Origin: Candidatus Avimonas merdigallinarum
GTDB lineage: Bacteria > Bacillota > Clostridia > Oscillospirales > Acutalibacteraceae
NCBI GenBank assembly: GCA_904377855.1
Contig: CAJFGS010000001.1
Span: 42,538-106,537, forward strand
Reading direction: 5' to 3'
DNA: 64,000 nt
In this document: piece by piece, positions 1 through 64,000 of the stretch
How the letters are laid out: each line of letters opens with the position of its first letter
Numbering within the stretch: the first letter of the stretch is position 1
Program-made: the position numbers and the translations under genes
Notes under the pieces: generated by a model
Seen by the model: the letters and a program-made list of their open reading frames with translations, nothing else
Databases searched by the model: none
Told to the model about the DNA's origin: nothing

Positions 1-536
1 GAGCAGTAATCGCAGCGGGTCGGACAGAAGGGAACCGACAGGTACAGGCTGAACGAATCCGGCCGGGACAGGGCGAGAAGCTTATTTTCCTCCCGCAGCG
101 TGTCCAGGCAAAGCGCCGTTTTTTCCCGGCTGACCAGCAGTTCCCGCTCCATCCAGCGGGCGGCGGCCTCCTCCCCCTGCTGTTCCGTCATCCGGCGGAG
201 GAGCTTCACCGGCCGGACGCCGGTGACAGCCCCCCAGCGCAGCGGATGGCCGAAAAGCTTGACAAACAGGGTGTAGAGCAGCACCGCCAGCTGCCGTTCG
301 CATTCCTTGGAATAGTTCGGCAGCGCATTATCCACCTGCGCTTCCGCCCGTTCCCGCCAGTCCCCAAGCGTCAGTTCCGCGGAAAGGAAGGTCTGGGATT
401 CCCCTTTACACATGGTGGTAACCGCGTGGACGCCGTCCGCCTCCTCGTTCACCTTCACCGCTTCCTGCGGCAGGAACAGGCGGCAGATATTTTCCATCTC
501 ATACCGATAGGTATGTCCAATCAAATCCAGTCTCAT
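1..536 (-). CDS. Radical SAM protein, HemN/HemZ family (coproporphyrinogen dehydrogenase-like); 5' part only, continues beyond window start
   Basis: Hand translation of the minus strand from ATG at 534-536 gives an open frame to position 1 (MRLDLIGHTYRYEMENICRL...SLYLSVPFCPTRCDYC). The radical SAM CxxxCxxC motif lies ~180 aa in, as in HemZ-type enzymes. Not in the ORF track because no stop lies within the window. Confidence 0.6.
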   Translation of the reverse strand, partial: MRLDLIGHTYRYEMENICRLFLPQEAVKVNEEADGVHAVTTMCKGESQTFLSAELTLGDWRERAEAQVDNALPNYSKECERQLAVLLYTLFVKLFGHPLRWGAVTGVRPVKLLRRMTEQQGEEAAARWMERELLVSREKTALCLDTLREENKLLALSRPDSFSLYLSVPFCPTRCDYC

Positions 537-539
537 CGC

Positions 540-1157
540 TTACTGCATATACGGATTATCCCGGCGTTCGCCGTCCAGCGTGGTGGACGGGCCGTGCCCG
601 GGCAGCACCATATAATCTCCTTCCAGATTGTTCAAGCGGCGCAGCGATTGCCGCAGGGCCGCAAAATCCCCGCCGGGAAAATCCGTGCGGCCTACCCCGC
701 CGGCAAACAGGGTATCCCCTGTCAGCAGGACATTTTCGCAGCGGTAGCAGCAGCTTCCCGGCGTATGGCCGGGGGTGGCGATCACCGTCAGGCGCAGGGC
801 GCCCACGGACAGGACGTCCCCCTCCTTCACCAAACGGTCCGGCTTCAGCGGAAGGCCGCCCTGCCCGGGCATCCAGCCAAGCAGGCTGCGGGAAGGATCG
901 GCCAATGCCCCCTCGTCCCCCTCGGGGACCCAAAGCGGCGCGCCGGCCGCAGCCTGCACCTCCCCCGCCGCAAGCATATGGTCGAAATGCACGTGGGTGA
1001 GCAAAACCGCCTGTACCCGCAGGCCGCGGCTGCGGATTTCCGCAAGGATCCGCTGGGCGTCCCCACCCGGATCCACGACAACAGCGTTTTTCTCCTCATC
1101 AAACAAAAGGATGCAGTTCGCCTGCAAGGGGCCGACCGGCAGCGTCACAATTTCCAT
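540..1157 (-). CDS. MBL-fold metallo-hydrolase (hydroxyacylglutathione hydrolase-like)
   Basis: 205 aa with the THVHFDHMLAAGE metallo-beta-lactamase HxHxDH motif; tight spacing with dtd upstream. Confidence 0.85.
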   Translation of the reverse strand: MEIVTLPVGPLQANCILLFDEEKNAVVVDPGGDAQRILAEIRSRGLRVQAVLLTHVHFDHMLAAGEVQAAAGAPLWVPEGDEGALADPSRSLLGWMPGQGGLPLKPDRLVKEGDVLSVGALRLTVIATPGHTPGSCCYRCENVLLTGDTLFAGGVGRTDFPGGDFAALRQSLRRLNNLEGDYMVLPGHGPSTTLDGERRDNPYMQ

Positions 1158-1161
1158 CCGA

Positions 1162-1611
1162 TTACCATTCCTTTGTATTCAGCATCAGGGTGACCGGGCC
1201 ATCGTTTTCCGCCAGGATCCGCATATCCGCCCCGAAGACGCCGGTTGCCACCTTCCGCACCCCTGCGCGGGCGAGGCGCTCCGCAAAGGAGCGGAACAGC
1301 GGTTCGGCGGCTTCCGGACGGGCGGCGCTCAGGAATTCCGGGCGGCGGCCGTGACGGCAGCTGCCGCAAAGAGTAAAATTGGGGATCAGCAGGATCTCCC
1401 CGCCCACATCCAGCACCGAGCGGTTCATCTTCCCCTGCCCGTCGCTGAAAACGCGGAGCGCAGCGACCTTACCGGCCAGTTTTTCCGCCTGCGCTTCCCC
1501 GTCGTCCGTCTCGATCCCAAGGAAAAGCAGGATCCCCTGCCCGATTTCTCCCACCGTCTCCCCGTCCACCGATACCGAGGCGGAGAGAACCCGTTGATAG
1601 ACCGCACGCAT
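1162..1611 (-). CDS. dtd: D-aminoacyl-tRNA deacylase
   Basis: 149 aa, MRAVYQRV...SVLDVGGEILLIPNFTLCG typical of Dtd; relA-dtd synteny as in Bacillus. Confidence 0.9.
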   Translation of the reverse strand: MRAVYQRVLSASVSVDGETVGEIGQGILLFLGIETDDGEAQAEKLAGKVAALRVFSDGQGKMNRSVLDVGGEILLIPNFTLCGSCRHGRRPEFLSAARPEAAEPLFRSFAERLARAGVRKVATGVFGADMRILAENDGPVTLMLNTKEW

Positions 1612-1719
1612 GCGTTCGGCTCCTTTCTTTGCTCAGGGTTGGCGGAAGCCGCCTCCCTTTTGGGAAGCCCGCCGCCCGGCACAGCACCCTGTAAAAGCGA
1701 CGGGCCCTTTCCCTGAAAG

Positions 1720-4026
1720 CTATCCGCCGTGCCCCGAACGGGTGATTTTATAGATGCCCTCGATCCGGGACAGCCGGGTGATCACCGATTGGAGGTGATC
1801 CACGCTGTTGACCCCGATCGTCACGCTCATTACCACCGAATTGTCCTTCGGCTCGCGGGCGCTGATGGCGTGGATCATCACGTGCATGGCCGCCAGCTGG
1901 CTGGTCACGTCGGCCAGCAGAGCATGGCGGTTGTGGGCTTCAATGGACAGGGTGGCCTTGAACTCGCTGCGCACGCTGTCCTCCCAGCAGACCGAAACCC
2001 AGCGCTCGGGTTCCGCCGCGGAGGAAATCTCTTTGGGCACGTTTACGCAGTCCCGCTTATGAATCGACACGCCGTATCCCCGGGTGATAAAGCCGATGAT
2101 TTCGTCCCCCGGCACCGGGTTGCAGCAGCGGGCGAATTTCACCAGGCAGTTGTCCATGCCGTCGATAATCACGCCGCCGTTGTTGTGGTGCGGCTTCGCC
2201 GTGGTCACCGCCGTTTCCGGCTGGATATTTTCGGCCTTGAGAAGCCGCTGATAGTCTTCCTTGAGCCGCGGCATGATCCGGGAAAGGAGAATCCCGCCGT
2301 ATCCAATGGCCGCATAGAAGTCCTCCACCGATTCGCAGTGCTGCTTGGCGCTCTCCCCCTCGATAAAACGGGCCATTTTCTCTTCCGGAAGGCGGATCCA
2401 GTGGCGGGCCAGTTCCTTCTCCAATTCCTGCCGGCCGGTTTCGATGTTTTCCTCCCGGCGTTCCTTCTTGAACCAGGCGCGGATTTTATTGCGGGCCTCC
2501 CCCGTTTTCACAATGCTCAGCCAGCCGCGGCTGGGCCCATGGCCGGGGGCGGAAGTGGTGAGGATTTCCACGATTTCGCCGGTTTTCACCGCGTAATCCA
2601 GCGGGACCATCCGGCCGTCCACCTTGGCGCCGGTCATCCGGTTGCCCACGGCGGAATGGATGGCGTAAGCGAAGTCGATGACCGTCGCGCCCACCGGGAG
2701 GGTGATCACGTCCCCCTTCGGGGTGAAGACAAACACGTCGTCCGAAGACAGATCGGTCTTTATGGAGCGGACGATATCCTCCGCATCGTCCACATCCTTT
2801 TGGCTTTCAATGAACTGGCGCACCCACGCAAGCCGTTCCTCCAGCTTATCCTTGCGCTGGATGCCGAGTTTGTATTTCCAGTGCGCCGCAATGCCGTATT
2901 CTGCGGTATAATGCATCTCCCAGGTGCGGATCTGCACCTCAAACGGGATTTTTTCCTTGCTGATGACCGTGGTATGCAGCGACTGGTACATATTCGCCTT
3001 GGGGGTGGAGATATAATCCTTGAACCGGTTGGGCAGCGGCCGGAACATATCGTGCACCACGCCCAGCACATTATAGCAGTCGTTGACCGTGTCCACGATC
3101 ACCCGCACCGCGTAGATGTCGTATATCTCGTCAAAGGATTTTCCCTGCATGTACATTTTCCGGTAGATCCCGGTAATGCTTTTGATCCGGCCGGAAACGT
3201 AGCAATCGATTTTCAGGCTGGCAAGCTTTTCGGTCAGCCGCTCCTTGATGCTTTCCAGGAATGCGTTCCGCTCCCCCTCCCGCAGGGCAAGGGCGTCCTC
3301 GATTTCCTTATACGCAATCGGATCCAGCGTGCGCAGCGAAAGATCCTCTAGTTCCTCCTTTACCGCGCGGATCCCGAGCCGGTGGGCCAGCGGCGCGTAA
3401 ATATCCATGGTTTCCTTGGCGGTATCCCGCCGTTTCTGCGCCGGCTTAAAGCGGATTGTGCGCATATTGTGCAGGCGGTCGGCCAACTTGATAATGATGA
3501 CCCGGATATCCTGCGCCATGGCGAGCAGCATTTTCCGGACGTTTTCCGCCTGCTGCTCCTCCCGGGTGGAAAAGGGAAGCTTGCGCAGCTTGGTCACCCC
3601 GTCCACCAGCGCCGCCACCTCCGGACCGAACTCCTTGGAGACGTCCGAAAGCTCCAGCGGGGTGTCCTCCACCACGTCGTGGAGAAGGGCGGCCACGATG
3701 GTGTCGGTATCCATCCCCAGTTCCACCAGGATTTTCGCCACCATGAGCGGGTGGATGACATATTCCTCCCCGGAAGAGCGGAGCTGCCCGGCGTGGGCTT
3801 TGCAGGCCACGGCGATCGCCCGATCGATGACCCCCATATCGTAAGGCTTTCCGGTCTTTTGGATCAAGTCCCGCAGCTCTTCAATTGCCTGCGGCGTTTC
3901 CAGCTTCGGCTCCTCCGGCAATTCGGGGAAAAAGGGATCCTCCGCCGCAGCGGCAGGGGCCGCCGGTTCCGCTATGCCGCCTTCCATATCCTTTTTGCTT
4001 TGACTGTCCGGGATCCTGGGTTCCAT
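1720..4026 (-). CDS. relA: Bifunctional (p)ppGpp synthetase/hydrolase RelA/SpoT
   Basis: HD domain (HDVVEDT), RelA/SpoT synthetase domain, TGS and ACT regions. The longest ORF reaches 4251, but the likely start is ATG at 4026 (MEPRIPDSQ), which has a GGAGAGAAGGTGAG RBS and overlaps the recJ stop. Confidence 0.88.
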   Translation of the reverse strand: MEPRIPDSQSKKDMEGGIAEPAAPAAAAEDPFFPELPEEPKLETPQAIEELRDLIQKTGKPYDMGVIDRAIAVACKAHAGQLRSSGEEYVIHPLMVAKILVELGMDTDTIVAALLHDVVEDTPLELSDVSKEFGPEVAALVDGVTKLRKLPFSTREEQQAENVRKMLLAMAQDIRVIIIKLADRLHNMRTIRFKPAQKRRDTAKETMDIYAPLAHRLGIRAVKEELEDLSLRTLDPIAYKEIEDALALREGERNAFLESIKERLTEKLASLKIDCYVSGRIKSITGIYRKMYMQGKSFDEIYDIYAVRVIVDTVNDCYNVLGVVHDMFRPLPNRFKDYISTPKANMYQSLHTTVISKEKIPFEVQIRTWEMHYTAEYGIAAHWKYKLGIQRKDKLEERLAWVRQFIESQKDVDDAEDIVRSIKTDLSSDDVFVFTPKGDVITLPVGATVIDFAYAIHSAVGNRMTGAKVDGRMVPLDYAVKTGEIVEILTTSAPGHGPSRGWLSIVKTGEARNKIRAWFKKERREENIETGRQELEKELARHWIRLPEEKMARFIEGESAKQHCESVEDFYAAIGYGGILLSRIMPRLKEDYQRLLKAENIQPETAVTTAKPHHNNGGVIIDGMDNCLVKFARCCNPVPGDEIIGFITRGYGVSIHKRDCVNVPKEISSAAEPERWVSVCWEDSVRSEFKATLSIEAHNRHALLADVTSQLAAMHVMIHAISAREPKDNSVVMSVTIGVNSVDHLQSVITRLSRIEGIYKITRSGHGG

Positions 4027-6095
4027 TATCTCACCTTCTCTCCGTGGGAATGCAGATACTGCATAATCGGCGTGTCTTCCAATTTCACTTTTCCATCGAC
4101 CGGCAGCAGCGTGAGTTTCAGCGAATCGCCGGTATCGATTAAGCCAATCAAGCCCGCCTGCCGCAGCGTTTCCAGCGCCGCCCGCAGACGTATATAGGAT
4201 ATCCGGGGCTGCTCCAAAAAATAACACAGCTGTTCCAGCGCGCCGGTCCATTCTTTTTTGGAGCGGAGATAGCGATAAACCCGTTCCAGTTCCGCCCGCT
4301 CCGGCATCCAGGCTGCCGCCTGTTCCGGCGAAATCGGATCGCCGCGGAGAATCCCGTCGAACTGCTGGAGGGCAAGAATCAGTTCCTCCTGATCCAGTTC
4401 CGCCGCCCGGATTTCCTTCGCCAATACCGTGGGCGTAACCACGCCCCGGTACTCATTGCGCTCCAACGTGACCGCCAGATTCAAAATCTGGCCGCATTCA
4501 AACGGGAAATCCGCATACGGCGTGCCGAATTTCACCACAGAAAGCCGGACGTCGTCCCGGGAAACCGACATCCGGACATGCCGCCCTCCCGACAGGGGCG
4601 TGATATTGTCCAGACGCATCTGGAACAGCCCAAACACCGGCGAAGGGTTGCCGGCGCCGACGGGTTCCAGCGCCCGGAGCAGGTTCAGCTTCTCCACATC
4701 CACCTGCGACGGGCGAAGCTTGAAATCCAGGCGCAGCTCCGGCACCGGCATGCGCGGGTACCGCTCGGCGGCGTAGGCGTTGATCCGTTCCCGGAAAGCC
4801 GGGATATTCTCCGCGGATAACCCTACCCCGGCCGCCAGTTCATGCCCGCCGAAGTGGGTCAGCAGTTCCGAACAAGCACAAATCGCCTCAAACAGCGAAA
4901 AGCCTTTGACGCTGCGGCCAGAGCCCTTGGCCTCGCCCTCCTTTTTTGTCAGGAGGAGGCAGGGCTTCCCGTACCGTTCCACAATCCGCGCGGCGATGAT
5001 CCCCACCACGCCGGGATGCCAGTTTTCCCCGTCAATCACCAGGACGCGATCCGCCAGGAGCCGCGGCTCCCGCGCCAGGCGTTCCCGCACTTCCTTCAGG
5101 ATTTCCCCCTCGGTGGTCTGCCGGAGGACGTTGCATTGCTGGATTTCCCCGGCCAGCGCCTCCGCCTCTTCTTCCCGGTCGGTCAGAAGCAGGCTTGCCG
5201 CCTTACCCGGCGAGTCCATCCGTCCGGCGGCATTGAGCCGCGGCACCAGGGTAAACACAACATTGGTGGAAGACAATTCCTTGCCTTCTATCCCCGCCGC
5301 CTTCACCAGTGCGGCCAGACCAGGACGCTTTTTCCCGTTTATGACGCGCATTCCCGCGCGGACCAGCGCGCGGTTTTCCCCTTGAAGGGGCATCACGTCG
5401 CCCAGCGTGCCGACAGCGACCAGATCCCCGAACCGTTCCATCACCGGCTCGGCGTCCCCTTCCAGGGCGCAGGCCAGCTTGAAGGCAACGCCGACCCCGG
5501 CATAATCCTTGAAACCGCTTGCACAGTCCGGACGGTGCGGATCCACCACCGCTGCCGCCGCCGGCAGCCGTTCCTGCGGCTGGTGGTGATCCGTCACTAC
5601 TACGTCCATTCCCAATTCGGCGGCATAGGCCACCTCGTCCACCGCGGAAATCCCGGTGTCCACCGTGACCAGGAGCTGGACGCCCTGCTGGTGAAGGAAA
5701 TCCAGGCTTTCCTTATGTAAGCCGTACCCTTCTTTTTCCCTGTCCGGGATATAGTATATCACGTCCGCGCCTTTTTCCTGAAGGTAGGTATACATAAGCG
5801 CCGTAGCGGTCACGCCGTCTGCATCGTAGTCCCCGTAAACCGCCACCTTCTCCCGGGTATCCAGCGCCCGCTGGATCCGTTCCACCGCCGCGTCCATGTC
5901 CGCAAAACCAAAGGGGTCGTCCGCGATTTCCCCGCCGAGAAGATAATCCGCCGCCGCTTCCGGCGTGGTAATCCCACGGGTGACCAGCATCAGCGCCAGG
6001 AACGGATTGATTTCGCAATCCTCCGCTAATTGGGCCGCCGTCTCCTTATCCAGCGGCGGCAAAACCCAGCGTCTGATCCCCATACGTTTTCCCAT
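4026..6095 (-). CDS. recJ: Single-stranded-DNA-specific exonuclease RecJ
   Basis: 689 aa with DHH motif (VVVTDHHQP) and DHHA1 region; recJ-relA-dtd synteny. Confidence 0.9.
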   Translation of the reverse strand: MGKRMGIRRWVLPPLDKETAAQLAEDCEINPFLALMLVTRGITTPEAAADYLLGGEIADDPFGFADMDAAVERIQRALDTREKVAVYGDYDADGVTATALMYTYLQEKGADVIYYIPDREKEGYGLHKESLDFLHQQGVQLLVTVDTGISAVDEVAYAAELGMDVVVTDHHQPQERLPAAAAVVDPHRPDCASGFKDYAGVGVAFKLACALEGDAEPVMERFGDLVAVGTLGDVMPLQGENRALVRAGMRVINGKKRPGLAALVKAAGIEGKELSSTNVVFTLVPRLNAAGRMDSPGKAASLLLTDREEEAEALAGEIQQCNVLRQTTEGEILKEVRERLAREPRLLADRVLVIDGENWHPGVVGIIAARIVERYGKPCLLLTKKEGEAKGSGRSVKGFSLFEAICACSELLTHFGGHELAAGVGLSAENIPAFRERINAYAAERYPRMPVPELRLDFKLRPSQVDVEKLNLLRALEPVGAGNPSPVFGLFQMRLDNITPLSGGRHVRMSVSRDDVRLSVVKFGTPYADFPFECGQILNLAVTLERNEYRGVVTPTVLAKEIRAAELDQEELILALQQFDGILRGDPISPEQAAAWMPERAELERVYRYLRSKKEWTGALEQLCYFLEQPRISYIRLRAALETLRQAGLIGLIDTGDSLKLTLLPVDGKVKLEDTPIMQYLHSHGEKVR

Positions 6096-6145
6096 CCTTC
6101 CCGGTTTTATTGCCCCAATCGGTTTTTATCCAAATACAATAGTAT

Positions 6146-6174
6146 AGTATACCATTTTCAAAGCCCGTGTTCAA
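6146..6174 (-). promoter_or_regulatory. Sigma-A-type promoter for recJ-relA-dtd operon (TTGAAC-17-TATACT on minus strand)
   Basis: Minus-strand read: TTGAACacgggctttgaaaatggTATACT, about 50 nt upstream of the recJ start. Confidence 0.6.
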
Positions 6175-6387
6175 CCTTTCGCCGCTTATTTCCCTTTTGC
6201 GCCGGCCAATCGCTTACGAATTTTGCAGCCTCTATTCGGCAGGGGGAATCACACGAAGGCAGGGGCGGCTTTCATCTTATTCCGTCTCGCCTCCGGAGAA
6301 AGCAGACGGAATAAAAAGAGATACAACAGCGGCCCCGCCCCATTTGGAATGGAACGAAGCCGCTTGTCCTCCTGCCTTCCGCAGTCC

Positions 6388-7707
6388 CTATTGGATGGTC
6401 AGATAAATCTCATAGCCGTCCGCCGTTTCCGCCCCATAATAAACCCATACGTCGTCATACCCGTTTACCTGGATATCCACCTGCAGCGGAACCGCGCCGG
6501 TGGCGTCGACGCCTGCCACATCCGCGGTGACGGACAAATCCTCCGCCGTGATCGCCTCCAGCGTTTCCGCGGGCCCGATCACGCGGATGCCCATAATGGT
6601 CTGGCGGGACACGGAAACCCGCATATCCTGGTCATTGACTACGGTAATATTGCTGGAGGTAAGGGGCAAGTCCAAAATTTTCTGCCCAAAACCGCTCATT
6701 GAGAAATCAACGGTGACATCCGTCGTACCGTCCAAAACCAGGATCCCCTGCGGCACATTCAACGGGATGGTCTGCTGACTATCGTCAAGCCCGATATGAT
6801 GGAAATCAAACGTGCCGAGGTTCTGCACGCTTTCCACAAAGGCATCCACCCGTTCGGGCGTCCCCACCACTTCGATCGACGAAGGCGTCACCGTACAGAA
6901 GCCCTCCTGCCCGCTGAAAGCTTCCGGAAGATTGGCCAGCGTATATTCAAAGTTTACCACCCGGTGGATGTTGACCGGCACGGTTACCGTCACCTTGGAA
7001 TCGGTCATCCCGCCGAAGGTGCAATAGGTCATATCTACTTCGTCGCCGTTTTCGTCCAGGGCGACCAATTCCGCCTCAAAAGCCGTCACCGTAGAAATCG
7101 CCGCCGGCTTTGTAATCCGGGCCTTCACGGAGGCGATTTTGCTCACCGTGGTCCGGGGCCCTTCTACATACACCGAGCCGTCTTCCATCCCCGGTGCCTC
7201 CACCACCGGGGTGCCGAGCTGCAGCTCGCTCCCTTCCTCCACCGAAACGCCGCTGATATCCGCTTCCACCCTCATGGCCGCGCTGGTCATGGGATGATCG
7301 CAGTATACCTGAACCGTCTGCGGCGACACAGAAACGATTTCATAATTCGTCACGGAACTGTTCTTGACCACGCTCAACCGTACCGGCCAATCGCCCGCTC
7401 CCCGCACTTCGCTGTAATCGAAGGTCACCCGCATATCGTTTTCGTCCAGGTTAAAAATCTGGGAGCGGGGCCCCCGCACCTCCACCGTAACCGACTGCGT
7501 CGCCCCTTCATAAATTTTCAGCCCGTCCGCCTCCGCATAGCTGCCGGCCAGATCAAGGTTCGCCGACAGGGTCAGGGTCCGGACCTCCAGATTGCTGTCG
7601 TTGTATACCACCGACGCCCATATGCCAATCGCAGCGATGGCAGAAAAGACAATCATCAGCTTATTATTGTGTAGCAAATGGTTTAAAGAAAATTTTCCTT
7701 TCGCCAT
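6388..7707 (-). CDS. cdaR: YbbR-domain protein CdaR (regulator of diadenylate cyclase CdaA)
   Basis: 439 aa with N-terminal TM helix and repeated YbbR-like beta-rich segments; immediately downstream of cdaA. Confidence 0.75.
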   Translation of the reverse strand: MAKGKFSLNHLLHNNKLMIVFSAIAAIGIWASVVYNDSNLEVRTLTLSANLDLAGSYAEADGLKIYEGATQSVTVEVRGPRSQIFNLDENDMRVTFDYSEVRGAGDWPVRLSVVKNSSVTNYEIVSVSPQTVQVYCDHPMTSAAMRVEADISGVSVEEGSELQLGTPVVEAPGMEDGSVYVEGPRTTVSKIASVKARITKPAAISTVTAFEAELVALDENGDEVDMTYCTFGGMTDSKVTVTVPVNIHRVVNFEYTLANLPEAFSGQEGFCTVTPSSIEVVGTPERVDAFVESVQNLGTFDFHHIGLDDSQQTIPLNVPQGILVLDGTTDVTVDFSMSGFGQKILDLPLTSSNITVVNDQDMRVSVSRQTIMGIRVIGPAETLEAITAEDLSVTADVAGVDATGAVPLQVDIQVNGYDDVWVYYGAETADGYEIYLTIQ

Positions 7708-7745
7708 ATTGTGCCATTCCTTTCTCGCTTTGCAAAGCCGGCGGA

Positions 7746-8642
7746 TTATTTATCCGACTTCTTCTTCCGGCGGAAAGGGCCAATCGATTTCCGCTCTCCG
7801 TCTTTATCCCGGCGGGTGCGATCCCAAAGGATGCCGTTTTCCAAAGCGACGCGCAGGGCCTCCAAACTGAAATTCCGTTTCAGTTCCCCGCCGACCGCCA
7901 TGGACACGGTGCCCGTTTCTTCCGAAACAATGACCACCAGGGCGTCCGAATTCTCGCTCATCCCCACCCCTGCGCGGTGGCGGGTCCCTAATTCGCTGCT
8001 TATCTGCAGGTTATCGGTCAGGGGGAGGATACAGCCGGCGGCGTACACCTTCCCCTCCCGCATAATCATCGCCCCGTCGTGCAGCGGCGCTTTGTTGAAG
8101 AAAACGTTGCCGATAAGTTCCGGCGTGGGGTCGGCATCCAGCACGGTGCCGGAGTTGATGATCTCCCCGAGTTTGGTGTTCCGCTCAAAGACAATCAGGG
8201 CGCCCATTTTCTGCCGTTGCAGCGTTTCCACCGCCGTACAGGTAGCGGAAATCGCCCGCTGCCATTGCTTAGCCTCCGCCTCCGCCGCATCTTCGCCCAT
8301 CCCGAACAGATTGATATTGCGCAGGCGGGAATGGCCGACCTGCTCCAGCGCGCGGCGAATTTCCGGCTGGAAAATGATGATTACAATAATCAGGATATTG
8401 TCAAACACCATCTCCAGCAGATAGTGCATGGTCTTTAACTCCAGCAAAGAGGCCGTAAAGAACGCCAGGGCAAAAATAAGGATGCCCTTTAACAGCTGCT
8501 CCGCGCGGGAATCGCGGACCAGCTTGATGACACTATATATAACAAACGCAACCAGAATGATATCCACGGTATCGCGAATCCAATGATAGGAGGCGAAAAA
8601 CGCAACGATCCCATTCCAGACGTTGGTGAAAAAATCCGCCAT
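7746..8642 (-). CDS. cdaA: Diadenylate cyclase CdaA (c-di-AMP synthase)
   Basis: N-terminal TM helices plus DisA_N/DAC domain (DGAMIMREG, TRHRAGVG motifs). Start chosen at MADFFTNVW (8642), which has an RBS; the ORF-track N-terminal extension is rejected. Confidence 0.9.
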   Translation of the reverse strand: MADFFTNVWNGIVAFFASYHWIRDTVDIILVAFVIYSVIKLVRDSRAEQLLKGILIFALAFFTASLLELKTMHYLLEMVFDNILIIVIIIFQPEIRRALEQVGHSRLRNINLFGMGEDAAEAEAKQWQRAISATCTAVETLQRQKMGALIVFERNTKLGEIINSGTVLDADPTPELIGNVFFNKAPLHDGAMIMREGKVYAAGCILPLTDNLQISSELGTRHRAGVGMSENSDALVVIVSEETGTVSMAVGGELKRNFSLEALRVALENGILWDRTRRDKDGERKSIGPFRRKKKSDK

Positions 8643-8752
8643 TTTTCTTCTTCCTTTCGGAGGACTTTCGCCGAGCCCACTTCCCGTGAGGAAAATCCCT
8701 GTATGCATGCGCAGCGTAAGCCAAAAGCCGGATGCACTCTGCTTATTTTATT

Positions 8753-8780
8753 ATTTTATCATACTCTGCAATTATTGCAA
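8753..8780 (-). promoter_or_regulatory. Putative cdaA promoter (TTGCAA-16-TGaTAAAAT) overlapping palindrome TTGCAATAATTGCA
   Basis: Minus-strand read TTGCAAtaattgcagagtatgaTAAAAT; the -35 element lies inside a 7-1-7 near-palindrome. Confidence 0.4.
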
Positions 8781-8827
8781 TCCCCTTCTTATTTCTCACG
8801 GCTGCCTTCCATGGTATCGGATTTCCC

Positions 8828-10033
8828 TCAGGCGCCGGGGATCTGCCGTCCCGGGCTGGACTCGGCCCATACTGCGCGGCAGACGCGCTCCAGTTCGGCT
8901 TTCGTGGTAAAGGCGGACGGCGCGAAGCGGACGGTCCCGGTCTCCAGCGTCCCGAAATGCCGGTGGGCGCTGGGTGCGCAGTGCAGCCCCGCTCGGCAGG
9001 CAATCCCCCGCTGGCTGAGCGCCTGGGCGACCTCCTCGCTCCGCCGGCCCGCCAGATTGACGGAAAGCACCGGAGCGCTGGTTTCCACGCTCGGACGGGG
9101 GGTATACAGCTCCACTCCCGGAATATTGGCCAGGCAGTCGTAAAACGAGGCCATCATCCGGGTTTCCCGATACAGCAGCTCCTCCTGTCCCTGCGCCCGG
9201 ACGAAATCCAGCCCGGCTTTCAGCCCGCAAATCCCGAGGGTATTCAGCGTCCCGCTTTCCAAGTGATCCGGTAATTCCTCCGGCTGGAGGAGTTCCAGCG
9301 ACTGGCTGCCGGTCCCCCCTTCCACAAAGGAAGGAAGCGCCCGATCGCTGTTGCACAGCAGCGCGCCGATCCCCATCGGGCCATAAAGCCCTTTATGGCC
9401 GGGGATACACAGAAAATCGATGGAATCCTTCTGCATGTCAATCGGGAAGAGCCCCGCGCTCTGCGCGCCGTCCACCACAAAGGGGAGGTGGTGACGGTGC
9501 GCCATTGCCCCGATTTCCCGGATTGGCAGCCGGGTTCCAAATACGTTGGAGGCGTGCATACAGACAATCCCCCGGGTTTCCGGCGTAATGCACCGCTCGA
9601 AGGCGGACACCGTGGCCGGGATATCCCCCGGCGTCACTACCGCCACATCATAAACCGGCGAAGCCGGGGATAATGCGTGAAGGGGGCGCATAACGGCATT
9701 ATGCTCCAAATCCGAAACCACAATCCGTCCCCCGTCCTTTAAAAGGCCCTTAAGGACAATGTTCAGCGCCATGGTGCAGTTCTGCACAAACACCACATTG
9801 GCCGGATTTTCCAGATGGAAAAATTCCGCCAGCGCTTCCCGGCAGCGATAAACCGCTTCGGAAGCCGCCAGGCCCATGCTGTGCCCGCTCCGGCCGGGAT
9901 TCGCGCCGTATATGGTCATCGCCTGCTGGACGGCTCCCCGCACCGCCGCCGGCTTGGGCCAGGTCGTCGCCGCGTTGTCTAAATATATCATCGAATCCCA
10001 AGATGTTTTCCTGTTGGCCATTGGTATCCCCAT
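8828..10033 (-). CDS. Cysteine desulfurase family protein (aminotransferase class V)
   Basis: 401 aa, MIYLDNAATTWPKP... PLP-dependent class V fold, SGHK-like lysine region; true start possibly MIYLDNAATT (~9988). Confidence 0.8.
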   Translation of the reverse strand: MGIPMANRKTSWDSMIYLDNAATTWPKPAAVRGAVQQAMTIYGANPGRSGHSMGLAASEAVYRCREALAEFFHLENPANVVFVQNCTMALNIVLKGLLKDGGRIVVSDLEHNAVMRPLHALSPASPVYDVAVVTPGDIPATVSAFERCITPETRGIVCMHASNVFGTRLPIREIGAMAHRHHLPFVVDGAQSAGLFPIDMQKDSIDFLCIPGHKGLYGPMGIGALLCNSDRALPSFVEGGTGSQSLELLQPEELPDHLESGTLNTLGICGLKAGLDFVRAQGQEELLYRETRMMASFYDCLANIPGVELYTPRPSVETSAPVLSVNLAGRRSEEVAQALSQRGIACRAGLHCAPSAHRHFGTLETGTVRFAPSAFTTKAELERVCRAVWAESSPGRQIPGA

Positions 10034-10161
10034 CCCTTTCCTGCCGACCTGAAATACGCTGCCTGCGAACCGGCGGAGTCCGCGGAATCCCGCCGCAAGG
10101 CGTGGACTCCGCTGTTTCCGTTATCTTCTCCCGCATCATGCACCTTTGTTTATAAAATCAA

Positions 10162-10392
10162 TCATGCAGGCTCCCGCTGCTTGCTCCGAATGCGGATCCC
10201 TGCCGAAACCAACAGCTGTTCCGCCCTTTCCTCCCCTGCCGGCACGGTGATGCTGTACCCGCACCCATTATTCCCGCCGGCGTCAACCGTACGCCCTACA
10301 TACGCGCGGATTCCGTTGCGCTCCAGCAGTGTTTTTCCGCGCATGGCGTTGGTTACGGAGCTTACGTTGAACACTACTTTATTCAAACCCAC
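10162..10392 (-). CDS. DUF3343 domain protein (putative Se/S carrier partner of cysteine desulfurase)
   Basis: 76 aa, VVFNVSSVTNAMRGKTLLERNGIRAYVGRTVD...GCGYSITV matches the DUF3343 pattern. Uses a non-ATG start: GTG at 10392, or TTG at ~10386 after GGAGGTGA. Confidence 0.55.
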   Translation of the reverse strand: MGLNKVVFNVSSVTNAMRGKTLLERNGIRAYVGRTVDAGGNNGCGYSITVPAGEERAEQLLVSAGIRIRSKQREPA

Positions 10393-10682
10393 TCACCTCC
10401 GCTATCTGCCATTCTTCATCACCCTAATCCTACTATATGCAGGAAAACGGCGGCGGGTCCGACAAATCTCTGCCGGGGCAGCCGGCATGTCGGCAGTTTT
10501 CTTTCAAAAAGGGAAAAACGCGGGGCGGCCGGAACCTGATTCAAACTTCCTAATTTAAGGAAGGCTATGATTTTAATCAGGATTGAAATTGTACGTTGAC
10601 GGAAACTCTAACCGATTCATCAAATTTATTACGGGTTTTCTCTCACCCTCGTTATACGGCTCGCCGCTCCTTTCTATTCATG

Positions 10683-10734
10683 GGAAAAAGAAGAGAGCAG
10701 CCGTTTTCGTGGTGGAAAATAGCTACTCTCTTTT
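10683..10734 (-). terminator. Rho-independent terminator downstream of lipoprotein gene
   Basis: Minus-strand read: AAGAGAGTAGC-loop-GCTGCTCTCTT followed by CTTTTTCC. Confidence 0.5.
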
Positions 10735-10761
10735 AAATTAACGATTCAGGTTGCCTTATAA

Positions 10762-11478
10762 TCACATATCCTCTGTATACTCAAGCGTTTCAAAAAAATT
10801 TACGATTTCCTCGGACAACTCTTCCGGCATGGCATATAGGGAAGCATATTTACCAACCAATCCTTGTCTGGAATCTTCCTGCTGCGTATCCGTTGAGAAC
10901 CGGGCCTCACTATGCACATCTATGGTAATCCTATCCACTTCCGTGGCGCCTTGGTACACAAAAATCGGCATAAAGCCGCCGGCAAGGCCCTCATGGCTGA
11001 TTCCGAGATACGTTCCCTCTACTCGCTGTAATAGGGAGAGCAGCGTGTTATATTCCTCCGTCCCCTTCTTTAAGGTGACAGCCTTAAAAGGCGGAGACTG
11101 CGTATGCCATACCCGGAAGGAATCCGCCTTTTCCCAATAATTTAAATCCTTTAATACTAGATTTGCAGGGGGATCTGGTAAAGATGTATGGGGCTGCGTG
11201 GTTGGTTCCTCCATTTCCGGTTCTTCCTCGGCCGGTGGTTCTTGTTCCGTTATAAAGTTGTCATTATTGGTGATGGCGGTTTCCTCGTCCGTAGTTGTCG
11301 TTGTTGTAGTCGTTGTACTCTCCTTGTCCATAGACGCTTCATCTTCCCTCTTATCGGCATTAGAAATGGCCGAAGAAGAGGACTGTTCTGACGAAAGCGG
11401 AGTTTGTGGATTTACTCTACACGATGCTAAGACTATTGTTGTAGCGAACATACATAAAACAGCTACAAATTTCTTCAT
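10762..11478 (-). CDS. Hypothetical lipoprotein with poly-Thr/acidic linker
   Basis: Signal peptide plus lipobox (VLASC) from MKKFVAVLCM (start 11478), then a T9 run and DEE-rich linker; sits in a low-GC (~40%) patch at 10.4-11.7 kb. Confidence 0.55.
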   Translation of the reverse strand: MKKFVAVLCMFATTIVLASCRVNPQTPLSSEQSSSSAISNADKREDEASMDKESTTTTTTTTTDEETAITNNDNFITEQEPPAEEEPEMEEPTTQPHTSLPDPPANLVLKDLNYWEKADSFRVWHTQSPPFKAVTLKKGTEEYNTLLSLLQRVEGTYLGISHEGLAGGFMPIFVYQGATEVDRITIDVHSEARFSTDTQQEDSRQGLVGKYASLYAMPEELSEEIVNFFETLEYTEDM

Positions 11479-11759
11479 GCCACAATTTCCTCTTTTCAAT
11501 GGAACAAAGTTTTTCATACAAGGTATACCCAGGTTAAGTATAAGCTCTTAAAAATACAATGTCAATAATTTTGTGCTGATAGCACCTATGCTCACCATCA
11601 ACAATTTCTAGCATTCTAAGGGGATACAATTCGACAAGCCAAACTCGGCCTTGTCAGAAGGGGAAAACCTTGCTATGATAAATAGAAAGCTGCGATGCAA
11701 GAAGAAAAAAACAGAAAGTGGATGCTATTCCCATGGACAACACGAATCCGATACAACCG

Positions 11760-12785
11760 ATGAAAAAGAGCGACTATTTCTATGAACTGCCGCCCGAACT
11801 AATCGCGCAGGAACCGATTGAGCCGCGCGATCATTCCCGCCTGCTGGTCATGGACCGGGAGAGCGGCGCGTTAGCGGATCGGCATTTTTACGATCTCGAG
11901 GGCCTTTTAAATCCGGGGGACTGCCTTATCCTGAACGATTCCCGGGTGCTCCCCGCCCGCCTGTACGGGAAAAAGAAGGACACCGGCGCCTCGGTGGAGC
12001 TGCTTCTGCTCCACCCGCTGGGGAACGACCGGTGGGAAGTGCTGGCCGGCCCGGGCCGGCGGGCCAAGCCGGGGAACGTCCTGGTCTTCGGCGACGGCCG
12101 GCTGGAGGCCGAAGTCATCGACGTGGTGGAGGAAGGCAACCGCGTGGTGGAATTCCGGTATGACGGCGGCTTCTACCAGCTGCTGGAACAAATCGGCGAG
12201 ATGCCGCTCCCCCATTACATCACCCACCATCTGGCGGACAGCGAACGGTACCAGACGGTGTACTCCCGCGAACTGGGAAGCGCGGCCGCCCCCACTGCCG
12301 GCCTGCATTTTACTCCGGAACTGCTCGAACGGCTGCGCAAAAAAGGGGTGGAAATCGGGTTTGTCACCCTGCATGTCGGTCTGGGCACCTTCCGCCCTGT
12401 CAAGGAGGAAAACATTACCGATCACAAGATGCATTCCGAGCACTACGAACTGTCCCCTGAAACGGCCGCGCTGATTAACCGGACCAAGGCGGGCGGCGGG
12501 CGGGTCATCGCCGTTGGGACGACCAGCTGCCGCACCCTGGAGAGCATCGGGATGACTGACGGGAAGATAATGCCGGCGGAGGGGTGGACGGATATTTTCA
12601 TTTATCCCGGATACCGCTTCCAGGTGCTGGACGGGCTGCTGACCAATTTTCATCTTCCCGAAAGCACGCTGATCATGCTGGTGAGCGCCTTCGCCGGCTA
12701 TGAGCACACGATGACGGCCTACGCCCATGCGGTAAAGGAGCGGTACCGCTTCTTCAGCTTCGGAGACGCCATGGCGATCCTGTAA
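11760..12785 (+). CDS. queA: S-adenosylmethionine:tRNA ribosyltransferase-isomerase
   Basis: [25 protein letters not shown]...[12 protein letters not shown] is a QueA hallmark; start likely [11 protein letters not shown] (11760; the ORF track begins at 11718). Confidence 0.9.
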
Positions 12786-12930
12786 CGAGGGCGGGACGGG
12801 GCCCTTTCAGCGGCATTTCAACGGCAGGGGCGGGAGGGTCGCCTCTCGCAGCCTCTCTCATGCCCCGCTCCACACGGTTCCCTCCTGCGGAGATTTCCGC
12901 CCCAGTCTGCCCGCAGGACAGGCGGATAAA

Positions 12931-12980
12931 AATAGGCCGGGCAATGCAATTGAGCCGCATTGCCCGGCCTATTTTGTTTA
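12931..12980. terminator. Bidirectional rho-independent terminator between convergent queA and lipoprotein genes
   Basis: Perfect 17-bp stem AATAGGCCGGGCAATGC / GCATTGCCCGGCCTATT with 9-nt loop, flanked by A-tract (plus 5' side) and TTTGTTT (3' side). Confidence 0.75.
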
Positions 12981-13070
12981 TGCGAGGGTGAAAACGCGGC
13001 GCGGCTCCGGTTTGCCGGATGTGCGCCGCTCTGCCAAGGCGGAAATGGCAGAAGGCCTTATTCCGCCTTT

Positions 13071-14393
13071 TCAGGGGAACATCCTTTCCGGGAAGGGAAT
13101 CGCCGAGACGGTTATTTCGTGCTCGGTCTCGGTCAAATAATCCATCGGGTTCGTAAGATACACAGAGGAATATTCCTGGACGTTGGAGCCGTCCAGGTTC
13201 ACCGTACCGCAGGCCATCAATTGATCAACATCCTTGTATGTCGTCGAAATATAATATACTTTATCGTCGATTTGAATGCAGTGGGATTTCCAGTAGATAT
13301 CCTTAAATCCCTCGGAAGTTTTTAGCTGCGGGAAACGGACATATTCAAACGGTTCGGATAATTTTTCGGTTGAAGTACCGTCGTAACGGACTTTATAGTC
13401 GGTTAAACTAACGTCTTCCAGGTTGTAAACTTGACAGATAAAATAGTCCTCCCGCAATATCAAAAAAAGATAATAATCTTCTGCATTAAATCCGTCATAC
13501 AATGTCCAATTATAGTGAACGCTTTCCATATGCGTTATCTGGTTTTCTCCATTAATATCTACGGAAAAAACTGTACTTCCAGCCTTTTCATATGCATAAA
13601 TCCTCCCGTCGTAATAATACCAGGGGGATTCGTCAGAAGTGCAGATCCGCTTTTTGCCGGTGCCGTCCAGATTGAAGCGGTAAATCGCCTCGTCCTCCGG
13701 AAAGCGTTGCCTTTCCGACGCCTGCCCTTCCTTCAGGAAAATATAGTCGGGGGTCACCAGGAGATAGCCGGACAGGTTCAGGGCAAAGCGGGTGGAAATG
13801 GTCGGGGTGGTGTACAGCTTCTGCTTCTGCGAGCCGTCGGTTTTCATCCGGTACAGGGAGAAGGCATACGTTTCGTCCGGCAAATCGAGGTAATAAAGCC
13901 AGTCCCCCATCACATTGATGTTGGTGATGAGGCGGCCGTCGGTCAGCTTGACCGACGCAGTTTCCCCGTCCTTCTGCTTGTAAAAGGCGTTCAGGCCGGA
14001 GTAATACGTCCAGCCGTCTTTGTTGTTCGCAAAGCCGCCGGCGATAAAGCTGTCGTAATCAATGCCGATGTCGTCCTTCTCCGGCGCGGGCTGCGCCGGT
14101 TCCGTTGCGGGGGTGACCGCCGCAGGCGTGGTCTTTCCGGCCTTGCCGGAGGGCTCCGCGTCCGGGGCGGCCGTGCCGGAGGTGGGCGAACCCGAAGCCG
14201 GGGCGGTGGTGGTAGTCGCAACGGCCGAGGCAGAAGTTGAAACGGAGGTAGGCTCCCCGCTTGTGGTATCAGGCCGGGCGATGGATACCGCCGCCGTCCA
14301 TTCGCCGTCAGAAGGGAGTACGCCGCTGGTACAGCCGCCAAAGCAAATCAGGCATATGCACATACAAGCGAAAAGAGACACCGCTTTCTTCAT
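13071..14393 (-). CDS. DUF5050-like beta-propeller lipoprotein
   Basis: Signal peptide plus Cys (CFGGC), P/T/S/A-rich linker, then Tyr/Asp-rich repeats (YYLDL, YRMKTDGS, YRFNLDGTGKK) typical of DUF5050 propellers. Confidence 0.55.
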   Translation of the reverse strand: MKKAVSLFACMCICLICFGGCTSGVLPSDGEWTAAVSIARPDTTSGEPTSVSTSASAVATTTTAPASGSPTSGTAAPDAEPSGKAGKTTPAAVTPATEPAQPAPEKDDIGIDYDSFIAGGFANNKDGWTYYSGLNAFYKQKDGETASVKLTDGRLITNINVMGDWLYYLDLPDETYAFSLYRMKTDGSQKQKLYTTPTISTRFALNLSGYLLVTPDYIFLKEGQASERQRFPEDEAIYRFNLDGTGKKRICTSDESPWYYYDGRIYAYEKAGSTVFSVDINGENQITHMESVHYNWTLYDGFNAEDYYLFLILREDYFICQVYNLEDVSLTDYKVRYDGTSTEKLSEPFEYVRFPQLKTSEGFKDIYWKSHCIQIDDKVYYISTTYKDVDQLMACGTVNLDGSNVQEYSSVYLTNPMDYLTETEHEITVSAIPFPERMFP

Positions 14394-14993
14394 AAAGACA
14401 CGCCCTTTCCACAAAATAAGTAAATCTTACTCATTTTTATGAATCAATAGTAGCATATAATTCAACAAACAGCAATTATATTTTTCGTAATTCCCATATT
14501 TTTCACAGTTGTTGAGCCTGTGAAAGCTAGAGTTCGCCGGGAGTGGCCGCAGAGGCGTGTTCCATTATAATCCAGGCGCCGGAGAACCTGTTCCACAGAT
14601 TTTCAGCAGGGTGTTCCGGCCCCATGGCTTCATCATGGCAGTTGGCAGCCATAGCGGCCTCCTTTGCCTCTTGATCTGCAGCCCTGAAACGGCTCAGCCC
14701 GTACACGTCCTTCCATTCCCATCCAAAGAAAAGTATATTAAACTTGAAGCCGTATGGTTACCCGAATTTTTCCTGAACCGTCCTGCTGCATCATCTATGC
14801 AGCCGAGGCAGAAAAAAGGGACCTTTCCAAGCACAAAAATATTTTGCAGGGATCAGAAAAAGGCCAAGGAAACCCTTGACCTTTGGGATCCGCTCATGCT
14901 TTTTAGGATACAAAGCCATTGCCTTTTCTCCAAGCAATCGGGGTGAATATTATCCCCACAACGGAATTAAAGATGTAGATAGGGCCCAGACGC

Positions 14994-15686
14994 CTATTGC
15001 TGCTTTTCCCTGCGAGGATGTTTCTGCAGCCATTGCACGAGTTTCGCCAGGTAATGCCCTGCGCAGACAAACAATCCCATAATCGACAAATAATCGAGGA
15101 AAAAGAACAGCAGGGGCTCTTCAAAATCGAAAAAGACGAACTGGGTTTGCAAAAACAGATAGCTTGGGATATCCCTCTGCCAAAAGGCATAAACGCCGTA
15201 CAGCGCAATGCCGGCGCCCAGGATCCGCAGCGCGATCCGGCGCGCGCGGGACGGGGAGCCGCAGAGCCTGCCCGCCCGCCCCATCATGGCATTCCAGTGA
15301 AGCCCCAGATGCAGGGACAGGCAGATGAGGCCCCAGTAAGCGGAAAGCATGTGCAGCGTTCTGCCAAATCCCCGCCCGCCGCGGATTGGCAGGAAGGCGA
15401 ACACCTCGCGGGAAATCAGCACCGCGCTGATAAAAGAACCCAGCATGGTCAGCAGAACCAGCACAGCCAAAGCCGTCTGCAGCACCCGGGAGGGCGGATA
15501 TTTGCCGCGGAACAGGTTTTTGCTCCAGTTCCGGTTCAAAAGGTGATGGACGATAAACAGCACAAATATTCCCACGCCGATCCACTCGTGGGCTGTTCGG
15601 CCGATCCGTTCAAAGGCCATCAGCAGCATCAGAAGGACGGTCATGCCGACATCCACAACGATTTTCCCAAGCGTTTTGCTCTTCAT
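14994..15686 (-). CDS. DUF4405-like multi-pass membrane protein
   Basis: Start at MKSKTLGKIVV; 5-6 predicted TM helices with HHLLNRNW motif; paired with a flavodoxin-family gene as is common for DUF4405. Confidence 0.55.
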   Translation of the reverse strand: MKSKTLGKIVVDVGMTVLLMLLMAFERIGRTAHEWIGVGIFVLFIVHHLLNRNWSKNLFRGKYPPSRVLQTALAVLVLLTMLGSFISAVLISREVFAFLPIRGGRGFGRTLHMLSAYWGLICLSLHLGLHWNAMMGRAGRLCGSPSRARRIALRILGAGIALYGVYAFWQRDIPSYLFLQTQFVFFDFEEPLLFFFLDYLSIMGLFVCAGHYLAKLVQWLQKHPRREKQQ

Positions 15687-15706
15687 GGCGGCTGCCTCCC
15701 CACATT

Positions 15707-16339
15707 TTATTCTCGGATGAAATTGGTGTAAACCACCGGTTCCTGGGGCGGCATCGGTATGAGTTTGCTCCCGACCTCTTTGCATTTGAGAAAGTAGGCC
15801 ATATTATGCCCCAGCAGTTCCATCGTCTGCATCCCTTCCAGATCCCTGCGCACCTCTTCGGGCGTCGTCCCATGCACCATATTCCAATAGCGGGACGTGA
15901 TGATGGGCATCTGCATCAGGCCGAAATATTTGTTCATCTGATCCCAGGTGGCCGTGGTGCCGGCCCGCCGGGCGGAAATCACCGCTGCCGCCGGCTTCAG
16001 ATAAAACCGCTTCCCGCCGCCGTTTAAGTCGGCATAGAAAGCCCGATCCAAAAAAGAGGTCACAGCCCCGGAAGCGCCGCCCCAATGAACCGGAGTGCCG
16101 AATACAAAGCCGTCGTAGTCGCCGGCAAGCTCCAGGAATTCATTGACCGTGTCCTGAAAAACGCAGCGGTTCAGGTCGGCGCATTTGCGGCAGGCGGTGC
16201 AGCCGGACAGGGGCTGGCTTCCAACCCAGAATACATCGGTGCCAATTCCATTCTGGTTGAGCGCCCCGGACACCGCGCAAAGGGCGGTGTAGGTGCAGCC
16301 TTCTCTATGCGGGCTGCCATTGACCAGTAAGACTTTCAT
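15707..16339 (-). CDS. Flavodoxin-family protein / NADPH-dependent FMN reductase (iron-sulfur flavoprotein-like)
   Basis: MKVLLVNGSPHREGCTY...GTPVHWGGASG, an FMN-reductase fold with a Cys-rich insert. Confidence 0.8.
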   Translation of the reverse strand: MKVLLVNGSPHREGCTYTALCAVSGALNQNGIGTDVFWVGSQPLSGCTACRKCADLNRCVFQDTVNEFLELAGDYDGFVFGTPVHWGGASGAVTSFLDRAFYADLNGGGKRFYLKPAAAVISARRAGTTATWDQMNKYFGLMQMPIITSRYWNMVHGTTPEEVRRDLEGMQTMELLGHNMAYFLKCKEVGSKLIPMPPQEPVVYTNFIRE

Positions 16340-16355
16340 GGTTTTTTCCTCTCTG

Positions 16356-17252
16356 CTATTTGCTGTGGGAAACGATCCAATTCAGGACAGACGTTTCCTC
16401 AAACACGACATTGCCGCCGCCGTGATAATTGCCGGTGACGCCGCGCTGGGCGAACCAGGCTTCATCCGGCGTTTGGATTTGCAGCACATCGCCGATTTCG
16501 TCTTCGCTCCAGCCCGCGTCCATGTAGGCGCTGTGCAGGCCGTCGTAGGCGGCGCGGGCCCGCTCGGAGCCGTAATACTCGTCCCCTTCCGCCATAAAGA
16601 TGTACACCGCCACGCCGTTTTCCGCGATGGGTGCAAATTCCCCGTCCCATTGGGACGCGCCGTGAAGGTAGGCGGCGTATAGATCAGGCCGCATGGAGAC
16701 TGCCTGGGACATGGTCTCGCCGCCGGCAGAATAGCCCGCCGCATAGATGCGGCGTTCGTCCACCGAAAAGTGATTGAGAAAATATTCCGTCAATTCAATG
16801 GCCTGCCGGGCAGAGGTCTCATGCCAGTCGGTGAGCTGGGCCGATACCACGATCATATCCTCCGGGAGCTCCGTCCAGCAGAGGAACCCCCGCCAATTCC
16901 GATTGGATCCGGAGGAATCCTCCCCAAACCACATCATATCGTAACCGGGCATGGTCATCATCAGGGGGTATTTCCGCTCTGTACTGTATCCTTCCGGAAG
17001 GGAATAGCTGTAATGGATTCCACCGGTTTCCCCGTCCAATATCTGTTCTGCAATCAGGCCCGTCCGGACGGATTCCCCCGGGAGCGCGCTCTCCGCAGGG
17101 CCGGAAGACGGCGTGCCGGCTGCAGCCTGCTGCCCGGACAAAACATCCGCGCTTTCCGTTCCCGAGGGGGCGGAAGCTTCTGAACAGCCGGGCAGGCAAA
17201 CCAGGCAGAGGCTGCACAACAGAGAAAGCAGCGCCGTACTTTTCCGCTTCAC
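16356..17252 (-). CDS. Alpha/beta-hydrolase lipoprotein (esterase)
   Basis: Lipoprotein signal (CLPGCS) and GYSAGG nucleophile elbow. Confidence 0.7.
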   Translation of the reverse strand: MKRKSTALLSLLCSLCLVCLPGCSEASAPSGTESADVLSGQQAAAGTPSSGPAESALPGESVRTGLIAEQILDGETGGIHYSYSLPEGYSTERKYPLMMTMPGYDMMWFGEDSSGSNRNWRGFLCWTELPEDMIVVSAQLTDWHETSARQAIELTEYFLNHFSVDERRIYAAGYSAGGETMSQAVSMRPDLYAAYLHGASQWDGEFAPIAENGVAVYIFMAEGDEYYGSERARAAYDGLHSAYMDAGWSEDEIGDVLQIQTPDEAWFAQRGVTGNYHGGGNVVFEETSVLNWIVSHSK

Positions 17253-17962
17253 GCCAAACCACCTTCCGTCGAATAGCCCAGCCCGTCCAGCCAGGCGGCC
17301 ACATCCTCCGCGGCGTCCGCTACCGTCCGCTCACTGACGGTAAAGCCGTCCTCAATCGCCGTGGCGTTCGGTTCCAACTCCTCGATGGTCTGGATCGTGC
17401 GGGAGAACCGGCTGCCGTTATGGACGTTAAAGGGGATGATGGTCTTTCCCGAAAAATCGTACTCGTCAAAGAAGCTGTACACCGCCATGGGCAGATCCGC
17501 CCACCAGTTGGGGTACCCGATGAAGATCGTATCGTATTTATCCAGGTTTTCAATGTGGGACGTCAGTTCCGGGCGGGCATTTTCGTCCTGCTCCTGAGCG
17601 GCATAGTCAATGAGCTCGCCGCCGTCAGTGGGATACACCACCGAGGTGCGGATGGAGAACAGGTCCCCTCCTATATTTTCTTGGATCATATCCGCCACAG
17701 CCCGGACGCGCCCCACTGCCTGGCCCTCGATGGTCGTATAGCTGGCAGAAGCGACGGCGTCCACGCCGCTGTTTTCGGCTGCCGTGAAATAGGCGATGAG
17801 GATATTGCCGCCGTCCGGGTCTGTCGCCGGCACGCTTTGCTGGCCTGTTGAGCCAGATTGGCCGCCTTCCTGAAGAGTTTCGCTGTTTGTGCAGACGGTT
17901 AGGGACAGGGCCGATGCCGCGGCCAGAATCCCCGCAAGGACTTTCTTCCAGAGGGATTTCAT
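17249..17962 (-). CDS. Extracytoplasmic flavodoxin-like lipoprotein
   Basis: Signal peptide plus Cys; flavodoxin fold (ILIAYFTAAENSG...IFIGYPNWWADLP). Confidence 0.7.
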   Translation of the reverse strand: MKSLWKKVLAGILAAASALSLTVCTNSETLQEGGQSGSTGQQSVPATDPDGGNILIAYFTAAENSGVDAVASASYTTIEGQAVGRVRAVADMIQENIGGDLFSIRTSVVYPTDGGELIDYAAQEQDENARPELTSHIENLDKYDTIFIGYPNWWADLPMAVYSFFDEYDFSGKTIIPFNVHNGSRFSRTIQTIEELEPNATAIEDGFTVSERTVADAAEDVAAWLDGLGYSTEGGLA

Positions 17963-18059
17963 GGTTTTTCACTCCATTCATCAATGTATCTTGCTGTTCC
18001 TGTAATCATGGACGGGCGCGGGCCGTTGGGGCCTTTCCCTGCAAACTGCAAACAGGGGA

Positions 18060-18926
18060 TCAAACAATCCGGGTTTTGCCCATGTTGGTGAGCATCTCTA
18101 CCGTCGCGGGATCATAGTGGGAGAAGAACAGGCTTTCGCCTTCGTCCAAAGCCCGGATAGCCTCCATGTCCTCCTGGCTGAGGGTAAAATCAAAGACATC
18201 CAGGTTCTGCTCCATCCGCTCCTTGTGGGTGGACTTGGGAATCACCACCACATCCGACTGGATGAGGAAGCGCAGCGCCGTCTGTGCGGCGGACTTGCCG
18301 TATTTGGCGCCGATCTCCGTGAGCACTGGGTTGGTAAAGAAATCCTTCCGGCCCTCCGCAAAGGGGCCCCAGGACTCGTGCTGCACGCCGTATTTCTTCA
18401 TATACGCATGCGCGGTTTTCTGCTGCTGGAACACATGGGTCTCCACCTGGTTCACGGCGGGAGTTACCTCCACAAACTGGCACAGGTCGATGAGACGGTC
18501 GGGATAGAAGTTGGACACGCCGATCGCCCGGAGCTTGCCGGTCCGATAGGCCTCCTCCATCGCCCGGTACGCGCCGTAGTAATCGCCAAAGGGCTGGTGA
18601 ATCAGCAGCAGGTCAATATAGTCTGTCTGCAAATTTTTCAGGGACTTGTCGATGGAGGCTTTGGCTTTTTCATAGCCGGCATTGGAAATCCACACCTTGG
18701 TGGTGAGGAACAGTTCGCCTCTGGGAACGCCGCATTCCTTGACCGCGCTGCCCACCGCTTCTTCGTTGCCGTAAGACTGCGCCGTATCAATGGCCCGGTA
18801 TCGGCGTCCTTCGTCAGGCAGGAAAGGTATTCCTTCACACAGCCTTGTCCGAAATAGACCTTGGTCGCGTTTTGAAAAATAAAGTTGTTCATAACGATGC
18901 TTCCTTTCGGTTTTGTATCGGCCCAA
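18060..18926 (-). CDS. Aldo/keto reductase, N-terminally disrupted (likely pseudogene/fusion remnant)
   Basis: The AKR catalytic tetrad region is present (IDTA, YGNEE, TTKVW, IHQP) and resembles DkgA-type reductases. The first ~35 AKR residues are missing. An out-of-frame ATG at 18892 with a good RBS encodes MNNFIFQNATKVYFGQG, an Fe-ADH (YqhD-like) N-terminus. Same-frame ATG is absent. Confidence 0.6.
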   Translation of the reverse strand: MGRYKTERKHRYEQLYFSKRDQGLFRTRLCEGIPFLPDEGRRYRAIDTAQSYGNEEAVGSAVKECGVPRGELFLTTKVWISNAGYEKAKASIDKSLKNLQTDYIDLLLIHQPFGDYYGAYRAMEEAYRTGKLRAIGVSNFYPDRLIDLCQFVEVTPAVNQVETHVFQQQKTAHAYMKKYGVQHESWGPFAEGRKDFFTNPVLTEIGAKYGKSAAQTALRFLIQSDVVVIPKSTHKERMEQNLDVFDFTLSQEDMEAIRALDEGESLFFSHYDPATVEMLTNMGKTRIV

Positions 18927-18929
18927 GTG

Positions 18930-19970
18930 TTACATCTGCGCTTCCCAAAAAGCCACCGCTTGATTAATCCAGCCTTCGGCTACCGTACCGGCGCCCAGCC
19001 CAAAGCCGTGGGGAAGGCCGGGATAGTGATGAAATTCGGTAGGGATCCCCAACGCGTCCAACACGTCGATCCGCCGCTGCATTGTCCGCCAATTCGCGAT
19101 ACCGTCGCTTTCCCCCACGCAGGCGAAGGTGGGCGGGTCGTTTTCCGTATAGTCCGAATGGCCGGTGTACTGCATGATGACCGCGCCGGGCCGGGGCAGA
19201 GCCTCACCGCCGAAAGCCGCCGGGCCATACGATCCCAGCCACGCCGCCATCCTCCCGCTGGCGGAACCGCCCCAAAGGGAGTAGCAGTCCGTATCTATCT
19301 CCAATTCCTCCGCGTGTTCAAAGAGGAAGCTGACGGCCCGTGCCAGATCCTCGCAGGCGGTTTGCGCTCCGGGACGGTAAATCAGGGCGAAGGCGTTGTA
19401 CCCCATTTTGGAGAGCTCCAGCGCGTGGGGGAAGCTGTCCTGCATGGCCCCCACATAGGCAAAGCCGCCGCCTGCGTTGCATACCGCGAATTTTTCACCG
19501 GGATTGCCCCGGAAAAAGAACAGGCCGGTATCCTCTTTATCCGGATCTTCCGCTTTTTGCTCGTCGGTGTAGATGTTGTAAAACACCGTATCCCCCGCTT
19601 CGGCATGGCTTTTCAGGTAGTTGGCAATTTCCACCGTTTCGTTCGGATCAATGTTGTTGTACCAGGTCAGCCGGAGCTCTCCCAGGGTGTCCCCGCGATA
19701 ATACCCGCTGTCTACCGGGAAAATCAGGCGGCCATAGTCCCCGAATGCCGGGTCGTTGATTACATCCGCTATGGGGGTATCCACCGTATAAGGGCCGTCC
19801 ACACTCTCACTTTCCTGCATGGAATTTTCTCCTTCGGGCGCTTGCTGTATGCTCGACCCTTCCTGCGTACCGGGAACGCTGTCCGCCGCCGGCGCCGCGC
19901 TGCACCCGGCGATGCCAAGCAGGAAACCAACGGCTGCGCAGACCGATACGAAAGTTTTTAATTTTTTCAC
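18930..19970 (-). CDS. Alpha/beta-hydrolase lipoprotein (esterase/lipase)
   Basis: Signal peptide plus lipobox (IAGCS), GGSASG nucleophile elbow, HGFG motif. Confidence 0.7.
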   Translation of the reverse strand: MKKLKTFVSVCAAVGFLLGIAGCSAAPAADSVPGTQEGSSIQQAPEGENSMQESESVDGPYTVDTPIADVINDPAFGDYGRLIFPVDSGYYRGDTLGELRLTWYNNIDPNETVEIANYLKSHAEAGDTVFYNIYTDEQKAEDPDKEDTGLFFFRGNPGEKFAVCNAGGGFAYVGAMQDSFPHALELSKMGYNAFALIYRPGAQTACEDLARAVSFLFEHAEELEIDTDCYSLWGGSASGRMAAWLGSYGPAAFGGEALPRPGAVIMQYTGHSDYTENDPPTFACVGESDGIANWRTMQRRIDVLDALGIPTEFHHYPGLPHGFGLGAGTVAEGWINQAVAFWEAQM

Positions 19971-20073
19971 TTGCCTTCCACCATCCTTCCCGCTGCCTAT
20001 ATTATAAAAAAATCGAGACTTCAGCAGAAGTCTCGATTCGTTATGCGGTGATTACCAAAAGGTTTATAGTTCC

Positions 20074-20973
20074 TCATTCCTCTTTCGCCGTTGCTTTTTC
20101 CACGGCTTTCAGGAACTGCGCCACCATGGGGGAAGGCTCCGGCGAATGGAGCAGGCCAAACGGGATAGTATATCCCCAATCCACCGGCAGGATTTTTAAA
20201 AGCGGATGCACGTACCGCCAGTTTTCCACTGCCATTAAGACGCAGTTGTTGTTCTCACACTGGTTAAATGCGCCCACATCGTAGAAGTCGAAATCCACAA
20301 TCTGAATCTGGGGATGGTTTTTCCAGATATCGTCCCGCAGCAGATCGACATAGTGGCTCCAGTCCCGCCGCATGAGCATCAGTTTTTCCCCATACAAATC
20401 CTGGACGGTCAGGCGGTCCTTCTGGGCTAACCGGTGATGCACGGAAACGGCGCAGCAGATCGGCTCCCGGGAAAGCTCCAGCCCCGCGCATTTGCGCAGG
20501 TGCAGCATGGTTTCATCGAAAATCCCAGCCACCACGTCGATGTTCTGCCCCAGATTGGCCAAAATCTCGCGGGCGTTTTCCGGGGTGTTGTCAAAAGGGA
20601 TCAGCTGGAATTTGATATCCGGGCAGTATCCCTGTACCTTTGGCCATAAATCCACCAGCACCTGGGCCGGCGTCATGGGGGAAGTGCCTATGCGGATAAT
20701 GTTTCCGCTTTCCGCCATGGCATTTTTCGCCCGGGTCACCGAATCCTTGCAGTATTGGATGATGTACTTTGCATCCTGGTACAGAGACTGCCCGGCTTTT
20801 GTCAGCCGCAGCCCCCGATGCGTACGGACAAAAAGCGGTAGGTCCAGGCTTTCCTCCAGCAGGTTTATCTGCTTGATAACCGCTGGCGGGGAGATATACA
20901 GGCGCTCCGCCGCTTTGTTAAAGCTCCCCGACTCCACCACGCACAGAAAGGTTTCCAGCTGAGGGTTATACAT
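20074..20973 (-). CDS. LysR-family transcriptional regulator
   Basis: HTH (LETFLCVVESGSFNKAAERLYISPPAVIKQINLLEE) plus LysR substrate-binding domain; start at MYNPQ (20973). The 64-aa upstream ORF extension is rejected. Confidence 0.85.
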   Translation of the reverse strand: MYNPQLETFLCVVESGSFNKAAERLYISPPAVIKQINLLEESLDLPLFVRTHRGLRLTKAGQSLYQDAKYIIQYCKDSVTRAKNAMAESGNIIRIGTSPMTPAQVLVDLWPKVQGYCPDIKFQLIPFDNTPENAREILANLGQNIDVVAGIFDETMLHLRKCAGLELSREPICCAVSVHHRLAQKDRLTVQDLYGEKLMLMRRDWSHYVDLLRDDIWKNHPQIQIVDFDFYDVGAFNQCENNNCVLMAVENWRYVHPLLKILPVDWGYTIPFGLLHSPEPSPMVAQFLKAVEKATAKEE

Positions 20974-21363
20974 GGGCTTCACCGTCCTTTTCATCCAGTT
21001 TATCCAGGCATTGCAAGGAACTGTCTCCGGATTTTCAGCATTTCGGAACCAAAAGCGCAGGGCGCTGTTTCGCTGTCCGGGCCCCCGCACAACCTCTTCT
21101 TCAAGCGCACTGTTCCAAGCAATCCTATCCGGTTCTATTTTATTGGGATTTTCCCGCTTTGTCAAACTGTTCCATGGAATTGCCCCGGCCGGAATAGTCC
21201 CTCCGGTGAAGCCGGGGATTCTTCATAGGCAGGCAAAGCCCTGTAATACTAGCGGATGCAGTTGCCAGACTGCACTTTCATTATAGCAAAGGGAGTTTCT
21301 CTCGCTTCATCATCGGCTACAACCTTCTTCGGAACCACTCGCCCAGCGAGTGGTTTTCTTCAT

Positions 21364-21400
21364 ACAAAAAGCGCCGGCAGCGACAAACGCTCCGGCGCCT
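21364..21400 (-). terminator. Rho-independent terminator after small-gene pair
   Basis: Minus-strand read: GCGCCGG-loop-CCGGCGC followed by TTTTTGT; a second hairpin AACCACTCGC/GCGAGTGGTT lies adjacent. Confidence 0.5.
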
Positions 21401-21415
21401 CTTTATGCGGTTGTG

Positions 21416-21601
21416 TCATTCTACTACGTCCGGGATTTCCTTGCCCGTGCGCAGGCATTCCCGAATATACTCGACGAATTCCTCATAGGTCATGGCTCGG
21501 TAGAGGATTTCTTCATACTCGTCCGGATAGGAATTGGGAATCATCTCTTTGTACTGGTCATACAACTGGCTCAGTTCGTCCGTCCATTTTCCTTCCCACA
21601 T
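21416..21601 (-). CDS. Small hypothetical protein (61 aa), translationally coupled to upstream small gene via TAATG
   Basis: MWEGKWTDELSQLYDQYKEMIPNSYPDEYEEILYRAMTYEEFVEYIRECLRTGKEIPDVVE; its ATG overlaps the TAA of the upstream ORF; lower-GC patch. Confidence 0.4.
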   Translation of the reverse strand: MWEGKWTDELSQLYDQYKEMIPNSYPDEYEEILYRAMTYEEFVEYIRECLRTGKEIPDVVE

Positions 21602-21795
21602 TACGTGGGAAGGATGAACCGATCCAGTACCTGGATGGTCAAATCCCGGGGCTCGATTCCCTTTTCCCGGCAATAATGCAGGATTTTCCGGTAATCGTAA
21701 TGAACGTTGTCCTTCAGGGACGGAGAAACATAGCCGCCCGCCTTATCTGCCGCTTCGTCCAAAGCCGCCAGCCTTTTGATATCCTGCTCCGACAT
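21601..21795 (-). CDS. Small hypothetical protein (64 aa)
   Basis: MSEQDIKRLAALDEAADKAGGYVSPSLKDNVHYDYRKILHYCREKGIEPRDLTIQVLDRFILPT; lies 13 nt downstream of the SGNH hydrolase stop. Confidence 0.4.
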   Translation of the reverse strand: MSEQDIKRLAALDEAADKAGGYVSPSLKDNVHYDYRKILHYCREKGIEPRDLTIQVLDRFILPT

Positions 21796-21808
21796 CCTGC
21801 TTCTTCCT

Positions 21809-22420
21809 TTACAGCAGCCGGGCGGCCGCCTCCACATAAGCGGCGGCGATCCGTTTCGCGCCCGCCTCTACCGGGTGCACGCCGTCGGCCGTCCAATACA
21901 GCGGCCCCTGTTCCATACAGGCGGCGGCAAAAAGGCCGTCCAGCGGCACATAGCCGTCCGCATATTCCCATGCCAGGCGGCGAACCACCTGGATTTTGGG
22001 ATCCAAGTCTGCCCGCCAGGCGTCCTTGGCCGGCGTATCCCGCAGCACAAACGGCTCCATCATCAAAATTTTTGCGTGCGTATGGTTCTTGACATCCTCC
22101 AGCAAACGGCGGTAATTGTCCTCAAACTGTTCCGCTGTGGTGGGGTTGTTGGAATCAAACGCCCGCCAGGTATCGTTGATGCCAATGAGGATCGAAAGAA
22201 AATCCGGCTGGATATCAATACAGTCCTCTTTCCACCGGGCCAGCAGGTCGCCCGTACGGTTGCCGGAAATCCCGAGGTTGAGGAATTCCCATTCCCGTTC
22301 CGGGAAACGCTCCCGCAGGAGCGCCGCCGCATAACGGGGATAGCCATTCCCCAAATTGGCCGGGTTCTCCCGGGCGCGCCCCGCATCGGTGACGCTGTCG
22401 CCCTGAAACAATACACGCAT
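21809..22420 (-). CDS. SGNH/GDSL-family hydrolase
   Basis: Block I GDSVTD, block III GxND (GINDT), block V DGVHP. Confidence 0.8.
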   Translation of the reverse strand: MRVLFQGDSVTDAGRARENPANLGNGYPRYAAALLRERFPEREWEFLNLGISGNRTGDLLARWKEDCIDIQPDFLSILIGINDTWRAFDSNNPTTAEQFEDNYRRLLEDVKNHTHAKILMMEPFVLRDTPAKDAWRADLDPKIQVVRRLAWEYADGYVPLDGLFAAACMEQGPLYWTADGVHPVEAGAKRIAAAYVEAAARLL

Positions 22421-22519
22421 ACTCTTTCCTCCTCAAAGTGGCGGCAAAATGCCGTATTTCCCTCTCCTTTCGGAGATGGTTTCCCATGTTTTCCTCCGCC
22501 CTGCCGGTGAGCCTTCCGA

Positions 22520-23158
22520 TCAGTCCGCCCGGACGGTGTACCACTTGCCGGTCTTTTCCCGGGGAGCCTTAATCTCTTGGATCTGTTCCTCGGTGGCCAT
22601 TTCGATGGTATCGTATTTCCAGCCGTCGTCGGTGTTGCGCATGCGCACCAGGAACAGATCGTTGCGCTCCCCTGCCGTCATGCGGTAGAGGATATATACC
22701 GGGTTTTCGTCCCCCAGCACAGGCACTTGCTCAAATGCCTCGTTTTCGGTCCAGTATCGCGGGATGCACCAATTACTGAGCTGAAAACGTGCCTCGGAAA
22801 CGTCGCCGTAATCCGGGAAGTCCATCTTGTCTAGGCTGCCCTCCATATATTCGGTCCCGTTTTCCAGCAGAAAGGCTTCGAAATCCTCCATCGTCTGATT
22901 GCCGACGATCGCCGCCGCATGCTGCTCCGCCAGCTTTTCAAGCGCGATTTCATACCGGTTTTTCAGGGTTGCGTTGTATGCCGTTACCAGGAATACCACA
23001 ATAAAGACCGAAAGCAGGGTAATTACCGTGAACCGCACCGGATTAAACTTCACCGGCTCGGGCGGCTTCTTCACCCAGATTTTCCGGATATTGAACAGGA
23101 TCAGCGGTACGATAAACAAAATGCCCATCAAGACAAATATCATCAGTGTCGTTTTCAT
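22520..23158 (-). CDS. Hypothetical membrane protein (2 TM helices plus extracytoplasmic domain)
   Basis: 212 aa, N-terminal TM hairpin, GGAAAGG RBS; no recognisable domain. Confidence 0.5.
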   Translation of the reverse strand: MKTTLMIFVLMGILFIVPLILFNIRKIWVKKPPEPVKFNPVRFTVITLLSVFIVVFLVTAYNATLKNRYEIALEKLAEQHAAAIVGNQTMEDFEAFLLENGTEYMEGSLDKMDFPDYGDVSEARFQLSNWCIPRYWTENEAFEQVPVLGDENPVYILYRMTAGERNDLFLVRMRNTDDGWKYDTIEMATEEQIQEIKAPREKTGKWYTVRAD

Positions 23159-23187
23159 CGTCTCATGCCTTTCCAGCCGCTCCCCGC

Positions 23188-23910
23188 TTACAGCACTTTG
23201 GAGAGGAACTCCTTGGTGCGGTCGTTCTGGGGATGGTTAAAGATATCGTCCGGGGTTCCTTCCTCGGAAATAATCCCGCCGTCCATGAAATAGATCCGGT
23301 TCCCCACCTCGCGGGCAAAGCCCATCTCATGGGTGACCACCACCATCGTCGCGTTGTTGAGCGCGAGGCTTTTCATGACTTCCAGCACTTCGCCCACCAT
23401 TTCGGGATCCAGGGCGGAGGTGGGCTCGTCGAACAGCAGGACGTCCGGGTTCATTGCCAGCGCGCGGGCAATCGCGACCCGCTGCTTCTGCCCGCCGGAA
23501 AGCCGGTTGGGATATTCGTTCGCTTTTTCCGCCAGCCCTACCCGGGCTAGCAGTTCCATCGCACGGTCGGAAGCCTCCGCCTTAGTCATCTTCTTGAGCT
23601 TTACCGGGGCGAGGGTAATGTTCTCCTTCACCGTCATATGGGGAAAGAGATTGAACTGCTGGAACACCATCCCCACTTTCTGCCGAAGCTGGTCAAGCTG
23701 CTTGAGGTTCTGCATGGCGGAAACCCCTTCAATCAGGATATCGCCTTTGGTGGGCATCTCCAGCAGGTTGATGCAGCGCAGGAAGGTGGATTTTCCGCCG
23801 CCGGACGGGCCGATGACGCACACGCAGTCCCCTTTCCCGATATGGGCGTCGATCCCCTTGAGGACTTCCAGCTCCCCAAAATATTTATGCAGGTTTTTTA
23901 CCTCAATCAC
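23188..23910 (-). CDS. Polar amino-acid ABC transporter ATP-binding protein
   Basis: Walker [25 protein letters not shown] signature, Walker [12 protein letters not shown]; GlnQ-like. Confidence 0.9.
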
Positions 23911-24670
23911 TCTTGCGCAGCCTCCTTTCCATTTTGCCGATGACGGTGGACAGCACCGTGGTCATCAGGAAATAGATGTAAGCGGCGCAAAGCAGCGGTA
24001 CGGTGAAATTATACATCGTGCTTCCGATTGTCTGCGCACCCTTGGTCAGGTCGGCGATGCCGATGTACCCCGCCACCGACGTTTCCTTGAGCAAAACGAT
24101 GAATTCGTTGCCCAGCGCGGGAAGGACGTTTTTAACCGCCTGCGGGATCACGATGAAGAGCATGGTGCTCCCCGCCGAAAGGCCCAGGGAACGGCCCGCT
24201 TCGGTCTGCCCACGATCTACCGCCATAATGCCGGCGCGGATAATCTCCGCCACGTATGCGCCGGAGTTGATACCGAACGCAATGCCCGCGATTATCAGCG
24301 GCGGGACATCCTCAAAGGCGGGGATTTTCTTCAGCCCCTGCATATACACGATGAAATACAGCACCAGCAGCTGTACCACAGCCGGCGTCCCACGCACCAC
24401 TGAAACATATCCGTTAGCGAACCCGGCCAGCATCCGCCGCAGCCACACCAGGAAACGGTTCCCGGTCAGGTTGTCCACATCCTGCAGCTTGGCGATGGCC
24501 AGCAGCAGGCCAAGGATGACGCCGATTACCGCCGCAATCAAAGTCAACAGCAGGGAATTCCCCAGTCCGCGCCACAGGTATTGGTATCCGTCGTCTTTGA
24601 CCAGCGCGAGGAACACCATATTGCCAAACGACGACGCCAAATTTTCAAAGGATTGCCAGAGCGCATCCAA
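23903..24670 (-). CDS. Polar amino-acid ABC transporter permease
   Basis: HisM/GlnP-type permease with EAA-like loop; overlaps the ATPase gene by 8 nt. Confidence 0.85.
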
Positions 24671-24799
24671 GCAAAGCCCTCCCTTTCGCTTCTTATGCGA
24701 AAAAAGAAAGCCGGCCGTTGTGCGCCAGCCGGCTTTCCCCTTCTGTCCGAATCTGCCCGAACCTCGTCCGGTAGCAAAAGCCGCCGGAACGAAGCCGTC

Positions 24800-25615
24800 T
24801 TATTTTATGTACTCAGCGATGATCTCGTCAAACGTGCCGTCCGCTTTCAACTCGTCCAGCGCATCGTTGATGGCGTTGAGAAGATCCGTATTGCCCTTCT
24901 TGACTCCCATTGCATACTGCTCCTCGGCAAACTGATCCTCGATGAGGGTCAGTTCGTCGCTGTGCTGGGTATAGTACTCCTGCGCGGGATTGTTATCGAT
25001 GATGACCGCGTCCACCTCGCCGCCAAGCAGCGCTTCCACCGCGAGGGAGCCATTGCCGTACCCGATAATATTCTCTTCCGCGGTCAGTTCCATGGCGCAA
25101 GTGGAGAGGCCGGTGGTGCTGGTCTGGCCGCCGATCTTCTTATCCTCGAGATCCTCTTTGGAGGTATAGCCGCTGTCCGAGCGGACCAGGATGGTCTGCT
25201 TCGCAGTGAAATAATCGTTGGTGAAGTCCATTTGCTCCTCGCGTTTCGGATCCCGGGTGAAGCCCGCCGCAATCACGTCGATGCTGCCGCCAGTCAGGGC
25301 TTCCGACAGGGAATCAAATTCCATATCCACGATTTCCAGTTCCAGGCCGAGCTTCTCCGCGATCGCCTGCATGAGCGCCGCGTCCACCCCGACGATCTCG
25401 CCGCCCTCATAATATTCGAAGGGCGGGAAATACGCGTTGGTGCCCATGGTCAGGGTGCCGTCGGTCACCAGATCCAGCGTCGGTCCATCATAAGCCCCAT
25501 CGCTGCTCCCGCCCGGGTTCGAGGAAGCGGTCTCCCCGCCAGAGCAGGCGGCAAAGGACAGCGCCATCAGGGACGCCGCAGTCCCCAGAGCGATGAATTT
25601 GAGAAATTTATTCAT
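24800..25615 (-). CDS. Polar amino-acid ABC transporter substrate-binding lipoprotein
   Basis: Start at MNKFLKFIAL (25615); signal plus Cys (FAACSGG); SBP_bac_3 fold. Confidence 0.85.
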   Translation of the reverse strand: MNKFLKFIALGTAASLMALSFAACSGGETASSNPGGSSDGAYDGPTLDLVTDGTLTMGTNAYFPPFEYYEGGEIVGVDAALMQAIAEKLGLELEIVDMEFDSLSEALTGGSIDVIAAGFTRDPKREEQMDFTNDYFTAKQTILVRSDSGYTSKEDLEDKKIGGQTSTTGLSTCAMELTAEENIIGYGNGSLAVEALLGGEVDAVIIDNNPAQEYYTQHSDELTLIEDQFAEEQYAMGVKKGNTDLLNAINDALDELKADGTFDEIIAEYIK

Positions 25616-25782
25616 GGTTCTTCTCCATTTCTCCGCCGCAGAAATTGCCGTTCGGCAGCACCGGGCGCGCCGCAGCGGAAGGCGCATACCCCGGTTTTCC
25701 GTCTGCGCCGCAGCGGACAAGCCGGGCGGGACGGCATGGCGCGGGGAAGGACGGCATCCGCCCCTGCCATGAAAACATTTCT

Positions 25783-25811
25783 ATTATAACGGATCCTTGG
25801 GAAATAATCAA
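25783..25811 (-). promoter_or_regulatory. Sigma-A promoter TTGATT-17-TATAAT for amino-acid ABC operon (about 150-nt GC-rich leader)
   Basis: Minus-strand read: TTGATTatttcccaaggatccgtTATAAT. Confidence 0.6.
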
Positions 25812-26488
25812 TAAGTATTTAAAATTTCTGCAGGTTTATGCAGCAAATAGTCCGCCCCGGCCCGCCGCAGCTCCTCTTCCCCGCGGAAGCCCCATACCGC
25901 GCCGGCCGATCGCAGCCCTGCATTTTTCGCGGTCAGCACGTCCACGTCGGAATCCCCCACGAAAAGCGCCCGCTCTGGCGGCGCGCCCACCGACGCGAGC
26001 GCCTGCCGGGTAAGCGCGGGATCCGGCTTGACCAGCCGGCCCTCCCGGTTGCCGTAAATCCCGGCGAAAATCCCCGCCCCGAACAGCCCTTCCACAATGG
26101 TATGGGCCTGGGCGTCCGGCTTGTTGGTGACCACCAGGAGAGGGATCCCCTGCTCCCGCAGGGCGGCCAGCGTTTCGGGCATCCCCGGGTAGGGCGCGGT
26201 ATACCGCAGGCAGTCCCGGTCGTAAATGCACAGAAATGCCTGCCGGATTTCCTCTCGCTTCTGGGCGGAAACCCCGGGGCCTGCGGCCCGTTCCACCAGC
26301 TTTTTCAGCCCGTTCCCCACCATGTGGGGATACGCTTCCAGCGGGCAGGGCGGCAGGCCGTTTTCCCGCAGCGCAGCGTTGGTCGCTTCCGCCAAATCCC
26401 GCAGAGTGTCCGCCAGGGTGCCGTCCAGATCAAACACCACTGCCACCCACGGTTCCCGGCCGGCAGCAGGCCGTTGAGCGACGCTCAA
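25808..26488 (-). CDS. HAD-IA family hydrolase (phosphoglycolate phosphatase-like)
   Basis: Motif I VVFDLDGTL, motif III/IV region GDSDVD. Confidence 0.8.
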   Translation of the reverse strand: MSVAQRPAAGREPWVAVVFDLDGTLADTLRDLAEATNAALRENGLPPCPLEAYPHMVGNGLKKLVERAAGPGVSAQKREEIRQAFLCIYDRDCLRYTAPYPGMPETLAALREQGIPLLVVTNKPDAQAHTIVEGLFGAGIFAGIYGNREGRLVKPDPALTRQALASVGAPPERALFVGDSDVDVLTAKNAGLRSAGAVWGFRGEEELRRAGADYLLHKPAEILNTY

Positions 26489-27366
26489 AACACCGTCACG
26501 GTAAAGGCTACCGTGTCCTCCTGCCCCGGCTCCAGCAGGCGGATCCCCTGCTTATGCTCAAACACGTCGTCTTCGCTGATCTGGGTGCCGGTGCCGGTCC
26601 ACGGCTCCAGCGCGACGAAGGGGCTGTCCTTAGACGGGGACCAGACGGCGAAAAACGCCATCCCCGCAAAATCCATGCGCACGCCCCGTCCGCTTTTGCG
26701 GGAAACCAGCCGCGCGCTCTGCGATTTCAGCCGGTCGAAAATCAGCGCATCCCCCCGGAACAGCGCGTGGTTGAGGGGCAGGACGCGGGCTTCGGTCAGT
26801 ACCCGATTCCGCTCGGTGCGGATGAGGCCCGAAGAAAGCTCCACCTGGGGGCAGTCGGCGGTTTCCGGCTGCTCAAATTCCAGGAAGTAGTCCTCAAAAG
26901 CCTCCCCTTCCGCCAGCGGGACGTGAAAAGCGGGATGCCCCCCGATGCAGTACGGCATCGTCTGCCCGCCGGTATTCCCAATTTGGAACGCCGTGGTTAC
27001 CGCGTGGTCGCCAAGGGTGTACCGTACCCGCAGGGAAAAGTCGTAAGGATACCCCGCCCGGGTCTCGTCGTCCGCATCCAGGCGGTAGGTCAGCCGATCG
27101 GCGGCCGCCTCCTCCAGCGTCCATTCCCGCCGGCGGGCGAGGCCGTGCTTGGGAAGGCAAATCTCCCCCGCCCCGCAGGCGGCGCGATCGCCCCGCAGCG
27201 CCCCGACAAAGGGAAAAAGGATGGGGGCGCGCCCCGACCAATAGGCGGGATCGCCGTTCCAGAGGTAGGAAACCCCTTCGGCGGACCGAATCGACTGCAG
27301 TTCCGCCCCCAGTGAGGAAACCGACGCCGAAACCGTCGCATTTTGAATGGTGGTAATCGTACTCAT
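26485..27366 (-). CDS. Aldose 1-epimerase family protein (mutarotase-like)
   Basis: 293 aa, YihR/Gal_mutarotas_2-like (FPFVG, GGHPAF). Confidence 0.75.
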   Translation of the reverse strand: MSTITTIQNATVSASVSSLGAELQSIRSAEGVSYLWNGDPAYWSGRAPILFPFVGALRGDRAACGAGEICLPKHGLARRREWTLEEAAADRLTYRLDADDETRAGYPYDFSLRVRYTLGDHAVTTAFQIGNTGGQTMPYCIGGHPAFHVPLAEGEAFEDYFLEFEQPETADCPQVELSSGLIRTERNRVLTEARVLPLNHALFRGDALIFDRLKSQSARLVSRKSGRGVRMDFAGMAFFAVWSPSKDSPFVALEPWTGTGTQISEDDVFEHKQGIRLLEPGQEDTVAFTVTVF

Positions 27367-27661
27367 AGTTTCATCGTTATCCTTTCCGCGTCTTATGCCC
27401 GACTAAGGCATAAGGCCGTAATCCACCGCCGGCAGGCATCCCGGCCGACTGTTTTCATGGTGCGGCGAACATCCACCGCCGGCTTTTATCATACAGCGTG
27501 CCGGCAGGATGGTCAAGCTTTTCGGGGGCGAAACGGGAAAGCCGCCGCCCGTTTCTGCAAGACCACGCCAGCCAGCGAACATACGCCGCCGCAGCGAAAA
27601 CGCCCGGCTCACACAAGCTCCCCACCAAAAGCGCCCCTTCCTTGCGGAAAGGGCGCTTGCG

Positions 27662-28768
27662 TTACTGCTTCATTTGGAGCCAGAGGGAATCCTGGAGCTG
27701 GTTTATTTCATCCGGCAGGGTGATGAACACTTCGGTCTTATCCAGCAGGGACTGCGGCGGATAGAAATTCGGGTTCTCCCCGATTTCGGGATCGAGCAGC
27801 TTGCGCGCCTCGGTCTGCGGGGTGGAATACCCGATATACTCGGCGTTTGCTTTCGCCACCTCGGTGCGGCACATAAAGTTGATATACGCCTCCGCCTCGG
27901 TCTTATGCTCCGCATTCACCGGGATACACATCGCGTCCACAAACAGGTTGGTCCCTTCCTCCGGGACAAAATAATCAATGTTGGGGTTCCCTTCCTCTTC
28001 GTCCATCATGATGACACCGTCGCCGGAGTAATAGGGGGCGATCCAGCCCTCTTCATTGATCATCTTGTCGTATACCTGATCCATCACATAGGCCTGCACC
28101 AGCGGCTTTTGCTTGACCAGTTCCTCATAGGCCGCCTGCCACTCGTCCGGGTTCTCGCTGTTCATCGAATACCCCAGCTTTTTGAGGGCGATACCGAACG
28201 CGTCGCGGGGATTGTCAAACATGAAAATCATGTCTTTGTATTTCTCATTCCAGAGCAGGCCCCAGCCGTCCGCCAGATCCTCCTCGGCGACATACTTGGT
28301 ATTGTAGAAAATGCCCACCGTGCCCCAGGTGTAGGGCACCGAATACTCGTTTTCCGGGTCGTAGAGCGGGTTTTTCAGGCTCTCCTCGATATACTGGAAG
28401 TTGGGGACGTTTTCAAAATTGATTTTGGCCAGCATATTTTCCCGGATCATCTTCCCCACCATGTAATCGGAGGGGAAAATCACGTCGTAATCCGCCGCGC
28501 CCGAGCTGAGCAGGGCATACATGCTTTCATTGTCGGTAAAATTCTTGTAGTTCACTTCGATCCCGGTCAGGTGGGTAAACGCGTCGTTAACGTTTACCTC
28601 GCTGTCGTCGATGTACTCGCCCCAGTTGTACACGTTCAGGGTAACGCCGGTGGATTCCGCCGCCGGCTCGCTTTCCCAATCCCAGCTTCCTGTGCTGGTG
28701 TCCTGGGAACACCCCGCCATCGTCAGGACCAATCCGAACGCCAAAACAAAACCAACCGCTTTTTTCAA
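27662..28768 (-). CDS. potD: Spermidine/putrescine ABC transporter substrate-binding lipoprotein
   Basis: LNVYNWGEYIDD hallmark; signal plus Cys. Confidence 0.9.
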   Translation of the reverse strand: MKKAVGFVLAFGLVLTMAGCSQDTSTGSWDWESEPAAESTGVTLNVYNWGEYIDDSEVNVNDAFTHLTGIEVNYKNFTDNESMYALLSSGAADYDVIFPSDYMVGKMIRENMLAKINFENVPNFQYIEESLKNPLYDPENEYSVPYTWGTVGIFYNTKYVAEEDLADGWGLLWNEKYKDMIFMFDNPRDAFGIALKKLGYSMNSENPDEWQAAYEELVKQKPLVQAYVMDQVYDKMINEEGWIAPYYSGDGVIMMDEEEGNPNIDYFVPEEGTNLFVDAMCIPVNAEHKTEAEAYINFMCRTEVAKANAEYIGYSTPQTEARKLLDPEIGENPNFYPPQSLLDKTEVFITLPDEINQLQDSLWLQMKQ

Positions 28769-28834
28769 CTACCTATCTCCCTTACAATAATATAATTGGG
28801 TATATTAGCCTTTGGAGCATCCCGCGCCAAAGGA

Positions 28835-29650
28835 TTACCGCCCTGCCATGACTCCCATCCTCCGGGCTTTGGACTGGCCGCGGATCTGGGACACATTCAC
28901 CAGGATCAGCAGAATCAGCACCGCGCCGAACATCAGGGTGGACAGCGCGTTGATTTCCGGCGTAACCCGGCGCTTGACCATGGAATAAATTGTCACCGAC
29001 AGATTCTGGGCCGAAGAGCCGGAGGTGAACAGGCTGATGACAAAATCGTCCAGCGACATCGTAAACGCCATGAGCGCCCCGGTGACCACGCCGGGCATAA
29101 TCTCCGGCAACATCACCTTGAAAAAGGCGGAAACCGGGCGGCAGCCCAGGTCGAGGGCCGCTTCATACATATGCGGGTTCATCTGCCGCAGCTTGGGCAT
29201 CACCTGCAAAACCACATAAGGGATGCAGAAGGTGATATGAGAGATCAGCAGCGTCCCATACCCAAGCTGGAACAGGCCGGTGGTGCGGTAAATGAAGGCG
29301 AACATCAGCAGCAGCGCAATGCCGGTCACGATCTCGGGATTGACCATCGGGATGTTGTTGACCGCCATCATCACCCGGCGGAGCTTGCTGTTCATGCCGT
29401 GGATCCCCACCGCCGCCGCCGTGCCTATCACGGTCGCCGCAATCGTGGCAATCACCGCTACGGTCAGGGTGACGATCAGCGCATTCAGGATTTCGTCGTC
29501 CCGGAACAGCTCCTCATACCACCGCAGGCTGAAGCCGTGCCATACCGAACGGCTGCGGCTGTCGTTGAAGGAAAACACAATCAGCACCACAATCGGCGCA
29601 TATAGAAACAGGAAGATCAGACCGTTGTAAATCCGGGAAAGGGTTTTCAT
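28835..29650 (-). CDS. potC: Spermidine/putrescine ABC transporter permease PotC
   Basis: 271 aa, 6-TM BPD_transp_1 permease. Confidence 0.9.
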   Translation of the reverse strand: MKTLSRIYNGLIFLFLYAPIVVLIVFSFNDSRSRSVWHGFSLRWYEELFRDDEILNALIVTLTVAVIATIAATVIGTAAAVGIHGMNSKLRRVMMAVNNIPMVNPEIVTGIALLLMFAFIYRTTGLFQLGYGTLLISHITFCIPYVVLQVMPKLRQMNPHMYEAALDLGCRPVSAFFKVMLPEIMPGVVTGALMAFTMSLDDFVISLFTSGSSAQNLSVTIYSMVKRRVTPEINALSTLMFGAVLILLILVNVSQIRGQSKARRMGVMAGR

Positions 29651-30465
29651 ACGACAACCATCCCCCCTTCGTCGTCCTTATCCACCATGCCCATAAACGC
29701 CATGCACAGGAGGATGAGCACCATGAGCACCAGGGACAGGGCGGCGCCCACATTATAGTTGGCGGCCTGGCCGATAAACATGGTCTCGATGGTATCGCCG
29801 ATCATCTGCGTCTTGCTGCCGCCGAGCAGCTTGGTGATGACAAAGGTGCTCACCGCAGGGACAAACACCATGGTGATTCCGGAGACGATGCCCGGCAGGG
29901 ACAGCGGCAGGATCACCTGCCGGAGGACCTGCCAGCCGTTGGACCCCAGATCCTGCGCCGCTTCAATGATCCGCGCATCGATTTTGGTCATCACCGAATA
30001 CAGCGGCAGCACCATAAACGGCAGGAAATTGTACACCATGCCGAGCACCACCGCCCCGCTGGTGTTGATCATATGGAGCGGCCCCAGCCCAAACAGCCCC
30101 AGGAACCGGTTAATCAGCCCGTTGTTTTCAAGCAGCGTCATCCACGCATAGGTCCGCAAAAGGAAATTCATCCACATCGGGAGCATGATGATCATCACCA
30201 TGGTCTGCTGCACCCGTTCGGTCTTGCGGGAGATGCTGTACGCCAGCGGATAGGCCAGCAAAAGGCAGAGCACCGTGGCCAGCGCGCCCAGCGCAATCGA
30301 ATACGCCAGCGTGCCCAGATGGCCCTGAATCGCGGCAATATTGTCGAAAGTAAACTGCCCTTCCCCGTCGGTGAAGGCAAACCACACCACCACGCCCAGC
30401 GGGACGACGGTGAACAGCAGCATCCACACCGCAAAAGGAGCGGCAGCGGAACGGTTCTTCATCAT
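29647..30465 (-). CDS. potB: Spermidine/putrescine ABC transporter permease PotB
   Basis: Start at MMKNRSAAAPFAVWMLL (30465); 4-nt overlap with potC. Confidence 0.9.
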   Translation of the reverse strand: MMKNRSAAAPFAVWMLLFTVVPLGVVVWFAFTDGEGQFTFDNIAAIQGHLGTLAYSIALGALATVLCLLLAYPLAYSISRKTERVQQTMVMIIMLPMWMNFLLRTYAWMTLLENNGLINRFLGLFGLGPLHMINTSGAVVLGMVYNFLPFMVLPLYSVMTKIDARIIEAAQDLGSNGWQVLRQVILPLSLPGIVSGITMVFVPAVSTFVITKLLGGSKTQMIGDTIETMFIGQAANYNVGAALSLVLMVLILLCMAFMGMVDKDDEGGMVVV

Positions 30466-30611
30466 AAAGCCTGCATCCTTTCCTCTGTCTCGCCTGCACA
30501 CGCCGCATCGCAGCCGGCGCGCAGGCACGCTTCCCCCGCCCTCCGGCCGGAGCGGCAAAGGGGTGGAAAAAGGCGGACGCCGTATTCAAACGGCCAAAAA
30601 GGGGGACGGGT

Positions 30612-31757
30612 TCAGATCTTCTCCTCGTCCACGCTCTCCTGCAGCAGATCCGCCTCCGGGTCAGCCAGTTCGTCGAATTCCTCCGAATAGGAACTGTAAT
30701 CGCCGAACATCCCGGAATAAGCCGACTTTTTCATGATGTGGATGTCCTCCGGATTCAGCACGATGCCGATCTGCCGGCCGACCTCATAATAGTCGGTGGT
30801 CTGGATCATCCATTTGAACCCTTTAAAATCCACGATGGTTTCAAAATGCACGCCTTTGAAGGTCACGCTGGTGACCGTGCCAGTCAAATCCCCTTTTTCC
30901 GGGGCCACGATATCGATATCCTCCGGCCGGATGACCACGTCCACCGGCTCCTGCGGGGCAAAGCCTGCGTCCAGGCAGCGGAATTTCCTCCCGAAGAACT
31001 CCACCAGGTAATCCTCGTGCATCACCCCGTCGAGGATGTTGCTCTCCCCGATGAAATCCGCCACAAACGCGTTTTCCGGCTCGTTATAGATATCCTGCGG
31101 GGTGCCGATCTGCTGGATCTGGCCGTTGTCCATGACCACCACGGTATCGGACATGGACAGCGCTTCCTCCTGATCGTGGGTGACATAAATAAAGGTGATC
31201 CCCAGCCTTTTCTGGATATTTTTTAATTCCACCTGCATATCCTTGCGCAGCTTGAGGTCAAGCGCGGCAAGCGGCTCGTCCAGCAGAAGGACCTTGGGGT
31301 TATTGGCCAGGGCGCGGGCGATTGCCACCCGCTGCTGCTGCCCGCCGGAGAGGGTGTTCACCCCCCGCTTTTCAAACCCCTTCAGGTTGACCAGTGCGAG
31401 CATCTCCTTCACCGTTTCCTTGATTTCACTCCGGCTCTTTTTCTGCACCCGCATCCCGAACGCCACGTTCTCCGCCACATTCAGATGCGGGAACAGCGCA
31501 TACCGCTGGAAAATCGTGTTCACCGGCCGGCGGTAGGCGGGCAGATCGTTCATTCGCTTGCCGTCAAAAAAGACATCGCCGTGATCCGGTGTGACGAAGC
31601 CGCCGATAATCCTCAGCGTGGTTGTCTTGCCGCACCCCGAAGGGCCGAGCAAGGTTACAAATTCTCCGTCTTTGATGCTGAGGTTCAGCCCGCTCAGCAC
31701 CTGTTCACCGTCAAACGATACCGCGATGTCTTTGAGTTGAATTATTTCTTTTTCCAC
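30612..31757 (-). CDS. potA: Spermidine/putrescine ABC transporter ATP-binding protein PotA
   Basis: Walker [26 protein letters not shown]-terminal TOBE-like domain. GTG start at 31757 preceded by AAAGGGGGA RBS; the longer ORF-track extension lacks an RBS. Confidence 0.88.
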
Positions 31758-31983
31758 AATGCATCCCCCTTTGCGGTTGATACCGGTCTTTTTTCTCCTG
31801 GCCGGTATGGAGTTTTCCCGTTCCCCGCGTCCTCCTGGTCCGGGGCTGGAAAACCGCGGTCTCTCTGACAACGCCCTCCGCAAAGGGTTTTTCACAGTCC
31901 TGCCGAAAAAAGGCGAACTGCGGCGTGCGCGGATTCCGCTTTTATAAAATAGATGCATTGCCCGTTTCCGGACAACAAATAAC

Positions 31984-32012
31984 AATATAGGGTGTTTCTA
32001 TTAAAATGTCAA
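31984..32012 (-). promoter_or_regulatory. Sigma-A promoter TTGACA-17-TATATT for potABCD, followed by about 225-nt structured leader
   Basis: Minus-strand read: TTGACAttttaatagaaacacccTATATT. The leader contains hairpin ATACCGG...CCGGTAT just upstream of the RBS. Confidence 0.55.
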
Positions 32013-32244
32013 GATATATTGTGATTTTTTTGATTTTCTCTTACTTCCGGGCAATTTACTCCATAAAATTATGAAAATTCCTCGAAAATGCTTCCGAATC
32101 CTCTGTTTTTCTCCCGCGTGTTTTGGTCATAAGCCATTTGGAAAGATAGCGTTCACTCCTGCCCAACCACTACCCGGGAAAGCGGCCCGCCCGGGAATAT
32201 CGCACCGAACCGGCGCGCTTCGCCGGGGAAAGCGCATAAGCCGA

Positions 32245-32273
32245 TTGAATGGGGGAATAAAAAGGCGTATAAT
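32245..32273 (+). promoter_or_regulatory. Sigma-A promoter TTGAAT-17-TATAAT driving low-GC island gene
   Basis: Consensus-like hexamers with 17-bp spacer; transcript begins with a CCGGCAG...CTGCCGG hairpin, then AAGGAGGAA RBS. Confidence 0.6.
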
Positions 32274-32342
32274 GGTTGTGATCCGGCAGGCATTCCGTTT
32301 TCGGACGGCTGCCGGCACATACGCTGTAAGGAGGAATCTATC

Positions 32343-32779
32343 ATGATAGAATACGATATATCATTGATTCAATCTTTATCGGATTATTTTTGGGCTTCGT
32401 ACTCACGCTTATAACATGGCCTTTATTGTACTTTCTTCCCGCAATACCAGACTTTAAGAAGGTCAAGCAGCAATTGCTGTCCCAATATGACGTTATCCAT
32501 AGTGACTATGCGTGTGTTCATGCTGTTTACAAACCTGAGCCTAATATTTTAAATTTCGAGCCGCAAGATAAGGAATCTTATTTTACCGGTTATTTTTTTA
32601 TGACGGAAACAGCCATCGTTTTTAAAAGCGACGTCAGCAGCTCGAAATATTTAAGCGATATTATTCTTTATTACACCTCCATACAAAGCGTAAAAAAATG
32701 CTTCATACACCCGACCAGAATGAACGATAGCCGCCACACGATCTTATTTACGGCCGGAATTGTCGTCGCCACTAAATAG
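32343..32779 (+). CDS. Small membrane protein in low-GC island, interrupted by frameshift at T5 homopolymer (possible pseudogene/phase-variable)
   Basis: ATG at 32343 with strong RBS encodes 23 aa (MIEYDISLIQSLSDYFW...). The long ORF (TTG 32390, 129 aa; hydrophobic N-terminus then YFTGYFFMTETAIVFKSD, PH/GRAM-like) is in the +1 frame. Adding one T at 32386-32390 fuses them into a ~151-aa protein. Confidence 0.4.
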
Positions 32780-33117
32780 CTTCCGATTTATAATCGGCGA
32801 AAGAAAAAAGATCGTCTCAGAAATAGATATAAAAGTGCGTCAATATATGGAAACCGCAAACAATCATTGCCGTTCCTATAAGCAAAATGCAGTGCAGGTC
32901 GATAATTAGGCAAAAGAATTTGCCCATATTGCGGCTCAAAGGCTGCTTCTACAGATACGAAATACAAGAACTGCGACAAAGAATTTTATCAACAGCCATA
33001 AATCCATAAAAAATCCATGCCAATCGTCGGCGCATGGTGAACGGCTCTCCAATCTGCTCCTCACCTGCCTCATTATACCAAAGGAGTTGTCTTTCTACGA
33101 TTCCTTTGACAGACTGA

Positions 33118-33152
33118 AACTCCCGTCGGCCGTATGGCCGGCGGGAGTTTTT
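33118..33152 (+). terminator. Rho-independent terminator closing the low-GC island
   Basis: CTCCCGTCGGCC-gtat-GGCCGGCGGGAG followed by TTTTTTG. Confidence 0.55.
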
Positions 33153-33257
33153 TGAGTCGAGGGCGGTTTTCGCCGGAAGCGTCCCGCTCCCAGCGGAGGC
33201 CGGCGCCGGTTTTGAGGGCGCAGAGCCAGGCGGTGCAGCCGCTTCCCGGAGCGAAGC

Positions 33258-35024
33258 CTATATCCCCTCTTCGGTCGGCGCAAACTGCGAATTGTACAGG
33301 CTGGCATAGAATCCGCCGCGGGCAAGCAGTTCGTCGTGGCGCCCCTGTTCCACCACGTTGCCCTTGTCCAGCACCAGGATGCGGTCCGCATCCCGGATAG
33401 TGGACAGCCGGTGGGCGATGACAAAGGTGGTCTTTCCCTTCATCATCTTCCGGAAAGCCCGCTGAATCCGCATCTCGGTCAGGATGTCCACCGAACTGGT
33501 CGCCTCGTCCAGGATCAGCATCGGCGGGCCGAGCAGCATTGCCCGGGCAATGGTAAGCAACTGCTTCTGTCCCTGGGAGAGGTTACCCCCGTCCTCCGCA
33601 ATCATCGTCTGGTATCCCTGCGGCAGGCGGCGGATAAAGCTGTGGGCATGCGCCGCCTTTGCGGCGGCCTCCACCTCCTCGTCGGTGGCGTCCGGCTTGC
33701 CGTACGCGATATTCTCCCGCACCGTGCCGGCAAACAGCCAGGTTTCCTGCAGAACCATGCCGAAGCTGCGCCGCAGGCTGTCCCTGGTCAGGCCGGTGAC
33801 GTCCTTGCCGTCCACCGAAATCCGGCCGCCGTCCACCTCATAAAAACGCATCAGCAGGTTGACCAGGGTGGTTTTCCCCGCCCCGGTCGGCCCGACAATG
33901 GCGATGGTTTCACCCGGCCGGACATCCAGGCAGAAATCCTCAATCAGTTTCCGGTCCGGCGTATACGAAAACGAGACGTCCTCGAAACGCACCGCCCCCT
34001 GCGCGTTCAGTAGCTGCGACACGGACGCCGGCTCCGGCGCCTGTTCCGGCTCGTCCAGTACGGCGAACACCCGCCGGGCGGAGGCCATGGCCAGCTGAAG
34101 CTGCATGGTGATGGAGGTGATTTCATTGAACGGCTTGGAGAACTGGGCGGTATAGGTCAAAAAGCTGGCTACCCCGCCGGTGGTCAACGTCCCCCGCAGC
34201 ACGGCGAGGATGCCGAAGCCCCCCACCAGCACATAGGCGATGTTGTTGACAAAGCGGGTGGAGGGGTTCACCAGGGCGGAGGCGAACTGGGCGCGGTAGC
34301 CGCATTCATACAGTTCGGCGTTGATCTCCCCGAAGCGCTCCACTTCCCGCTCCTCATAGCCGAAAGCCTTCACCGTCCGCTGGCCGCTTATCATCTCCTC
34401 GGCATAGCCGTTCAGCCGGCCCAACGCCTTCTGCTGCTCGCGGAAGCGCTTGCTGCCGTATTTGGTGATAAAATACCCCACCAAAAAGCACAGCGGCGTG
34501 ACAAACACCACCACCAGCGTGACCCAGGGATTCAGCGTGAGCATAAACGCCAGGGAGAGGATCACGGTAATCACGCCGGAGGCCAGCTGCGGGATGCCCT
34601 GGTTCAGCCCGTCCGCAATGGCGTCGACGTCGTTGGAAAAACGGCTCATGATATCGCCGCGGGAATGGGAATCGAAATATTTGAGCGGCAGGCGGCCCAG
34701 CTTGTTAAACAGGTCGACCCGCAGATCCCGCACCGTCCGATTGGCCGCGACGTTGGCGCAAAGCGCCGTAAGCCAGGTTAGCCCGCACCCCACTAGGTAA
34801 AGGACGCCGATCACCCCCAGCATCTTGAGCAGCGCGGGGAAAAAGGAGGAACCGCTGCCGGGGAGGATCAGGTCAATCACCCGGCCGACCAGCTTGGGCG
34901 CCAAAAGCAGCGCCGCGTTCCCGACAAGGGCGGACAGGAATACCCCCGCCATCAGCCCTTTCTGCCGGCCGACGTAGCCGAGGAGCCGCCGCAGGGTGCC
35001 CGCCGTATTTTTCGGCTGTTTCAT
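33258..35024 (-). CDS. ABC exporter, fused permease/ATP-binding subunit (heterodimer partner B)
   Basis: 588 aa, 6-TM domain plus NBD (GPTGAGKTT, LSQGQKQLLTIARAM, ILDEATSSVD). Confidence 0.85.
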   Translation of the reverse strand: MKQPKNTAGTLRRLLGYVGRQKGLMAGVFLSALVGNAALLLAPKLVGRVIDLILPGSGSSFFPALLKMLGVIGVLYLVGCGLTWLTALCANVAANRTVRDLRVDLFNKLGRLPLKYFDSHSRGDIMSRFSNDVDAIADGLNQGIPQLASGVITVILSLAFMLTLNPWVTLVVVFVTPLCFLVGYFITKYGSKRFREQQKALGRLNGYAEEMISGQRTVKAFGYEEREVERFGEINAELYECGYRAQFASALVNPSTRFVNNIAYVLVGGFGILAVLRGTLTTGGVASFLTYTAQFSKPFNEITSITMQLQLAMASARRVFAVLDEPEQAPEPASVSQLLNAQGAVRFEDVSFSYTPDRKLIEDFCLDVRPGETIAIVGPTGAGKTTLVNLLMRFYEVDGGRISVDGKDVTGLTRDSLRRSFGMVLQETWLFAGTVRENIAYGKPDATDEEVEAAAKAAHAHSFIRRLPQGYQTMIAEDGGNLSQGQKQLLTIARAMLLGPPMLILDEATSSVDILTEMRIQRAFRKMMKGKTTFVIAHRLSTIRDADRILVLDKGNVVEQGRHDELLARGGFYASLYNSQFAPTEEGI

Positions 35025-36799
35025 CCCGCCGCCTCCTCTCCCCGTTCCTGGGAACGGCAGATTTCCTGGTATGCCTCGCAGGTTTCGAGCAGTTCTTCAT
35101 GCGTCCCGGCGCCGGCCAGCCGCCCGTCGTCCAGCACCAGGATAATGTCCGATTGCCGGACCGTGCTTACCCTCTGGGAGACGGTGAACACCGTCATCTC
35201 CCGGCTCGCGGCGCGGACAGCCCGGCGGAGGGCGGCGTCGGTGGCGTAGTCCAGCGCGCTGGAGGAATCGTCCAGCACCAGGATTTCCGGCTCCCGCACC
35301 AGGGCGCGGGCAATGGTCAGCCGCTGCTTCTGCCCGCCGGAGAAGTTCGCGCCCCCCCGCTCCACCGGGGAATCGTATCCCTGCGGCAGCCGATCGATAA
35401 ATTCCGCCGCCTGCGCGGTCGCTGCTGCCCGGCGGACCGCCTCGTCGTCCGCGTCCGGCCGGCCCCAGCGGATGTTTTCGGCGATCGTGCCGGAAAACAG
35501 CTCCGCCTTCTGCGGCACCATCCCGATCTTCCCCCGCAGCACGTCCAGCGGGTAATCCCGCACGTCCGCGCCGTCCACCCGGACGGCACCGGCCCGCACA
35601 TCGTAGTACCGGGCGAGGAGCCCCATCAGGGTGGATTTCCCCGATCCGGTGCCGCCGATCACCCCCACGGCCGCCCCGCGCGGGATTGACACCGTGATGT
35701 CGGTCAGTTCGTCCTCCCCGTCGTCGTAGGAGAAGAAAACGTGGTCGAACTCCACCGCCGGCGATTCCAGGGACAGTTCCGGCGTTTGAGCCGCCCCGGC
35801 AACGGCGGGCTGGGTCCCCAGCACCTCCAGCACACGACCGGCGGAGGCATAGGCCCTGGTGAAGGTGATGACCAGATTCGCCACCACGATGAGGGCCAGC
35901 AGGATCTGGTTGACATAGTTAATAAACGCGATGATCTCGCCGGTGGTCATCCCCCCAGCCTCCACCCGCACCCCGCCGAACCAGACGATGGCGAGGATGG
36001 CGGCGTTCATAATCAGCTGGGTCGCCGGGTTCAAAAAGGCCGAAATCCGGCCGACCCGGATCGACGCGTCCCGGTGCTCATCGGCCGCGGAGGCGAAGCG
36101 CTTCCTCTCCAGCCCGGTACGGGCAAAGGCGCGGATCACCCGCACGCCGGACAGGTTTTCCCGCAGCACCAGCGTTAGCCCGTCCAGCCGCTTTTGCACC
36201 AGACGGTGAAGCTTCACCGTAGCTTTCATAACAAGGACGATAATCAGGACGAACAGCGGGATGGCCACAATAATAATCAGGGACAGCTTCCAATCGATGG
36301 TCAGCGCCATGATCACCCCGCCGATACAGAGAAACGGCGCGCGGACCACCAGGCGGATGAGCATCGCCACCGCATACTGAAGCTGGTTGACGTCATTGGT
36401 CACCCGGTTGATGAGGGACGGCGTGCCGAAGCGGTCCAGTTCCGCGTGGGAGAACGTCGAGATATGCCGGAATACGGCGTTGCGCAGCCCGGTGCCGAAG
36501 CCCTGGGAGGCGATGGAGGCCACGTACTGGCAAACCAGCGCGCAGCAGAGCCCGACCGTCACGATCCCGAGCATGACGCCGCCCATTCTTAAAATATAGC
36601 CGGTATCCCCCGCCGCAACGCCCTTATCGATCACCTGCGCCATCAGGGTGGGCAGATATAGTTCCAGCACCGCCTCAATCAGCTTAAACAGCGGCCCAAG
36701 GATGGTATGCTTCCGGTACGGCTTCAGATACGGAAGCAGCCCGCTGAGCGGCAGAGCCCCCTGCCGGCGGGCTTTCCCCTTGTCGGTTGGTTTTCCCAC
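35021..36799 (-). CDS. ABC exporter, fused permease/ATP-binding subunit (heterodimer partner A)
   Basis: 592 aa; GGTGSGKST, FSGGQKQRLTIARAL; GTG start at 36799; 4-nt overlap with partner gene. Confidence 0.85.
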   Translation of the reverse strand: MGKPTDKGKARRQGALPLSGLLPYLKPYRKHTILGPLFKLIEAVLELYLPTLMAQVIDKGVAAGDTGYILRMGGVMLGIVTVGLCCALVCQYVASIASQGFGTGLRNAVFRHISTFSHAELDRFGTPSLINRVTNDVNQLQYAVAMLIRLVVRAPFLCIGGVIMALTIDWKLSLIIIVAIPLFVLIIVLVMKATVKLHRLVQKRLDGLTLVLRENLSGVRVIRAFARTGLERKRFASAADEHRDASIRVGRISAFLNPATQLIMNAAILAIVWFGGVRVEAGGMTTGEIIAFINYVNQILLALIVVANLVITFTRAYASAGRVLEVLGTQPAVAGAAQTPELSLESPAVEFDHVFFSYDDGEDELTDITVSIPRGAAVGVIGGTGSGKSTLMGLLARYYDVRAGAVRVDGADVRDYPLDVLRGKIGMVPQKAELFSGTIAENIRWGRPDADDEAVRRAAATAQAAEFIDRLPQGYDSPVERGGANFSGGQKQRLTIARALVREPEILVLDDSSSALDYATDAALRRAVRAASREMTVFTVSQRVSTVRQSDIILVLDDGRLAGAGTHEELLETCEAYQEICRSQERGEEAAG

Positions 36800-36849
36800 G
36801 CTATCCCCTCGTCTTCCCCTCCCGCCTTTGCGGGAATATCGTTCTCTCT

Positions 36850-36878
36850 ATGGTAGCATGCCCGCGCCGGCAATGCAA
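36850..36878 (-). promoter_or_regulatory. Putative promoter TTGCAT-17-TACCAT for ABC exporter pair
   Basis: Minus-strand read: TTGCATtgccggcgcgggcatgcTACCAT. Confidence 0.4.
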
Positions 36879-36896
36879 GCGCGGGAAACGGATAAA

Positions 36897-36940
36897 CTTT
36901 GCGGCCGGAGTTTTTTTCCCCGGCCGCAAAGCGGAATCTT
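36897..36940 (-). terminator. Rho-independent terminator after amino-acid ABC operon 2
   Basis: 12-bp stem CTTTGCGGCCGG / CCGGCCGCAAAG with T-rich flank; can also fold on the plus strand. Confidence 0.55.
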
Positions 36941-37708
36941 TTAATTCTGATGAAACCGGGACAGGAAAGCGCGGGTGCGCTCGCTGCGCGGATTGCCGAT
37001 CACCTGCGCCGGCTCCCCCTGTTCCACAATTACGCCGCCGTCCATGAAGATTACGCGGTCGGAGACATCCCGGGCAAACGCCATCTCGTGGGTGACGATC
37101 ACCATGGTCATATGTTCCTCCGCCAGGTCGCGGATGACCTTGAGGATATCCCCGGTCAGCTCCGGATCAAGCGCGGAGGTCGGCTCGTCAAAAAACAGGA
37201 CGTCCGGCTGCATGGCCAGCGCCCGCGCGATCGCCACCCGCTGCTGCTGCCCGCCGGAAAGCTCGCAGGGATAGGCGTCCGCCCGTTCGGCCAGCCCGAC
37301 CTTTTGGAGCAGGGCGCGGGCCTCCTCCTCCGCGGTGCGGCGGTCCTTTTTTCCCACCCGCACCGGCGCTTCGGTGAGGTTGCGCATCACGGTGAAGTGC
37401 GGGAAAAGGTTGAAGTTCTGAAACACCAGCCCAAACCGCCGCCGGATCTGCTGGAGCACCGCCGCCTCGCTGTACACCGCTCTCGCCTGCCCGGCGGGGG
37501 TGTCCGCCATGAGCAGGTCTCCATAGGCGATCCGCCCGGAATCAACCCGCTCCAGCAGGGTCACGCACCGCAGGAGGGTGGACTTTCCAGAACCGGAGGG
37601 GCCGATGATCGACAGGACCTCCCCTTCGTTGATTTCAAAGGAAATGTCCTTCAGCACCTCGTTTGCCCCAAACGATTTTTTCAGGTTCTGCGCCGACAAT
37701 ACGCTCAA
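36941..37708 (-). CDS. Polar amino-acid ABC transporter ATP-binding protein (second system)
   Basis: [34 protein letters not shown]. Confidence 0.9.
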
Positions 37709-37723
37709 GGCCGTTCCCCTCCT

Positions 37724-38374
37724 TTACCGGTAATAGCTCAGCTTCTTCTCCGCCATGGAGAAGCATTTGGACACAACGGCGTTCATAATCAGGTAAAAGG
37801 CCCCGGCCACGAAGATGGGAAGCAGGGAAACCATGCCCGTCTGTATTTTCTGCGCGATGCTGGTGATTTCCACCACCGCTATCACCTGCGCCAGGGAAGT
37901 ATCCTTGACCAGGGTCATGAATTCATTGCCCATTGGCGGCAGGATTTTCTTGACCACCTGCGGAAGCACAATGCGGAAGAAGGTCTGGGATTTGGAAAAG
38001 CCCAGCACATTGGCCGCCTCCTTCTGCCCGGCCGGGATGCTCTCAATCCCGCCGCGGTAGATCTCCGCGAAATAGGCCGCATAATTGAAGGTGAAGGCGA
38101 CAATGGCGGTCTGCAGGCGGCTAAAGCCGATGCCGCCCAGCTTCAGCCCGAACCAGAAGAAGATGAGCTGCAGCATCAGCGGCGTCCCTCGCATCACCAG
38201 CAGGTAAACCTGCGCAATCCAGCGGACAGGCGCTATCCGGGACATCCGCCCGAACGCGACCACCAGCCCCAGCGGAAGCGAAAACAGCAGGGTAAACGCA
38301 AAAATCGTCACCGTAACCAGCAGCGGTTCCATCATCTGGGGCAGGACCTGCGCAATATCCTCAAACAGCGACAT
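37724..38374 (-). CDS. Polar amino-acid ABC transporter permease (second system)
   Basis: 216 aa HisM-type permease. Confidence 0.85.
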   Translation of the reverse strand: MSLFEDIAQVLPQMMEPLLVTVTIFAFTLLFSLPLGLVVAFGRMSRIAPVRWIAQVYLLVMRGTPLMLQLIFFWFGLKLGGIGFSRLQTAIVAFTFNYAAYFAEIYRGGIESIPAGQKEAANVLGFSKSQTFFRIVLPQVVKKILPPMGNEFMTLVKDTSLAQVIAVVEITSIAQKIQTGMVSLLPIFVAGAFYLIMNAVVSKCFSMAEKKLSYYR

Positions 38375-38550
38375 ATACTTATAACCTCTTCCTTATATTC
38401 CATCCGCCGCGCGCAGGCGGCGTTCCGTCTGCAACGGCGGGGCTTCGCCTTCCCCACATCGTCTTTTAAAATTCCGGCCACAAACAACAAACACGGGGCC
38501 GGGAAATTCCGGCCCTGTGTCCGTCGCCATCACCCGCTGTGCAGATGGAT

Positions 38551-39423
38551 TTATTCGGCTGTCGAATTGTTTTCCGCTTCCTGCTCCAGCTCGGTCAGGT
38601 GGGCTATGTAATACCGCGCCACAATCTCATCCATAATGACCGCGTCGCTGGTCCCCTGCTGCAGCTCATACATCGCCAGGACGTTGTTGGGCACCCGCAC
38701 CGCGTCGCCGCCGCTGAGGATGCTCTTGATGTCCTGCCGGCCCTCCAACGCCTCTACTGCGGTGGAGCCGTCCTGCAGCACCACCACCTTGTCCTTCAGG
38801 TCGGCTACCGCTGCAATGCCGTTGTCCTTGAGGGTGACGACGACCTGCCGGTTCTCCATATACGGCTCACTCAGGCACAGCTTCTCCTGGCGTTCCTCGC
38901 TGATGCTCAGCCCGTTCCACAGGCAGTCCACCGTCCCCTGGTTCAGCTCCTCGACGTTGTACGCCCAGGTAATCGGCTCCAGCTGGAGTTCCACGCCCAT
39001 ACGCTCGCATACCTCGGCCGCCATATCGATGTCGTAGCCGATGATTTCGCCGCTCTCCTGATCCCGGTATCCCATCGGCGGGAAGGAGTCATCCAGCCCC
39101 ATGACCAGCACACCCTTGTCCTTTACCTTCTGGAGGGAATCGTCGGTCGCGGTGGATTCCGGCACGCTCTCTGGGATGGTGGAGGTGTCCTCCCCAAACC
39201 ATTTGGTCGCGATTTCCGCCGCCGTGCCGTCCTTTTTCATCTCGCACAGGATCCGCTGCACCTCGTCCCGCAGCGCCTGATCCTCCTTGCGGAAACCGAT
39301 GGCGTACTGCTCTTCCGAGAGCGCCTCGTCCAGCACCACGTATTCCACGTCCTTTTTCGAGCAGCCCGCAAAGAGCAGGGCCGTCATCACCAGGGTCAGC
39401 GCCGCCGCCAGCATCTTTTTCAC
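38551..39423 (-). CDS. Polar amino-acid ABC transporter substrate-binding lipoprotein (second system)
   Basis: Signal plus lipobox (LFAGCS); SBP_bac_3 fold. Confidence 0.85.
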   Translation of the reverse strand: MKKMLAAALTLVMTALLFAGCSKKDVEYVVLDEALSEEQYAIGFRKEDQALRDEVQRILCEMKKDGTAAEIATKWFGEDTSTIPESVPESTATDDSLQKVKDKGVLVMGLDDSFPPMGYRDQESGEIIGYDIDMAAEVCERMGVELQLEPITWAYNVEELNQGTVDCLWNGLSISEERQEKLCLSEPYMENRQVVVTLKDNGIAAVADLKDKVVVLQDGSTAVEALEGRQDIKSILSGGDAVRVPNNVLAMYELQQGTSDAVIMDEIVARYYIAHLTELEQEAENNSTAE

Positions 39424-39596
39424 AAAAACCCATCCTTTCCCCTTTTCGCCGGGAAGAAGGCCTGCTGCCTTCCTTCTCGGCGAATTTTTCTCCTCAGTTC
39501 CCCGAAACCGGCCGGATTGCAGGCGCCTGCATTTCCGCCCGCTTGGTTACATATACAAAATACAGGGCCCGGAATCCTCAGCTTCAGGATTCTCTT

Positions 39597-39625
39597 ATTG
39601 TACACTATCCTGCTACTAAAGTAAA
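39597..39625 (-). promoter_or_regulatory. Putative promoter TTTACT-17-TGTACAAT for amino-acid ABC operon 2, about 170-nt structured leader
   Basis: Minus-strand extended -10 GTGTACAAT; leader contains GAATCCT...AGGATTC hairpin. Confidence 0.4.
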
Positions 39626-39845
39626 GCGGCAAATTCCAAATTTCCGCTTTCCGTTGGTTCCGACAAAAGCAAGTCTCCCGCGGCGCAAAGGGCCGGCGCA
39701 TCCCACAAGATTTTTTGTCATGCATCCAAATACGATATTGGACGAAAAAAGGCGAAATTTATCGAAACCATCCGATTTCATGGGATAATTTCGAATTTTC
39801 AATCTCCCTTCTTCTTGGAGCAGCGCTCCTTATTCTACCTGCCGA

Positions 39846-39874
39846 TTGAAGTTCATATGAACCTGTGATAAAAT
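39846..39874 (+). promoter_or_regulatory. Strong promoter TTGAAG-17-TGaTAAAAT for DUF1836 gene, with 12-bp palindrome GTTCATATGAAC (39851-39862) in the spacer
   Basis: Consensus-like -35, extended -10 and exact 17-bp spacing; the perfect palindrome overlaps the -35/spacer, as a candidate operator. Confidence 0.55.
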
Positions 39875-39948
39875 TTATTCGAACTCAAAAAGAGGTCTTC
39901 CGAACTTTTAGTTCGATCCGCCGACGGCCTGCAGAAAGGAGGAGCCTT

Positions 39949-40527
39949 ATGCTCGAATTTCTTCCCGGAACCACCTTGCCCATGACCGAGGAAGCCCGAA
40001 AGGATGCTTTTGGATCCCTGGCACCCATCTTCGCCGTTTCCGGCGGAGGGCTGCTGCTCTCCCAGGTATCGGAGATGACCGGGCTGGGGTCCACCACCAT
40101 CCAGAATTGGGTGAAGCGGGGGTGGGTGTCCAGCCCGGTCAACAAGCGGTACAGCGAAGTGCAGGTTTCCCGGATTCTGCTCATCAACCTGCTGCGCCCC
40201 GCGATGCAGCTGGAAAAAATCGTCCAGCTTCTTCATTACCTCAACGGAAGCGTGGAGGATCGGGCGGATGACGCGATCCCGGAGCCGAAGTTGTACAGCC
40301 TGCTCTGCACCGCTATGCAGGAACTTTCCGAGTGCGAAAAAATCACCCACGAGTCCCTCGTAACCCTCATTGAGCCGCTGATTGAGGGTTACGAGGGCCC
40401 CGTACCCGGCGCGGCGGAACGGCTGAAAACCGCCTTATCCATCATGCTCATGAACGTAGCCGCCGCTATGCTCATGCAGCAGGCGGAAGCGATTTTCGCC
40501 CAAACCGTCGCACTGGAGAAAAACTGA
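39949..40527 (+). CDS. DUF1836 domain protein (putative HTH-containing regulator)
   Basis: MLEFLPGTTLPMTEE...LSQVSEMTGLGSTTIQNWVKRGWVSSPVNKRYSEVQVSRILLINLLR matches the DUF1836 core; GAAAGGAGG RBS. Confidence 0.6.
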   Translation: MLEFLPGTTLPMTEEARKDAFGSLAPIFAVSGGGLLLSQVSEMTGLGSTTIQNWVKRGWVSSPVNKRYSEVQVSRILLINLLRPAMQLEKIVQLLHYLNGSVEDRADDAIPEPKLYSLLCTAMQELSECEKITHESLVTLIEPLIEGYEGPVPGAAERLKTALSIMLMNVAAAMLMQQAEAIFAQTVALEKN

Positions 40528-40612
40528 GGGCCTGCATTCGAATGCATAATCGTTTATAACTGCCGCCCCGCCGGCGGCGGGAAAGCGGCAAAAGAAAAAG
40601 GAGGGAAATCCT

Positions 40613-41257
40613 ATGATGGAATGGTGGAACGCGCTGTCCACAATGCAGCAGGTATTTTACATTCTCGCCATCCCCTCGACCATTATCCTCGTGCTTCAGA
40701 CCGTCCTGCTCCTCTTCGGGGTGGGCGGGAACCACGACGCGGACGGGGCCGACGCCGGCGGGACGGCGGACGGCGACGTTTCCGCGGAAACCGATCCGGA
40801 CGGCAGCTTTGTCCCGGAGCATGACGCGCCCTATGACCAGGGGCCGGCGCACGAGGCGGGCCTGCGCATCCTGACGGTGCGGGGCGTGGTCGCCTTTCTC
40901 GCCATCTGCGGCTGGGTAGGCGTCGCGGCGCTGGATATGGGCGCGGCCCCTCTCCTCGCCACCGTCCTGGCGGTGATCGCCGGGCTTGCGGCCATGGTGC
41001 TGGTTGCGCTCGCGCTCCGCTTCTCCCTGAAGATGCAGCAGAGCGGCAACCTCGATCTGAAAAACGCCGTCGGCCTGACCGGGGAGGTGTACGTCCCCAT
41101 CCCCCGCGGCGGCAAGGGGAAGGTGACGCTGACGGTGCAGGACCGGTTCGTGGAGCTGGATGCGGTCTGTCCCGAACGGGAACTCGCGGTCGGAGAAGCC
41201 GTCAAGGTGACCGGCATCACGTCCAACCACACCCTGATTGTCACCCCTCTTGCGTAA
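40613..41257 (+). CDS. NfeD-family membrane protein (short form, OB-fold C-terminus)
   Basis: TM helices plus C-terminal NfeD OB-fold (GLTGEVYVPIPRGGKGKVTLTVQDRFVELDAV); immediately upstream of a flotillin gene. Confidence 0.75.
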   Translation: MMEWWNALSTMQQVFYILAIPSTIILVLQTVLLLFGVGGNHDADGADAGGTADGDVSAETDPDGSFVPEHDAPYDQGPAHEAGLRILTVRGVVAFLAICGWVGVAALDMGAAPLLATVLAVIAGLAAMVLVALALRFSLKMQQSGNLDLKNAVGLTGEVYVPIPRGGKGKVTLTVQDRFVELDAVCPERELAVGEAVKVTGITSNHTLIVTPLA

Positions 41258-41336
41258 TCCGTCTGCCCTGCGGACGCGGCGTCCGCGAAATGTGTCTCTA
41301 ATTTACCCCATTTAAGTTAAAGGAGTGTGTAAGCCC

Positions 41337-42773
41337 ATGTTGTATCCCCTGCTCGCAGCTTCCATCCCCCCTACGGCGCTGATCGCGGTGGTCGTCGCGG
41401 TCATCCTGGTGTTCAGCCTGATCCTGGTATTCATGTCCCGGTTCCGCCGCTGCCCGTCCGACAAGGTCATGGTCATTTACGGTAAGGTCGGCCAGAACAA
41501 GGACGGCTCCGCCCGGTCCGCCAAGTGCATCCACGGCGGCGCGGCCTTTATCGTGCCGGTGGTGCAGGCGTACGAGTACCTCGACCTGACCCCGATTTCC
41601 ATCAGCGTCGATCTGAAAAACGCCCTCTCCCGGCAGAACATCCGCATCGACGTCCCCGCCCGGTTTACGGTGGGGATCTCCACCGAAGCCGGCGTCATGC
41701 AGAACGCGGCGGAGCGGCTGCTCGGGCTGAAGCTGCAGGAAATCCAGGAGCTGGCCAAGGACATCATCTTCGGCCAGATGCGCCTCATCATCGCCACCAT
41801 GCAGATTGAGGAAATCAATACTGACCGGGACAAATTCCTGGAGGCGGTGTCCCGCTGCGTCGAAACCGAACTGAAGAAAATCGGCCTGCGGCTGATTAAC
41901 GTCAACGTCACCGACATCAGCGACGAGTCGGGCTACATCGAGGCCCTGGGTAAGGAAGCGGCCGCCAAAGCGATCAACGAGGCCCGCATCAGCGTGGCCG
42001 AACGCAACCGCGAAGGGTCCATCGGTGAAGCCAACGCCGTGCGCGACCAGCGCATCTCGGTGGCGGCGGCCAACGCCGCGGCGGTGGACGGCGAAAACAC
42101 CTCGAAGGCAAACATCGCGCAATCCGACGCGACCCGGCGCGAGCTGGAAGCCGAAGCGACCCGCCGCGCGGTCATTGCCGAAAAGACGGCGGAGGCTAAG
42201 GCAAAGCAGGAGGCCTATGCCGCCGAACAGCTGGCGGAACAGGCCCGTGCCGACCGGGAACTTGCCACCCAGCAGGCCGACGTTATCGTCAAGGCCCGCA
42301 TTGAAAAGGAGCGCATGGAACTGGAAGCCGAAGCCGAAGCGGAACAGGCCCGGCGCCTTGCCAAGGGTGAAGCGGACGCCATCTACGCCAAGATGGAGGC
42401 GCAGGCCCGCGGTATCCAGGAAATCCTGTCCAAGCAGGCCGAAGGCTTTGCGGACGTGGTGAAGGCCGCCGGCAGCGCCGATTCCGCCGTGCAGCTTATG
42501 CTGGTCGACAAGATCGAGGAACTGGTCAAGATCCAGGTGGAAGCGGTCAAGAACCTGAACATCGACAAGGTGACGGTCTGGGACAGCATGAACGGCAAGG
42601 ACGGGGCCTCTACCACTGCCAACTTCCTGTCCAGCATGATGAAGTCCATCCCGCCCCTGAACGAAACCTTCAAGATGGCCGGTCTGCAGATTCCCGCCTT
42701 CCTCGGCACGGAACTGGAGGAGAAAAAGGCGGTCGAAGCTGCGCAGACGGCGGAACCCGAACAGAAAGCGTAA
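41337..42773 (+). CDS. Flotillin-like SPFH-domain protein (FloT/YqiK family)
   Basis: N-terminal TM, SPFH/band-7 domain, long Ala/Glu-rich coiled-coil (EAxx repeats); ATG at 41337. Confidence 0.85.
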   Translation: MLYPLLAASIPPTALIAVVVAVILVFSLILVFMSRFRRCPSDKVMVIYGKVGQNKDGSARSAKCIHGGAAFIVPVVQAYEYLDLTPISISVDLKNALSRQNIRIDVPARFTVGISTEAGVMQNAAERLLGLKLQEIQELAKDIIFGQMRLIIATMQIEEINTDRDKFLEAVSRCVETELKKIGLRLINVNVTDISDESGYIEALGKEAAAKAINEARISVAERNREGSIGEANAVRDQRISVAAANAAAVDGENTSKANIAQSDATRRELEAEATRRAVIAEKTAEAKAKQEAYAAEQLAEQARADRELATQQADVIVKARIEKERMELEAEAEAEQARRLAKGEADAIYAKMEAQARGIQEILSKQAEGFADVVKAAGSADSAVQLMLVDKIEELVKIQVEAVKNLNIDKVTVWDSMNGKDGASTTANFLSSMMKSIPPLNETFKMAGLQIPAFLGTELEEKKAVEAAQTAEPEQKA

Positions 42774-42793
42774 AAACATAAATGATGCAGAAA

Positions 42794-42832
42794 GCGCCCC
42801 CGGCTTCCGCCGGGGGCGCTTGTGCGTTTTTA
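42794..42832. terminator. Bidirectional rho-independent terminator between flotillin gene and P-type ATPase gene
   Basis: GCGCCCCCGGC-ttcc-GCCGGGGGCGC with T-runs on the plus strand and A-run upstream. Confidence 0.7.
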
Positions 42833-42875
42833 ACTGTGCTTTTTTAAAGAAGAAGATATCCGGGAAAAGCAAGCT

Positions 42876-45542
42876 TTATTTTCCGGTTTCCTTCCCGCGG
42901 TTTAAGCGCCGGAGGAGGGCCTGCACCCCTTTGACGATTTCCATCACCACCAGCGGGGCGATTGCCAGCCCGGCTACCACGCCCCAGGCCTCGCCGGAAA
43001 GGGCGGTGATGCCGAACAGGGACTGGAGCGGCCCCACCAGCAGGACCACCAGCATCAGGGCCAGGGAGACGGCAAACGCGCCGAGCATATACTTGTTCGT
43101 ATGGAATCCGGCGCGGAACAGGGAGTGGCTGCTGCGCACGTTAAACGCATGCACCAGCTGGGAAAGGGCCAGGGTGGCAAACGCCATCCCCTCCCCGAGG
43201 GGGATGTTCACCCCGCCGCCCGGCAGGGTGAATATCCGCGAACCGATAAAGTAGGCGGCCAGGGTGAGAAGGCCTATCATCATCCCCTGCCAAATGGCGG
43301 CCACGCCGAGCCCGCCGGCAAAGATCGATTCGGTCTTTTTCCGCGGCTTCCGGGTCATCACGTCGAATTCCACCGGCTCCATGCCGAGCGCCAGGGCGGG
43401 CAGCGAGTCGGTCACCAGGTTGATCCAGAGCAGCTGGATCGGCAGCAGCGGGGATTCCCGCCAGACCAGCATAGCGACAAAGACGGTGAGAATCTCCCCC
43501 AGGTTGCAGGAAAGCAGAAAATGCACCGCCTTGCGGATATTGTCGTAGATCCCGCGGCCTTCCTTGACCGCGGTAACGATGGTGGCGAAATTGTCGTCGG
43601 TCAGGGTCATATCGGCCGCGCCCTTGGCCACGTCGGTGCCGGTAATCCCCATGGCGCAGCCGATGTCCGCCGCTTTAAGGGCGGGGGCGTCGTTCACGCC
43701 GTCCCCGGTCATCGCCACGATTTCCCCGGCCCGCTGCCAGGCCTTCACGATCCGGATCTTATCTGCCGGCGTGACCCGGGCGTACACCCGGTAGCGGCGG
43801 ATATTTTCATACAGCTCGTCGTCGCTGAGCTTCGCAAGTTCGGTACCGGTAATCGCCTCGCTGTCGTCGTGCAGAATCCCGAGTTCCCGCGCGATCGCGG
43901 CGGCGGTGGTCACATGGTCGCCGGTGATCATCACCGTACGGATCCCCGCGGTGTCGCATTCCGCGATGGAGGCGGTCACCTCCGGGCGGGGCGGGTCGAT
44001 CATGCCGAGCAGACCGCCGAAGGTCAGCCCGTTTTCCATCTCTTCCGGCCTGCAGTCCAGCGGCGCGTCTTCCTCCAGGGTCTTGTATCCCAGGGCGAGG
44101 ACCCGCAGCGCATCCCGGGCCATCTCCTCGTTGGCGGCCGCTGCCGCCTTCAAGTCGCCCGCAACGCAGCGGCCCAGCAGGATATCCGGCGCCCCCTTGA
44201 CGATGACCACCCGCCGTCCATGGATGAGGTTGACGGTGGTCATCAGCTTCCGGTCGGAGTCGAAGGGGATTTCCCCCAGGCGAGGATGTTCGCTGACCAA
44301 ATCGTCCTTCGGCATCCCGCAGCGCAGGGCAGCGGCGACAATGGCGGTTTCGGTCGGATCGCCCAGATGCTTCTCCGCCCCGTCCACGATCTGCACCGTA
44401 CCGTCGGTGCACAGCGTCCCCATCCGGAGGAGTGCCAGCACGCTGTCCGGCGCCTTCTCCGACAAGGAAACGGTTTCTTTCCCGTCAAACACCTTCACCA
44501 GGGTCATCCGGTTCTGGGTAAGGGTGCCGGTCTTATCCGAGCAGATGACCGACGCGCTCCCCAGGGTTTCCACCGCGGGCAGGCGGCGGATGATGGCGTT
44601 TTTGGCCACCATGCGCTGCACCCCGATGGCGAGCACGATGGTGACAATGGCGGGCAGCCCCTCGGGAATGGCGGCCACGGCGAGGGAGACCGCCGTCATG
44701 AACATATCCAGCGGGGGCAGCCGGTCAATCAGCCCGACAATAAAGATGATAACGCAGATCCCAAGCGCCAGGAACCCGAGGCTTTTCCCCAGCCGCGCCA
44801 GCTTTTCCTGCAGCGGGGTGGCGGATTCCTTCTCGTTGTCCAGCATGGTGGCGATTTTTCCCATTTCGGTGCTCATGCCGGTCTCCACCACCACGCCGCG
44901 GGCGTGGCCGTAGGATACCGGGCAGCCGGAATAGGCCATATTCACCCGGTCGCCCAGCGGGGCGATATCCGGCACCGACGCCTGCGCGTCCTTGGACGCC
45001 GGCACCGATTCGCCGGTCAGGGCGGCCTCGTCGCACTGGAAGCGGGCGGTCTCCAGCAGGCGGCAGTCGGCGGGGACCAGATCCCCCGCCTCCATCTCCA
45101 CGATGTCGCCGGGCACCAGATCGGTGGCCTTCACGGTCTGGAGGGTCCCGTCCCGCAGGACGCGGGCCTCCGGCGCGGAAAGGTTTTTAAGCGCTTCCAG
45201 CGCCGCTTCCGCCTTGCTTTCCTGGATAACGCCGAGCAGGGCGTTTATCAGCACGATGGCGATGATGACGATAGGCTCTATCCAGTCGGCCTCCCCGCCG
45301 GTGACCGCATTGTAGATACTCAGGCCCAGGGAAACGGCGGCCGCAATAATCAGGATAATCACCATTACGTCCTTCAGCTGGTCGAGGAAACGCTGAAAAA
45401 AAGTACGGGGGGCTTTCTCCTGCAGTTTGTTCGGCCCATACGCCTGCAGGCGCTCCGCCGCCGCCTCCGTCGTCAGGCCGGCCTTAGGATCGGAACCGAG
45501 ATTCCCAAGCACCTTATCGACTTGTTCGCTGTACCAGATCAC
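42876..45542 (-). CDS. Cation-transporting P-type ATPase (P2-type, Ca2+-ATPase-like)
   Basis: 888 aa; phosphorylation motif SDKTGTLTQN, TGES, GDGVNDAPAL, 10 TM segments. Confidence 0.9.
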   Translation of the reverse strand: MIWYSEQVDKVLGNLGSDPKAGLTTEAAAERLQAYGPNKLQEKAPRTFFQRFLDQLKDVMVIILIIAAAVSLGLSIYNAVTGGEADWIEPIVIIAIVLINALLGVIQESKAEAALEALKNLSAPEARVLRDGTLQTVKATDLVPGDIVEMEAGDLVPADCRLLETARFQCDEAALTGESVPASKDAQASVPDIAPLGDRVNMAYSGCPVSYGHARGVVVETGMSTEMGKIATMLDNEKESATPLQEKLARLGKSLGFLALGICVIIFIVGLIDRLPPLDMFMTAVSLAVAAIPEGLPAIVTIVLAIGVQRMVAKNAIIRRLPAVETLGSASVICSDKTGTLTQNRMTLVKVFDGKETVSLSEKAPDSVLALLRMGTLCTDGTVQIVDGAEKHLGDPTETAIVAAALRCGMPKDDLVSEHPRLGEIPFDSDRKLMTTVNLIHGRRVVIVKGAPDILLGRCVAGDLKAAAAANEEMARDALRVLALGYKTLEEDAPLDCRPEEMENGLTFGGLLGMIDPPRPEVTASIAECDTAGIRTVMITGDHVTTAAAIARELGILHDDSEAITGTELAKLSDDELYENIRRYRVYARVTPADKIRIVKAWQRAGEIVAMTGDGVNDAPALKAADIGCAMGITGTDVAKGAADMTLTDDNFATIVTAVKEGRGIYDNIRKAVHFLLSCNLGEILTVFVAMLVWRESPLLPIQLLWINLVTDSLPALALGMEPVEFDVMTRKPRKKTESIFAGGLGVAAIWQGMMIGLLTLAAYFIGSRIFTLPGGGVNIPLGEGMAFATLALSQLVHAFNVRSSHSLFRAGFHTNKYMLGAFAVSLALMLVVLLVGPLQSLFGITALSGEAWGVVAGLAIAPLVVMEIVKGVQALLRRLNRGKETGK

Positions 45543-45808
45543 CGGGTAATTCCTCCTTTACACATTTTCCCAGCGGGCGTTTCCCGTTGGAATCTCCGAT
45601 TTTACGATAATGAAAAATATTATACCGCATTTTTTATAAAGTGCCAATGGGGAATGAGAAAAATTTGTGAAATTATTGCGGAACTCCCTTTCCAATTCTC
45701 TGTCCTTGTCAAGAGGAGACAGGGAGATTATAATAAATTATATTAAGACACGGACCGGGATACATATAAGCCGGCCGGACTCAATTTTTCGGAGAGGGGT
45801 AGGCGCCT

Positions 45809-47113
45809 GTGGCGGAACATCGGTCGGCGGATTGCGGGATTATCGGGGGCGGCGCGGCCGGGTTGGCGGCCGCGGCCTTCCTTTCCTGCTTGTCGGGAGG
45901 CACGGTCTCGTCGGTGATACTGGAAAAGGGGGTGCGGGTCGGCCGGAAGCTGCTGGCCACCGGGAACGGCACCTGCAACCTGAGCAATATCCACGCGGCG
46001 CCCCCCTACTACCATGGGGCGGAGCCGGATTTTGCCCGGCCGGCGCTGTCCGCCTTCCCGCCAGAAGAAGCCACGGCCTTCTTCACCTCGATCGGGGTGG
46101 AATGCCATCAGCGGGAGGACGGGCGGATCTACCCGCTGTGCGCCCAGGCAGGCGCAGTGCTCGACTGCCTGCGGCTGACCCTCGCCGCGGCAGGGGTACG
46201 GGAGGAATGCGGCGCGCCGGTGACCGCGATCCACCCCGGACGGGACGGCTTCCGGATTGAACGGGAAGGGGCGGAGCCTTGGTATGTCCGGCGGGTGCTG
46301 GTCTGTACAGGGGGTGCCGCCTCCCCCTCCCTGGGCGGGGGGACGGACGGCTACGGGCTGCTGGGGGCGCTTGGGCATCCCCGCACCCCGCTCTTTCCCT
46401 CCATTGTCCAGGTGAAAACCGACGTCGCCTTTGTCAAGGCGGTCAAGGGGATCCGGGCCGACGCGGAACTCCGGTTTGAACGGGACGGGCGGCCTGTCGC
46501 GCGGGAAACGGGGGAAATCCTCTTCACCGAATACGGCCTGTCGGGGCCGGCAGTGATGCAGATCTCCCGCTGCGTGGCCGATTGGGAACGGCGGCGGGAG
46601 GGGGAGATGGCAGCGGTGCTCAACATCCTGCCCGACCTGGACAAGAAGGAACTGGCGGCTTCCCTGCGCCGGCGGGCGGCTCTCCCGGGCCGGACGGCGG
46701 GGGATCTGCTGACCGGCTTGGTCCATAAGCGGCTGGGGCAGACCGTGCTGCGCGCCGCCGGGTATACGGACTTGAACGCGCCGGTTTCCGCCCTGCGGGA
46801 GGCCGATCTCCGCCGGATCGCGGCGGGGCTGACAGCGTGGCGGATCCCGGTGCAGGGCACGCAGGGGATGGGCGGCGCCCAGGTGACTGCCGGCGGGGTG
46901 GAAACTGCCGGGTTCGATCCGGTGACGATGGAATCCCGCAAGGTTCCCGGCCTGTACGCGGCGGGCGAGGTGCTGGATATCGACGGGGACTGCGGCGGCT
47001 ATAATCTGCAGTGGGCGTGGGCGTCCGCCCATGCCGCTGCCTCTGCAATGGTCCGTTCCCTGTCTGCCGGCGGGGCGCCGGGAGGACGAAAAAAAGGAGG
47101 AAACGGGCGATGA
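45809..47113 (+). CDS. NAD(P)/FAD-dependent oxidoreductase, BaiN/HI0933 family
   Basis: GIIGGGAAGL dinucleotide fold and GRKLLATGNGTCNLSN family hallmark; GTG start after GGAGAGGGG. Confidence 0.8.
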   Translation: MAEHRSADCGIIGGGAAGLAAAAFLSCLSGGTVSSVILEKGVRVGRKLLATGNGTCNLSNIHAAPPYYHGAEPDFARPALSAFPPEEATAFFTSIGVECHQREDGRIYPLCAQAGAVLDCLRLTLAAAGVREECGAPVTAIHPGRDGFRIEREGAEPWYVRRVLVCTGGAASPSLGGGTDGYGLLGALGHPRTPLFPSIVQVKTDVAFVKAVKGIRADAELRFERDGRPVARETGEILFTEYGLSGPAVMQISRCVADWERRREGEMAAVLNILPDLDKKELAASLRRRAALPGRTAGDLLTGLVHKRLGQTVLRAAGYTDLNAPVSALREADLRRIAAGLTAWRIPVQGTQGMGGAQVTAGGVETAGFDPVTMESRKVPGLYAAGEVLDIDGDCGGYNLQWAWASAHAAASAMVRSLSAGGAPGGRKKGGNGR

Positions 47114-48732
47114 TCCGTATCAGCAATCTATCCCTTCCGCTTTCGTACACCGACGGGGATCTGCGGGCAGCGGTCTGCCGCCTGCTGTGGATCCGGGCGG
47201 AAGAGATCCGTTCCCTCCGCCGGGCGAAGGTATCGGTGGACGCGCGACACAAGGACCGGCTGTGCTTTGTCGCGGCGGTGGACGTTTCCCTCACGGGGGA
47301 CGAAGAGGCGGCGATCCGCCGCTGCAAAAGCGGGCAGGCAAAGCTTCTGGACGAATCCCCGTACGTCCCGCCCGTCCTCTCCCCCGCCCTCCAATGCGCC
47401 CGGCGGCCAGTGGTAGTGGGAAGCGGGCCGGCCGGCCTTTTCGCCGCGCTGGTGCTGGCCCGGGCGGGGCTGCGGCCGCTCCTGCTGGAACGGGGGCGGG
47501 CTGTGGAGGAGCGGCAGGCGGATGTGGGTCGCTTCCGCCAAACCGGCGTGCTGGACCCCTCTTCCAACGTACAGTTTGGGGAAGGGGGCGCGGGCACCTT
47601 TTCGGACGGGAAGCTGAACACCGGCATCAAAAACCCCCGCTGCCGCTTTGTGCTGGAGCAGCTGGCGGCAGCCGGCGCGCCGGAACGCATCCTGTGGCAG
47701 GCCAAACCCCACGTCGGCACTGATAAGCTGCGGGAAGCGGTGCGGGGGTTGCGGGCGGCCATCCTCGCTGCCGGCGGGGAGGTGCGTTTTTCCCACTGCG
47801 TGCGGGATTTCCTTGTGGAGCGGGGGGCGCTGCGCGGCCTGCTTGTCCACACGCCGGACGGTCCGGTGGAAATCGAAGCGGATCGGGCTGTCCTTGCCAT
47901 CGGGCACAGCGCGCGGGACACCATGGAGGCGCTCTACCGGCGGGGATTGGCGATGGAACCCAAGCCTTTCGCGGTCGGGGTACGCATCGAGCATCCCCGC
48001 GCGATGATTGATAAAAGCCAGTACGGGCCCTTCGCCGGCCATCCCGCGCTGGGGGCGGCCGATTATAAGCTGGCGGTGCGTCCGCGTGGCGGACGGGGGG
48101 TCTATACCTTCTGCATGTGCCCGGGCGGGGTGGTGATCGCCGCCGCCTCCGAAGAAGGGGGCGTGGTGGTCAACGGGATGAGCGAATTTGCGCGGGACGC
48201 GGAAAATTCCAACAGCGCCCTGCTGGTCGGCGTAGGGCCGGAGGACTTCTGCCGGGCCGGGGAGGCGGGGAACCCCCTGGCCGGCATCGCCTTCCAGCGT
48301 CGGCTGGAGCAGGCGGCCTACCGCCTGGGCGGGGGCGGATACCGCGCGCCCGCCCAGCTGGCGGGGGATTTCCTCGCGGGGAGGGCTTCGACCGGATTCG
48401 GAGATGTAAAGCCATCCTACTTGCCAGGAGTAGTCCCCGCCGATCTGCGGGAATGCCTGCCCGGTTTCGTCGCGGATTCCCTGCGGGCGGCCCTCCCAAT
48501 GATGGGAAGGCAGATCGCCGGATTCGACCGCCCGGATGCCGTGCTCACCGGGGTGGAGTCCCGCAGTTCCTCGCCGGTGCGGATCCTGCGGGACGAACGG
48601 GCGCAGGCTACTATCGCCGGGATTTTCCCCTGCGGGGAAGGCGCGGGCTATGCCGGCGGCATTGTGTCCGCAGCGGTAGACGGGGTAGTATGCGCGGAAA
48701 AGCTGATGGCATCGCTGGAATCAGGCGGATAA
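47110..48732 (+). CDS. FAD-dependent protein (COG2509-type dehydrogenase)
   Basis: Start MIRISNLSL after AAAGGAGG, ATGA overlap with upstream stop; VVVGSGPAGLFAAL Rossmann motif. Confidence 0.75.
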   Translation: MIRISNLSLPLSYTDGDLRAAVCRLLWIRAEEIRSLRRAKVSVDARHKDRLCFVAAVDVSLTGDEEAAIRRCKSGQAKLLDESPYVPPVLSPALQCARRPVVVGSGPAGLFAALVLARAGLRPLLLERGRAVEERQADVGRFRQTGVLDPSSNVQFGEGGAGTFSDGKLNTGIKNPRCRFVLEQLAAAGAPERILWQAKPHVGTDKLREAVRGLRAAILAAGGEVRFSHCVRDFLVERGALRGLLVHTPDGPVEIEADRAVLAIGHSARDTMEALYRRGLAMEPKPFAVGVRIEHPRAMIDKSQYGPFAGHPALGAADYKLAVRPRGGRGVYTFCMCPGGVVIAAASEEGGVVVNGMSEFARDAENSNSALLVGVGPEDFCRAGEAGNPLAGIAFQRRLEQAAYRLGGGGYRAPAQLAGDFLAGRASTGFGDVKPSYLPGVVPADLRECLPGFVADSLRAALPMMGRQIAGFDRPDAVLTGVESRSSSPVRILRDERAQATIAGIFPCGEGAGYAGGIVSAAVDGVVCAEKLMASLESGG

Positions 48733-48749
48733 TCACCAAAGGAGCAACC

Positions 48750-49943
48750 ATGAGGCGAAGAGGAAAACCAAAAGGCTACGGGCTGGTACTGGCCGGAGGA
48801 GGCTGTAAAGGGGTATACCAGATCGGTGCGTGGCGCGCGCTGCGGGAGATGGACATTCCGATTGAATGCGTGGTAGGCACCTCGGTCGGGGCGATGAACG
48901 GCGCGCTGGTCGCGCTGGGCTGCTACGACGGGGCGGTCGAACTTTGGAAGAACATGAGCATCGAAAAGGGTTTCCAGTTTCCGGAACCCCTCAAGGCGCC
49001 AGACGACCTGTTCAGCCTGAAAAACGCCGGCATCATTGTAAAGGAATTATGGAAAAACCACGGGCTAGATATCACGCCCCTCCGCCGGGCGCTGGAGGAA
49101 TTGATTGACGAAGAGGCGCTGCGCGCCTCCCCCGTGGAATACGGGCTGGTCACCTTCGAAGTAACCGGCAAGCGGGGGCGGGAACTGTATAAGGATCAGA
49201 TTCCGCCTGGGAGGATGATGGATTATATAATGGCCAGCGCCGCGTATCCGGGGCTCAAGCGCCCGGAGATCGACGGCAAAACTTTTCTGGACGGCGGGCT
49301 GCACGACAACGTCCCGGTGAAGATGCTTCTCCGCCGCCATTGCGACAACATCGTGGTGGTAAATATCGGGGACTCCGATCTTCCCGCCGATCTGGATCCC
49401 CGCCTGAACCTGCATCACATCAAGCCGAGGGATTCGTTAGGAAAAGCGTTTGCCTTTCGCCCGGAAACGGCGGAATCCAAGATGACTATGGGCCGGTACG
49501 ACGCCCTGCGCTCCTTCGGACGGCTGGCAGGGGAATGGATGTATTTCAACCCCATCGAATACCGTAGCCTCCAGGCGGAGCTGGGCGAGGAAATGGTCAG
49601 CGGCCTGGAGTGCGCCGCCCGGCTGTTCGGCATGGACAACCTGCGGCGATGCTCCACTGCCGCCTTTATCCGGGAGCTAAGGGAATGCGACCGGATTTCC
49701 CGGGAAAAATACCGGACGTTCCGCTCTCGCACGGTTCTCCCGTCTATGGCCAAGGGGCTGGCTAGCGGACAGTCTAAGGAATACGGCCTGACCAGCGATC
49801 TGCTTTTGCAGTTTGCCGAGGAGATGCTGGCAGACGGGGATCACCCACGGGCTCTGGAAATAGCCAGGAAGGCTGCGCCCGATCTGCTCCGCGCGGCCGA
49901 GGCGATGAATACGCTCCGCCGACGCATAGGCCCGGCAGAATAG
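48750..49943 (+). CDS. Patatin-like phospholipase
   Basis: GGGCKG oxyanion motif, GTSVG nucleophile elbow, DGG catalytic Asp; start MRRRGKPKGYG after AAAGGAG (the ORF-track extension is rejected). Confidence 0.85.
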   Translation: MRRRGKPKGYGLVLAGGGCKGVYQIGAWRALREMDIPIECVVGTSVGAMNGALVALGCYDGAVELWKNMSIEKGFQFPEPLKAPDDLFSLKNAGIIVKELWKNHGLDITPLRRALEELIDEEALRASPVEYGLVTFEVTGKRGRELYKDQIPPGRMMDYIMASAAYPGLKRPEIDGKTFLDGGLHDNVPVKMLLRRHCDNIVVVNIGDSDLPADLDPRLNLHHIKPRDSLGKAFAFRPETAESKMTMGRYDALRSFGRLAGEWMYFNPIEYRSLQAELGEEMVSGLECAARLFGMDNLRRCSTAAFIRELRECDRISREKYRTFRSRTVLPSMAKGLASGQSKEYGLTSDLLLQFAEEMLADGDHPRALEIARKAAPDLLRAAEAMNTLRRRIGPAE

Positions 49944-49990
49944 CGACGGGCCGGATTGAGGAAAGTTTTCCAGCGATGGCAATAACCCGG

Positions 49991-50019
49991 TTGCATGAAT
50001 GGAAAAAATAGAGTATACT
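49991..50019 (+). promoter_or_regulatory. Sigma-A promoter TTGCAT-17-TATACT for the hydrogenase-like sensory cluster
   Basis: TTGCATgaatggaaaaaatagagTATACT, about 90 nt upstream of the first DRTGG gene. Confidence 0.6.
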
Positions 50020-50110
50020 ACCGATAAGCGCAGGATTCCCTGGGCGGACAGCCAGAAAAACGGGAGGCGGGCAAACGCCACGCCTCGGTAAAGGCCGGGA
50101 GGTATGGCAA

Positions 50111-50455
50111 ATGACGATTGCCGATGTACGGGAAATTTTGCAGGCGGAAGTTATCACAGGGGAAGAGCATCTGGAAGCCGAAGTACACAACGCCTGCGGC
50201 AGCGACATGATGAGCGACGTGCTGGCCTTTGTAAAGGATCAGTCCGTGCTGCTGACCGGGCTGGTCAATCCCCAGGTCGTCCGGACAGCGGATATGATGG
50301 ACATGGTCTGCATCGTGTTTGTCCGCGGGAAGGAACCGGGAGAGGAAATTGTGGAACTGGCCGCCGATCGGGGGATTGTGCTCATGAAAACCCCTCTGCG
50401 GATGTTTACGGCCTGCGGCCTGCTGTATGAGAAGGGGCTGCGGGGCGGCAACTGA
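50111..50455 (+). CDS. DRTGG-domain protein (paralog 1)
   Basis: 114 aa; DRTGG-like core (GSDMMSDVLAF...SVLLTGLVNPQVVRTADMMDM...VFVRG...AADRGIVLMKT); GGGAGGT RBS. Confidence 0.7.
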   Translation: MTIADVREILQAEVITGEEHLEAEVHNACGSDMMSDVLAFVKDQSVLLTGLVNPQVVRTADMMDMVCIVFVRGKEPGEEIVELAADRGIVLMKTPLRMFTACGLLYEKGLRGGN

Positions 50456-50483
50456 ATCGAACGGGACCGAAGAGGGTGGAAAA

Positions 50484-50903
50484 ATGAATATGAAGTTGCA
50501 TTACGACGTGCCTGGCGACGATTTTACCCGCGCGGGGGAAGCCTCCAGCGCAGTCAAGCGCAAGCTCAAGCAGATGGGCTTTAACCCGGACGTGATCCGC
50601 CGGGTCGCTATCGCCATGTATGAAGGCGAAATCAACATGGTGATCCACGCCGGCGGCGGGGAGGCGGATGTGGAAATCCTCCCCGACCGGGTGACGGCGG
50701 TGCTGACCGACCACGGCCCGGGCATCCCCGACGTGGAGCAGGCGATGCAGGAAGGATGGTCCACCGCCCCGGATAATGTGCGTTCCCTCGGCTTCGGAGC
50801 CGGGATGGGGCTGCCGAACATAAAAAAATATTCCGATACGCTGGAAATACACACCAAGGTGGGCGAAGGAACCGTCCTGACAATTACGGTGCTGGTGAAA
50901 TAG
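50484..50903 (+). CDS. GHKL-type Ser/Thr kinase (RsbW/SpoIIAB-like anti-sigma-factor-type ATPase)
   Basis: N-box EGEINMVIHAGGG, G1 DHGPGIP, G2 GFGAGMGL; start MNMKLHYD. Confidence 0.75.
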   Translation: MNMKLHYDVPGDDFTRAGEASSAVKRKLKQMGFNPDVIRRVAIAMYEGEINMVIHAGGGEADVEILPDRVTAVLTDHGPGIPDVEQAMQEGWSTAPDNVRSLGFGAGMGLPNIKKYSDTLEIHTKVGEGTVLTITVLVK

Positions 50904-51041
50904 CGGCTGAAAATGCGAGCGCGCCAGGCCGATGGTTCCAGCCATACCTGATATCATCATATCATCGTTTGACGGGACATCAAAAGAAAAAACGGGCGGC
51001 GTTTGTCCGCCTCTTTTTTCAATCCGGGAGGCGAAACGGTT

Positions 51042-52385
51042 GTGGAAAACAAGGACCGCTTTTTCCATTCGGTCACGCTGGATAAGGATTTGTGCGTAGG
51101 CTGCACCAACTGCATCAAGCGCTGCCCGACGCAGGCGATCCGTGTGCGGGACGGGAAGGCGCAGATTATTTCCGAGCGGTGTATCGACTGCGGGGAATGC
51201 GTGCGGGTCTGCCCGCACCATGCCAAAAAAGCCCGGCATGACAGCCTGGCCATGCTGAAGGATTTTTCCTATCGGATCGCGCTGCCCGCCCCTGCCCTTT
51301 ATGGGCAGTTCAACCATCTGGACGATATTGACTTTGTTCTCAACGGGCTGCGCGCCATGGGTTTTGACGATGTGTTCGAGGTGTCGCGCGGGGCGGAAAT
51401 CATCTCCGACGCGACCCGGCAGCTCCTTATGGACGGGAAACTGAAAAAGCCGGTAATCTCCTCTGCCTGCCCGGCAGTGGTGCGGTTAATCCGGGTGCGC
51501 TTCCCCGACTTGTGCGAGCATGTCCTGCCGCTGAAAGCGCCAATGGAAGTGGCGGCGATGCTGGCGCGGAAGGCCGCGGTGGAAAAAACCGGGCTGAAGC
51601 CGGAGGAAATCGGCATTTTCTTCCTCTCCCCCTGCGCGGCGAAGGTGACCGACGTGAAGGTACCCATCGGGGTAGAGCGCTCCAATGTGGACGGGGTGCT
51701 GGCCATCAGCGACATCTATCCCCGCCTGGTCAGTAAGATGAACAAGCTGGAAACGCTCGAACCCCTCGCCCATTCCGGGATTATCGGGGTGGGATGGTCG
51801 TCGATCGGCGGGGAAGCGGCCGGCCTACTCAATGAAAACCATCTGGCCGCGGACGGCATCGACAACGTGATCAAGGTGCTGGAGGAACTGGAGGACGAAA
51901 AGCTGCAGGAGCTGGATTTCATCGAATTAAACGCCTGCGCGGGGGGGTGCGTGGGCGGCATTTTCACAGCAGAAAACGGGTATGTTGCCCGGGCACGCAT
52001 CCAGCGGCTGCGGAAATACCTGCCGGTCTCCTGTTCCCGGCTGGAGGATGCGGGGAGCATGGATAGCCTGGAATGGACCCAGCCGCTGGAGTTTGCGCCG
52101 GTGATGAAGCTGGCAGAAAACGTGGAAGACGCCATGCGGCTGATGACGGAAATCGATGAAATCAGCGAACGGCTCCCTCAGCTGGACTGCGGTTCCTGCG
52201 GCGCGCCGACCTGCCGTGCGCTGGCGGAGGACATTGTGCGGGGCCTGGCCAGGGAAAACGACTGCATCTTCCGCATGCGGCAGCAGATCCAGGATATCGC
52301 CAATCAACTCTCCAGCATCGAAAACGGGCCCCCAGGCGAAGGATCGGTCCGCCGGACGGGGCCCGAAAACACAACCGGCGGCTGA
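51042..52385 (+). CDS. [FeFe]-hydrogenase-like protein, putative sensory type (2x[4Fe-4S] ferredoxin N-terminus, H-cluster domain with SACP variant, C-terminal Cx2Cx4Cx16C)
   Basis: CVGCTNCIKRCP and CIDCGECVRVCP ferredoxin motifs. H-domain motifs are L1 SSACP (canonical TSCCP), L2 SPCAAKxxD and L3 ELNACAGGCVGG. C-terminal CGSCGAPTC-x16-C. No PAS domain. Start uncertain (GTG 51042 after GGGAGG; the ORF track begins at TTG 51003). Confidence 0.75.
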   Translation: MENKDRFFHSVTLDKDLCVGCTNCIKRCPTQAIRVRDGKAQIISERCIDCGECVRVCPHHAKKARHDSLAMLKDFSYRIALPAPALYGQFNHLDDIDFVLNGLRAMGFDDVFEVSRGAEIISDATRQLLMDGKLKKPVISSACPAVVRLIRVRFPDLCEHVLPLKAPMEVAAMLARKAAVEKTGLKPEEIGIFFLSPCAAKVTDVKVPIGVERSNVDGVLAISDIYPRLVSKMNKLETLEPLAHSGIIGVGWSSIGGEAAGLLNENHLAADGIDNVIKVLEELEDEKLQELDFIELNACAGGCVGGIFTAENGYVARARIQRLRKYLPVSCSRLEDAGSMDSLEWTQPLEFAPVMKLAENVEDAMRLMTEIDEISERLPQLDCGSCGAPTCRALAEDIVRGLARENDCIFRMRQQIQDIANQLSSIENGPPGEGSVRRTGPENTTGG

Positions 52386-52456
52386 GCCTCTTTAAAAAGG
52401 CTGCGCCGGGAAAACGGGCATGACGAAAAAATGGGCATGCTGAAGGGGGAAAGCCA

Positions 52457-52798
52457 ATGACGGTGGAAGAGATGGCGCAGGCCATGCAGCTGGAAACCCT
52501 GGTGGAAGGAGACGGCGCCCGTGCGGTAACCGGCGGGTACTGCGGGGATCTGCTCAGCTGGGTGATGGGCCGGGCAAAAGAAGGGGACGCGTGGATCACC
52601 GTGATGGGCAATGTAAACGCTGTCGCGGTGGCTGTCCTTGCGGACACAGCCTGCATCCTGCTGGCAGAGGATTCCCCGCTGGACAACGACGCGCGGGAAC
52701 GGGCGGCCGTGCAGAAAGTAACCATTCTGCGCAGCGGGAAGGATGCCTATACCCTCGCGCTGGAACTGGGAAAGCTGCTTGAAAAACCACAGGGGTAA
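52457..52798 (+). CDS. DRTGG-domain protein (paralog 2)
   Basis: 113 aa; same domain architecture as the 50111 gene; GGGGGAAAG RBS. Confidence 0.7.
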   Translation: MTVEEMAQAMQLETLVEGDGARAVTGGYCGDLLSWVMGRAKEGDAWITVMGNVNAVAVAVLADTACILLAEDSPLDNDARERAAVQKVTILRSGKDAYTLALELGKLLEKPQG

Positions 52799-52838
52799 AA
52801 ACAGCCCCGTTTGGAATAATCCAGGAGGTTAATGAAGG

Positions 52839-53174
52839 ATGAACGACAGGAACGAAAAGGAAACGAAGCAACAGGGCGGGATCGTCTGGACCGAAGATCT
52901 CATTCGGGAGATGGCCCGCCATGGCTCCCTTCCCTCCCGGGAATGCACCAAGGAGGAGGAAGAGCAGTTCGTCGCGCTTTTGGACGAAGGAAAGCCGCTG
53001 CCGGAGACGGTCTATCGGAACCGGTCCGGCACACGTTTCTATAAAGTGGAAATCCCCGATCCCGAAACGCTCAAGCTCCGGCTGGAATCCCGCCGGACCC
53101 ACTACTTTCAGCTGGGCGTCTGGGCGTTGTGGGCCATCGCCATCCTGCTGGTGGCCCTGATTGTGAGAATGTAA
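52839..53174 (+). CDS. Small tail-anchored membrane protein (hypothetical)
   Basis: 111 aa; CCAGGAGG RBS 10 nt upstream; single C-terminal TM helix (LGVWALWAIAILLVALIV). Confidence 0.45.
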   Translation: MNDRNEKETKQQGGIVWTEDLIREMARHGSLPSRECTKEEEEQFVALLDEGKPLPETVYRNRSGTRFYKVEIPDPETLKLRLESRRTHYFQLGVWALWAIAILLVALIVRM

Positions 53175-53211
53175 GGCTGGCGGGATGCCGCCGGCATGGG
53201 AAAGGAGCGCG

Positions 53212-53955
53212 ATGCGGATGAAAATCCGGTATGACCTGCATATCCATTCCTGCCTGTCTCCCTGCGGCGATGCGGATATGACGCCGAACAATATCGTCAA
53301 TATGGCGCTGTTGGCCGGGCTGGAACTCATCGCGCTGACCGACCATAATTCCTGCAAAAACTGCCCCGCCTTCCTCCGCGCTGCGGAACGGGCGGGGCTT
53401 GTTGCCGTACCGGGAATGGAACTTTGCACGGCGGAGGAGTGCCATATTATCTGCCTATTCCCTGCGCTGGACGCGGCCATGGCGTTCGACCGCTTTATAG
53501 AGGCCGCGCTGCCGCCGGTGGAAAACCGGCCGGATATTTTCGGCGAACAGTGGATCCTGGACGAGGAGGACGCACTGACCGGCTCCTTCCCTCTTCTGCT
53601 GGCCACCGCTTCCTCCCTCAGCGTAGACGAAGTGGTCGGGACGGTGCGAGGATACGGCGGCGCCGCTTTCCCGGCCCACATCGATCGTCCTTCTTACAGC
53701 GTGACCGCGGCGCTCGGCGACATTCCCCCGGTGGGCTTCCGGGCAATTGAGGTGACGGCTGCCGGAGATGTGGCGGCGCTCGCCGCGCGGTATCCGGAGA
53801 TGCGCGGAAAGCCGGTTATATGGAATTCGGACGCCCATTATCTCGAACAGATCCAGGAAGCCGGGCCGTGGCTGGACCTGCCGGAAAACACCCCTGCCGC
53901 CCTAATTGCGGCGCTGAACGGGGACCTCCCCGCCGCCTGGGGCCGTGGGGAATAA
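53212..53955 (+). CDS. PHP-domain phosphoesterase
   Basis: HIHS...TDHNS metal-binding motifs of the PHP (polymerase/histidinol phosphatase) fold; ~248 aa. Confidence 0.8.
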   Translation: MRMKIRYDLHIHSCLSPCGDADMTPNNIVNMALLAGLELIALTDHNSCKNCPAFLRAAERAGLVAVPGMELCTAEECHIICLFPALDAAMAFDRFIEAALPPVENRPDIFGEQWILDEEDALTGSFPLLLATASSLSVDEVVGTVRGYGGAAFPAHIDRPSYSVTAALGDIPPVGFRAIEVTAAGDVAALAARYPEMRGKPVIWNSDAHYLEQIQEAGPWLDLPENTPAALIAALNGDLPAAWGRGE

Positions 53956-54285
53956 AGGCCGGAGCAGTCCGCAGCTGGAGGCACAGGTAGTGCTTCAGCG
54001 GGTACCACGCCAGAAATCGTTCCGTTCGTAAACCTAACTGCCGGCCAAGCGATAGCGTGCGCATCGAGGCCTTTTCTGCGTTGCAGGACTGCCGGTTCTA
54101 CCGATAAAAGACAAGAAACGCTTTAGCAACAGGTTTTCCCAAAGAGAAAACGCCGTAAAAAATTTCCCAGGAAAAAAGCCACTGCCGGGGATCCGGTTGA
54201 ACCGTTTACGGAGGCATGGGATGCTCGAATTCGCTGTTTCTCCGGAGATCAAACCGGCAGTATGACCTTCCAGGGCCTGCTCAAG

Positions 54286-55662
54286 CTACCGACCCACCGG
54301 CGGCCTTGAGTATCCCCGCCCTTCATTGTCCCCTTTCCAGCTTTCCAGCGCGCCGGCCAGCGCCGCCCGTTCATTGGGGAACCGCCCGTCGATCACCCCG
54401 TCCAGCAGGTACCGCAGCGCTTCCCCGACTGCCGGTCCCGACGGGATGCCGGCGGCCAGCACGTCCCGCCCGTTTACCGCCAGGTCACGAAGCCGGAAAC
54501 AGTCCTGCTGCGCCAAAACCGTTTGCAGCGTTCCTTCCAGCCCTGCCAAAAGCTCCAGGCGGGGCGGCTGGTAGAGGGGCGCCTGCGCAAGGGTATCCGC
54601 CCGCTTAATCTGAAGGAGCCGGCGGAAATCCTCCTCCCCTAACCGGTTGAGCCAACGGCGGACACAGCCCGGCTGATTGTCTATGGAAACGTCGTGATAT
54701 TTCACCAGGCGGACAATCCGTTTCCGAGTGTCCGTATCGAATTTCAGGCGGCGCAGCGCCTCGTCCGCCAGCCGCTCGCTCACCGCCGGGTGGCCATAAA
54801 AATGCCCTATTCCCGCCCCATCTTGCGTATAGGTGGACGGTTTGCCGCTGTCGTGGAACAGTACAGCGGCCCGCACCAAAAAATCCGACCCGGCAGACTC
54901 CAGCGCACGGAGGGTGTGTTCCCACACATCCCAGCAGTGATGGGGGTTACGCTGTTCAAATCCCCACATCGACCGGATTTCAGGCAGGAATACCCCAAAA
55001 ACCGGCGCAAATTCCCGCAGTATCCGCGGCGCATCCCGGCCGGTCAACAGCCGGCGGAATTCCACATTCACCCGCTCCGCCGCAATGAGATGCAGCCGCT
55101 CCCGCTCCTCCCGCATGGCGCGGGCGGTCGCTTCTTCAATGATAAAGCCATATGCGGCGGCAAAGCGCAGGCCTCGGAGGATCCGGAGCCCGTCCTCCTG
55201 AAAGCGGCGGCGCGCCTCCCCGACGCAGCGGATCCGCCCCGCGTCCAGGTCCGCACGCCCGCCGAACAGATCCACCAGCCCCCGGACGGGATGGTAAGCC
55301 ATGGCGTTGATGGTAAAATCCCGGCGGGCCAGGTCATCCTCCAGCCGCCGCACAAATTTTACCTGGTCGGGACGGCGGCCGTCGGTATACCCGGCCTCCA
55401 CCCGGTAAGTGGTCACCTCGCAGGCTTCCCCGTCCAGCAGCACCGTCACCGTCCCGTGCCGGGCCCCCGTTTCCAGCACCCGGCAATCTGCAAAGCAGCG
55501 GGCGGTTTCCTCCGGCAGGGCGGAGGTGGCGATATCCCAATCATGCGGCGTTCTTCCCAGCAGCGCGTCCCGGACGCAGCCGCCCACCGCATACGCTTCA
55601 TACCCCTGCTCTTCCAGGCGGGCTATCACCCGTCCCGCCTGAGCGCTGAATGGAAAATCCAT
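54286..55662 (-). CDS. cca: CCA tRNA nucleotidyltransferase (class II, with HD domain)
   Basis: GGCVRD...DWD polymerase-beta head, HD motif HDSGK in the C-terminal part. Confidence 0.85.
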   Translation of the reverse strand: MDFPFSAQAGRVIARLEEQGYEAYAVGGCVRDALLGRTPHDWDIATSALPEETARCFADCRVLETGARHGTVTVLLDGEACEVTTYRVEAGYTDGRRPDQVKFVRRLEDDLARRDFTINAMAYHPVRGLVDLFGGRADLDAGRIRCVGEARRRFQEDGLRILRGLRFAAAYGFIIEEATARAMREERERLHLIAAERVNVEFRRLLTGRDAPRILREFAPVFGVFLPEIRSMWGFEQRNPHHCWDVWEHTLRALESAGSDFLVRAAVLFHDSGKPSTYTQDGAGIGHFYGHPAVSERLADEALRRLKFDTDTRKRIVRLVKYHDVSIDNQPGCVRRWLNRLGEEDFRRLLQIKRADTLAQAPLYQPPRLELLAGLEGTLQTVLAQQDCFRLRDLAVNGRDVLAAGIPSGPAVGEALRYLLDGVIDGRFPNERAALAGALESWKGDNEGRGYSRPPVGR

Positions 55663-55692
55663 CTTTCCGCCTTCCTTTCCTGGTTGCCGGCC

Positions 55693-56649
55693 CTAATCAA
55701 ACAGCCGCAGCTGCGCCTCCCGGCAGGAAGCCGCGCGGCGGGGAACCACCCGATCCTCCGGCCCCGGCCAGCCGGTCAGCAGCGGGGAACGGGGATCGTG
55801 CCGCGCCCGGTTCCGCGCGGCGGCGGCCGGGGAGGCGGTGGCGTAGCAGTACAGACAGTCGTGGGTGCAGGTTTCGTACCCGCCGATATCCACGCTTTCC
55901 GCACAGCCGCAGCCCGGCCGCTGTCCCGGGTCCTTTTTGCCCTTCAGGGAAAAGCCGCCGAGCCGCCCGAGCCGCTGCGGATCGATGCAGGCGCCGGGAA
56001 GGATCCCCGTCCCCGCCCGATCCATTTCCTCACAGCAGGAGCGGAGCACCAGCCCGGCCTGCCCGGCGGCCTGGGAAAAGGCGGCGGCCAGTTCCCGCTG
56101 CTCCGCCGGGGTCACCGGCTGATCCGCCTGTCCGGCCGACCGTGCTTTCGCCTTGGGATAAAGGTCGAGGAAGCTGAAGACGCATTCGTCCGCCGCACCG
56201 GCCAATTCCTCCGCCATCTGAACAAAGCGTTCCCGGTGGAACCCCACCGTATACGCCTCATTGACAATCACCGGATCGTACCGCCATACCAGCCGCCCCG
56301 GGCCCCATTGCTCCGACAGCTGGCGGAATAAGCGGAGGAGGTCGGTTTTGGGCGGCAACCCCGGCTCCAAATCGGGGCCGTAGGGAGTGAGGGTGAACTG
56401 CAGATAATATGGCACGCCCCATTCCTCCAGCAAATCGAGCGCCGCCCGCCCCGGCCCGTCCAGCAGCGGGGCGGGGTTCTTGCTCCAGAACACCACCCCG
56501 TCCAGCGTCCCCGGTTCCAGCGGGACGCGGGAGAGGGCATGGGGCCGGTAGGGGCCGCGCACCAGCGCGTAGCCCTCCCGCAGCCGGTTCCAAAACCATT
56601 CCATATAAAACGCCGGCAGGTCGGTCCGCCGGGACGCACTGAGAATCAT
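55693..56649 (-). CDS. DUF1848-domain protein
   Basis: MILSASRRTDLPAFYMEWFWNRL is the characteristic DUF1848 N-terminus; Cys-rich C-terminus. Confidence 0.65.
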   Translation of the reverse strand: MILSASRRTDLPAFYMEWFWNRLREGYALVRGPYRPHALSRVPLEPGTLDGVVFWSKNPAPLLDGPGRAALDLLEEWGVPYYLQFTLTPYGPDLEPGLPPKTDLLRLFRQLSEQWGPGRLVWRYDPVIVNEAYTVGFHRERFVQMAEELAGAADECVFSFLDLYPKAKARSAGQADQPVTPAEQRELAAAFSQAAGQAGLVLRSCCEEMDRAGTGILPGACIDPQRLGRLGGFSLKGKKDPGQRPGCGCAESVDIGGYETCTHDCLYCYATASPAAAARNRARHDPRSPLLTGWPGPEDRVVPRRAASCREAQLRLFD

Positions 56650-56939
56650 CCGCTCGCCTCCCTATCTCTATCCATCGTCCTGCGGGATGGGGTTTCCCCC
56701 CTTCCGGGACGGAGGTCGGGGCTTTCCACCGGATTGCGGCGGCGTTTTCCCTGCTGGTGGTCTATACACGCCGCCGCGAGACAAATTTCTCCTCCCCTTC
56801 CGGGGCGGAAAGGCGCCCGCCAGGAAAGGGTCGGCCGGCACCGGAACGCGTCTTTGCCTCGATACGGGCTTCCGTCCCCCGTTTACCGGATTCCACGGTG
56901 CCGCCCCTTGCGCCGCCGGGCACGCCGTCCCCGCCGTTT

Positions 56940-57683
56940 TTAGGCCGAGTCGCGCAGCGCACGGATCCGCGCCTTGGCCTCCTCCCCCACCCGGCGGGAT
57001 TCCAGGATTTTCTGCAGTGACTTGCGGTAGGCCTCCCCGCGCAGCCCGCCGCCCGTCAAAAATGCCTCGGTCTGTTCCGGGAAGGCCGCATAGCACAGGG
57101 AAACCGCCCAGGCGACCGCCATCCACGCATAATATCCCGGATGGTCCACGCCGGAAAGCAGCGCGAGGGTTTCTTCCACGGTATCCGCGTCGATATAATA
57201 AGAAAGCCGCATCACCACGGCAAAACGCACGTCGAATTCCCGGTCGGAATGCCAATACGGCGCCAGGAAGGCCGCCACCGCCTCCCGGTTCCGGGCCGCG
57301 GCCTTCCACCCGGCGCAGAAGCTGTCGCATACCGACCAATTTTCGATGGCCGGCACAAAATCCGCCGTATACCGCAGCCGGTCGGCGAGCGGCATCGGCG
57401 CGCAGCCGATCACCATCCCCCGCAGCATCGTCTCCTCAAAATAGGGGGACGGTTCCGCCTGGGCGGCGGAGAGGTACCCCGCCCAGTCCCCCTTGGCAAC
57501 CCGCGCCGCCAGCCGGCGCAGGAGGGGAAGCCGCACCCCGAGGATGCCGTCCGTCCCCGGCAGGAGGGAAGACGAAAAACGGCGGTACGGTTCCTCGGCC
57601 CGCTCCATCAGCCAGGAGCGGACGGCCTGCGGAGCCACGGATTCCGGCCAACGGATGTCTGCTGCTTTCTTTTGTGCCACCAT
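56940..57683 (-). CDS. DNA alkylation repair protein (AlkD/AlkC-like HEAT-repeat glycosylase)
   Basis: 247 aa all-helical; similar to the DNA_alkylation (PF08713) family. Confidence 0.7.
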   Translation of the reverse strand: MVAQKKAADIRWPESVAPQAVRSWLMERAEEPYRRFSSSLLPGTDGILGVRLPLLRRLAARVAKGDWAGYLSAAQAEPSPYFEETMLRGMVIGCAPMPLADRLRYTADFVPAIENWSVCDSFCAGWKAAARNREAVAAFLAPYWHSDREFDVRFAVVMRLSYYIDADTVEETLALLSGVDHPGYYAWMAVAWAVSLCYAAFPEQTEAFLTGGGLRGEAYRKSLQKILESRRVGEEAKARIRALRDSA

Positions 57684-57770
57684 CGGCTTCCCTCCTCGTT
57701 GTGTCCCGGAGCCATCGGACGTTGCTCCGGCAATGCGTCTGCCTCCGGCAGCGCGCCGGCGATAACCCCG

Positions 57771-58826
57771 CTAATCCAGCAGATAGGTTTCAAAGCCGGA
57801 ACTGTACGTTATCCGGCCGTCGGGTTCCACCCACAGCGCTTCGGTACCCGGCAGGGATTCCACCAGCGCCTGTCCTTCCTCCACCGGCAGGCAGAACAGC
57901 GCCGTAGAGAGGGCGTCCGCCCGGCCGGAATCGCTGCAAAGCACGCTGACCGAAGACACATAGCGGGGCGGCATCCCGGTATCCGGGTCGATAATATGGG
58001 CGTACCGCACGCCGTCCACCTCGTAGTACCGCTGATAGTCCCCGCTGGTGACCAGCGCCAGCGTGCCGTCCATCTTTACCCGGGCCAGGAGCCGGTTGGG
58101 ATCGGCGGGATCCTGAACGCCCGCCACCCAGGGCTCGCCGTCCCCCTTGCCGCCGATGCAGCAAAGGTTGCCGCCCGCGTTAATCAGCGCGCCGGTCACG
58201 CCGTATTCCTCCGCCTTTTCCTCCATATGCCGGGCGGTCTGTTCCACCGCATATCCCTTGCCGACAGCCCCCACGTCGATTTGCAGCGCCGGATCCGCCA
58301 GGTAGATGGTGGACGCTTCCCGGTCAATCCGGATATCGTCCGGATCGATGTGCTGCATGGCGTCCTGCAGCTCCTCCGCGGAGGGGAGCGCGGCGGCGGA
58401 AGGGTCGGCGTTCCCCTGTTCGCGGTACCCGCTCCAGAGGGTCAGGACGCTGCCCATGGCCACATTCACCTTCCCGCCGGTCTGCTCCCCCACCCCCGCG
58501 GCCAGTTCCAGCAGGTCCAGGATCCGCGCGTCCACGGGCACCGGCGCCTGCGAGCCTATCCGGTTGACGGTGCAGAGGTTGTTCATCCCCTCGTATTCAT
58601 GGTAGATATCAAACAGGCGGTGGTATTCCTCCAATAGGGCGCAGGCCTCGTCCGCCCATTCGTCGAACGCCTGCCTGTTTCCCGCATAGGCCTTGAGGGT
58701 GATCACCGTATCAAAAAGGGAAGTAACCTGCATGGAATATTCCGCCGTCTGCCGCCCGCAGCCGGTCAGGACGATAGAGAACAAAAGCGCCGCCGCCAAA
58801 GCAGCGGACCGTATCCATCGTTTCAC
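57771..58826 (-). CDS. apbE: FAD:protein FMN transferase ApbE (lipoprotein)
   Basis: Signal plus lipobox (LTGCG); ApbE fold motifs (DVGAVGKGY, GALINAGGN). Confidence 0.85.
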   Translation of the reverse strand: MKRWIRSAALAAALLFSIVLTGCGRQTAEYSMQVTSLFDTVITLKAYAGNRQAFDEWADEACALLEEYHRLFDIYHEYEGMNNLCTVNRIGSQAPVPVDARILDLLELAAGVGEQTGGKVNVAMGSVLTLWSGYREQGNADPSAAALPSAEELQDAMQHIDPDDIRIDREASTIYLADPALQIDVGAVGKGYAVEQTARHMEEKAEEYGVTGALINAGGNLCCIGGKGDGEPWVAGVQDPADPNRLLARVKMDGTLALVTSGDYQRYYEVDGVRYAHIIDPDTGMPPRYVSSVSVLCSDSGRADALSTALFCLPVEEGQALVESLPGTEALWVEPDGRITYSSGFETYLLD

Positions 58827-58960
58827 CCGAAATCCTCCTTATTGCGGGGTCGCGCGGCCGGGGCCGCCTGCCCTTTAGTTTACCGCCTCTCTCCCCATCT
58901 GTCAATTTTTACAGACGGGCCGCCTTCCGCGCCGGGTGAAACTTTCCCCCGGGGACCCCC

Positions 58961-58989
58961 TTGTGATCCCATCCAAAAAACGATATAAT
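58961..58989 (+). promoter_or_regulatory. Sigma-A promoter TTGTGA-17-TATAAT for xpaC-telA operon
   Basis: TTGTGAtcccatccaaaaaacgaTATAAT, about 55 nt upstream of the xpaC ATG. Confidence 0.6.
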
Positions 58990-59042
58990 AAAAGGGAATT
59001 TCATCTTCAATGTCCGGTTTTGCCCTAACGGAGGAATAGAGT

Positions 59043-60317
59043 ATGGACGATCCTTTTCTCAATCTCGGGCGGGAAATCAACCGTACCGTCCAAAAGGTGT
59101 TGGATTCCAAGACTTTGGAAGATCTGGGTTCCACCATCCAGGATACTGTCCGGCGCACCACGCAGAAGGTGGCCGACACCGCGAAAAAGGCGGCGGACAG
59201 CGCCCAGTGGACGGCGGGGAATCCCCAGCCTCCGGCTGGCCACACCAGCGAGCCGCGCGGGGCGGAGCACGCCGGCGGAGCGCCCGCCGGGGAACCGAAG
59301 CCGTCCTATTCCTATTATCAGGCGGCTTCCCGGCCCGCTTCCTCCTATCCCGCCGCCGGCTATGCCTCGCCGCGCAAAACCCGGGCTCCGGGCCGGGCGT
59401 CCAGCGTGTGCATGATTGTCCTCGGCTTCCTCGGCGCGATCCCGCTGGGGATATTCGCCCTGATTTTCTGGCTCCTCGCGCTGCTGAACACCCTGCGCGC
59501 CCTGTTCCTGACGCCGGCGCTTGTGCTGACCGTCCTGGCCCTGGCCTTTGCGGTGCTGATTTTCGCCGGCTTTGCAAAATACCGGCGGAGCCAGCGCTTT
59601 GTCCAGTACCAGGCGGTGATCCAGGGGCGGAGCTTCTGCCCGGTTTCGGAATTTTCCGCTGCGACCGGCAGGGACGGCGCCTTTATTGTGAAGGACCTTT
59701 TGAAAATGGTGCGCGCCCGGATGTTCGCCGAAGGGTATTTTGACGCCGAAAAGACCTGCTTTTTCCTGGATTATGCGACCTTCCAGCAGTATCAGCAGAT
59801 GGAAGAGCGGCACCGGCAGCAGGCGGAGGAACAGCGCCGGCAAAAGGAGAAGCGGGACAGCGATCCGGAGCAGGCGGCCCTCCACCAGATGCGGACGGAG
59901 GGGAACGCCTACCTTACCAAAATCCGGGAAAGCAACGACGCCCTGCCGGAGGAGGATATCTCCCTCAAGCTGGACGCTTTGGAGGACATCACCGGGAAGA
60001 TTCTGGATTATGTGGAAAAGCATCCGGAAAAGCTGCCGCAGATCCGGAAGTTCCTCTGCTACTACCTGCCGACCACCCTCAAGCTGGTGGAAGCATACCG
60101 CGACCTGGAAAGGCAGCCTTCCTCCGCCGAAGGCGCGGCCGAAACCAAGGAGGAAATCCGGGAGGCTATTGGGAAAATCAACCTGGCGTTCCAGCAGCTT
60201 CTCAGCAATCTGATGCAGGACGATCTGCTGGACCTGTCCGCGGATATTTCCGCACTGGAAACCATGTTCGCCCAGGAGGGTCTGACCGGAAAGCCCCTGC
60301 GGCCCGGCGGGAAATAA
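59043..60317 (+). CDS. xpaC: 5-bromo-4-chloroindolyl phosphate hydrolysis protein XpaC-like membrane protein
   Basis: Central TM hairpin, C-terminal XpaC-type helical domain; precedes telA as in Bacillus xpaC-yaaN. Confidence 0.65.
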   Translation: MDDPFLNLGREINRTVQKVLDSKTLEDLGSTIQDTVRRTTQKVADTAKKAADSAQWTAGNPQPPAGHTSEPRGAEHAGGAPAGEPKPSYSYYQAASRPASSYPAAGYASPRKTRAPGRASSVCMIVLGFLGAIPLGIFALIFWLLALLNTLRALFLTPALVLTVLALAFAVLIFAGFAKYRRSQRFVQYQAVIQGRSFCPVSEFSAATGRDGAFIVKDLLKMVRARMFAEGYFDAEKTCFFLDYATFQQYQQMEERHRQQAEEQRRQKEKRDSDPEQAALHQMRTEGNAYLTKIRESNDALPEEDISLKLDALEDITGKILDYVEKHPEKLPQIRKFLCYYLPTTLKLVEAYRDLERQPSSAEGAAETKEEIREAIGKINLAFQQLLSNLMQDDLLDLSADISALETMFAQEGLTGKPLRPGGK

Positions 60318-60366
60318 GGCCATCGCTTTTTCATAGGATGGCACGAAATAAAAGGAGGAATCCATA

Positions 60367-61506
60367 ATGTCCGATCCCTTTCAGGAAGTCCAGAAAGCCC
60401 CTACCCTGACGCTGACGCCCAATGAGGACGCCGCCCCCGCCCCTTCCGCAGCGGAAAAGGAGGAAACGCTCGCCCCCCTTGAAGAAACGCAGCTTTCGGC
60501 GGAGGAGCAGAAGATGGTGCAGGAGTTTATTCCTCAGATCGAACTGCGGGACTCCAACCTGGTGCTCCAATACGGTTCCGGCGCCCAGAAGAAAATCGCG
60601 GATTTTTCCCAGAACGTTCTGGAAGGGGTCCGTACCAAGGATTTGGGCGAGGTCGGGGAAATGCTCTCCGGCGTGGTAACCGAACTGAAAAACTTCGATG
60701 TGGAGGAAGAAAAGGGGCTTTTCGGCTTCTTCAAGCGCGGCTCCAACAAACTCAACGCGATGAAGGCCAAATACGCCAAAACGGAAGCGAACATTGATAA
60801 AATCTGCCAGGTGCTGGAGGACCATCAGGTTCAGCTGTTCAAGGACATCTCCCTGCTGGACAAGATGTATGAGCTCAACGCGGTTTACTTTAAGGAGCTC
60901 TGCCTGTATATCATCGCCGGCAAGAAAAAGCTGGAGATGGTGCGCGCCGGCGAACTCGCCGACCTCGTGGAAAAGGCGAAGCAGAGCGGCCTGCCGGAGG
61001 ATGCGCAGGCTGCCAACGATCTCGCCGCCCTGTGCGACCGCTTTGAGAAAAAGGTGCATGACCTGGAGCTCACCCGGATGATTTCCATCCAGATGGCCCC
61101 GCAGATCCGCATGGTGCAGAACAACGACACCATGATGTCGGACAAAATCCAGTCCACCCTGGTCAACACCATCCCCCTTTGGAAAAGCCAGATGGTGCTT
61201 GCCCTCGGGCTGGAAAACTCCCGGCAGGCAGCCGACGCGCAGCGGGCGGTCACCGACATGACCAACGAGCTGCTGCGGAAAAACGCGGACGCCTTGAAGA
61301 TGGCTTCGGTGGACATCGCCCGGGAATCGGAGCGCGGGATTGTGGACATCGAAACCCTGCAGCACACCAACGAGAGCCTGATTTCCACCCTGGACGAGGT
61401 AATCCAGATCCAGGCAGAAGGCCGCCAGAAGCGCCAGGAGGCGGAACAGGAGCTTTCCCGCCTGGAAACCGAACTGAAAAACAAGCTGCTGGACATCCGC
61501 AGATAA
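60367..61506 (+). CDS. telA: Toxic anion resistance protein TelA family
   Basis: 379 aa helical TelA/KlaA fold (SNLVLQYGSGAQKKIADFSQNVL...). Confidence 0.8.
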   Translation: MSDPFQEVQKAPTLTLTPNEDAAPAPSAAEKEETLAPLEETQLSAEEQKMVQEFIPQIELRDSNLVLQYGSGAQKKIADFSQNVLEGVRTKDLGEVGEMLSGVVTELKNFDVEEEKGLFGFFKRGSNKLNAMKAKYAKTEANIDKICQVLEDHQVQLFKDISLLDKMYELNAVYFKELCLYIIAGKKKLEMVRAGELADLVEKAKQSGLPEDAQAANDLAALCDRFEKKVHDLELTRMISIQMAPQIRMVQNNDTMMSDKIQSTLVNTIPLWKSQMVLALGLENSRQAADAQRAVTDMTNELLRKNADALKMASVDIARESERGIVDIETLQHTNESLISTLDEVIQIQAEGRQKRQEAEQELSRLETELKNKLLDIRR

Positions 61507-61518
61507 CCGATTCGAAGC

Positions 61519-61552
61519 GGCGGGATAAACGGGCGTTTATCCCGCCGTTTTC
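61519..61552 (+). terminator. Rho-independent terminator after telA
   Basis: GGCGGGATAAA-cgggcg-TTTATCCCGCC followed by GTTTTCC. Confidence 0.6.
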
Positions 61553-61939
61553 CTGCCCGCCTCCCCTTCCGGCGGCTTGCCGCTCGGGCAAAGCACCGCC
61601 GGGCAGGAGGAAACCCGGCGTGAAAGGCCGCCTCATCCCCATATCGGGAAGCCGGAAAAAGGAACCGATTTGCTTCCGTCCTGGATGGCCCCGGGAATTT
61701 TCTTCGCCTGTGTTGTTATACTATATGGGCAGGAAGTAAGATGTCTCAGCCGCAGGCCGGCGGACAGGTTCACCGCTGTCAAAGCCTCCGGCATCGGTAT
61801 CCGGCGGCGGAGCATGGGAGCGGAAGCGTCCCGGAAGGGGCGCCGATGCCGCCGGCGCTGAAGGATAAACGGTGATTCCCCGGGAAAGCGGCGCGTTTTC
61901 CTTCCTGCGAAACGAATTTCCGGAAAGGATGACGCCAGA

Positions 61940-62902
61940 ATGACAGCCAGCGACAGCCGCAAGGTGGTTTTAATCGGCACCGGCATGGTGGGGATGAGTT
62001 ACGCATACGCCCTGCTGAACCAGAACGCCTGCGACGAGCTTGTATTGATTGACCTCGACGCCGAGCGCGCCATGGGCGAAGCGATGGACCTCAACCACGG
62101 ATTGGCCTTTTCCTCCTCCAGCATGAAGATTTATGCGGGCAAATACGCCGACTGCGCCAGCGCGGATATTGTCGTCATCTGCGCCGGCGTCGCGCAGAAG
62201 CCGGGCGAATCCCGGCTGGATCTGCTGCAGCGCAACGCCGCTGTGTTCCGTTCGATCATCGGCCCAGTGACCGAGTCCGGCTTCAACGGCATCTTCCTGG
62301 TGGCGACCAATCCCGTGGATATCATGGCCCGGATTACCTGCACCCTGTCCGGCTTCAACCCGCGCCGGGTGCTCGGCAGCGGCACTGCGCTGGACACCGC
62401 CCGCCTGCGGTATCTGCTGGGCGATTACTTCTCGGTCGATCCCCGCAACATGCACGCCTACGTCATCGGCGAACATGGCGACAGCGAATTCGTCCCCTGG
62501 TCGCAGGCGATGATGGCCACCAAGCCCATTCTCACCCTTTGCGAGGAAACCGGGATCTGCCAATATGCCGACCTGGAAAACATCGCCGCGGAGGTGCGGG
62601 GAGCCGCCCAGAAAATTATCAAGGCAAAGCGGGCGACCTATTACGGCATCGGGATGGCCCTGGTCCGGATTACCAAAGCGATTTTCGGCAACGAAAACAG
62701 CGTGCTGACCGTTTCGGCGATGCTCCGGGGAGAATATGGAGACAGCGGGGAAAACGGCGTATTTGTCGGCGTCCCCTGCATCGTCAACCGCCGCGGGGTG
62801 CGCAAGGTGCTCACCTTATCCCTCTCCGACGAGGAAGCCCGGCGTTTTCACGCGTCCTGCCAAACCCTGCAGGATTCGTACAAGGAGCTGAACCTGCAAT
62901 AA
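61940..62902 (+). CDS. ldh: L-lactate dehydrogenase
   Basis: VVLIGTGMVGMSYAY NAD fold; catalytic region GEHGDS; 320 aa. Confidence 0.9.
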   Translation: MTASDSRKVVLIGTGMVGMSYAYALLNQNACDELVLIDLDAERAMGEAMDLNHGLAFSSSSMKIYAGKYADCASADIVVICAGVAQKPGESRLDLLQRNAAVFRSIIGPVTESGFNGIFLVATNPVDIMARITCTLSGFNPRRVLGSGTALDTARLRYLLGDYFSVDPRNMHAYVIGEHGDSEFVPWSQAMMATKPILTLCEETGICQYADLENIAAEVRGAAQKIIKAKRATYYGIGMALVRITKAIFGNENSVLTVSAMLRGEYGDSGENGVFVGVPCIVNRRGVRKVLTLSLSDEEARRFHASCQTLQDSYKELNLQ

Positions 62903-62966
62903 AACAATCCCCGGCGCCCGGCGGCCCGTCCCCGCCTTTCCTCTCAGGCCGCAGGACGCCGGGCAT

Positions 62967-63168
62967 CATGAGAGAATATGAGAGAACATGAGAGAACATG
63001 AGAGAACATGAGAGAACATGAGAGAACATGAGAGAACATGAGAGAACATGAGAGAACATGAGAGAACATGAGAGAAAACATGAGAGAACATGAGAGAACA
63101 TGAGAGAACATGAGAGAACATGAGAGAACATGAGAGAACATGAGAGAACATGAGAGAACATGAGAGAA
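62967..63168. repeat. Perfect decamer tandem array (CATGAGAGAA)x20 between ldh and GNAT gene
   Basis: 20 head-to-tail units of 10 bp; unit 2 has C>T; unit 11 is a 12-mer (CATGAGAGAAAA). The array ends 24 nt before the GNAT start codon (63192). Confidence 0.9.
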
Positions 63169-63191
63169 CATGGAAAAAAGGAGGGAATCCC

Positions 63192-63725
63192 ATGCCTTTC
63201 TTGATTCGGGAACTTGAGGAAGACGAAATCCAGCGGCCGCTCTTCCGGCACTTTTCGCGCCGCCAGGTAGTACGGCAATGCCTGCGCAGGCGGGATGGGC
63301 TGTGGACGGCGGAGGAAGCGCCCTTCATAGACGATTGGAACGACGAGAACTACGCCTTTTTAACGGAATGCCTGCGCAATACGGTACATACCGGCGGCGC
63401 GGTGTTTGCCGCATTCCAGGACGGGCAGCTCAAGGGCTTTGCCTCGGTGGAAGCGGCGCTGTTCGGCTCCCGCGGGGAATACATGGACCTCTCCTCCCTG
63501 CACGTGTCGGAGGAACTCCGCGGGCGGGGAGCCGGCCGCCGCCTTTTCCTGAGGGCGGCGGCCTGGGCGAAGGAGCACGGCGCGAAAAAGCTGTACATTT
63601 CCTCCCACCCCGCCGTGGAAACCCAGGCGTTTTATCAGGCCATGGGCTGCGTGGATGCGGCCGAAATCCACGCGGGTCACGCCCAGGAGGAGCCGCTCGA
63701 CCGCCCGTTGGAATACCGCTTATAG
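63192..63725 (+). CDS. GNAT-family N-acetyltransferase
   Basis: Start MPFLIREL after AAAAGGAGGG; acetyl-CoA motif A VSEELRGRGAGRRLF. Confidence 0.8.
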   Translation: MPFLIRELEEDEIQRPLFRHFSRRQVVRQCLRRRDGLWTAEEAPFIDDWNDENYAFLTECLRNTVHTGGAVFAAFQDGQLKGFASVEAALFGSRGEYMDLSSLHVSEELRGRGAGRRLFLRAAAWAKEHGAKKLYISSHPAVETQAFYQAMGCVDAAEIHAGHAQEEPLDRPLEYRL

Positions 63726-63915
63726 GGAGCCTCCCGTTTTTTCTCCCTCTCCGCGCGGCGGGCGGCTTTTTGCTGAGGATCGCCCAGCTGCCATCGCTTC
63801 CCGGCGGCAGGGGAAAGCGGCCTGCATCGAGTGAATTGTCAAACTAAGAGCAACAGGAAAAGAGTTCAAAGTTCCATAAATCCTGAGCGGAATGGAAATT
63901 TAAGACTTTACGAGG

Positions 63916-63946
63916 CCTGGCGTTAATCAACGCCAGGTTTCGTTTT
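63916..63946 (+). terminator. Rho-independent terminator about 190 nt downstream of the GNAT gene
   Basis: CCTGGCGTT-aatc-AACGCCAGG followed by TTTCGTTTT. Confidence 0.6.
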
Positions 63947-64000
63947 AGAGTGGCGGGAGCAACGTGGGAAAGATTTCTACCCTTTGGGTAAAACTCCCGG

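Follow-up and report, generated by a model that had tools for sequence, protein, structure and literature searches.

Five genes around a putative sensory [FeFe] hydrogenase (HydS) form one conserved functional unit, DRTGG1-GHKL-HydS-DRTGG2-PHP, in the window analysed here (the whole 64,000-nucleotide stretch of Candidatus Avimonas merdigallinarum DNA). The most economical reading of the unit is a putative kinase/phosphoesterase switch made of non-canonical parts, and we give an about even chance to the proposal that these genes specify a signalling complex responding to H2, with such a switch, built around a Group D HydS. All six co-directional open reading frames of the preliminary description were confirmed between 50111 and 53955 of the forward strand, and its domain assignments were correct, with Pfam matches above the gathering score in a profile search of each ORF. 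The features of the locus are:

49991 to 50019, forward strand: promoter-like site TTGCAT-17 nt-TATACT, read from the sequence, ~90 nt 5' of the first gene
50111 to 50455, forward strand: DRTGG paralog 1 (DRTGG1, 'type 1'), stand-alone, 114 aa; Pfam DRTGG 29.5 bits
50484 to 50903, forward strand: SpoIIAB/RsbW-like GHKL ATPase, putative Ser/Thr kinase, 139 aa; Pfam HATPase_c_2 45.2 bits
50993 to 51021, forward strand: terminator-like hairpin (A-run, GC stem GGGCGG/CCGCC, T-run), from a terminator scan of both strands
51042 to 52385, forward strand: Group D (M2e, TamHydS-type) putative sensory [FeFe] hydrogenase (HydS), 447 aa, GTG start; Pfam and alignment
52457 to 52798, forward strand: DRTGG paralog 2 (DRTGG2, 'type 2'), 113 aa; Pfam DRTGG 26.3 bits
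52839 to 53174, forward strand: 111-aa ORF with a C-terminal transmembrane segment; codon-position GC, AGGAGG motif upstream
53212 to 53955, forward strand: metal-dependent phosphoesterase of the PHP family, 245-247 aa; Pfam matches PHP (39.3 bits), PHP_C (23 bits)

Five of the six proteins matched, residue for residue, genes called independently in a public collection, including the exact 447-aa HydS product; for the PHP gene, the collection places the start two codons further downstream, at 53218 (P0312, 245 aa). The promoter, described earlier as consensus, did not appear in the output of a consensus promoter scan; with five of six matches at -10 and three of six at -35, the site is plausible and non-consensus. 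The genes had also been called tightly spaced, and the spacing is not uniformly so: 138 nt separate the GHKL and hydrogenase genes, and this spacer, which is usually ~20-40 nt in relatives (apparent ORF to ORF), contains the terminator-like hairpin. Folding of the whole 138-nt spacer showed ordinary stability (z -0.72). Given the hairpin and the gap, a single transcript is only putative. The hairpin sets DRTGG1 and GHKL apart from the remaining genes, a point that counts against the H2-signal reading.

Of the 80 best related genome loci, which span Oscillospiraceae, Acutalibacteraceae, Ruminococcus, Lachnospiraceae and Clostridium with HydS identities of 56-86%, 75 share the order DRTGG1-GHKL-HydS-DRTGG2-PHP. 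Among the same 80 loci, GHKL lies directly upstream of HydS in 79, DRTGG2 follows HydS in 78 and PHP follows DRTGG2 in 76; 4-nt overlaps are typical in relatives for DRTGG1/GHKL and DRTGG2/PHP. In a comparison of 77 shared genomes, conservation was higher for DRTGG1 (67%) and GHKL (68%) than for HydS (59%). Distant loci (31-37% identity) hold the same families in other orders, such as DRTGG-DRTGG-GHKL-HydS (L083) and DRTGG-DRTGG-PHP-HATPase-GHKL-HydS (L085). One carries the module set with a CBS-GHKL fusion (L084), one has the five module genes followed by hydABC-type genes (L089), and one has the core trio only (L081). Some distant relatives have DRTGG-GHKL-HydS without PHP; not every version of the module would therefore have a reset phosphatase, which counts against the H2-signal reading.

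Natural fusions join the same parts: GHKL+HydS (P0162, resting on a single contig), DRTGG+HydS (P0165 and P0204), and HydS+DRTGG with a type-2 DRTGG at the HydS C-terminus (P0129, P0136, P0245, P0224 and P0261), of which P0129 occurs on two independent contigs, from an NCBI genome and a JGI metagenome. The 80 loci, the shuffled distant loci and the fusions together identify the five genes as one functional unit, and this neighbourhood check upheld the earlier treatment of the genes as a unit. We accordingly see almost no chance that the six genes are accidental neighbours or belong to separate, unrelated transcripts. The hairpin-bearing gap between genes 2 and 3, the non-consensus promoter and a 111-aa ORF unrelated to the other genes speak for that explanation; for five of the six genes it is contradicted by the conserved order, the distant loci and the fusions, and the five-gene arrangement is far beyond chance.

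The remaining gene, the 111-aa ORF, is a lineage-specific insertion outside the conserved module. Its codon-position GC is gene-like (0.61/0.38/0.77), a hydrophobic segment covers residues 91-109 (mean Kyte-Doolittle 2.45), and no Pfam or NCBIfam family matched it. Gene calls for it exist on 29 contigs, and just 2 members make up its 90% cluster. No homolog was found in 85 related loci, and the tail-anchored protein is thus dropped as a cluster member; its slot holds a tRNA-editing-domain gene in one locus (L004) and is empty in most.

HydS carries every sequence hallmark of Group D, and probably corresponds to the HydDB 'C1, histidine-kinase-linked' class. The Pfam search returned two Fer4 domains, Fe_hyd_lg_C (110.9 bits) and a C-terminal PF04060 FeS domain (49 bits), giving a layout of two [4Fe-4S] clusters, the H-domain and a C-terminal Cx2Cx4Cx16C cluster, and no PAS domain. 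The H-cluster cysteines (C143, C198, C299 and C303) and those of the C-terminus (C383, C386, C391 and C408) were invariant among 21 diverse relatives. Alignment to solved hydrogenases placed SSACP at CpI C299 (replaced by Ala), SPC at M353 (Ser) and ELNAC at M497 (Asn). All residues that are >75% conserved in group D (PMC13104023), among them all the group-D-conserved charged residues, were found in HydS at a constant +4 offset. The group D identity follows from the domains, the invariant cysteines, the C299->Ala and M353->Ser replacements, the Cx2Cx4Cx16C motif and the charged residues; these features fit the group as described (PMC8163306, PMC13104023), and the earlier label of a PAS-less, sensory-type hydrogenase was right.

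The preliminary description held the biochemistry to be uncharacterised. TamHydS, a Group D/M2e member, has been characterised in vitro (PMC8163306, PMC13104023), and a flanking 'histidine kinase-like ATPase' gene has already been mentioned near a TamHydS-type hydrogenase (PMC8163306). TamHydS shows low rates and a high H2 affinity, and was reported upstream of a bifurcating hydrogenase (PMC8163306). It catalyses reversible H+/H2 interconversion (PMC8163306), and this continued turnover of H2, with the metabolic role it makes possible, counts against the H2-signal reading.

NuoE/NuoF-type operons adjoin the module in 44 of the 80 loci, with NuoE and a further HATPase found no more than 8 kb away, and in L084 and L089 the module and NuoE/NuoF-type genes form one co-directional string. 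These enzymes are HydABC hydrogenase or formate-dehydrogenase versions, and their operons encode another GHKL protein besides that of the module. Judged from the neighbourhood only, the most likely output of the module would be control of NuoE/NuoF-type electron-bifurcating enzymes.

The same neighbourhood, with the reversible catalysis of TamHydS, would also suit a mainly metabolic HydS, acting as a low-rate catalytic or accessory subunit with bifurcating HydABC/Fdh-type complexes while its partners regulate or assemble the enzyme. A metabolic role has been raised for 'group C1' enzymes (PMC8542988), and sensory-type hydrogenases have been treated as the 'T subunit' of Bfu complexes (PMC11406978). 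We consider this role distinctly improbable here: the proton-relay Cys is replaced in HydS, the in vitro properties of TamHydS are those of a slow, high-affinity enzyme, and HydS is invariably paired with signalling-type proteins, not redox partners. Moreover, this window, like 36 of the 80 relatives, has no bifurcating-enzyme genes within 8 kb. No bifurcating-enzyme operon, transcription factor or sigma factor adjoins the module in the window.

GHKL is a lone ATP-binding domain, without a DHp/HisKA dimerisation domain. Its top NCBIfam match was spoIIAB (48.6 bits, against an equivalog cut-off of 135), and it scored far under the SpoIIAB/RsbW equivalog cut-offs, which counts against the H2-signal reading; its best PDB sequence match, and nearest solved relative, was the Ser kinase and anti-sigma F factor SpoIIAB (1TIL, E 3e-5). 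The N-box (E..N..HA), G1 (D.GPGI) and G2 (LGFGAGMGLPN) are kept across 80 orthologs, which supports enzymatic competence of this putative kinase.

The two DRTGG proteins are paralogs with 20% identity (phmmer E 2e-5). DRTGG1 has an invariant loop S-D32-M-M-S35-D-V-L and the motif LLT49G, and DRTGG2 has G-D-L-L-S-W-V-M and W-I-T-V-M-G-N, so that an invariant D-x-x-S loop is common to both. Free DRTGG domains invariably have D32, S35 and T49, and inspection of the sequences showed all three retained in 7 fused domains, whereas D32 and S35 are missing from the generic DRTGG protein AF_1212. In a structure model that is otherwise confident, these residues fall in the sole loop of low confidence. 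The Ser of D-x-x-S is a candidate phosphorylation site; the loop may instead be a binding site. The motif is unlike the SpoIIAA/RsbV phosphorylation motif. A STAS-like nature of DRTGG was rejected, as structure comparison showed unrelated folds. No STAS, PP2C or sigma factor was found within +-8 kb of the locus in a domain search, which bears out the earlier remark that no sigma factor is encoded nearby.

In the PHP protein, the metal-ligand positions H10, H12, D44/H45, E70, H78, H156, D207 and H209 are invariant, and it is predicted to be enzymatically competent. The AF2 model (pLDDT 94.7) gave EndoQ as the top Foldseek match (E 1e-10, TMq 0.65), followed by BAD_1165, TM0559, RNase AM and Cv1693 (pAp phosphatase); YwqE/CpsB stood at rank 41 (E 0.05, TM 0.36). 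The protein thus resembles nucleic-acid/nucleotide phosphoesterases and differs from CpsB-type protein-tyrosine phosphatases, which weakens its casting as a counterpart of a PP2C-like protein phosphatase. As modelled, its substrate could be a nucleotide.

These nearest folds favour an explanation in which the same complex signals without protein phosphorylation, GHKL serving as an ATP-dependent clamp or partner-switch binder, the DRTGG proteins as adaptors or ligand-binding modules, and PHP degrading a nucleotide. For this scheme GHKL is likened to SpoIIAB binding sigma F, and pAp, an oligonucleotide or a signalling nucleotide is suggested as the PHP target. DRTGG domains occur elsewhere in nucleotide-regulated proteins such as CBS-PPase, a CBS domain is fused to GHKL in one relative (L084), and both DRTGG types can be fused to HydS, as befits fixed domains and not diffusible phospho-carriers. 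We nevertheless rate this explanation as unlikely, if credible: GHKL has all the ATP-binding/catalytic boxes of its Ser-kinase-type relatives, the invariant Ser sits in a flexible loop that is specific to the subfamily, and the neighbourhood has no conserved nucleotide cyclase or synthetase across the 80 loci.

Kinship to the hfsABCD locus of Thermoanaerobacterium, proposed in the preliminary description, did not hold up. hfsABCD encodes a partial hydrogenase-like protein (HfsA), a PAS hydrogenase (HfsB), a Ser phosphatase (HfsC) and a ferredoxin-linked hydrogenase (HfsD), and has no PHP, DRTGG or GHKL (PMC11837493), whereas this locus has all three. Both combine a non-prototypical [FeFe] hydrogenase with phospho-signalling proteins and are suspected regulators of fermentation balance. 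That this locus is a variant of hfsABCD is nonetheless highly improbable, as the hfs-specific parts (PAS hydrogenase, PP2C-type phosphatase and catalytic hydrogenase) are all absent here, and T. mathranii holds both hfsB (PMC5707799) and the PAS-less TamHydS (PMC8163306). In T. saccharolyticum, a PHP gene (Tsac_1856) is listed apart from hfs (Tsac_1550). The suggested tie to ldh (61940-62902) is also without support; unrelated genes on both strands intervene.

In the signalling complex that we propose, DRTGG1, GHKL, DRTGG2 and PHP would assemble on HydS, with the DRTGG domains docking at its N- and C-terminal Fe-S domains as the counterpart of the PAS domain in Group C sensors. Oxidation of H2 by the H-cluster would alter the redox state and conformation of HydS, and this change would gate the GHKL protein. 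GHKL, using ATP, may then phosphorylate the invariant D-x-x-S Ser of DRTGG, or switch binding partners, and PHP would reset the switch by hydrolysing the DRTGG phosphoester.

In the searchable open-access literature, no description of the DRTGG1-GHKL-HydS-DRTGG2-PHP module was found. Because the gene set travels with HydS across many anaerobes, the module partners are good candidates for the so-far unknown signalling partners of the Group D hydrogenase.

Six co-directional open reading frames were confirmed between positions 50111 and 53955 of the window, with the boundaries that the preliminary description had assigned, and a Pfam search of each recovered the DRTGG, HATPase_c, Fe_hyd_lg_C and PHP domains it had called. 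NCBIfam gave sub-threshold matches only. The short names used below are given with each gene.

50111-50455, + strand: DRTGG1, DRTGG domain, type 1 (Pfam 29.5 bits)
50484-50903, + strand: GHKL, HATPase_c_2 domain (Pfam 45.2 bits)
51042-52385, + strand: HydS, [FeFe]-hydrogenase-like protein of 447 aa with two Fer4 motifs, Fe_hyd_lg_C (110.9 bits) and a C-terminal PF04060 "FeS" match (49 bits), no PAS (Pfam)
52457-52798, + strand: DRTGG2, DRTGG domain, type 2 (Pfam 26.3 bits)
52839-53174, + strand: open reading frame of 111 aa without a Pfam family
53212-53955, + strand: PHP, with PHP (39.3 bits) and PHP_C (23 bits) domains in Pfam

Independent gene calls in public assemblies of uncultured Bacillota were identical residue for residue for five of the six proteins, and included the GTG start of HydS at 51042; the PHP start in those calls was 53218, two codons downstream. 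The promoter, described earlier as consensus, proved weaker than that: TTGCAT-17-TATACT has a good -10 element but matches at only 3 of 6 positions in the -35 element, and a consensus scan missed it. The tight spacing of the genes is broken by 138 nt between the GHKL and hydrogenase genes (50904-51041), where the apparent ORF-to-ORF spacer in relatives is ~20-40 nt. Inside this spacer is a terminator-like hairpin (50993-51021; A-run, GC stem, T-run), scored as a terminator on each strand; the hydrogenase gene's ribosome-binding site, GGGAGG, is just downstream. The hairpin could act as an internal attenuator uncoupling the first two genes from the rest. Neither leader nor spacer gave a credible Rfam match, and the folding of the spacer was unexceptional.

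The genes flanking the cluster are unrelated to it. An ldh gene was confirmed nearby (61940-62902), but its proposed link to the locus was rejected: unrelated genes on both strands lie between them (a CCA-adding enzyme, DUF1848, a DNA-alkylation-repair gene, TelA and others), and ldh is not a recurrent neighbour. The region at 45743-48500 is very GC-rich (0.70 over 46-48 kb), with long ORFs overlapping in several frames on both strands; family support was found there only for + strand HI0933-like and FAD-dependent proteins, and mechanical ORF lists for it are unreliable.

A scan of species-representative genomes provided the best 80 loci, with 56-86% HydS identity, from Oscillospiraceae, Acutalibacteraceae, Ruminococcus, Lachnospiraceae, Clostridium and others, and their ORFs were searched with the six window proteins. 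The order DRTGG1-GHKL-HydS-DRTGG2-PHP was present in 75 of the 80, which bears out the earlier reading of the cluster as one conserved gene unit, here of five genes. The exceptions were contig ends, or loci in which PHP was displaced or absent (L021, L022). DRTGG1 and DRTGG2 are distinct, consistently placed paralogs (20% identity, phmmer E 2e-5). Overlaps of 4 nt are typical at the DRTGG1/GHKL and DRTGG2/PHP junctions, suggesting two translationally coupled pairs that flank the hydrogenase. By median identity, DRTGG1 and GHKL are more constrained than HydS.

Median identity to the window protein in 77 shared genomes.
DRTGG1: 67%
GHKL: 68%
HydS: 59%
DRTGG2: 51%
PHP: 49%

At 31-37% HydS identity the same families recurred in other arrangements.

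Gene arrangements at more distant loci.
L083: DRTGG-DRTGG-GHKL-HydS
L085: DRTGG-DRTGG-PHP-HATPase_c_3-GHKL-HydS
L084: DRTGG-(CBS+GHKL fusion)-HydS-DRTGG-DRTGG-PHP-NuoE-HATPase-Fd-NuoF-Fdh-like
L089: DRTGG-GHKL-HydS-DRTGG-PHP-HATPase_c_3-NuoE-Fd-NuoF-HydA
L081, L091, L092: core trio or pair only

That gene content is kept while gene order changes is strong evidence for functional coupling. Chance adjacency of the genes is effectively excluded.

The tail-anchored 111-aa protein had been counted as part of the cluster. It looks like a real gene, with gene-like codon-position GC, an AGGAGG motif upstream and calls on 29 contigs, and it has a C-terminal transmembrane segment (residues 91-109), but it is a passenger rather than a member of the module. 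Neither phmmer on 80 related loci nor tblastn on 85 gave a homolog, the protein's 90% cluster comprises two members, and its slot is variable. Elsewhere the DRTGG2/PHP junction is normally a 4-nt overlap, but the window's nearest clade has a hot spot for insertions there, with the following contents.

L004:9606-10076: a tRNA-editing (YbaK-like) gene
L001:4092-4628 and L003:9595-10100: ~500 nt without a clear ORF
Window 52839-53174: the 111-aa tail-anchored ORF

The N-terminal cluster region of HydS gave Fer4 matches and contains C18, C21, C24, C28, C47, C50, C53 and C57; in an alignment of 21 relatives (31-59% identity) seven of these eight cysteines were invariant, as were all the H-cluster and C-terminal cysteines. 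The H-cluster cysteines C143, C198, C299 and C303 align with the TSCCP, MPC and CxxxC motifs of solved [FeFe] hydrogenases. In the same alignment to solved hydrogenases, the proton-relay cysteine of TSCCP (C299 of CpI) is replaced by Ala142 (SSACP), M353 by Ser196 (LSPC) and M497 by Asn. A regular-expression search located Cx2Cx4Cx16C at residues 383-408, in agreement with the PF04060 match, and the protein ends 39 residues past the last cysteine. The hallmarks reported for Group D (M2e) are a two-cluster N-terminal domain, a C-terminal four-cysteine motif, no PAS, no C299 and a hydroxyl residue in place of M353 (PMC8163306; PMC13104023), the absence of C299 together with M353 to Ser/Thr being a criterion of PMC8163306. 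Schumann et al. list R30, R32, K35, K58, D378, E392, D393 and D403 as >75% conserved in the group (numbering of TamHydS, the model enzyme of Thermoanaerobacter mathranii; PMC13104023); their counterparts R34, R36, K39, K62, D382, E396, D397 and D407 are all present in HydS, at a constant offset of +4. Judged by these sequence features, HydS is a Group D (M2e) putative sensory [FeFe] hydrogenase and an ordinary member of a biochemically studied group. The statement that its biochemistry was uncharacterised was therefore mistaken as regards the hydrogenase group, whose link to a GHKL gene had also been noted already.

HydS and TamHydS share two [4Fe-4S] clusters, the H-domain, Cx2Cx4Cx16C, the lack of PAS and of C299, the change of M353 to Ser and the charged cluster-side residues. 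They also share a GHKL-type gene directly upstream, and relatives often adjoin a bifurcating HydABC operon (PMC8163306; PMC13104023). Unlike the TamHydS setting, no HydABC adjoins the window's cluster. The DRTGG pair, PHP, fusions and a SpoIIAB-like GHKL protein that is not a histidine kinase are absent from the accounts of TamHydS (PMC8163306; PMC13104023). In HydDB, "[FeFe] group C1" comprises monomeric, putatively H2-sensing enzymes whose genes directly follow one for a "histidine kinase domain" (PMC8542988, PMC6163223, PMC11406978). Since this description fits the GHKL-HydS gene pair, C1 and Group D, equated here through published descriptions, are probably largely the same thing.

An exhaustive representative search gave 607 clusters at 50% identity (E <= 1e-30), and the C-terminal motif was found on at least 596 stretches of species-representative genomes, some of which may be Group C. 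Public names of HydS orthologs are misleading ("RnfB subunit", "ferredoxin", "4Fe-4S binding protein"; e.g. P0045, P0057). One protein of 4122 aa (P0249) has 14 separate stretches matching the H-domain: a giant repeat protein, or else an artefact of assembly or gene calling.

The cluster had been described as hfs-like. The Thermoanaerobacterium hfs operon encodes HfsA (partial hydrogenase-like), HfsB (PAS hydrogenase), HfsC (serine phosphatase homolog) and HfsD (ferredoxin-linked hydrogenase) (PMC11837493). It has no PHP, DRTGG or lone GHKL protein (PMC11837493), and the 64-kb window has no PAS, PP2C or second hydrogenase, so the name does not fit. T. mathranii, from which hfsB has been deleted experimentally (PMC5707799), also has the PAS-less TamHydS (PMC8163306); the Group C (HfsB) and Group D systems thus coexist in one genome as separate loci. 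Moreover, the "PHP domain protein" Tsac_1856 of T. saccharolyticum, with a predicted Rex site, lies at a locus apart from hfs (Tsac_1550) (PMC5886521). Membership of hfs was rejected on the published hfs gene content and the presence of both systems in T. mathranii, and is effectively excluded.

Group C sensors (TmHydS, R. albus HydS, HfsB) nevertheless resemble HydS in their N-terminal clusters, H-domain, C-terminal four-cysteine cluster and missing proton-relay cysteine; they are suspected H2 sensors influencing the hydrogenase/ethanol balance, and are genetically linked to Ser/Thr phospho-signalling proteins. They differ in having a fused PAS domain and links to PP2C-type phosphatases (HfsC) and Ser/Thr kinases, whereas the system described here lacks PAS, has DRTGG in the equivalent flanking or fused position and has a phosphoesterase of the PHP type. 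A functional parallel is HoxBC of Ralstonia eutropha with HoxJ/HoxA, in which H2 is sensed by a low-activity hydrogenase coupled to an ATP-dependent kinase (PMC5707799). HoxBC belongs to an unrelated enzyme family, however, and HoxJ, a genuine histidine kinase, contains PAS and works with a response regulator; the window's cluster has neither PAS nor response regulator. The alternative that HydS is primarily a metabolic enzyme, and not a sensor, appears to us improbable.

Natural fusions were sought by Pfam scan of the 10 among 150 representatives that exceed the usual length of ~410-460 aa. GHKL is fused to HydS in P0162 (a single contig), type-1 DRTGG to HydS in P0165 and P0204, and HydS to type-2 DRTGG in P0129, P0136, P0245, P0224 and P0261; the side of fusion agrees with gene order. 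The P0129 fusion was seen twice independently, in a genome at NCBI and on a metagenome contig at JGI, and there it replaces the separate DRTGG2 gene. The fusions argue for physical contact of GHKL and both DRTGG proteins with HydS, and for a C-terminal DRTGG taking the position of PAS in Group C sensors.

The predicted structure of DRTGG1 (pLDDT 89.6) has a true DRTGG fold, in line with its match to the PF07085 profile, and no STAS protein was among the top 60 structure matches of the model. Residues D32, S35 and T49 (D-[LM]-[LMV]-S ... T) were invariant in 15 of 15 free HydS-linked DRTGG domains (alignment A2) and, by inspection of the sequences, are also kept in seven fused domains; D32 and S35 are absent from AF_1212, a generic DRTGG protein. 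The model is of low confidence only at residues 31-40 (pLDDT 59), where D32 and S35 lie. We infer that this D-x-x-S loop is the best candidate for a phospho-acceptor or docking site. Orthologs of DRTGG1 carry the public names "predicted transcriptional regulator" or "hypothetical protein" (e.g. P0455, P0477, P0511).

GHKL is a putative kinase of 139 aa that consists of the ATP-binding domain alone. Its HATPase_c_2 match is above the Pfam cut-off, but its best NCBIfam match, spoIIAB, scored 48.6 bits, far below the cut-off of 135. A PDB sequence search gave the Ser kinase/anti-sigma factor SpoIIAB as the closest solved relative (1TIL, E 3e-5). The N-box (E..N..HA), G1 (D.GPGI) and G2 (LGFGAGMGLPN) motifs are kept in 80 orthologs. 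GHKL has no DHp/HisKA dimerisation domain, and no response regulator was found nearby, either in the window or among the neighbours in the 80 loci; the label "histidine kinase" is therefore misleading.

The comparison with the SpoIIAB-SpoIIAA-SpoIIE and RsbW-RsbV-RsbU partner switches holds in part. Shared features are a lone GHKL protein, small and of HATPase_c_2 type, with SpoIIAB as its closest solved relative; a GHKL gene placed right after that of a small alpha/beta protein (~115 aa), the pair being translationally coupled in most relatives; and a dedicated hydrolase encoded nearby. However, there is no STAS protein, DRTGG being a different fold; no PP2C, the hydrolase being a PHP protein closest to nucleotide/nucleic-acid phosphoesterases; and no sigma factor, the hydrogenase gene occupying the "sigma" position. 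As the preliminary description had stated, no sigma factor is encoded nearby: neither a sigma factor nor PP2C was found within +-8 kb, or among recurrent neighbours in the 80 loci.

The metal-ligand positions of PHP (H10, H12, D44/H45, E70, H78, H156, D207, H209) are invariant, and its model (pLDDT 94.7) matches PHP structures, the closest being EndoQ (E 1e-10, TMq 0.65), BAD_1165, TM0559, RNase AM and the pAp phosphatase Cv1693. From the kept ligands and the matches of the predicted fold, phosphoester chemistry can be assigned to PHP securely, with either protein or nucleotide as substrate. A CpsB/YwqE-type protein-tyrosine phosphatase was rejected, YwqE (3QY6) being at rank 41 (E 0.05, TM 0.36). 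At L084:481-1347 a SpoIIAB-like GHKL protein carries an N-terminal CBS domain, and three DRTGG-like genes are present at that locus; the pairing of CBS with DRTGG also occurs in nucleotide-regulated CBS-pyrophosphatases. The CBS-GHKL protein hints at an adenine-nucleotide input. Both the fold neighbours of PHP and this CBS fusion favour the main rival to a phospho-switch, in which the same complex would work by ATP-dependent binding and nucleotide hydrolysis in place of protein phosphorylation; we consider this rival unlikely.

All ORFs of the 80 loci were clustered for recurrent neighbours, and no conserved transcription factor, sigma factor, STAS or PP2C protein emerged. The sole recurrent neighbours, each at 44 of 80 loci, were a NuoE-type [2Fe-2S] protein and a second HATPase_c/HATPase_c_3 protein of ~185 aa. 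Accompanied by NuoF- and HydA-like genes, they form HydABC-type bifurcating hydrogenase operons, located downstream on the same strand or upstream and divergent from the module. The second GHKL protein (~180-200 aa, HATPase_c + HATPase_c_3) lies in or next to NuoE/NuoF/HydA or Fdh-like operons at these 44 loci, and its role in bifurcating hydrogenase operons appears to be undescribed in the literature consulted; examples are as follows.

L013:11283-11891, second GHKL protein
L084:4632-5168, second GHKL protein
L085:7008-7559, second GHKL protein
L086:3927-4493, second GHKL protein
L089:3024-3581, second GHKL protein

In two distant relatives (L081:655-5483 and L084:7359-9552) the module's neighbours are not a hydrogenase but molybdopterin (formate-dehydrogenase-like) enzymes, whose partners resemble NuoE/NuoF or NfnB. 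Bifurcating enzymes of several kinds may be served by the sensor. TamHydS is likewise encoded upstream of a bifurcating hydrogenase (PMC8163306), which together with the adjacency seen here points to control of such enzymes as the output. The 64-kb window itself contains no other hydrogenase, NuoE, NuoF or second HATPase.

Boxes resembling the Rex operator were found upstream of the DRTGG1 start at L006 (about 97 nt), L005 (about 95 nt), L064, L061, L063, L032 and L071, the box in L006, TTGTGAAATTTTTCACAA, being perfect. Within 3 mismatches, 27 of 78 upstream regions had a box against ~6 expected from the loci-wide rate, an excess that AT-rich intergenic composition may inflate. No Rex operator within 3 mismatches was found upstream of the window's cluster. 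The site reported for T. saccharolyticum is 33 nt upstream of the PHP gene Tsac_1856 (PMC5886521).

The hydrogenase group and its link to a GHKL gene were already known, and the window's locus is typical of a widespread family; what appears to be new is the module around HydS. Subscription-only papers (Poudel 2016, Calusinska 2010) aside, the searchable literature holds no description of the DRTGG pair, PHP, the SpoIIAB-like GHKL, the fusions or the depth of conservation.

We propose that the partner proteins would assemble on HydS, and that an H2-dependent redox and conformational change of HydS would gate GHKL. For TamHydS, an H2-induced change in secondary structure has been reported. GHKL would then phosphorylate the DRTGG loop or switch partners, PHP would reset the switch, and the output would act on bifurcating HydABC/Fdh-type enzymes. 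As a whole, we give this phospho-switch an even chance of being correct. More tentative, and in our view doubtful, is its fullest form: a Group D partner switch in which the DRTGG pair stands in for STAS/PAS as phospho-acceptor or docking modules, the SpoIIAB-like kinase is gated by H2, PHP is the first Ser/Thr-phosphoprotein phosphatase of its branch, and the output is post-translational, on HydABC/Fdh-type complexes rather than a sigma or transcription factor.

Land et al. (2020) ask how signal transduction by Group D is achieved (PMC8163306), and according to Schumann et al. (2026) its native complexes and interaction partners are not known (PMC13104023). For this question of PAS-less signalling, the comparative data name four candidate partners and a candidate modification or docking loop, and with fusions that argue for direct contact the question becomes directly testable. 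A phospho-switch of this kind would give stand-alone DRTGG proteins a first cellular role, and the label "histidine kinase-linked" would need correcting. Widespread among Clostridia of gut and rumen, and often beside bifurcating hydrogenases, the module matters for understanding how fermenters adjust their output of H2, ethanol, lactate and acetate to H2 partial pressure, with relevance to rumen methane, gut ecology and engineered ethanologens.

What the first reader, a model, noticed from the sequence alone, without database searches (positions are those of the whole stretch)
51003..52385. Hydrogenase-like protein carries sensory-group hallmarks: L1 TSCCP to SSACP, intact L2/L3, and an exact Cx2Cx4Cx16C C-terminal cluster motif without a PAS domain
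The sequence has two ferredoxin-type CxxCxxCxxxCP motifs, then an H-cluster domain. The L1 motif reads ISSACPAVV: one Cys is retained, and the Cys that is proton-transfer in catalytic enzymes is Ala. L2 is LSPCAAKVTD and L3 is ELNACAGGCVGG.

The C-terminus contains CGSCGAPTC followed by exactly 16 residues and another Cys (Cx2Cx4Cx16C). I recall this spacing as the accessory [4Fe-4S] motif of putative sensory HydS-type hydrogenases.

Loss of the proton-relay Cys plus the extra cluster motif argues for a sensor rather than an H2-evolving enzyme. Absence of the usual PAS module suggests signal output through the co-encoded kinase instead.
Basis: partly seen in the sequence, partly recalled or inferred. 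Interest (0 to 1): 0.65.

Follow-up and report, generated by a model that had tools for sequence, protein, structure and literature searches.

The report
Putative hydrogen-sensing [FeFe] hydrogenase, Group D

Summary
The ORF at 51003-52385 (+), whose real start is probably GTG 51042, encodes a [FeFe]-hydrogenase homologue. It has two ferredoxin-type [4Fe-4S] motifs and an H-domain with all four H-cluster cysteines. L1 reads SSACP, with Ala in place of the proton-relay Cys. An exact C-terminal Cx2Cx4Cx16C motif is present and there is no PAS domain.

This is the published definition of the M2e subclass, or Group D, of "putative sensory" [FeFe] hydrogenases. The characterised example is Thermoanaerobacter mathranii TamHydS. 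The window protein also carries the Group D-specific residues: Ser at CpI M353, the E252/E289/D265 proton path, and the charged residues around the clusters.

The gene sits in a cassette DRTGG – GHKL ATPase – HydS – DRTGG – PHP phosphoesterase. This cassette is conserved in order in about 90% of 80 related genomes, persists at 32-47% identity, and appears partly as gene fusions.

The "kinase" is SpoIIAB/RsbW-like, not a two-component histidine kinase. Unlike TamHydS, the cassette here is not next to a bifurcating hydrogenase. Whether maturases exist in this genome, and whether the protein really senses H2, cannot be tested here.

Verdict: new member of a known kind, with modest interest.

The parts
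50111..50455 (+). DRTGG-domain protein 1 (114 aa), first gene of the cassette
   Evidence: Pfam DRTGG scores E=7e-7, above its cut-off. It is conserved in 75 of 80 related loci in the same position and orientation at 60-92% identity. The motifs ACGSDMMSDVLAF and LLTGL.NPQV.RTA are at least 95% conserved. It is found fused to the N-terminus of HydS in P0165 and P0204.
50484..50903 (+). Small GHKL ATPase, SpoIIAB/RsbW-like (HATPase_c_2, 139 aa). The maximal ORF starts at 50427 and the probable start is ATG 50484.
   Evidence: Pfam HATPase_c_2 scores 1.6e-11. NCBIfam spIIAB scores 7.5e-13, which at 48.6 bits is below the 135-bit cut-off, and RsbW gives about 1e-4. PDB anti-sigma F factor 1til scores 3e-5. 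The N-box (EGEINMVIHA), G1 (DHGPGI) and G2 (GFGAGMGL) motifs are conserved. No HisKA/DHp domain is present. It occurs in 79 of 80 loci and is fused to HydS in P0162.
50994..51019 (+). GC-rich hairpin plus T-run between the ATPase gene and hydS; terminator- or attenuator-like
   Evidence: The terminator scan reports GGGCGGCGTTTGTCCGCC followed by T6. The equivalent hairpin and T-run are present in the closest relatives L001-L005. Its function was not tested.
51042..52385 (+). Group D (M2e) [FeFe]-hydrogenase homologue, 'HydS' (447 aa from GTG 51042; the maximal ORF runs from TTG 51003)
   Evidence: Closest homologues are 92-93% identical, in Candidatus Avimonas MAGs.
51093..51215 (+). N-terminal F-domain: two CxxCxxCxxxCP [4Fe-4S] motifs (51093-51128 and 51180-51215)
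   Evidence: Found by regex and by the Fer4 Pfam families. The Cys residues are conserved in 106-123 of 123 family representatives.
51459..51473 (+). L1 motif SSACP. Ala155 (TTG numbering) corresponds to CpI C299 and TamHydS A137. Cys156 is the [4Fe-4S]H ligand.
   Evidence: Alignment to DdH, CbA5H and HDCR HydA2. A TamHydS primer encodes PVISSACPA, which is identical to the window sequence. No representative has Cys at this position (0 of 123).
51627..51644 (+). L2 motif SPCAAK. Ser209 corresponds to CpI M353 and TamHydS S191. Cys211 is a ligand. Lys214 corresponds to CpI K358.
   Evidence: Ser or Thr occupies this position in 106 of 123 representatives. 'M353 to Ser/Thr is a well-conserved property of M2e' (PMC8163306).
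51924..51959 (+). L3 motif ELNACAGGCVGG. Glu308 corresponds to TamHydS E289. Asn310 corresponds to CpI M497. Cys312 and Cys316 correspond to CpI C499 and C503.
   Evidence: The TamHydS primers encode DFFEGLAC.
52188..52265 (+). C-terminal accessory [4Fe-4S] motif Cx2Cx4Cx16C (C396, C399, C404, C421), with flanking D395, E409, D410 and D420
   Evidence: Found by regex. Pfam PF04060 scores 5e-13. It aligns with the [4Fe-4S] domain of the corrinoid/Fe-S protein 4djd_C (8e-5) and of RnfB. The flanking residues match TamHydS D378, C379, E392, D393, D403 and C404.
52457..52798 (+). DRTGG-domain protein 2 (113 aa), a paralogue of protein 1
   Evidence: Pfam DRTGG scores 6.6e-6. It is 22% identical to DRTGG1, E=9e-5. 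It occurs in 76 of 80 loci. It is fused to the C-terminus of HydS in P0129, P0136, P0245, P0224 and P0261.
52839..53174 (+). Orphan 111-aa ORF with a C-terminal hydrophobic helix, inserted between DRTGG2 and PHP. Probably not part of the conserved system.
   Evidence: No Pfam or NCBIfam hit. No nucleotide similarity in any of the 80 related loci; at protein level a single weak tblastn match, 27% identity in L009. Its codon-position GC pattern looks coding.
53185..53955 (+). PHP-family metal-dependent phosphoesterase (256 aa; the probable start is 27-33 nt downstream)
   Evidence: Pfam PHP scores 1.2e-9 and PHP_C 6e-5. PDB phosphoesterases 3e0f and 2yb1 score about 1e-4. The motif YDLHIHS...TDHN...SDAH is conserved. 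It occurs in 72 of 80 loci.

Best explanation
The gene encodes a Group D (M2e) [FeFe] hydrogenase, the class exemplified by TamHydS.

Inferred make-up of the protein: two relay [4Fe-4S] clusters in the N-terminal ferredoxin domain, a complete H-cluster in the H-domain, and a fourth [4Fe-4S] cluster on the C-terminal Cx2Cx4Cx16C module.

The fast Group A proton path is absent. C299, E279, E282, R286 and S319 (CpI numbering) are replaced by Ala, Ala, Gln, Asp and Leu. The Group D path is present instead: E271, E308 and D284 in TTG-start numbering, corresponding to TamHydS E252, E289 and D265. By analogy with TamHydS, the enzyme should bind and split H2 with high affinity but turn over slowly. 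That behaviour suits a reporter of H2 partial pressure rather than a bulk H2 producer.

The gene is co-encoded, and in other lineages fused, with a SpoIIAB-like GHKL ATPase and two DRTGG proteins. A PHP phosphoesterase is co-encoded but no fusion with it was seen.

The most likely working model is that the H2-dependent state of HydS alters its contacts with the ATPase and DRTGG partners. [quoted passage not shown] Shown here: identity, motifs, family membership, and cassette conservation and fusions.

Inferred: H-cluster insertion, H2 sensing, phosphorylation chemistry, and the regulated target, which is not adjacent in this genome.
For: - Domain content: Fer4 x2, Fe_hyd_lg_C (1e-31), PF04060 (5e-13) and no PAS.
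- Ligand and second-sphere positions were mapped on solved hydrogenases.
- The same positions were mapped on TamHydS through residue numbers and mutagenesis-primer peptides in PMC11803613 and PMC10407848. A137, S191, E252, D265, E289, R30, R32, K35, R42, K58, D378, E392, D393, D403 and C379/C404 all have identical counterparts.
- The same pattern holds in 123 diverse family representatives: 0 Cys at the C299 site, 106 Ser/Thr at the M353 site, 94 at E252, 111 at E289 and 116-119 for each C-terminal Cys.
- The C-terminal motif aligns with structurally proven [4Fe-4S] domains of CoFeSP and RnfB.
- The cassette DRTGG-HATPase-HydS-DRTGG-PHP is conserved in order and strand in 72-79 of 80 genomes. 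It is retained at 32-47% identity.
- Rosetta-stone fusions exist between HydS and DRTGG (N- or C-terminal) and between HydS and HATPase_c_2.
- All partner proteins are under strong conservation.
- The literature assigns this class a putative sensory role (PMC3561251, PMC8163306, PMC13104023).
Against: - No direct evidence of sensing exists for any Group D enzyme. TamHydS is catalytically competent, with a slight bias to H+ reduction (PMC8163306).
- The TamHydS C-terminal cluster is not reduced by H2 (PMC13104023).
- In this window no hydrogenase operon, maturase, sigma factor, STAS protein or DNA-binding regulator lies next to the cassette. The output is therefore unknown.
- TamHydS S249 is Ile here and the one retained Group A residue, E122/E282, is Gln here.
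- The AF2 model is weak outside the H-domain core, with a mean pLDDT of 63.
Confidence: 0.75

Rival explanations
1. It is simply a slow but metabolically used catalytic hydrogenase. It would exchange electrons with ferredoxin through the N-terminal clusters, and the neighbouring genes would regulate or assist it rather than receive a signal from it.
For: TamHydS interconverts H+ and H2 close to the thermodynamic potential (PMC8163306). All H-cluster ligands, Lys214 (CpI K358) and a complete alternative proton path are conserved. No other hydrogenase gene is present in the 64-kb window.
Against: TamHydS specific activity is orders of magnitude below Group A enzymes (PMC10407848, PMC11803613). 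The tight and ancient linkage, including fusions, to a GHKL ATPase and DRTGG proteins is typical of signalling modules, not of catabolic enzymes. In many relatives the cassette sits beside a full bifurcating HydABC set that would do the bulk chemistry.
Confidence: 0.17
2. It carries no di-iron subcluster in vivo, in a NARF/Nar1-like situation. It would act as an Fe-S-based redox, O2 or CO sensor, or as an electron-transfer protein.
For: No hydE, hydF or hydG is visible in the window. The window is only 64 kb, so this is weak evidence. Pfam Fe_hyd_lg_C also covers Nar1-type proteins.
Against: The pocket residues that hold the [2Fe] site are retained: the bridging Cys316, Lys214 and the PAPA segment. 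The homologue TamHydS binds [2Fe]adt and reacts with H2 (PMC8163306). The protein is bacterial, has a bacterial-type F-domain, and in relatives is linked to HydABC operons.
Confidence: 0.05
3. It is the input of a classical two-component system: H2, then histidine kinase autophosphorylation, then a response regulator.
For: The neighbour has a histidine-kinase-like ATPase fold. The literature loosely calls it a 'histidine kinase-like ATPase' (PMC8163306).
Against: The ATPase is 139 aa with no HisKA/DHp or HPt domain. Its best matches are the anti-sigma Ser-kinases SpoIIAB and RsbW. No response regulator is present in the cassette or in any of the conserved neighbourhoods.
Confidence: 0.03

Closest known systems
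TamHydS, Thermoanaerobacter mathranii Group D (M2e) putative sensory [FeFe] hydrogenase (WP_013150113; PMC8163306, PMC10407848, PMC11803613, PMC13104023)
   Same: Same domain order: 2x[4Fe-4S], H-domain, then Cx2Cx4Cx16C, with no PAS. L1 is identical (PVISSACPA). Ala occupies the C299 site and Ser the M353 site. The E252, E289 and D265 path is conserved. The charged residues around the N- and C-terminal clusters are conserved. A small HATPase gene is adjacent.
   Different: The M497 site is Asn here and Leu in TamHydS. TamHydS S249 is Ile here and E122 is Gln here. The cassette is not upstream of a bifurcating HydABC operon and no AraC regulator is adjacent. The organism is a mesophilic gut Clostridia (Candidatus Avimonas-like, about 60% GC), not a thermophile.
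TmHydS / RaHydS / HfsB, Group C (M2f) putative sensory [FeFe] hydrogenases
   Same: They share the N-terminal two-cluster domain, an H-domain lacking the relay Cys, and the C-terminal Cx2Cx4Cx16C cluster. They are likewise linked to regulatory genes and bifurcating hydrogenases.
   Different: Group C enzymes carry a C-terminal PAS domain and associate with Ser/Thr kinase and PP2C-type partners. No PAS domain is present here. The partners here are DRTGG, a SpoIIAB-like ATPase and PHP. The active-site substitutions also differ: Group C has M353 as Gly and M497 as Ser.
Prototypical Group A [FeFe] hydrogenases (CpI, DdHydAB, CrHydA1)
   Same: They share the H-domain fold (Foldseek top hits), the four H-cluster Cys ligands, Lys358 and a DdH-like F-domain.
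   Different: The TSCCP relay Cys is absent, as is the whole Group A proton pathway. Both framing methionines are replaced. There is an extra C-terminal cluster. NCBIfam Group A and B1 models score far below their cut-offs.
SpoIIAB/RsbW partner-switching modules (anti-sigma Ser kinase, STAS antagonist and PP2C phosphatase)
   Same: There is a small stand-alone GHKL ATPase with intact ATP-binding boxes, and its closest relatives are SpoIIAB and RsbW. It is co-encoded with small partner proteins and a phosphoesterase.
   Different: No STAS-domain protein, no PP2C and no sigma factor are present. DRTGG proteins and a PHP enzyme stand in their places. Scores are far below the SpoIIAB and RsbW family cut-offs.

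Membership tests
Group D / M2e [FeFe] hydrogenase | H-domain with the four H-cluster cysteine ligands (CpI C300, C355, C499, C503) | tested here: met
   C156, C211, C312 and C316 are present. Pfam Fe_hyd_lg_C scores 1e-31. They align to solved enzymes.
Group D / M2e [FeFe] hydrogenase | [quoted passage not shown] | tested here: met
   Two CxxCxxCxxxCP motifs are present.
Group D / M2e [FeFe] hydrogenase | C-terminal Cx2Cx4Cx16C motif | tested here: met
   The spacing is exact at 52188-52265. PF04060 scores 5e-13. The motif is homologous to the CoFeSP and RnfB [4Fe-4S] domains.
Group D / M2e [FeFe] hydrogenase | No PAS domain (this distinguishes it from Group C / M2f) | tested here: met
   No PAS family is found in the Pfam scan at E<=0.01. 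The protein ends about 40 residues after the cluster motif.
Group D / M2e [FeFe] hydrogenase | Relay Cys (CpI C299) not conserved; Ala in TamHydS | tested here: met
   Ala155 occupies this site. The L1 peptide is identical to the TamHydS primer-encoded PVISSACPA.
Group D / M2e [FeFe] hydrogenase | CpI M353 replaced by a hydroxyl residue (Ser or Thr) | tested here: met
   Ser209 occupies this site, as does Ser or Thr in 106 of 123 relatives.
Group D / M2e [FeFe] hydrogenase | Group D-specific proton path E252-E289-(S249)-D265 | tested here: met
   E271, E308 and D284 are present. The moderately conserved S249 is Ile268 here.
Group D / M2e [FeFe] hydrogenase | Conserved charged residues near the clusters (R30, R32, K35, K58, D378, E392, D393, D403) | tested here: met
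   R47, R49, K52, K75, D395, E409, D410 and D420 are present.
Group D / M2e [FeFe] hydrogenase | Phylogenetic placement with labelled Group D references | not tested
   Full TamHydS and TmHydS sequences could not be obtained. Only primer-derived peptides and residue numbers were used.
Group D / M2e [FeFe] hydrogenase | Usual context: next to a kinase-like ATPase and upstream of a bifurcating HydABC | tested here: inconclusive
   The ATPase neighbour is present. HydABC is absent from the whole window. It is present next to the cassette in at least 13 of 35 related loci with enough flank and in L081.
Group D / M2e [FeFe] hydrogenase | Binds the [2Fe] subcluster; HydEFG present in the genome | not testable with these tools
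   Only 64 kb of the genome is visible and no maturase lies in it.
Group C / M2f sensory [FeFe] hydrogenase | C-terminal PAS domain after the Cx2Cx4Cx16C cluster | tested here: not met
   No PAS hit was found. None was found in 10 longer relatives either.
Group A prototypical [FeFe] hydrogenase | TSCCP with the relay Cys, plus the E279/E282/R286/S319 pathway and M353/M497 | tested here: not met
   The corresponding residues are SSACP, A137, Q140, D144, L175, S209 and N310. TIGR02512 scores 103 bits against a cut-off of 406.
Two-component histidine kinase (for the neighbouring ATPase) | HisKA/DHp domain with a phospho-accepting His, and a cognate response regulator | tested here: not met
   Only HATPase_c_2 and HATPase_c are hit in a 139-aa protein. 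No response regulator is found in the conserved neighbourhoods.
SpoIIAB/RsbW anti-sigma Ser kinase (for the neighbouring ATPase) | Family-level score, a STAS antagonist and a target sigma factor | tested here: not met
   It is the best NCBIfam hit but scores 48.6 bits against a cut-off of 135. No STAS or sigma gene is in the cassette or the window. The resemblance is in fold and ATP-binding boxes only.

The most novel reading that the evidence does not exclude
The five-gene cassette is a self-contained, H2-responsive protein-switch module of a kind not yet described mechanistically. In this reading HydS docks a SpoIIAB-like GHKL ATPase and two DRTGG proteins. The fusions HATPase-HydS, DRTGG-HydS and HydS-DRTGG in other lineages argue for direct contact. 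H2 binding would change this complex. The ATPase would phosphorylate or sequester a DRTGG partner and the PHP phosphoesterase would reverse it. The output would act in trans on targets encoded elsewhere. Candidate targets are NuoE/NuoF-type bifurcating hydrogenases or formate dehydrogenases, which in many genomes carry a second HATPase gene inside their operon. The stand-alone copy in this Avimonas-like genome would be the minimal form of that module.
Probability: 0.35. Interest if true: 0.6.

Novelty: new member of a known kind. Interest (0 to 1): 0.3.

Why it matters
How Group D hydrogenases would transmit an H2 signal without a PAS domain is stated as an open question in the literature (PMC8163306, PMC13104023). 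This window does not answer it. It does show that the hydrogenase is locked into a strongly conserved partner set: a SpoIIAB-like ATPase, two DRTGG proteins and a PHP phosphoesterase. That set survives deep divergence, is sometimes fused to the hydrogenase, and can exist apart from any hydrogenase operon.

This gives concrete proteins to test for interaction and phosphorylation. It also suggests that H2 sensing of this type is widespread in gut Oscillospiraceae-like Clostridia. H2 partial pressure controls fermentation balance in that habitat.

As an individual gene, it is an ordinary member of a known class.

Tried and rejected
1. A regex scan for TSCCP and for a NuoF motif in the 80 related loci gave zero hits. 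I first read this as 'never next to a hydrogenase'. That was wrong. ORF clustering showed NuoE, NuoF and HydA genes beside the cassette in at least 13 of 35 loci. Their HydA has TSCSP in L1, which the regex missed.

2. I tried to obtain the full TamHydS sequence from paper supplements and by grepping primer-derived peptides in the 150 representatives. Only relatives were found, not TamHydS itself, so no labelled tree was built.

3. The AlphaFold2 model from a shallow alignment of 26 sequences at 70% identity or more was poor outside the H-domain core, with a mean pLDDT of 63. It was used only to confirm that the fold matches [FeFe] hydrogenases. No cluster geometry was inferred from it.

4. 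An Rfam scan of the window at gathering thresholds found nothing. The hairpin upstream of hydS is therefore not a known riboswitch or RNA family.

5. The Nar1/NARF reading and the two-component histidine-kinase reading were considered and rejected. See the rival explanations.

6. I looked for maturases, sigma factors, STAS proteins and regulators across the window by motif scans and five Pfam batches. No maturase, sigma factor, STAS protein or response regulator was found, and the only DNA-binding regulator hit is a LysR-family gene about 29 kb upstream (20074-21165, -).
Full report
**Observation.**
- Two CxxCxxCxxxCP motifs lie at 51093-51128 and 51180-51215.
- SSACP lies at 51459-51473.
- SPCAAK lies at 51627-51644.
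- ELNACAGGCVGG lies at 51924-51959.
- CGSCGAPTC-x16-C lies at 52188-52265.

Pfam assigns Fer4 families at about 1e-11, Fe_hyd_lg_C at 1.1e-31 and PF04060 'Putative Fe-S cluster' at 5.1e-13. No PAS family is hit.

Sequence and profile searches against all PDB chains return only [FeFe] hydrogenases at the top. In those alignments the Ala of SSACP falls on the relay cysteine. In D. desulfuricans the wild-type motif is TSCCP, and the C178A mutant reads TSACP. The next Cys falls on the cluster ligand. SPCAAK aligns with MPCIAK, and ELNACAGGCVGG aligns with EYMACPGGCVCG. The motif assignments are therefore not misaligned.

The isolated C-terminal segment aligns with the N-terminal [4Fe-4S] domain of the corrinoid/iron-sulfur protein large subunit (4djd_C, 8e-5) and of RnfB. 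In those structures the same Cys spacing binds a cubane cluster.

**Start codon.** The TTG at 51003 lies inside a GC-rich hairpin followed by a T-run (50994-51019). Homologues align only from residue 14-18. GTG at 51042 is preceded by GGGAGG at 51026-51031. I take 51042 as the start, giving 447 aa. Residue numbers below use the TTG frame unless stated otherwise.

**What it is.** The literature held in the library describes exactly this architecture as the M2e subclass, or Group D, of [FeFe] hydrogenases.
- Both M2e and M2f have two N-terminal [4Fe-4S] motifs and a C-terminal Cx2Cx4Cx16C motif.
- The relay Cys C299 is not conserved, and the Group A proton pathway is missing.
- M2e lacks the PAS domain of M2f.
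- M353 is a hydroxyl residue.
- Carere et al. classified 'D M2e' genes as monomeric sensory hydrogenases in 2012, on the basis of proximity to kinases and bifurcating hydrogenases (PMC3561251).

I could not retrieve the full TamHydS sequence. The papers do give residue numbers and mutagenesis primers that encode local peptides.
- PVISSACPA around A137 is identical to the window protein.
- EIVSKFTREA around F119/E122 corresponds to EIISDATRQL here.
- SGGEAFGTF around E252 corresponds to IGGEAAGLL here.
- DFFEGLAC around E289/L291 corresponds to DFIELNAC here.

Anchoring on these peptides gives the following residue map.

| TamHydS residue | Window residue | Note |
|---|---|---|
| A137 | A155 | CpI C299 site |
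| S191 | S209 | CpI M353 site |
| L157 | L175 | CpI S319 site |
| E252 | E271 | Group D proton path |
| D265 | D284 | Group D proton path |
| E289 | E308 | Group D proton path |
| L291 | N310 | CpI M497 site, stated to be variable in the class |
| R30, R32, K35, R42, K58 | R47, R49, K52, R59, K75 | near the N-terminal clusters |
| D378 / C379 | D395 / C396 | C-terminal cluster |
| E392 / D393 | E409 / D410 | C-terminal cluster |
| D403 / C404 | D420 / C421 | C-terminal cluster |
| S249 | I268 | differs |
| E122 | Q140 | differs |
| S384 | A401 | differs |

**Family breadth.**
- The word-indexed search found 8000 or more relatives. The best are 92% identical and are annotated, where annotated at all, as '[Fe-Fe] hydrogenase large subunit C-terminal domain-containing protein', 'ferredoxin' or 'RnfB'.
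- The genome scan places the closest relatives (93%) in Candidatus Avimonas MAGs from chicken gut, and then in many uncultured Oscillospiraceae and Ruminococcaceae.
- Against 1.84 billion 50%-cluster representatives there are 607 hits at E<=1e-30.

In an alignment of 123 full-length representatives at 30-61% identity:
- none has Cys at the C299 position (43 Ala, 26 Ser, 15 Phe, 12 Thr and others);
- the four H-cluster ligands are present in 120-122;
- Ser or Thr is at the M353 site in 106;
- E252 is kept in 94, E289 in 111 and D265 in 86;
- each C-terminal Cys is kept in 116-119.

The window protein is thus a typical member, not a variant.

NCBIfam has no Group D model. The B1 and A models match far below their cut-offs.

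A ColabFold model from a shallow alignment is confident only for the H-domain core, with a mean pLDDT of 63. Its Foldseek hits in the PDB are all [FeFe] hydrogenases: CbA5H, DdH, CpI and TmHydABC. No Group C or D structure appeared among the sequence or fold hits.

**Surroundings.** The hydrogenase is the third gene of a tight same-strand cassette.
1. DRTGG protein, 50111-50455.
2. A 139-aa GHKL ATPase, 50484-50903.
3. HydS.
4. A second DRTGG protein, 52457-52798, 22% identical to the first.
5. An orphan 111-aa ORF, 52839-53174.
6. A PHP-family phosphoesterase, 53185-53955.

tblastn of these proteins against 80 related genome loci shows DRTGG1 in 75, the ATPase in 79, DRTGG2 in 76 and PHP in 72. 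They are always in the same order and strand. The shortfall is mostly from loci cut at contig ends. The 111-aa ORF has only one weak match, 27% identity in L009, and its DNA has no similarity in any locus.

All four partners show blocks of residues that are at least 95% conserved.

The cassette persists around much more distant homologues.
- At 47% identity (L081) it is followed by NuoE, a second HATPase, NuoF and a 582-aa HydA. This is the classical 'sensor upstream of bifurcating HydABC' layout.
- At 35% and 32% identity it neighbours NuoE/NuoF-type or NfnB-like genes together with a molybdopterin formate-dehydrogenase-like subunit (L084, L085).
- At 37% identity it is stand-alone with a permuted gene order (L087).

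Among representatives longer than 500 aa:
- five are HydS-DRTGG fusions;
- two are DRTGG-HydS fusions;
- one is a HATPase_c_2-HydS fusion;
- none has PAS.

These fusions mirror the gene order and argue for physical association.

**The 'kinase'.** The ATPase has intact N, G1 and G2 boxes but no HisKA/DHp domain. Its best family matches are the anti-sigma factor Ser-kinases SpoIIAB (7.5e-13, below cut-off) and RsbW. Its only PDB matches are SpoIIAB structures at about 3e-5. It should not be called a two-component histidine kinase.

No STAS protein, PP2C, sigma factor or response regulator is encoded in the cassette or anywhere in the window. The only DNA-binding regulator hit in the window is a LysR-family gene about 29 kb upstream (20074-21165, -). 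The rest of the window holds housekeeping and transport genes.

**Position relative to hydrogenase genes.** The window contains no other H-cluster protein, no NuoE/NuoF homologue and no radical-SAM maturase candidate. The only exceptions are a DUF1848 protein and an ORF fragment with a CxxxCxxC motif at the 5' edge of the window (bases 3-26, -), which was not followed up.

In the Avimonas-like clade the flanks are patatin and FAD-protein genes upstream and unrelated genes downstream. Here, therefore, the cassette is uncoupled from any hydrogenase operon, unlike TamHydS.

My first regex test suggested this was true of all 80 loci. That was an artefact. At least 13 of 35 loci with enough flank carry NuoE/NuoF genes beside the cassette, and six carry a HydA whose L1 reads TSCSP.

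**Mechanism.**

Shown: identity, cofactor-binding motifs, membership features, and conservation and fusions of the partner set.

From the literature on TamHydS:
- slow but real H+/H2 interconversion;
- high H2 affinity and a stabilised Hred state;
- an H2-induced secondary-structure change;
- a C-terminal cluster that is not reduced by H2 (PMC8163306, PMC13104023).

Inferred for this locus:
- HydS reports H2 through a conformational change to the docked ATPase and DRTGG proteins;
- the ATPase binds or phosphorylates a partner;
- PHP reverses the modification;
- the target is encoded elsewhere.

The main rival is that the protein is simply a low-rate catalytic hydrogenase. An Fe-S-only (NARF-like) role and a classical two-component role are unlikely, for the reasons given in the rival entries.

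**Verdict.**
- The gene is a new member of a known kind (Group D / M2e).
- What goes modestly beyond the literature I could search is the extent and depth of the DRTGG-ATPase-HydS-DRTGG-PHP module, its gene fusions, the SpoIIAB-like nature of the ATPase, and the stand-alone placement here.
- Searches for DRTGG, PHP, anti-sigma or partner-switching terms together with hydrogenase terms found no paper describing this module.
- Calusinska et al. 2010, which defined M2e, is not in the library and may cover part of it.

Noticed in passing
window 50994-51019 (+): A GC-rich hairpin (GGGCGGCGTTTGTCCGCC) followed by a run of six T lies between the ATPase gene and hydS, about 23 nt before the likely GTG start. 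The same hairpin and T-run are present in the closest relatives L001-L005. It could be an internal terminator or attenuator that sets the ratio of DRTGG1 and ATPase transcripts to HydS, DRTGG2 and PHP transcripts. It matches no Rfam family.
   Followed up: partly
window 52839-53174 (+): An orphan 111-aa ORF with a coding-like codon-position GC pattern and a C-terminal hydrophobic helix is inserted between DRTGG2 and PHP. It has no Pfam or NCBIfam hit. It has no DNA similarity in any of the 80 related loci and only one weak protein match (27% identity, L009). The intergenic region there is 77-314 nt in the closest relatives.
   Followed up: partly
L024 16753-18501, L053 16004-17746, L069 3768-5519, and also L042, L044, L066: The 580-aa HydA-type hydrogenases encoded next to NuoE/NuoF beside the cassette in these relatives have L1 = ITSCSPGW. 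That is TSCSP instead of TSCCP, so the residue before Pro, normally the [4Fe-4S]H ligand Cys, reads Ser. L2 (MPCxAKK) and L3 (ExMxCPGGCVNG) are canonical. I did not work out whether this is a register shift or a known subgroup trait.
   Followed up: no
P0129, P0136, P0245, P0224, P0261, P0165, P0204, P0162 (representatives): Natural gene fusions join the Group D hydrogenase to a DRTGG domain, at either the N- or the C-terminus, or to the HATPase_c_2 domain at the N-terminus. P0172 and P0268 have C-terminal extensions of more than 100 aa with no Pfam hit.
   Followed up: partly
L084 (GCA_049718665.1) 122-9552; L085 655-7629: In distant relatives the HydS cassette sits beside NuoE/NuoF-type or NfnB-like genes plus a molybdopterin (formate-dehydrogenase-like) catalytic subunit rather than a HydA. 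In L084 the ATPase carries an N-terminal CBS domain. This suggests the module may also be associated with formate dehydrogenase complexes.
   Followed up: no
P0249 (4122 aa): A 4122-residue protein matches the H-domain segment 99-208 in 14 separate stretches. It is a giant repetitive protein with hydrogenase-like repeats, or an assembly or gene-call artefact.
   Followed up: no
window 1-64000: The rest of the window is ordinary chromosome. Genes include Dtd (1162-1611, -), RelA/SpoT (1720-4251, -), RecJ (4026-6095, -), CdaA (7746-8708, -), a cysteine desulfurase-like aminotransferase (8828-10033, -), QueA (11718-12785, +), several ABC transporters, a P-type cation ATPase (42876-45542, -), HI0933-like and FAD-dependent proteins (45809-48732, +) and patatin (48744-49943, +). 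Further genes are the CCA-adding enzyme (54286-55662, -), DUF1848 (55693-56649, -), ApbE (57771-58826, -), TelA (60367-61506, +) and an L-lactate/malate dehydrogenase (61940-62902, +). A lower-GC stretch (about 49-52%) lies around 10-12 kb and 32-34 kb.
   Followed up: partly

Follow-up and report, generated by a model that had tools for sequence, protein, structure and literature searches.

Between an L-lactate dehydrogenase gene (ldh) and a gene for a GNAT-family N-acetyltransferase (GNAT), an uncultured gut bacterium carries a long and nearly pure tandem array of a 10-bp unit. The question raised by this locus is whether the array is a regulatory device or simply a repeat that changes in length. 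We analysed it within a window of 64 kb (the whole stretch of DNA under study). The best explanation, to which we give a probability of about 0.6, is that the array is a polymorphic decamer variable-number tandem repeat (VNTR), generated by slippage, in the untranslated leader between the hairpin behind ldh and the ribosome binding site (RBS) of GNAT, where it possibly grades GNAT expression.

Structure and surroundings of the decamer array

The array at 62967-63168 consists of 19 CATGAGAGAA units and one TATGAGAGAA unit; units 11 and 12 are separated by two extra bp, AA (Table 1). TRF reports it at 62967-63172 with a period of 10, 20.4 copies, 96% matches and a score of 387, and the two periodic blocks (99 and 96 nt) meet 2 nt out of phase. 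The first-pass annotation had described twenty perfect copies of the decamer, one of them with a C>T change; the array is indeed present, as 19 perfect units and one variant, and a pattern search places the C>T unit, TATGAGAGAA, at 62977-62986 and returns the other 19 as perfect CATGAGAGAA. At no more than one mismatch the window holds 22 matches to the unit, against a mean of 2.49 and a largest count of 8 in 100 dinucleotide-preserving shuffles, and the array is far beyond chance. TRF found no other array of more than 3.5 copies in the 64-kb window, and only two arrays of at least three copies occur in approximately 390 kb of related Clostridia loci. The head-to-tail arrangement of highly identical units, each 6 bp or more in length (period 10, 96% matches), is that of a VNTR, and the earlier description of the array as highly unusual was overstated, because intergenic VNTRs are already a known class.

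Table 1. Coordinates of the array, the flanking genes and the elements between them.
Feature	Position	Strand	Description
L-lactate dehydrogenase gene (ldh)	61940..62902	+	320 aa; Pfam Ldh_1_N E=3.5e-46, Ldh_1_C E=1e-39
Imperfect inverted repeat, GC-rich	62907..62966	+	20-nt arms, 85% complementary; 20-nt pyrimidine-rich loop
Left block	62967..63076	+	11 units, unit 2 = TATGAGAGAA; periodic run from 62978 = 99 nt
AA phase break	63077..63078	+	the "12-mer unit" of the first-pass annotation; position at which 99-nt contig ends fall
Right block	63079..63173	+	9 perfect units (63079-63168) and partial CATGG (63169-63173)
Sole in-array ATG reading into GNAT	63150..63191	+	14 codons upstream (MREHERTWKKGGNP-); ORF 63150..63725; all ATGs enumerated
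A-run, Shine-Dalgarno and spacer	63174..63191	+	A-run 63174-63179, GGAGGG 63180-63185, 6-nt spacer AATCCC; read directly
GNAT-family N-acetyltransferase gene	63192..63725	+	177 aa; Pfam Acetyltransf_1 E=3.6e-13

The GNAT ATG lies 19 nt past the end of the array, which is directly 5' of the RBS. It had been placed immediately upstream of a start codon at 63193; the codon is at 63192, and CATGG, AAAAAA, GGAGGG and AATCCC intervene. The partial unit CATGG converts the recurring TGA of the array into TGG. This is a position in which unit number could affect the adjacent gene, as in phase-variable loci of the 5'-UTR class. On the other side, the inverted repeat behind ldh adjoins the first repeat unit, has no U-run behind it and folds as RNA at -31 kcal/mol (z -2.6). 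It is likely to be a weak terminator or an mRNA-stabilising hairpin at the 3' end of ldh, and is kept in every allele with a visible left flank; a REP-like nature was rejected, as the hairpin is unique in the window. GGAGGG or GGAGGA is present in all alleles showing the RBS segment, with the exception of one join (L085). No NCBIfam model assigned the GNAT to a subfamily at its cutoff; 486 homologues were found, the nearest outside the species having 73% identity. The other neighbours are a TelA-family and a Halogen_Hydrol-family gene, and no regulator gene is among the neighbours of the array.

Copy number and the contribution of assembly

The possibility that the entire array is an assembly or sequencing artefact has next to no chance of being correct. 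The 20-unit structure with its AA seam does resemble a scaffold join, but the same repeat lies between the same flanks in at least five independent studies and four types of assembly (MEGAHIT, SPAdes-type, IDBA and Logan), and its longest periodic stretch reaches 143 nt (L002), within 141-mers. The artefact reading is refuted for the array as such, and doubt is limited to copy number. Scaffold_176 of ERZ1478593 (L085) has flanks 100% identical to the window and shares a contig end with it, diverges from 63079 onward and is 109 bp shorter, and two contigs from the same ENA accession series (L088, L090) terminate after exactly 99 periodic nt. This series leads to a chicken-caecum study with 150-bp paired reads assembled by IDBA-UD without the maxk option, and the identity with L085 suggests that the window originated in the same study. 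The default k of IDBA-UD is 100. Since no 150-bp read spans 202 bp, the count of 20 units and the 12-mer unit most likely arose when two contig ends were joined, and the AA at 63077-63078 is probably the seam and not a biological insertion. The first-pass annotation had allowed for an assembly artefact; this holds, probably, for the count of 20 and the 12-mer and fails for the array itself. At this locus short-read assemblies break off, come out with too short a repeat or, in the case of one scaffold, lack the RBS, and the differences between them yield "genes" of 177, 182 or 191 aa from one DNA, which makes it a warning case.

Contigs that cross the array carry approximately 1.7 units (L094), two (L092, L093), three (L087, L106), four (L003, L105) or five (L001, L007), and contigs broken within it carry at least 9 to 14 units in periodic runs of 94-143 nt. 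Flank identity across these alleles is 95.6-100%, mostly at least 98%, and the three-unit allele L087 matches the long-array lineage over 1230 + 407 flanking nt with zero mismatches. Strains thus differ in copy number on conserved flanks, as VNTR alleles do, with the reservation that some alleles of 3-5 units are possibly short-read collapse: the 3-, 4- and 5-unit alleles of MEGAHIT/SPAdes-type assemblies hold periodic runs of 23, 33 and 43 nt, the shortest phase-consistent runs for k=21, ~33 and ~39, so that partial collapse by the assembler may have contributed. Logan assemblies use k=31. The periodic runs of the 2- and 4-unit Logan alleles are 24-25 nt, and these alleles are not collapse artefacts, because runs shorter than k allow single k-mers to reach from flank to flank or to an internal variant. 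The slippage-type change in unit number that had been proposed is therefore borne out by a range of about 2 to at least 14 units between samples and strains on near-identical flanks; the counts differ, and the identical number in all strains that was to speak against slippage is not what is found.

As far as the sequences go, these differences in length between samples are compatible with high-frequency, reversible change within a clonal population. A true contingency locus, in which such slippage switches or tunes GNAT and the tract has been selected for this effect, would fit the purity of a tract with at least 14 identical units and the presence of three units (L087) versus at least 10-14 on mismatch-free flanks. 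It would also fit the several k141 contigs that stop in the array after 94-124 periodic nt, where branching of a mixed-length graph is possible. We nevertheless consider it unlikely: short alleles are widespread, the tract is absent from the sister species, no second such tract occurs in the 64-kb window, and a cytoplasmic GNAT is atypical of a class whose usual genes are of the surface or restriction-modification type. Among the recovered alleles, long arrays occur only in one near-clonal lineage, a pattern which slow drift at the level of lineages fits as well as rapid switching does. The long array is dispensable, because alleles with only 2-5 units occur commonly and have the same RBS.

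Transcription, DNA shape and reading frames

The absence of a sigma-A promoter between ldh and the array, remarked upon in the first-pass annotation, was upheld, since none was found on the + strand from ldh to GNAT. A crude consensus scan, which also missed a + strand promoter for ldh, returned no sigma-70-like + strand site in 61400-64000. Since no promoter is recognisable between ldh and GNAT, and the stretch from the array to the RBS is too short to contain one, the array should belong to the transcribed leader of GNAT. Its suggested location within an ldh-GNAT read-through transcript is favoured by the conserved adjacency of the two genes in two sister species, in one of which the spacer of 72 nt is too short for a promoter, and by the lack of a U tract behind the ldh hairpin. 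We infer that the two genes are co-transcribed, and that the array is most likely carried on this read-through mRNA. In the centroid fold the array RNA is unpaired, and the minimum-energy fold consists only of 4-bp CAUG:CAUG contacts. An Rfam search (E up to 1) gave two sub-threshold matches elsewhere, on the minus strand, and none on the array.

The 10-bp period has also invited an explanation at the level of DNA, namely that curved DNA or a periodic protein-binding array controls a GNAT promoter or the termination of ldh. In a wedge model the array bends by ~13.5 degrees per turn of 10 bp, which exceeds all 300 background 200-mers of the window (7.2 +/- 1.5, maximum 13.1) but is only about half of the phased A6-tract control (~24). 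The twist of one unit sums to a modelled 336.6 degrees, so that each bend is turned by ~23 degrees against the one before and the bends do not accumulate on a single face; of the phased curvature on one DNA face that had been suggested, the model gives a bend above background and no common face. A-tracts of four or more are absent, except for the AAAA made at the AA seam, and the unit itself holds only AA, which is not the pattern of phased A-tract curved DNA. Moreover, neither the array nor its borders contain promoter-like hexamers, there is no space for a promoter before the RBS, no regulator gene is adjacent, and both gene and RBS are intact in strains with two units. CATG occurs about as often as expected (ratio 0.98), and with 212 occurrences observed against 216 expected in the window a restriction-modification or methylation role of the CATG palindromes was dropped. 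Taken with the predicted curvature, these observations make a DNA-level element very unlikely. The array also differs from iterons, which are direct repeats of ~17-22 bp beside a rep gene or an origin; here the 10-bp unit lies between the chromosomal ldh and GNAT genes, and 2-unit strains exist.

An effect through the reading frame can be set aside more firmly. All three + frames across the array contain 6-7 stops each, with a TGA every 30 nt. Units come or go upstream of a fixed 3' end, so that, whatever the number of units, the ATGs at -42, -32 and -22 stay where they are relative to GNAT. In all alleles that end in CATGG and have two or more units, the ATG at 63150 sits at -42, its distance to GNAT being independent of copy number. 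It is probably not the native start, as the 177-aa form is the one given by gene callers and found in homologues. Every other in-array ATG opens an ORF of 7 codons that ends in TGA, or of 11 codons at the AA junction. The proposal that ATGs of the repeat are in frame with GNAT only at particular copy numbers is contradicted by these fixed positions and by the stops in all + frames, and a frame-shifting ON/OFF switch of the kind invoked for contingency loci is excluded. As there is no frame effect, any effect of the array must be graded. Minus-strand ORFs through the array (75-155 aa, with MFSHVLSCSL repeats) overlap the ends of ldh and GNAT and were not considered to be genes; they arise automatically, because TTCTCTCATG is without a stop codon.

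We propose that the array began as an imperfect duplication, CATGAGAGAA-TATGAGAAAA, which is still visible in one strain, and that strong expansion followed in one lineage. Copy number changes the length of the leader, from ~20 to >140 nt, and the number of upstream AUGs, each of which is preceded by a weak purine-rich Shine-Dalgarno (SD)-like GAGAG and opens a 7-codon ORF, MREHERT, ending in UGA. The reading frame, RBS and start of GNAT are unaffected by copy number. The one functional effect that is plausible is that of a rheostat and not an ON/OFF switch; it would take the form of graded GNAT translation or mRNA stability, and expression would probably fall as arrays lengthen, through the diversion of ribosomes and the extension of an unstructured leader. 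That the variation is a mutational by-product with little effect is no less likely than that it is an adaptive device.

A more elaborate role at the RNA level would make the array a purine-rich landing or relay track for ribosomes, or would let it bind an RNA-binding protein multivalently; Hfq, whose Gram-positive forms bind AG repeats, is one example. In either case the array would feed or titrate GNAT translation. GAGAG-AAC-AUG recurs in every unit, the UGA of each 7-codon ORF overlaps the AUG two units downstream (AUGA), the last member of this chain (63150) reads into GNAT, the array is predicted to be unstructured, and the same decamer forms a separate array in an unrelated contig, where it again ends at a possible ORF start. 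This idea is purely sequence-derived, however, and we regard it as improbable: only 3 nt separate the weak SD-like element from the AUG, GNAT has a strong GGAGGG of its own that no significant hairpin sequesters (z 0.3), and both peptide and array are missing from the sister species. A related long shot is a tunable rheostat in the intercistronic leader, operating through the AUGA-overlapping chain of mini-ORFs or through a multivalent purine-rich protein-binding track, in which slippage would reset the number of ribosomes reaching the GNAT start. An SD-sequestering hairpin opened by upstream translation was dropped, as the local fold is no better than that of shuffles (z 0.3). A TRAP-like GAG-triplet site was rejected; TRAP-type sites have triplets every 5-6 nt, which the GAG spacing of 0, +2, +10 does not fit. 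The array does not fit leader-peptide attenuation or a regulatory uORF, in which a leader ORF is conserved and works together with alternative RNA structures or a terminator; there are no alternative structures here, and the mini-ORF is missing from the sister species.

Relatives, known repeat loci and implications

Two sister species keep the ldh-GNAT synteny without the repeat, and the array is therefore a young VNTR specific to one uncultured species of chicken-gut Clostridia, a relative of Candidatus Avimonas. In Ca. Avimonas caecicola the GNAT is 73% identical and the ldh-GNAT spacer is the one of 72 nt; in the P0003 species the corresponding values are 71% and 641 nt. A 20-mer of two units had no match in the representative genomes of 185,579 species or in viral contigs, and had 10 in metagenomes, eight of which contain only 2-3 units, several of them low-complexity or eukaryote-like. 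The remaining two (L012, L014) represent one independent array, which shares the identical unit CATGAGAGAA in at least eight tandem copies, a purine-rich leader-like region and an end at a possible ATG start, but differs in its flanks, with neither GNAT nor ldh; it lies at 45-47% GC beside SSB and DUF4326 genes, in an unrelated organism or mobile element. It is probably a convergent expansion of a purine-rich motif resembling an RBS and start. No family of loci with the same array emerged from the species genomes, viral contigs or metagenomes, and the search for CATGAGAGAA arrays in other genomes that had been recommended yielded only this unrelated one. In the literature the decamer was found in primer sequences only.

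VNTR loci are used for MLVA typing in Bacillus anthracis, Yersinia pestis and, as MIRU, in mycobacteria. The present array fits this class fully, with a unit of >6 bp, conserved flanks, copy-number differences between strains and an intergenic position such as these loci often have, and stands out only by the purity of the tract, by having at least 14 units and by lying right in front of an RBS. In Neisseria nadA (TAAA) and Moraxella uspA2 (AGAT), repeats outside the ORF modulate expression through unit number without a frameshift. The array likewise lies outside the ORF; those are tetranucleotide tracts at surface-protein genes of pathogens with measured effects, whereas here a 10-bp unit precedes an enzyme gene of a gut commensal.

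The closest analogue is the 7-bp repeat in the promoter/5'-UTR region of Haemophilus influenzae hmw1A/hmw2A. The (ATCTTTC)n repeat of hmw1A is transcribed within the 5'-UTR and its length inversely grades expression (PMC12721329; PMC8262952); the repeat RNA and a G-rich segment form a long hairpin that RNase III cleaves, and natural alleles have no fewer than 11 repeats (PMC12721329). Both loci possess a near-perfect tandem repeat with a unit of 7-10 bp, in double-digit copies, upstream of a coding sequence and in a transcribed leader, and in both slippage varies the copy number with no effect on the reading frame. By analogy, the hmw precedent lends some weight to a graded effect of a repeat in the leader, and also to a contingency role. 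In contrast to hmw, the array here is purine-rich, has no complementary partner for a hairpin and is predicted to be unstructured, alleles of 2-5 units are common, and the gene encodes a cytoplasmic GNAT instead of an adhesin.

As it stands, the array is an ordinary polymorphic tandem repeat, and the locus can serve to tell strains of this chicken-gut species apart. Were the rheostat to be true, it would constitute an RNA-level contingency-type locus in uncultured Clostridia that is free of a hairpin partner and mechanistically distinct from hmw. More generally, if copy number tunes GNAT, the locus would be among the few repeat-based contingency-type loci outside the classical pathogens, and in these uncultured gut Clostridia it would control a metabolic enzyme and not a surface antigen.

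The decamer array and its alleles

The intergenic region between ldh (L-lactate dehydrogenase) and the GNAT (N-acetyltransferase) gene carries a tandem array, to which TRF assigned a score of 387, 96% matches, a period of 10 and 20.4 copies. A pattern search resolved it into 20 units, of which 19 are perfect copies of CATGAGAGAA and the second is a TATGAGAGAA variant (the T-unit), with a 2-bp AA separating units 11 and 12. The array described in the first-pass annotation stands, its count of twenty perfect copies becomes 19 plus one variant, and the GNAT start codon is corrected to 63192. Near-matches to the unit number 22 in the whole window against about 2.5 expected by chance, no other array of more than 3.5 copies was found by TRF in the 64 kb, and related Clostridia loci totalling about 390 kb contain only two arrays of at least 3 copies. 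This excess over chance and the rarity of comparable arrays confirm the observation; the array is genuine and stands out statistically, but the class to which it belongs, polymorphic tandem repeats in intergenic DNA, is already known.

Features of the locus and related loci (window positions unless a locus is named), followed by array alleles
Feature	Position or loci	Remarks
Leader between TelA-family gene and ldh	61507-61939	about 430 nt
TGnTATACT-like extended -10	near 61715-61723	in the leader upstream of ldh
ldh	61940-62902
GC-rich imperfect inverted repeat	62907-62966	60 nt
Decamer array	62967-63168
AA seam	63077-63078
Third from last array ATG	63150	reads into GNAT
Partial unit CATGG	63169-63173	followed by AAAAAA
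GGAGGG (RBS)	63180-63185	followed by AATCCC
GNAT	ATG at 63192	stop ends at 63725
Region after GNAT	63726-64000	includes a non-coding stretch of about 180 nt
Hairpin cctggcgttaatcaacgccagg, then tttcgtttt	about 63909-63940	ends the non-coding stretch
Probable mis-join	L085 3028-3150 (window 63079-63187)	CATGG-AAAAAA-GGAGGG missing
Second array of CATGAGAGAA	L014 1-130; L012 1-110 (minus strand)	at least 8 units
ldh-GNAT spacer, P0003 species	L095 860-1500; L097 200-826	627-641 nt
Allele, about 1.7 units	L094	CATGAGAGAA-TATGAGA-AAAAAGGAGG
Allele, 2 units	L092, L093 and 4 similar contigs
Allele, 3 units	L087, L106
Allele, 4 units	L003, L105	L003: internal G>A variant, no T-unit
Allele, 5 units	L001, L007	L001: same contig as L086; MAG GCA_944380655.1
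Broken within array, at least 9-14 units	L002, L004-L006, L085, L088-L091
Broken within array, at least 5-6 units	L008, L107

The alleles were gathered by exact-protein look-ups of GNAT, LDH and GNAT cluster variants, and come from several studies and assemblers. Their flanks are 95.6-100% identical to the window, and one 3-unit allele (L087) shows zero mismatches across 1230 and 407 nt of flank. Logan contigs are built with k=31, and the periodic runs in the Logan 2-unit and 4-unit alleles are only 24-25 nt long. A single k-mer therefore reaches from one flank to the other, or from a flank to the internal variant, which means that the reads must contain these alleles. In the 3-, 4- and 5-unit alleles from MEGAHIT or SPAdes-type assemblies the runs are 23, 33 and 43 nt, which are the shortest phase-consistent paths at small k, and some of these alleles may therefore be partly collapsed. 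The comparison of copy number across strains proposed in the first-pass annotation thus gives a range from about 2 to at least 14 units within one species, and that the array as a whole is an assembly artefact is hardly credible.

Copy number and the AA seam

IDBA-UD has a default maximum k of 100. The perfectly periodic run to the left of the AA is 99 nt long in the window, and the right-hand run is 96 nt and 2 nt out of phase; in two sibling samples (L088 and L090) the contig ends after exactly 99 periodic nt. A twin scaffold found by exact LDH protein look-up (L085; ENA ERZ1478593 scaffold_176, 106,428 bp) shows 100% identity to the window across 3027 nt of left and 815 nt of right flank and shares its end point. 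Its 11 units are joined directly to AATCCCATG; the RBS is absent, and from the junction onwards L085 is exactly 109 bp shorter than the window. This join is probably a mis-join; the gene caller's GNAT model there is 182 aa (P0125), an example of gene models in public assemblies being corrupted by the repeat. The same ENA accession series (ERZ1478578) also contains a 'Candidatus Avimonas caecicola Chicken_7 ... idba' contig, which ties these assemblies to a chicken-caecum study that used 150-bp paired reads and IDBA-UD without the maxk option (PMC7014784). At 202 bp, the array is longer than such a read and is not spanned by any single one. The seam lies where k=100 contigs stop and at the exact divergence point of L085, and from the 99-nt runs, the contig stops and this divergence we infer that the 20-unit structure arose when the scaffolder placed two contig ends next to each other. 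The copy number of 20 and the '12-mer unit' are therefore likely assembly products, and the lower bounds are at least 11 units in the window's sample and at least 14 in that of L002 (143 periodic nt).

The source contig finishes at position 64000. Two contigs of another accession series (L002 and L004), each from a different sample, continue for 42 nt and stop at the same base, which suggests the start of a repeated element.

Reading frames, DNA shape and transcription

On the plus strand, nearly every array ATG opens a 7-codon ORF (MREHERT, or MREYERT at the first ATG), and the two at the AA seam open 11-codon ORFs. The TGA of each mini-ORF overlaps the ATG two units downstream, and each of the three plus frames contains 6-7 stops across the array; the minus strand has none because TTCTCTCATG contains none. 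Since the last partial unit is CATGG, the third ATG from the end reads into GNAT to give a 191-aa form, and the next two open 14- and 15-codon ORFs overlapping the GNAT start. Units are gained or lost upstream of a fixed 3' end, and the ATGs at -42, -32 and -22 are thus identical in all CATGG-ended alleles. Contrary to the first-pass annotation, copy number does not decide which ATGs are in frame with GNAT, and the stops in every plus frame together with the copy-number-independent ATG positions rule out an ON/OFF switch by frame-shifting.

A wedge model gave an array bend of about 13.5 degrees per 10 bp, against a window background of 7.2 +/- 1.5 and about 24 for a phased A6 control. The summed twist of the unit in this model is 336.6 degrees; the bends therefore rotate by about 23 degrees per unit and are not additive in one plane, contrary to the proposed same-face phased curvature. 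CATG occurs at its expected frequency in the window, with neither avoidance nor enrichment. That the array acts through DNA curvature or as a protein-binding array is highly improbable, even with a bend above background.

A crude consensus scan of 61400-64000 found no plus-strand sigma-70-like site, in agreement with the first-pass annotation, which saw no promoter between ldh and the array; the scan missed the ldh promoter too. The post-ldh inverted repeat forms a hairpin (-31 kcal/mol, z -2.6) with a pyrimidine-rich, anti-SD-like loop (CCUUUCCUCUCA), is followed by CAUCAUGAGAG with no U-run, and is a candidate terminator, stabiliser or processing site. A hairpin also occupies this position in Ca. 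Avimonas caecicola, where it lies about 10 nt from the RBS. Given this spacing, the lack of a U-run, the negative scan and an array-RBS interval with no room for a promoter, expression of GNAT from an ldh-GNAT read-through transcript carrying the array in its leader is the most economical explanation. In the centroid structure the array RNA forms no pairs, and its minimum-energy fold adds only 4-bp CAUG:CAUG contacts. RBS sequestration is not significant (z 0.3), and no Rfam family matches the array. We consider an RNA-level relay or protein track very unlikely.

For the leader upstream of ldh, Rfam gave nothing above threshold and the consensus scan called no promoter; an extended -10-like motif is visible within it. 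The hairpin downstream of GNAT resembles an intrinsic terminator and might mark the end of a small RNA; the stretch has no Rfam match.

Origin of the array and its possible effect on GNAT

The closest GNAT outside the species is 73% identical. In Ca. Avimonas caecicola (L019, L099) ldh and GNAT are separated by 72 nt with a GC hairpin and no repeat, and in the sister species represented by P0003 (GNAT 71% identical) by 641 nt with no repeat. The gene pair is thus kept in sister species without the repeat, which makes the array specific to the window's species. The L094 allele looks like a proto-state, an imperfect duplication (C/T)ATGAGA(G/A)AA, of which the T-unit at position 2 in most alleles would be the remnant. 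Searches for two consecutive units came back empty for the representatives of 185,579 species and for viral contigs. The search of other genomes did return one further array of the decamer, on an unrelated contig (L012/L014; 45-47% GC, with SSB and DUF4326 genes) that is possibly a phage or mobile element. There, degenerate purine-rich copies precede the array, which finishes close to the end of the contig with CATGAGAAAGTTAAAGCG, where an ORF (MRKLKRS) may begin.

In the spacer of the P0003 species no gene was called and no tandem repeat is present. Parts of this spacer also occur upstream of GNAT in locus L020, and it could represent a gene in decay or an element that lacks annotation. A 59%-identical GNAT homologue, annotated as the hypothetical protein P0029, lies on a contig of 9.76 Mb from Tritrichomonas musculus, a gut protist, and reflects either contamination or a horizontal transfer out of gut Clostridia.

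A contingency locus, as the first-pass annotation proposed, would require selection for variation at this site, and the copy-number range is compatible with such a locus. Several facts speak against a regulatory device that is maintained: alleles of 2-5 units are common, the sister species lack the tract, all the long arrays recovered belong to a single near-clonal lineage, and the gene encodes a cytoplasmic GNAT; we regard a selected contingency locus as unlikely. We favour, with a probability of roughly 0.6, a VNTR generated by slippage with at most a graded side-effect. The array would lie inside the transcribed leader, where copy number would alter how long the leader is and how many decoy AUGs it contains and would leave the RBS, frame and GNAT start unchanged, so that any functional effect must be graded. 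The closest analogue is the transcribed (ATCTTTC)n repeat of Haemophilus influenzae hmw, in which more repeats result in less expression (PMC12721329, PMC8262952). The hmw mechanism is a repeat hairpin cut by RNase III, whereas the array here has no pairing partner, and that mechanism is therefore not applicable. By analogy with hmw, longer arrays may lower GNAT output, the direction being a guess.
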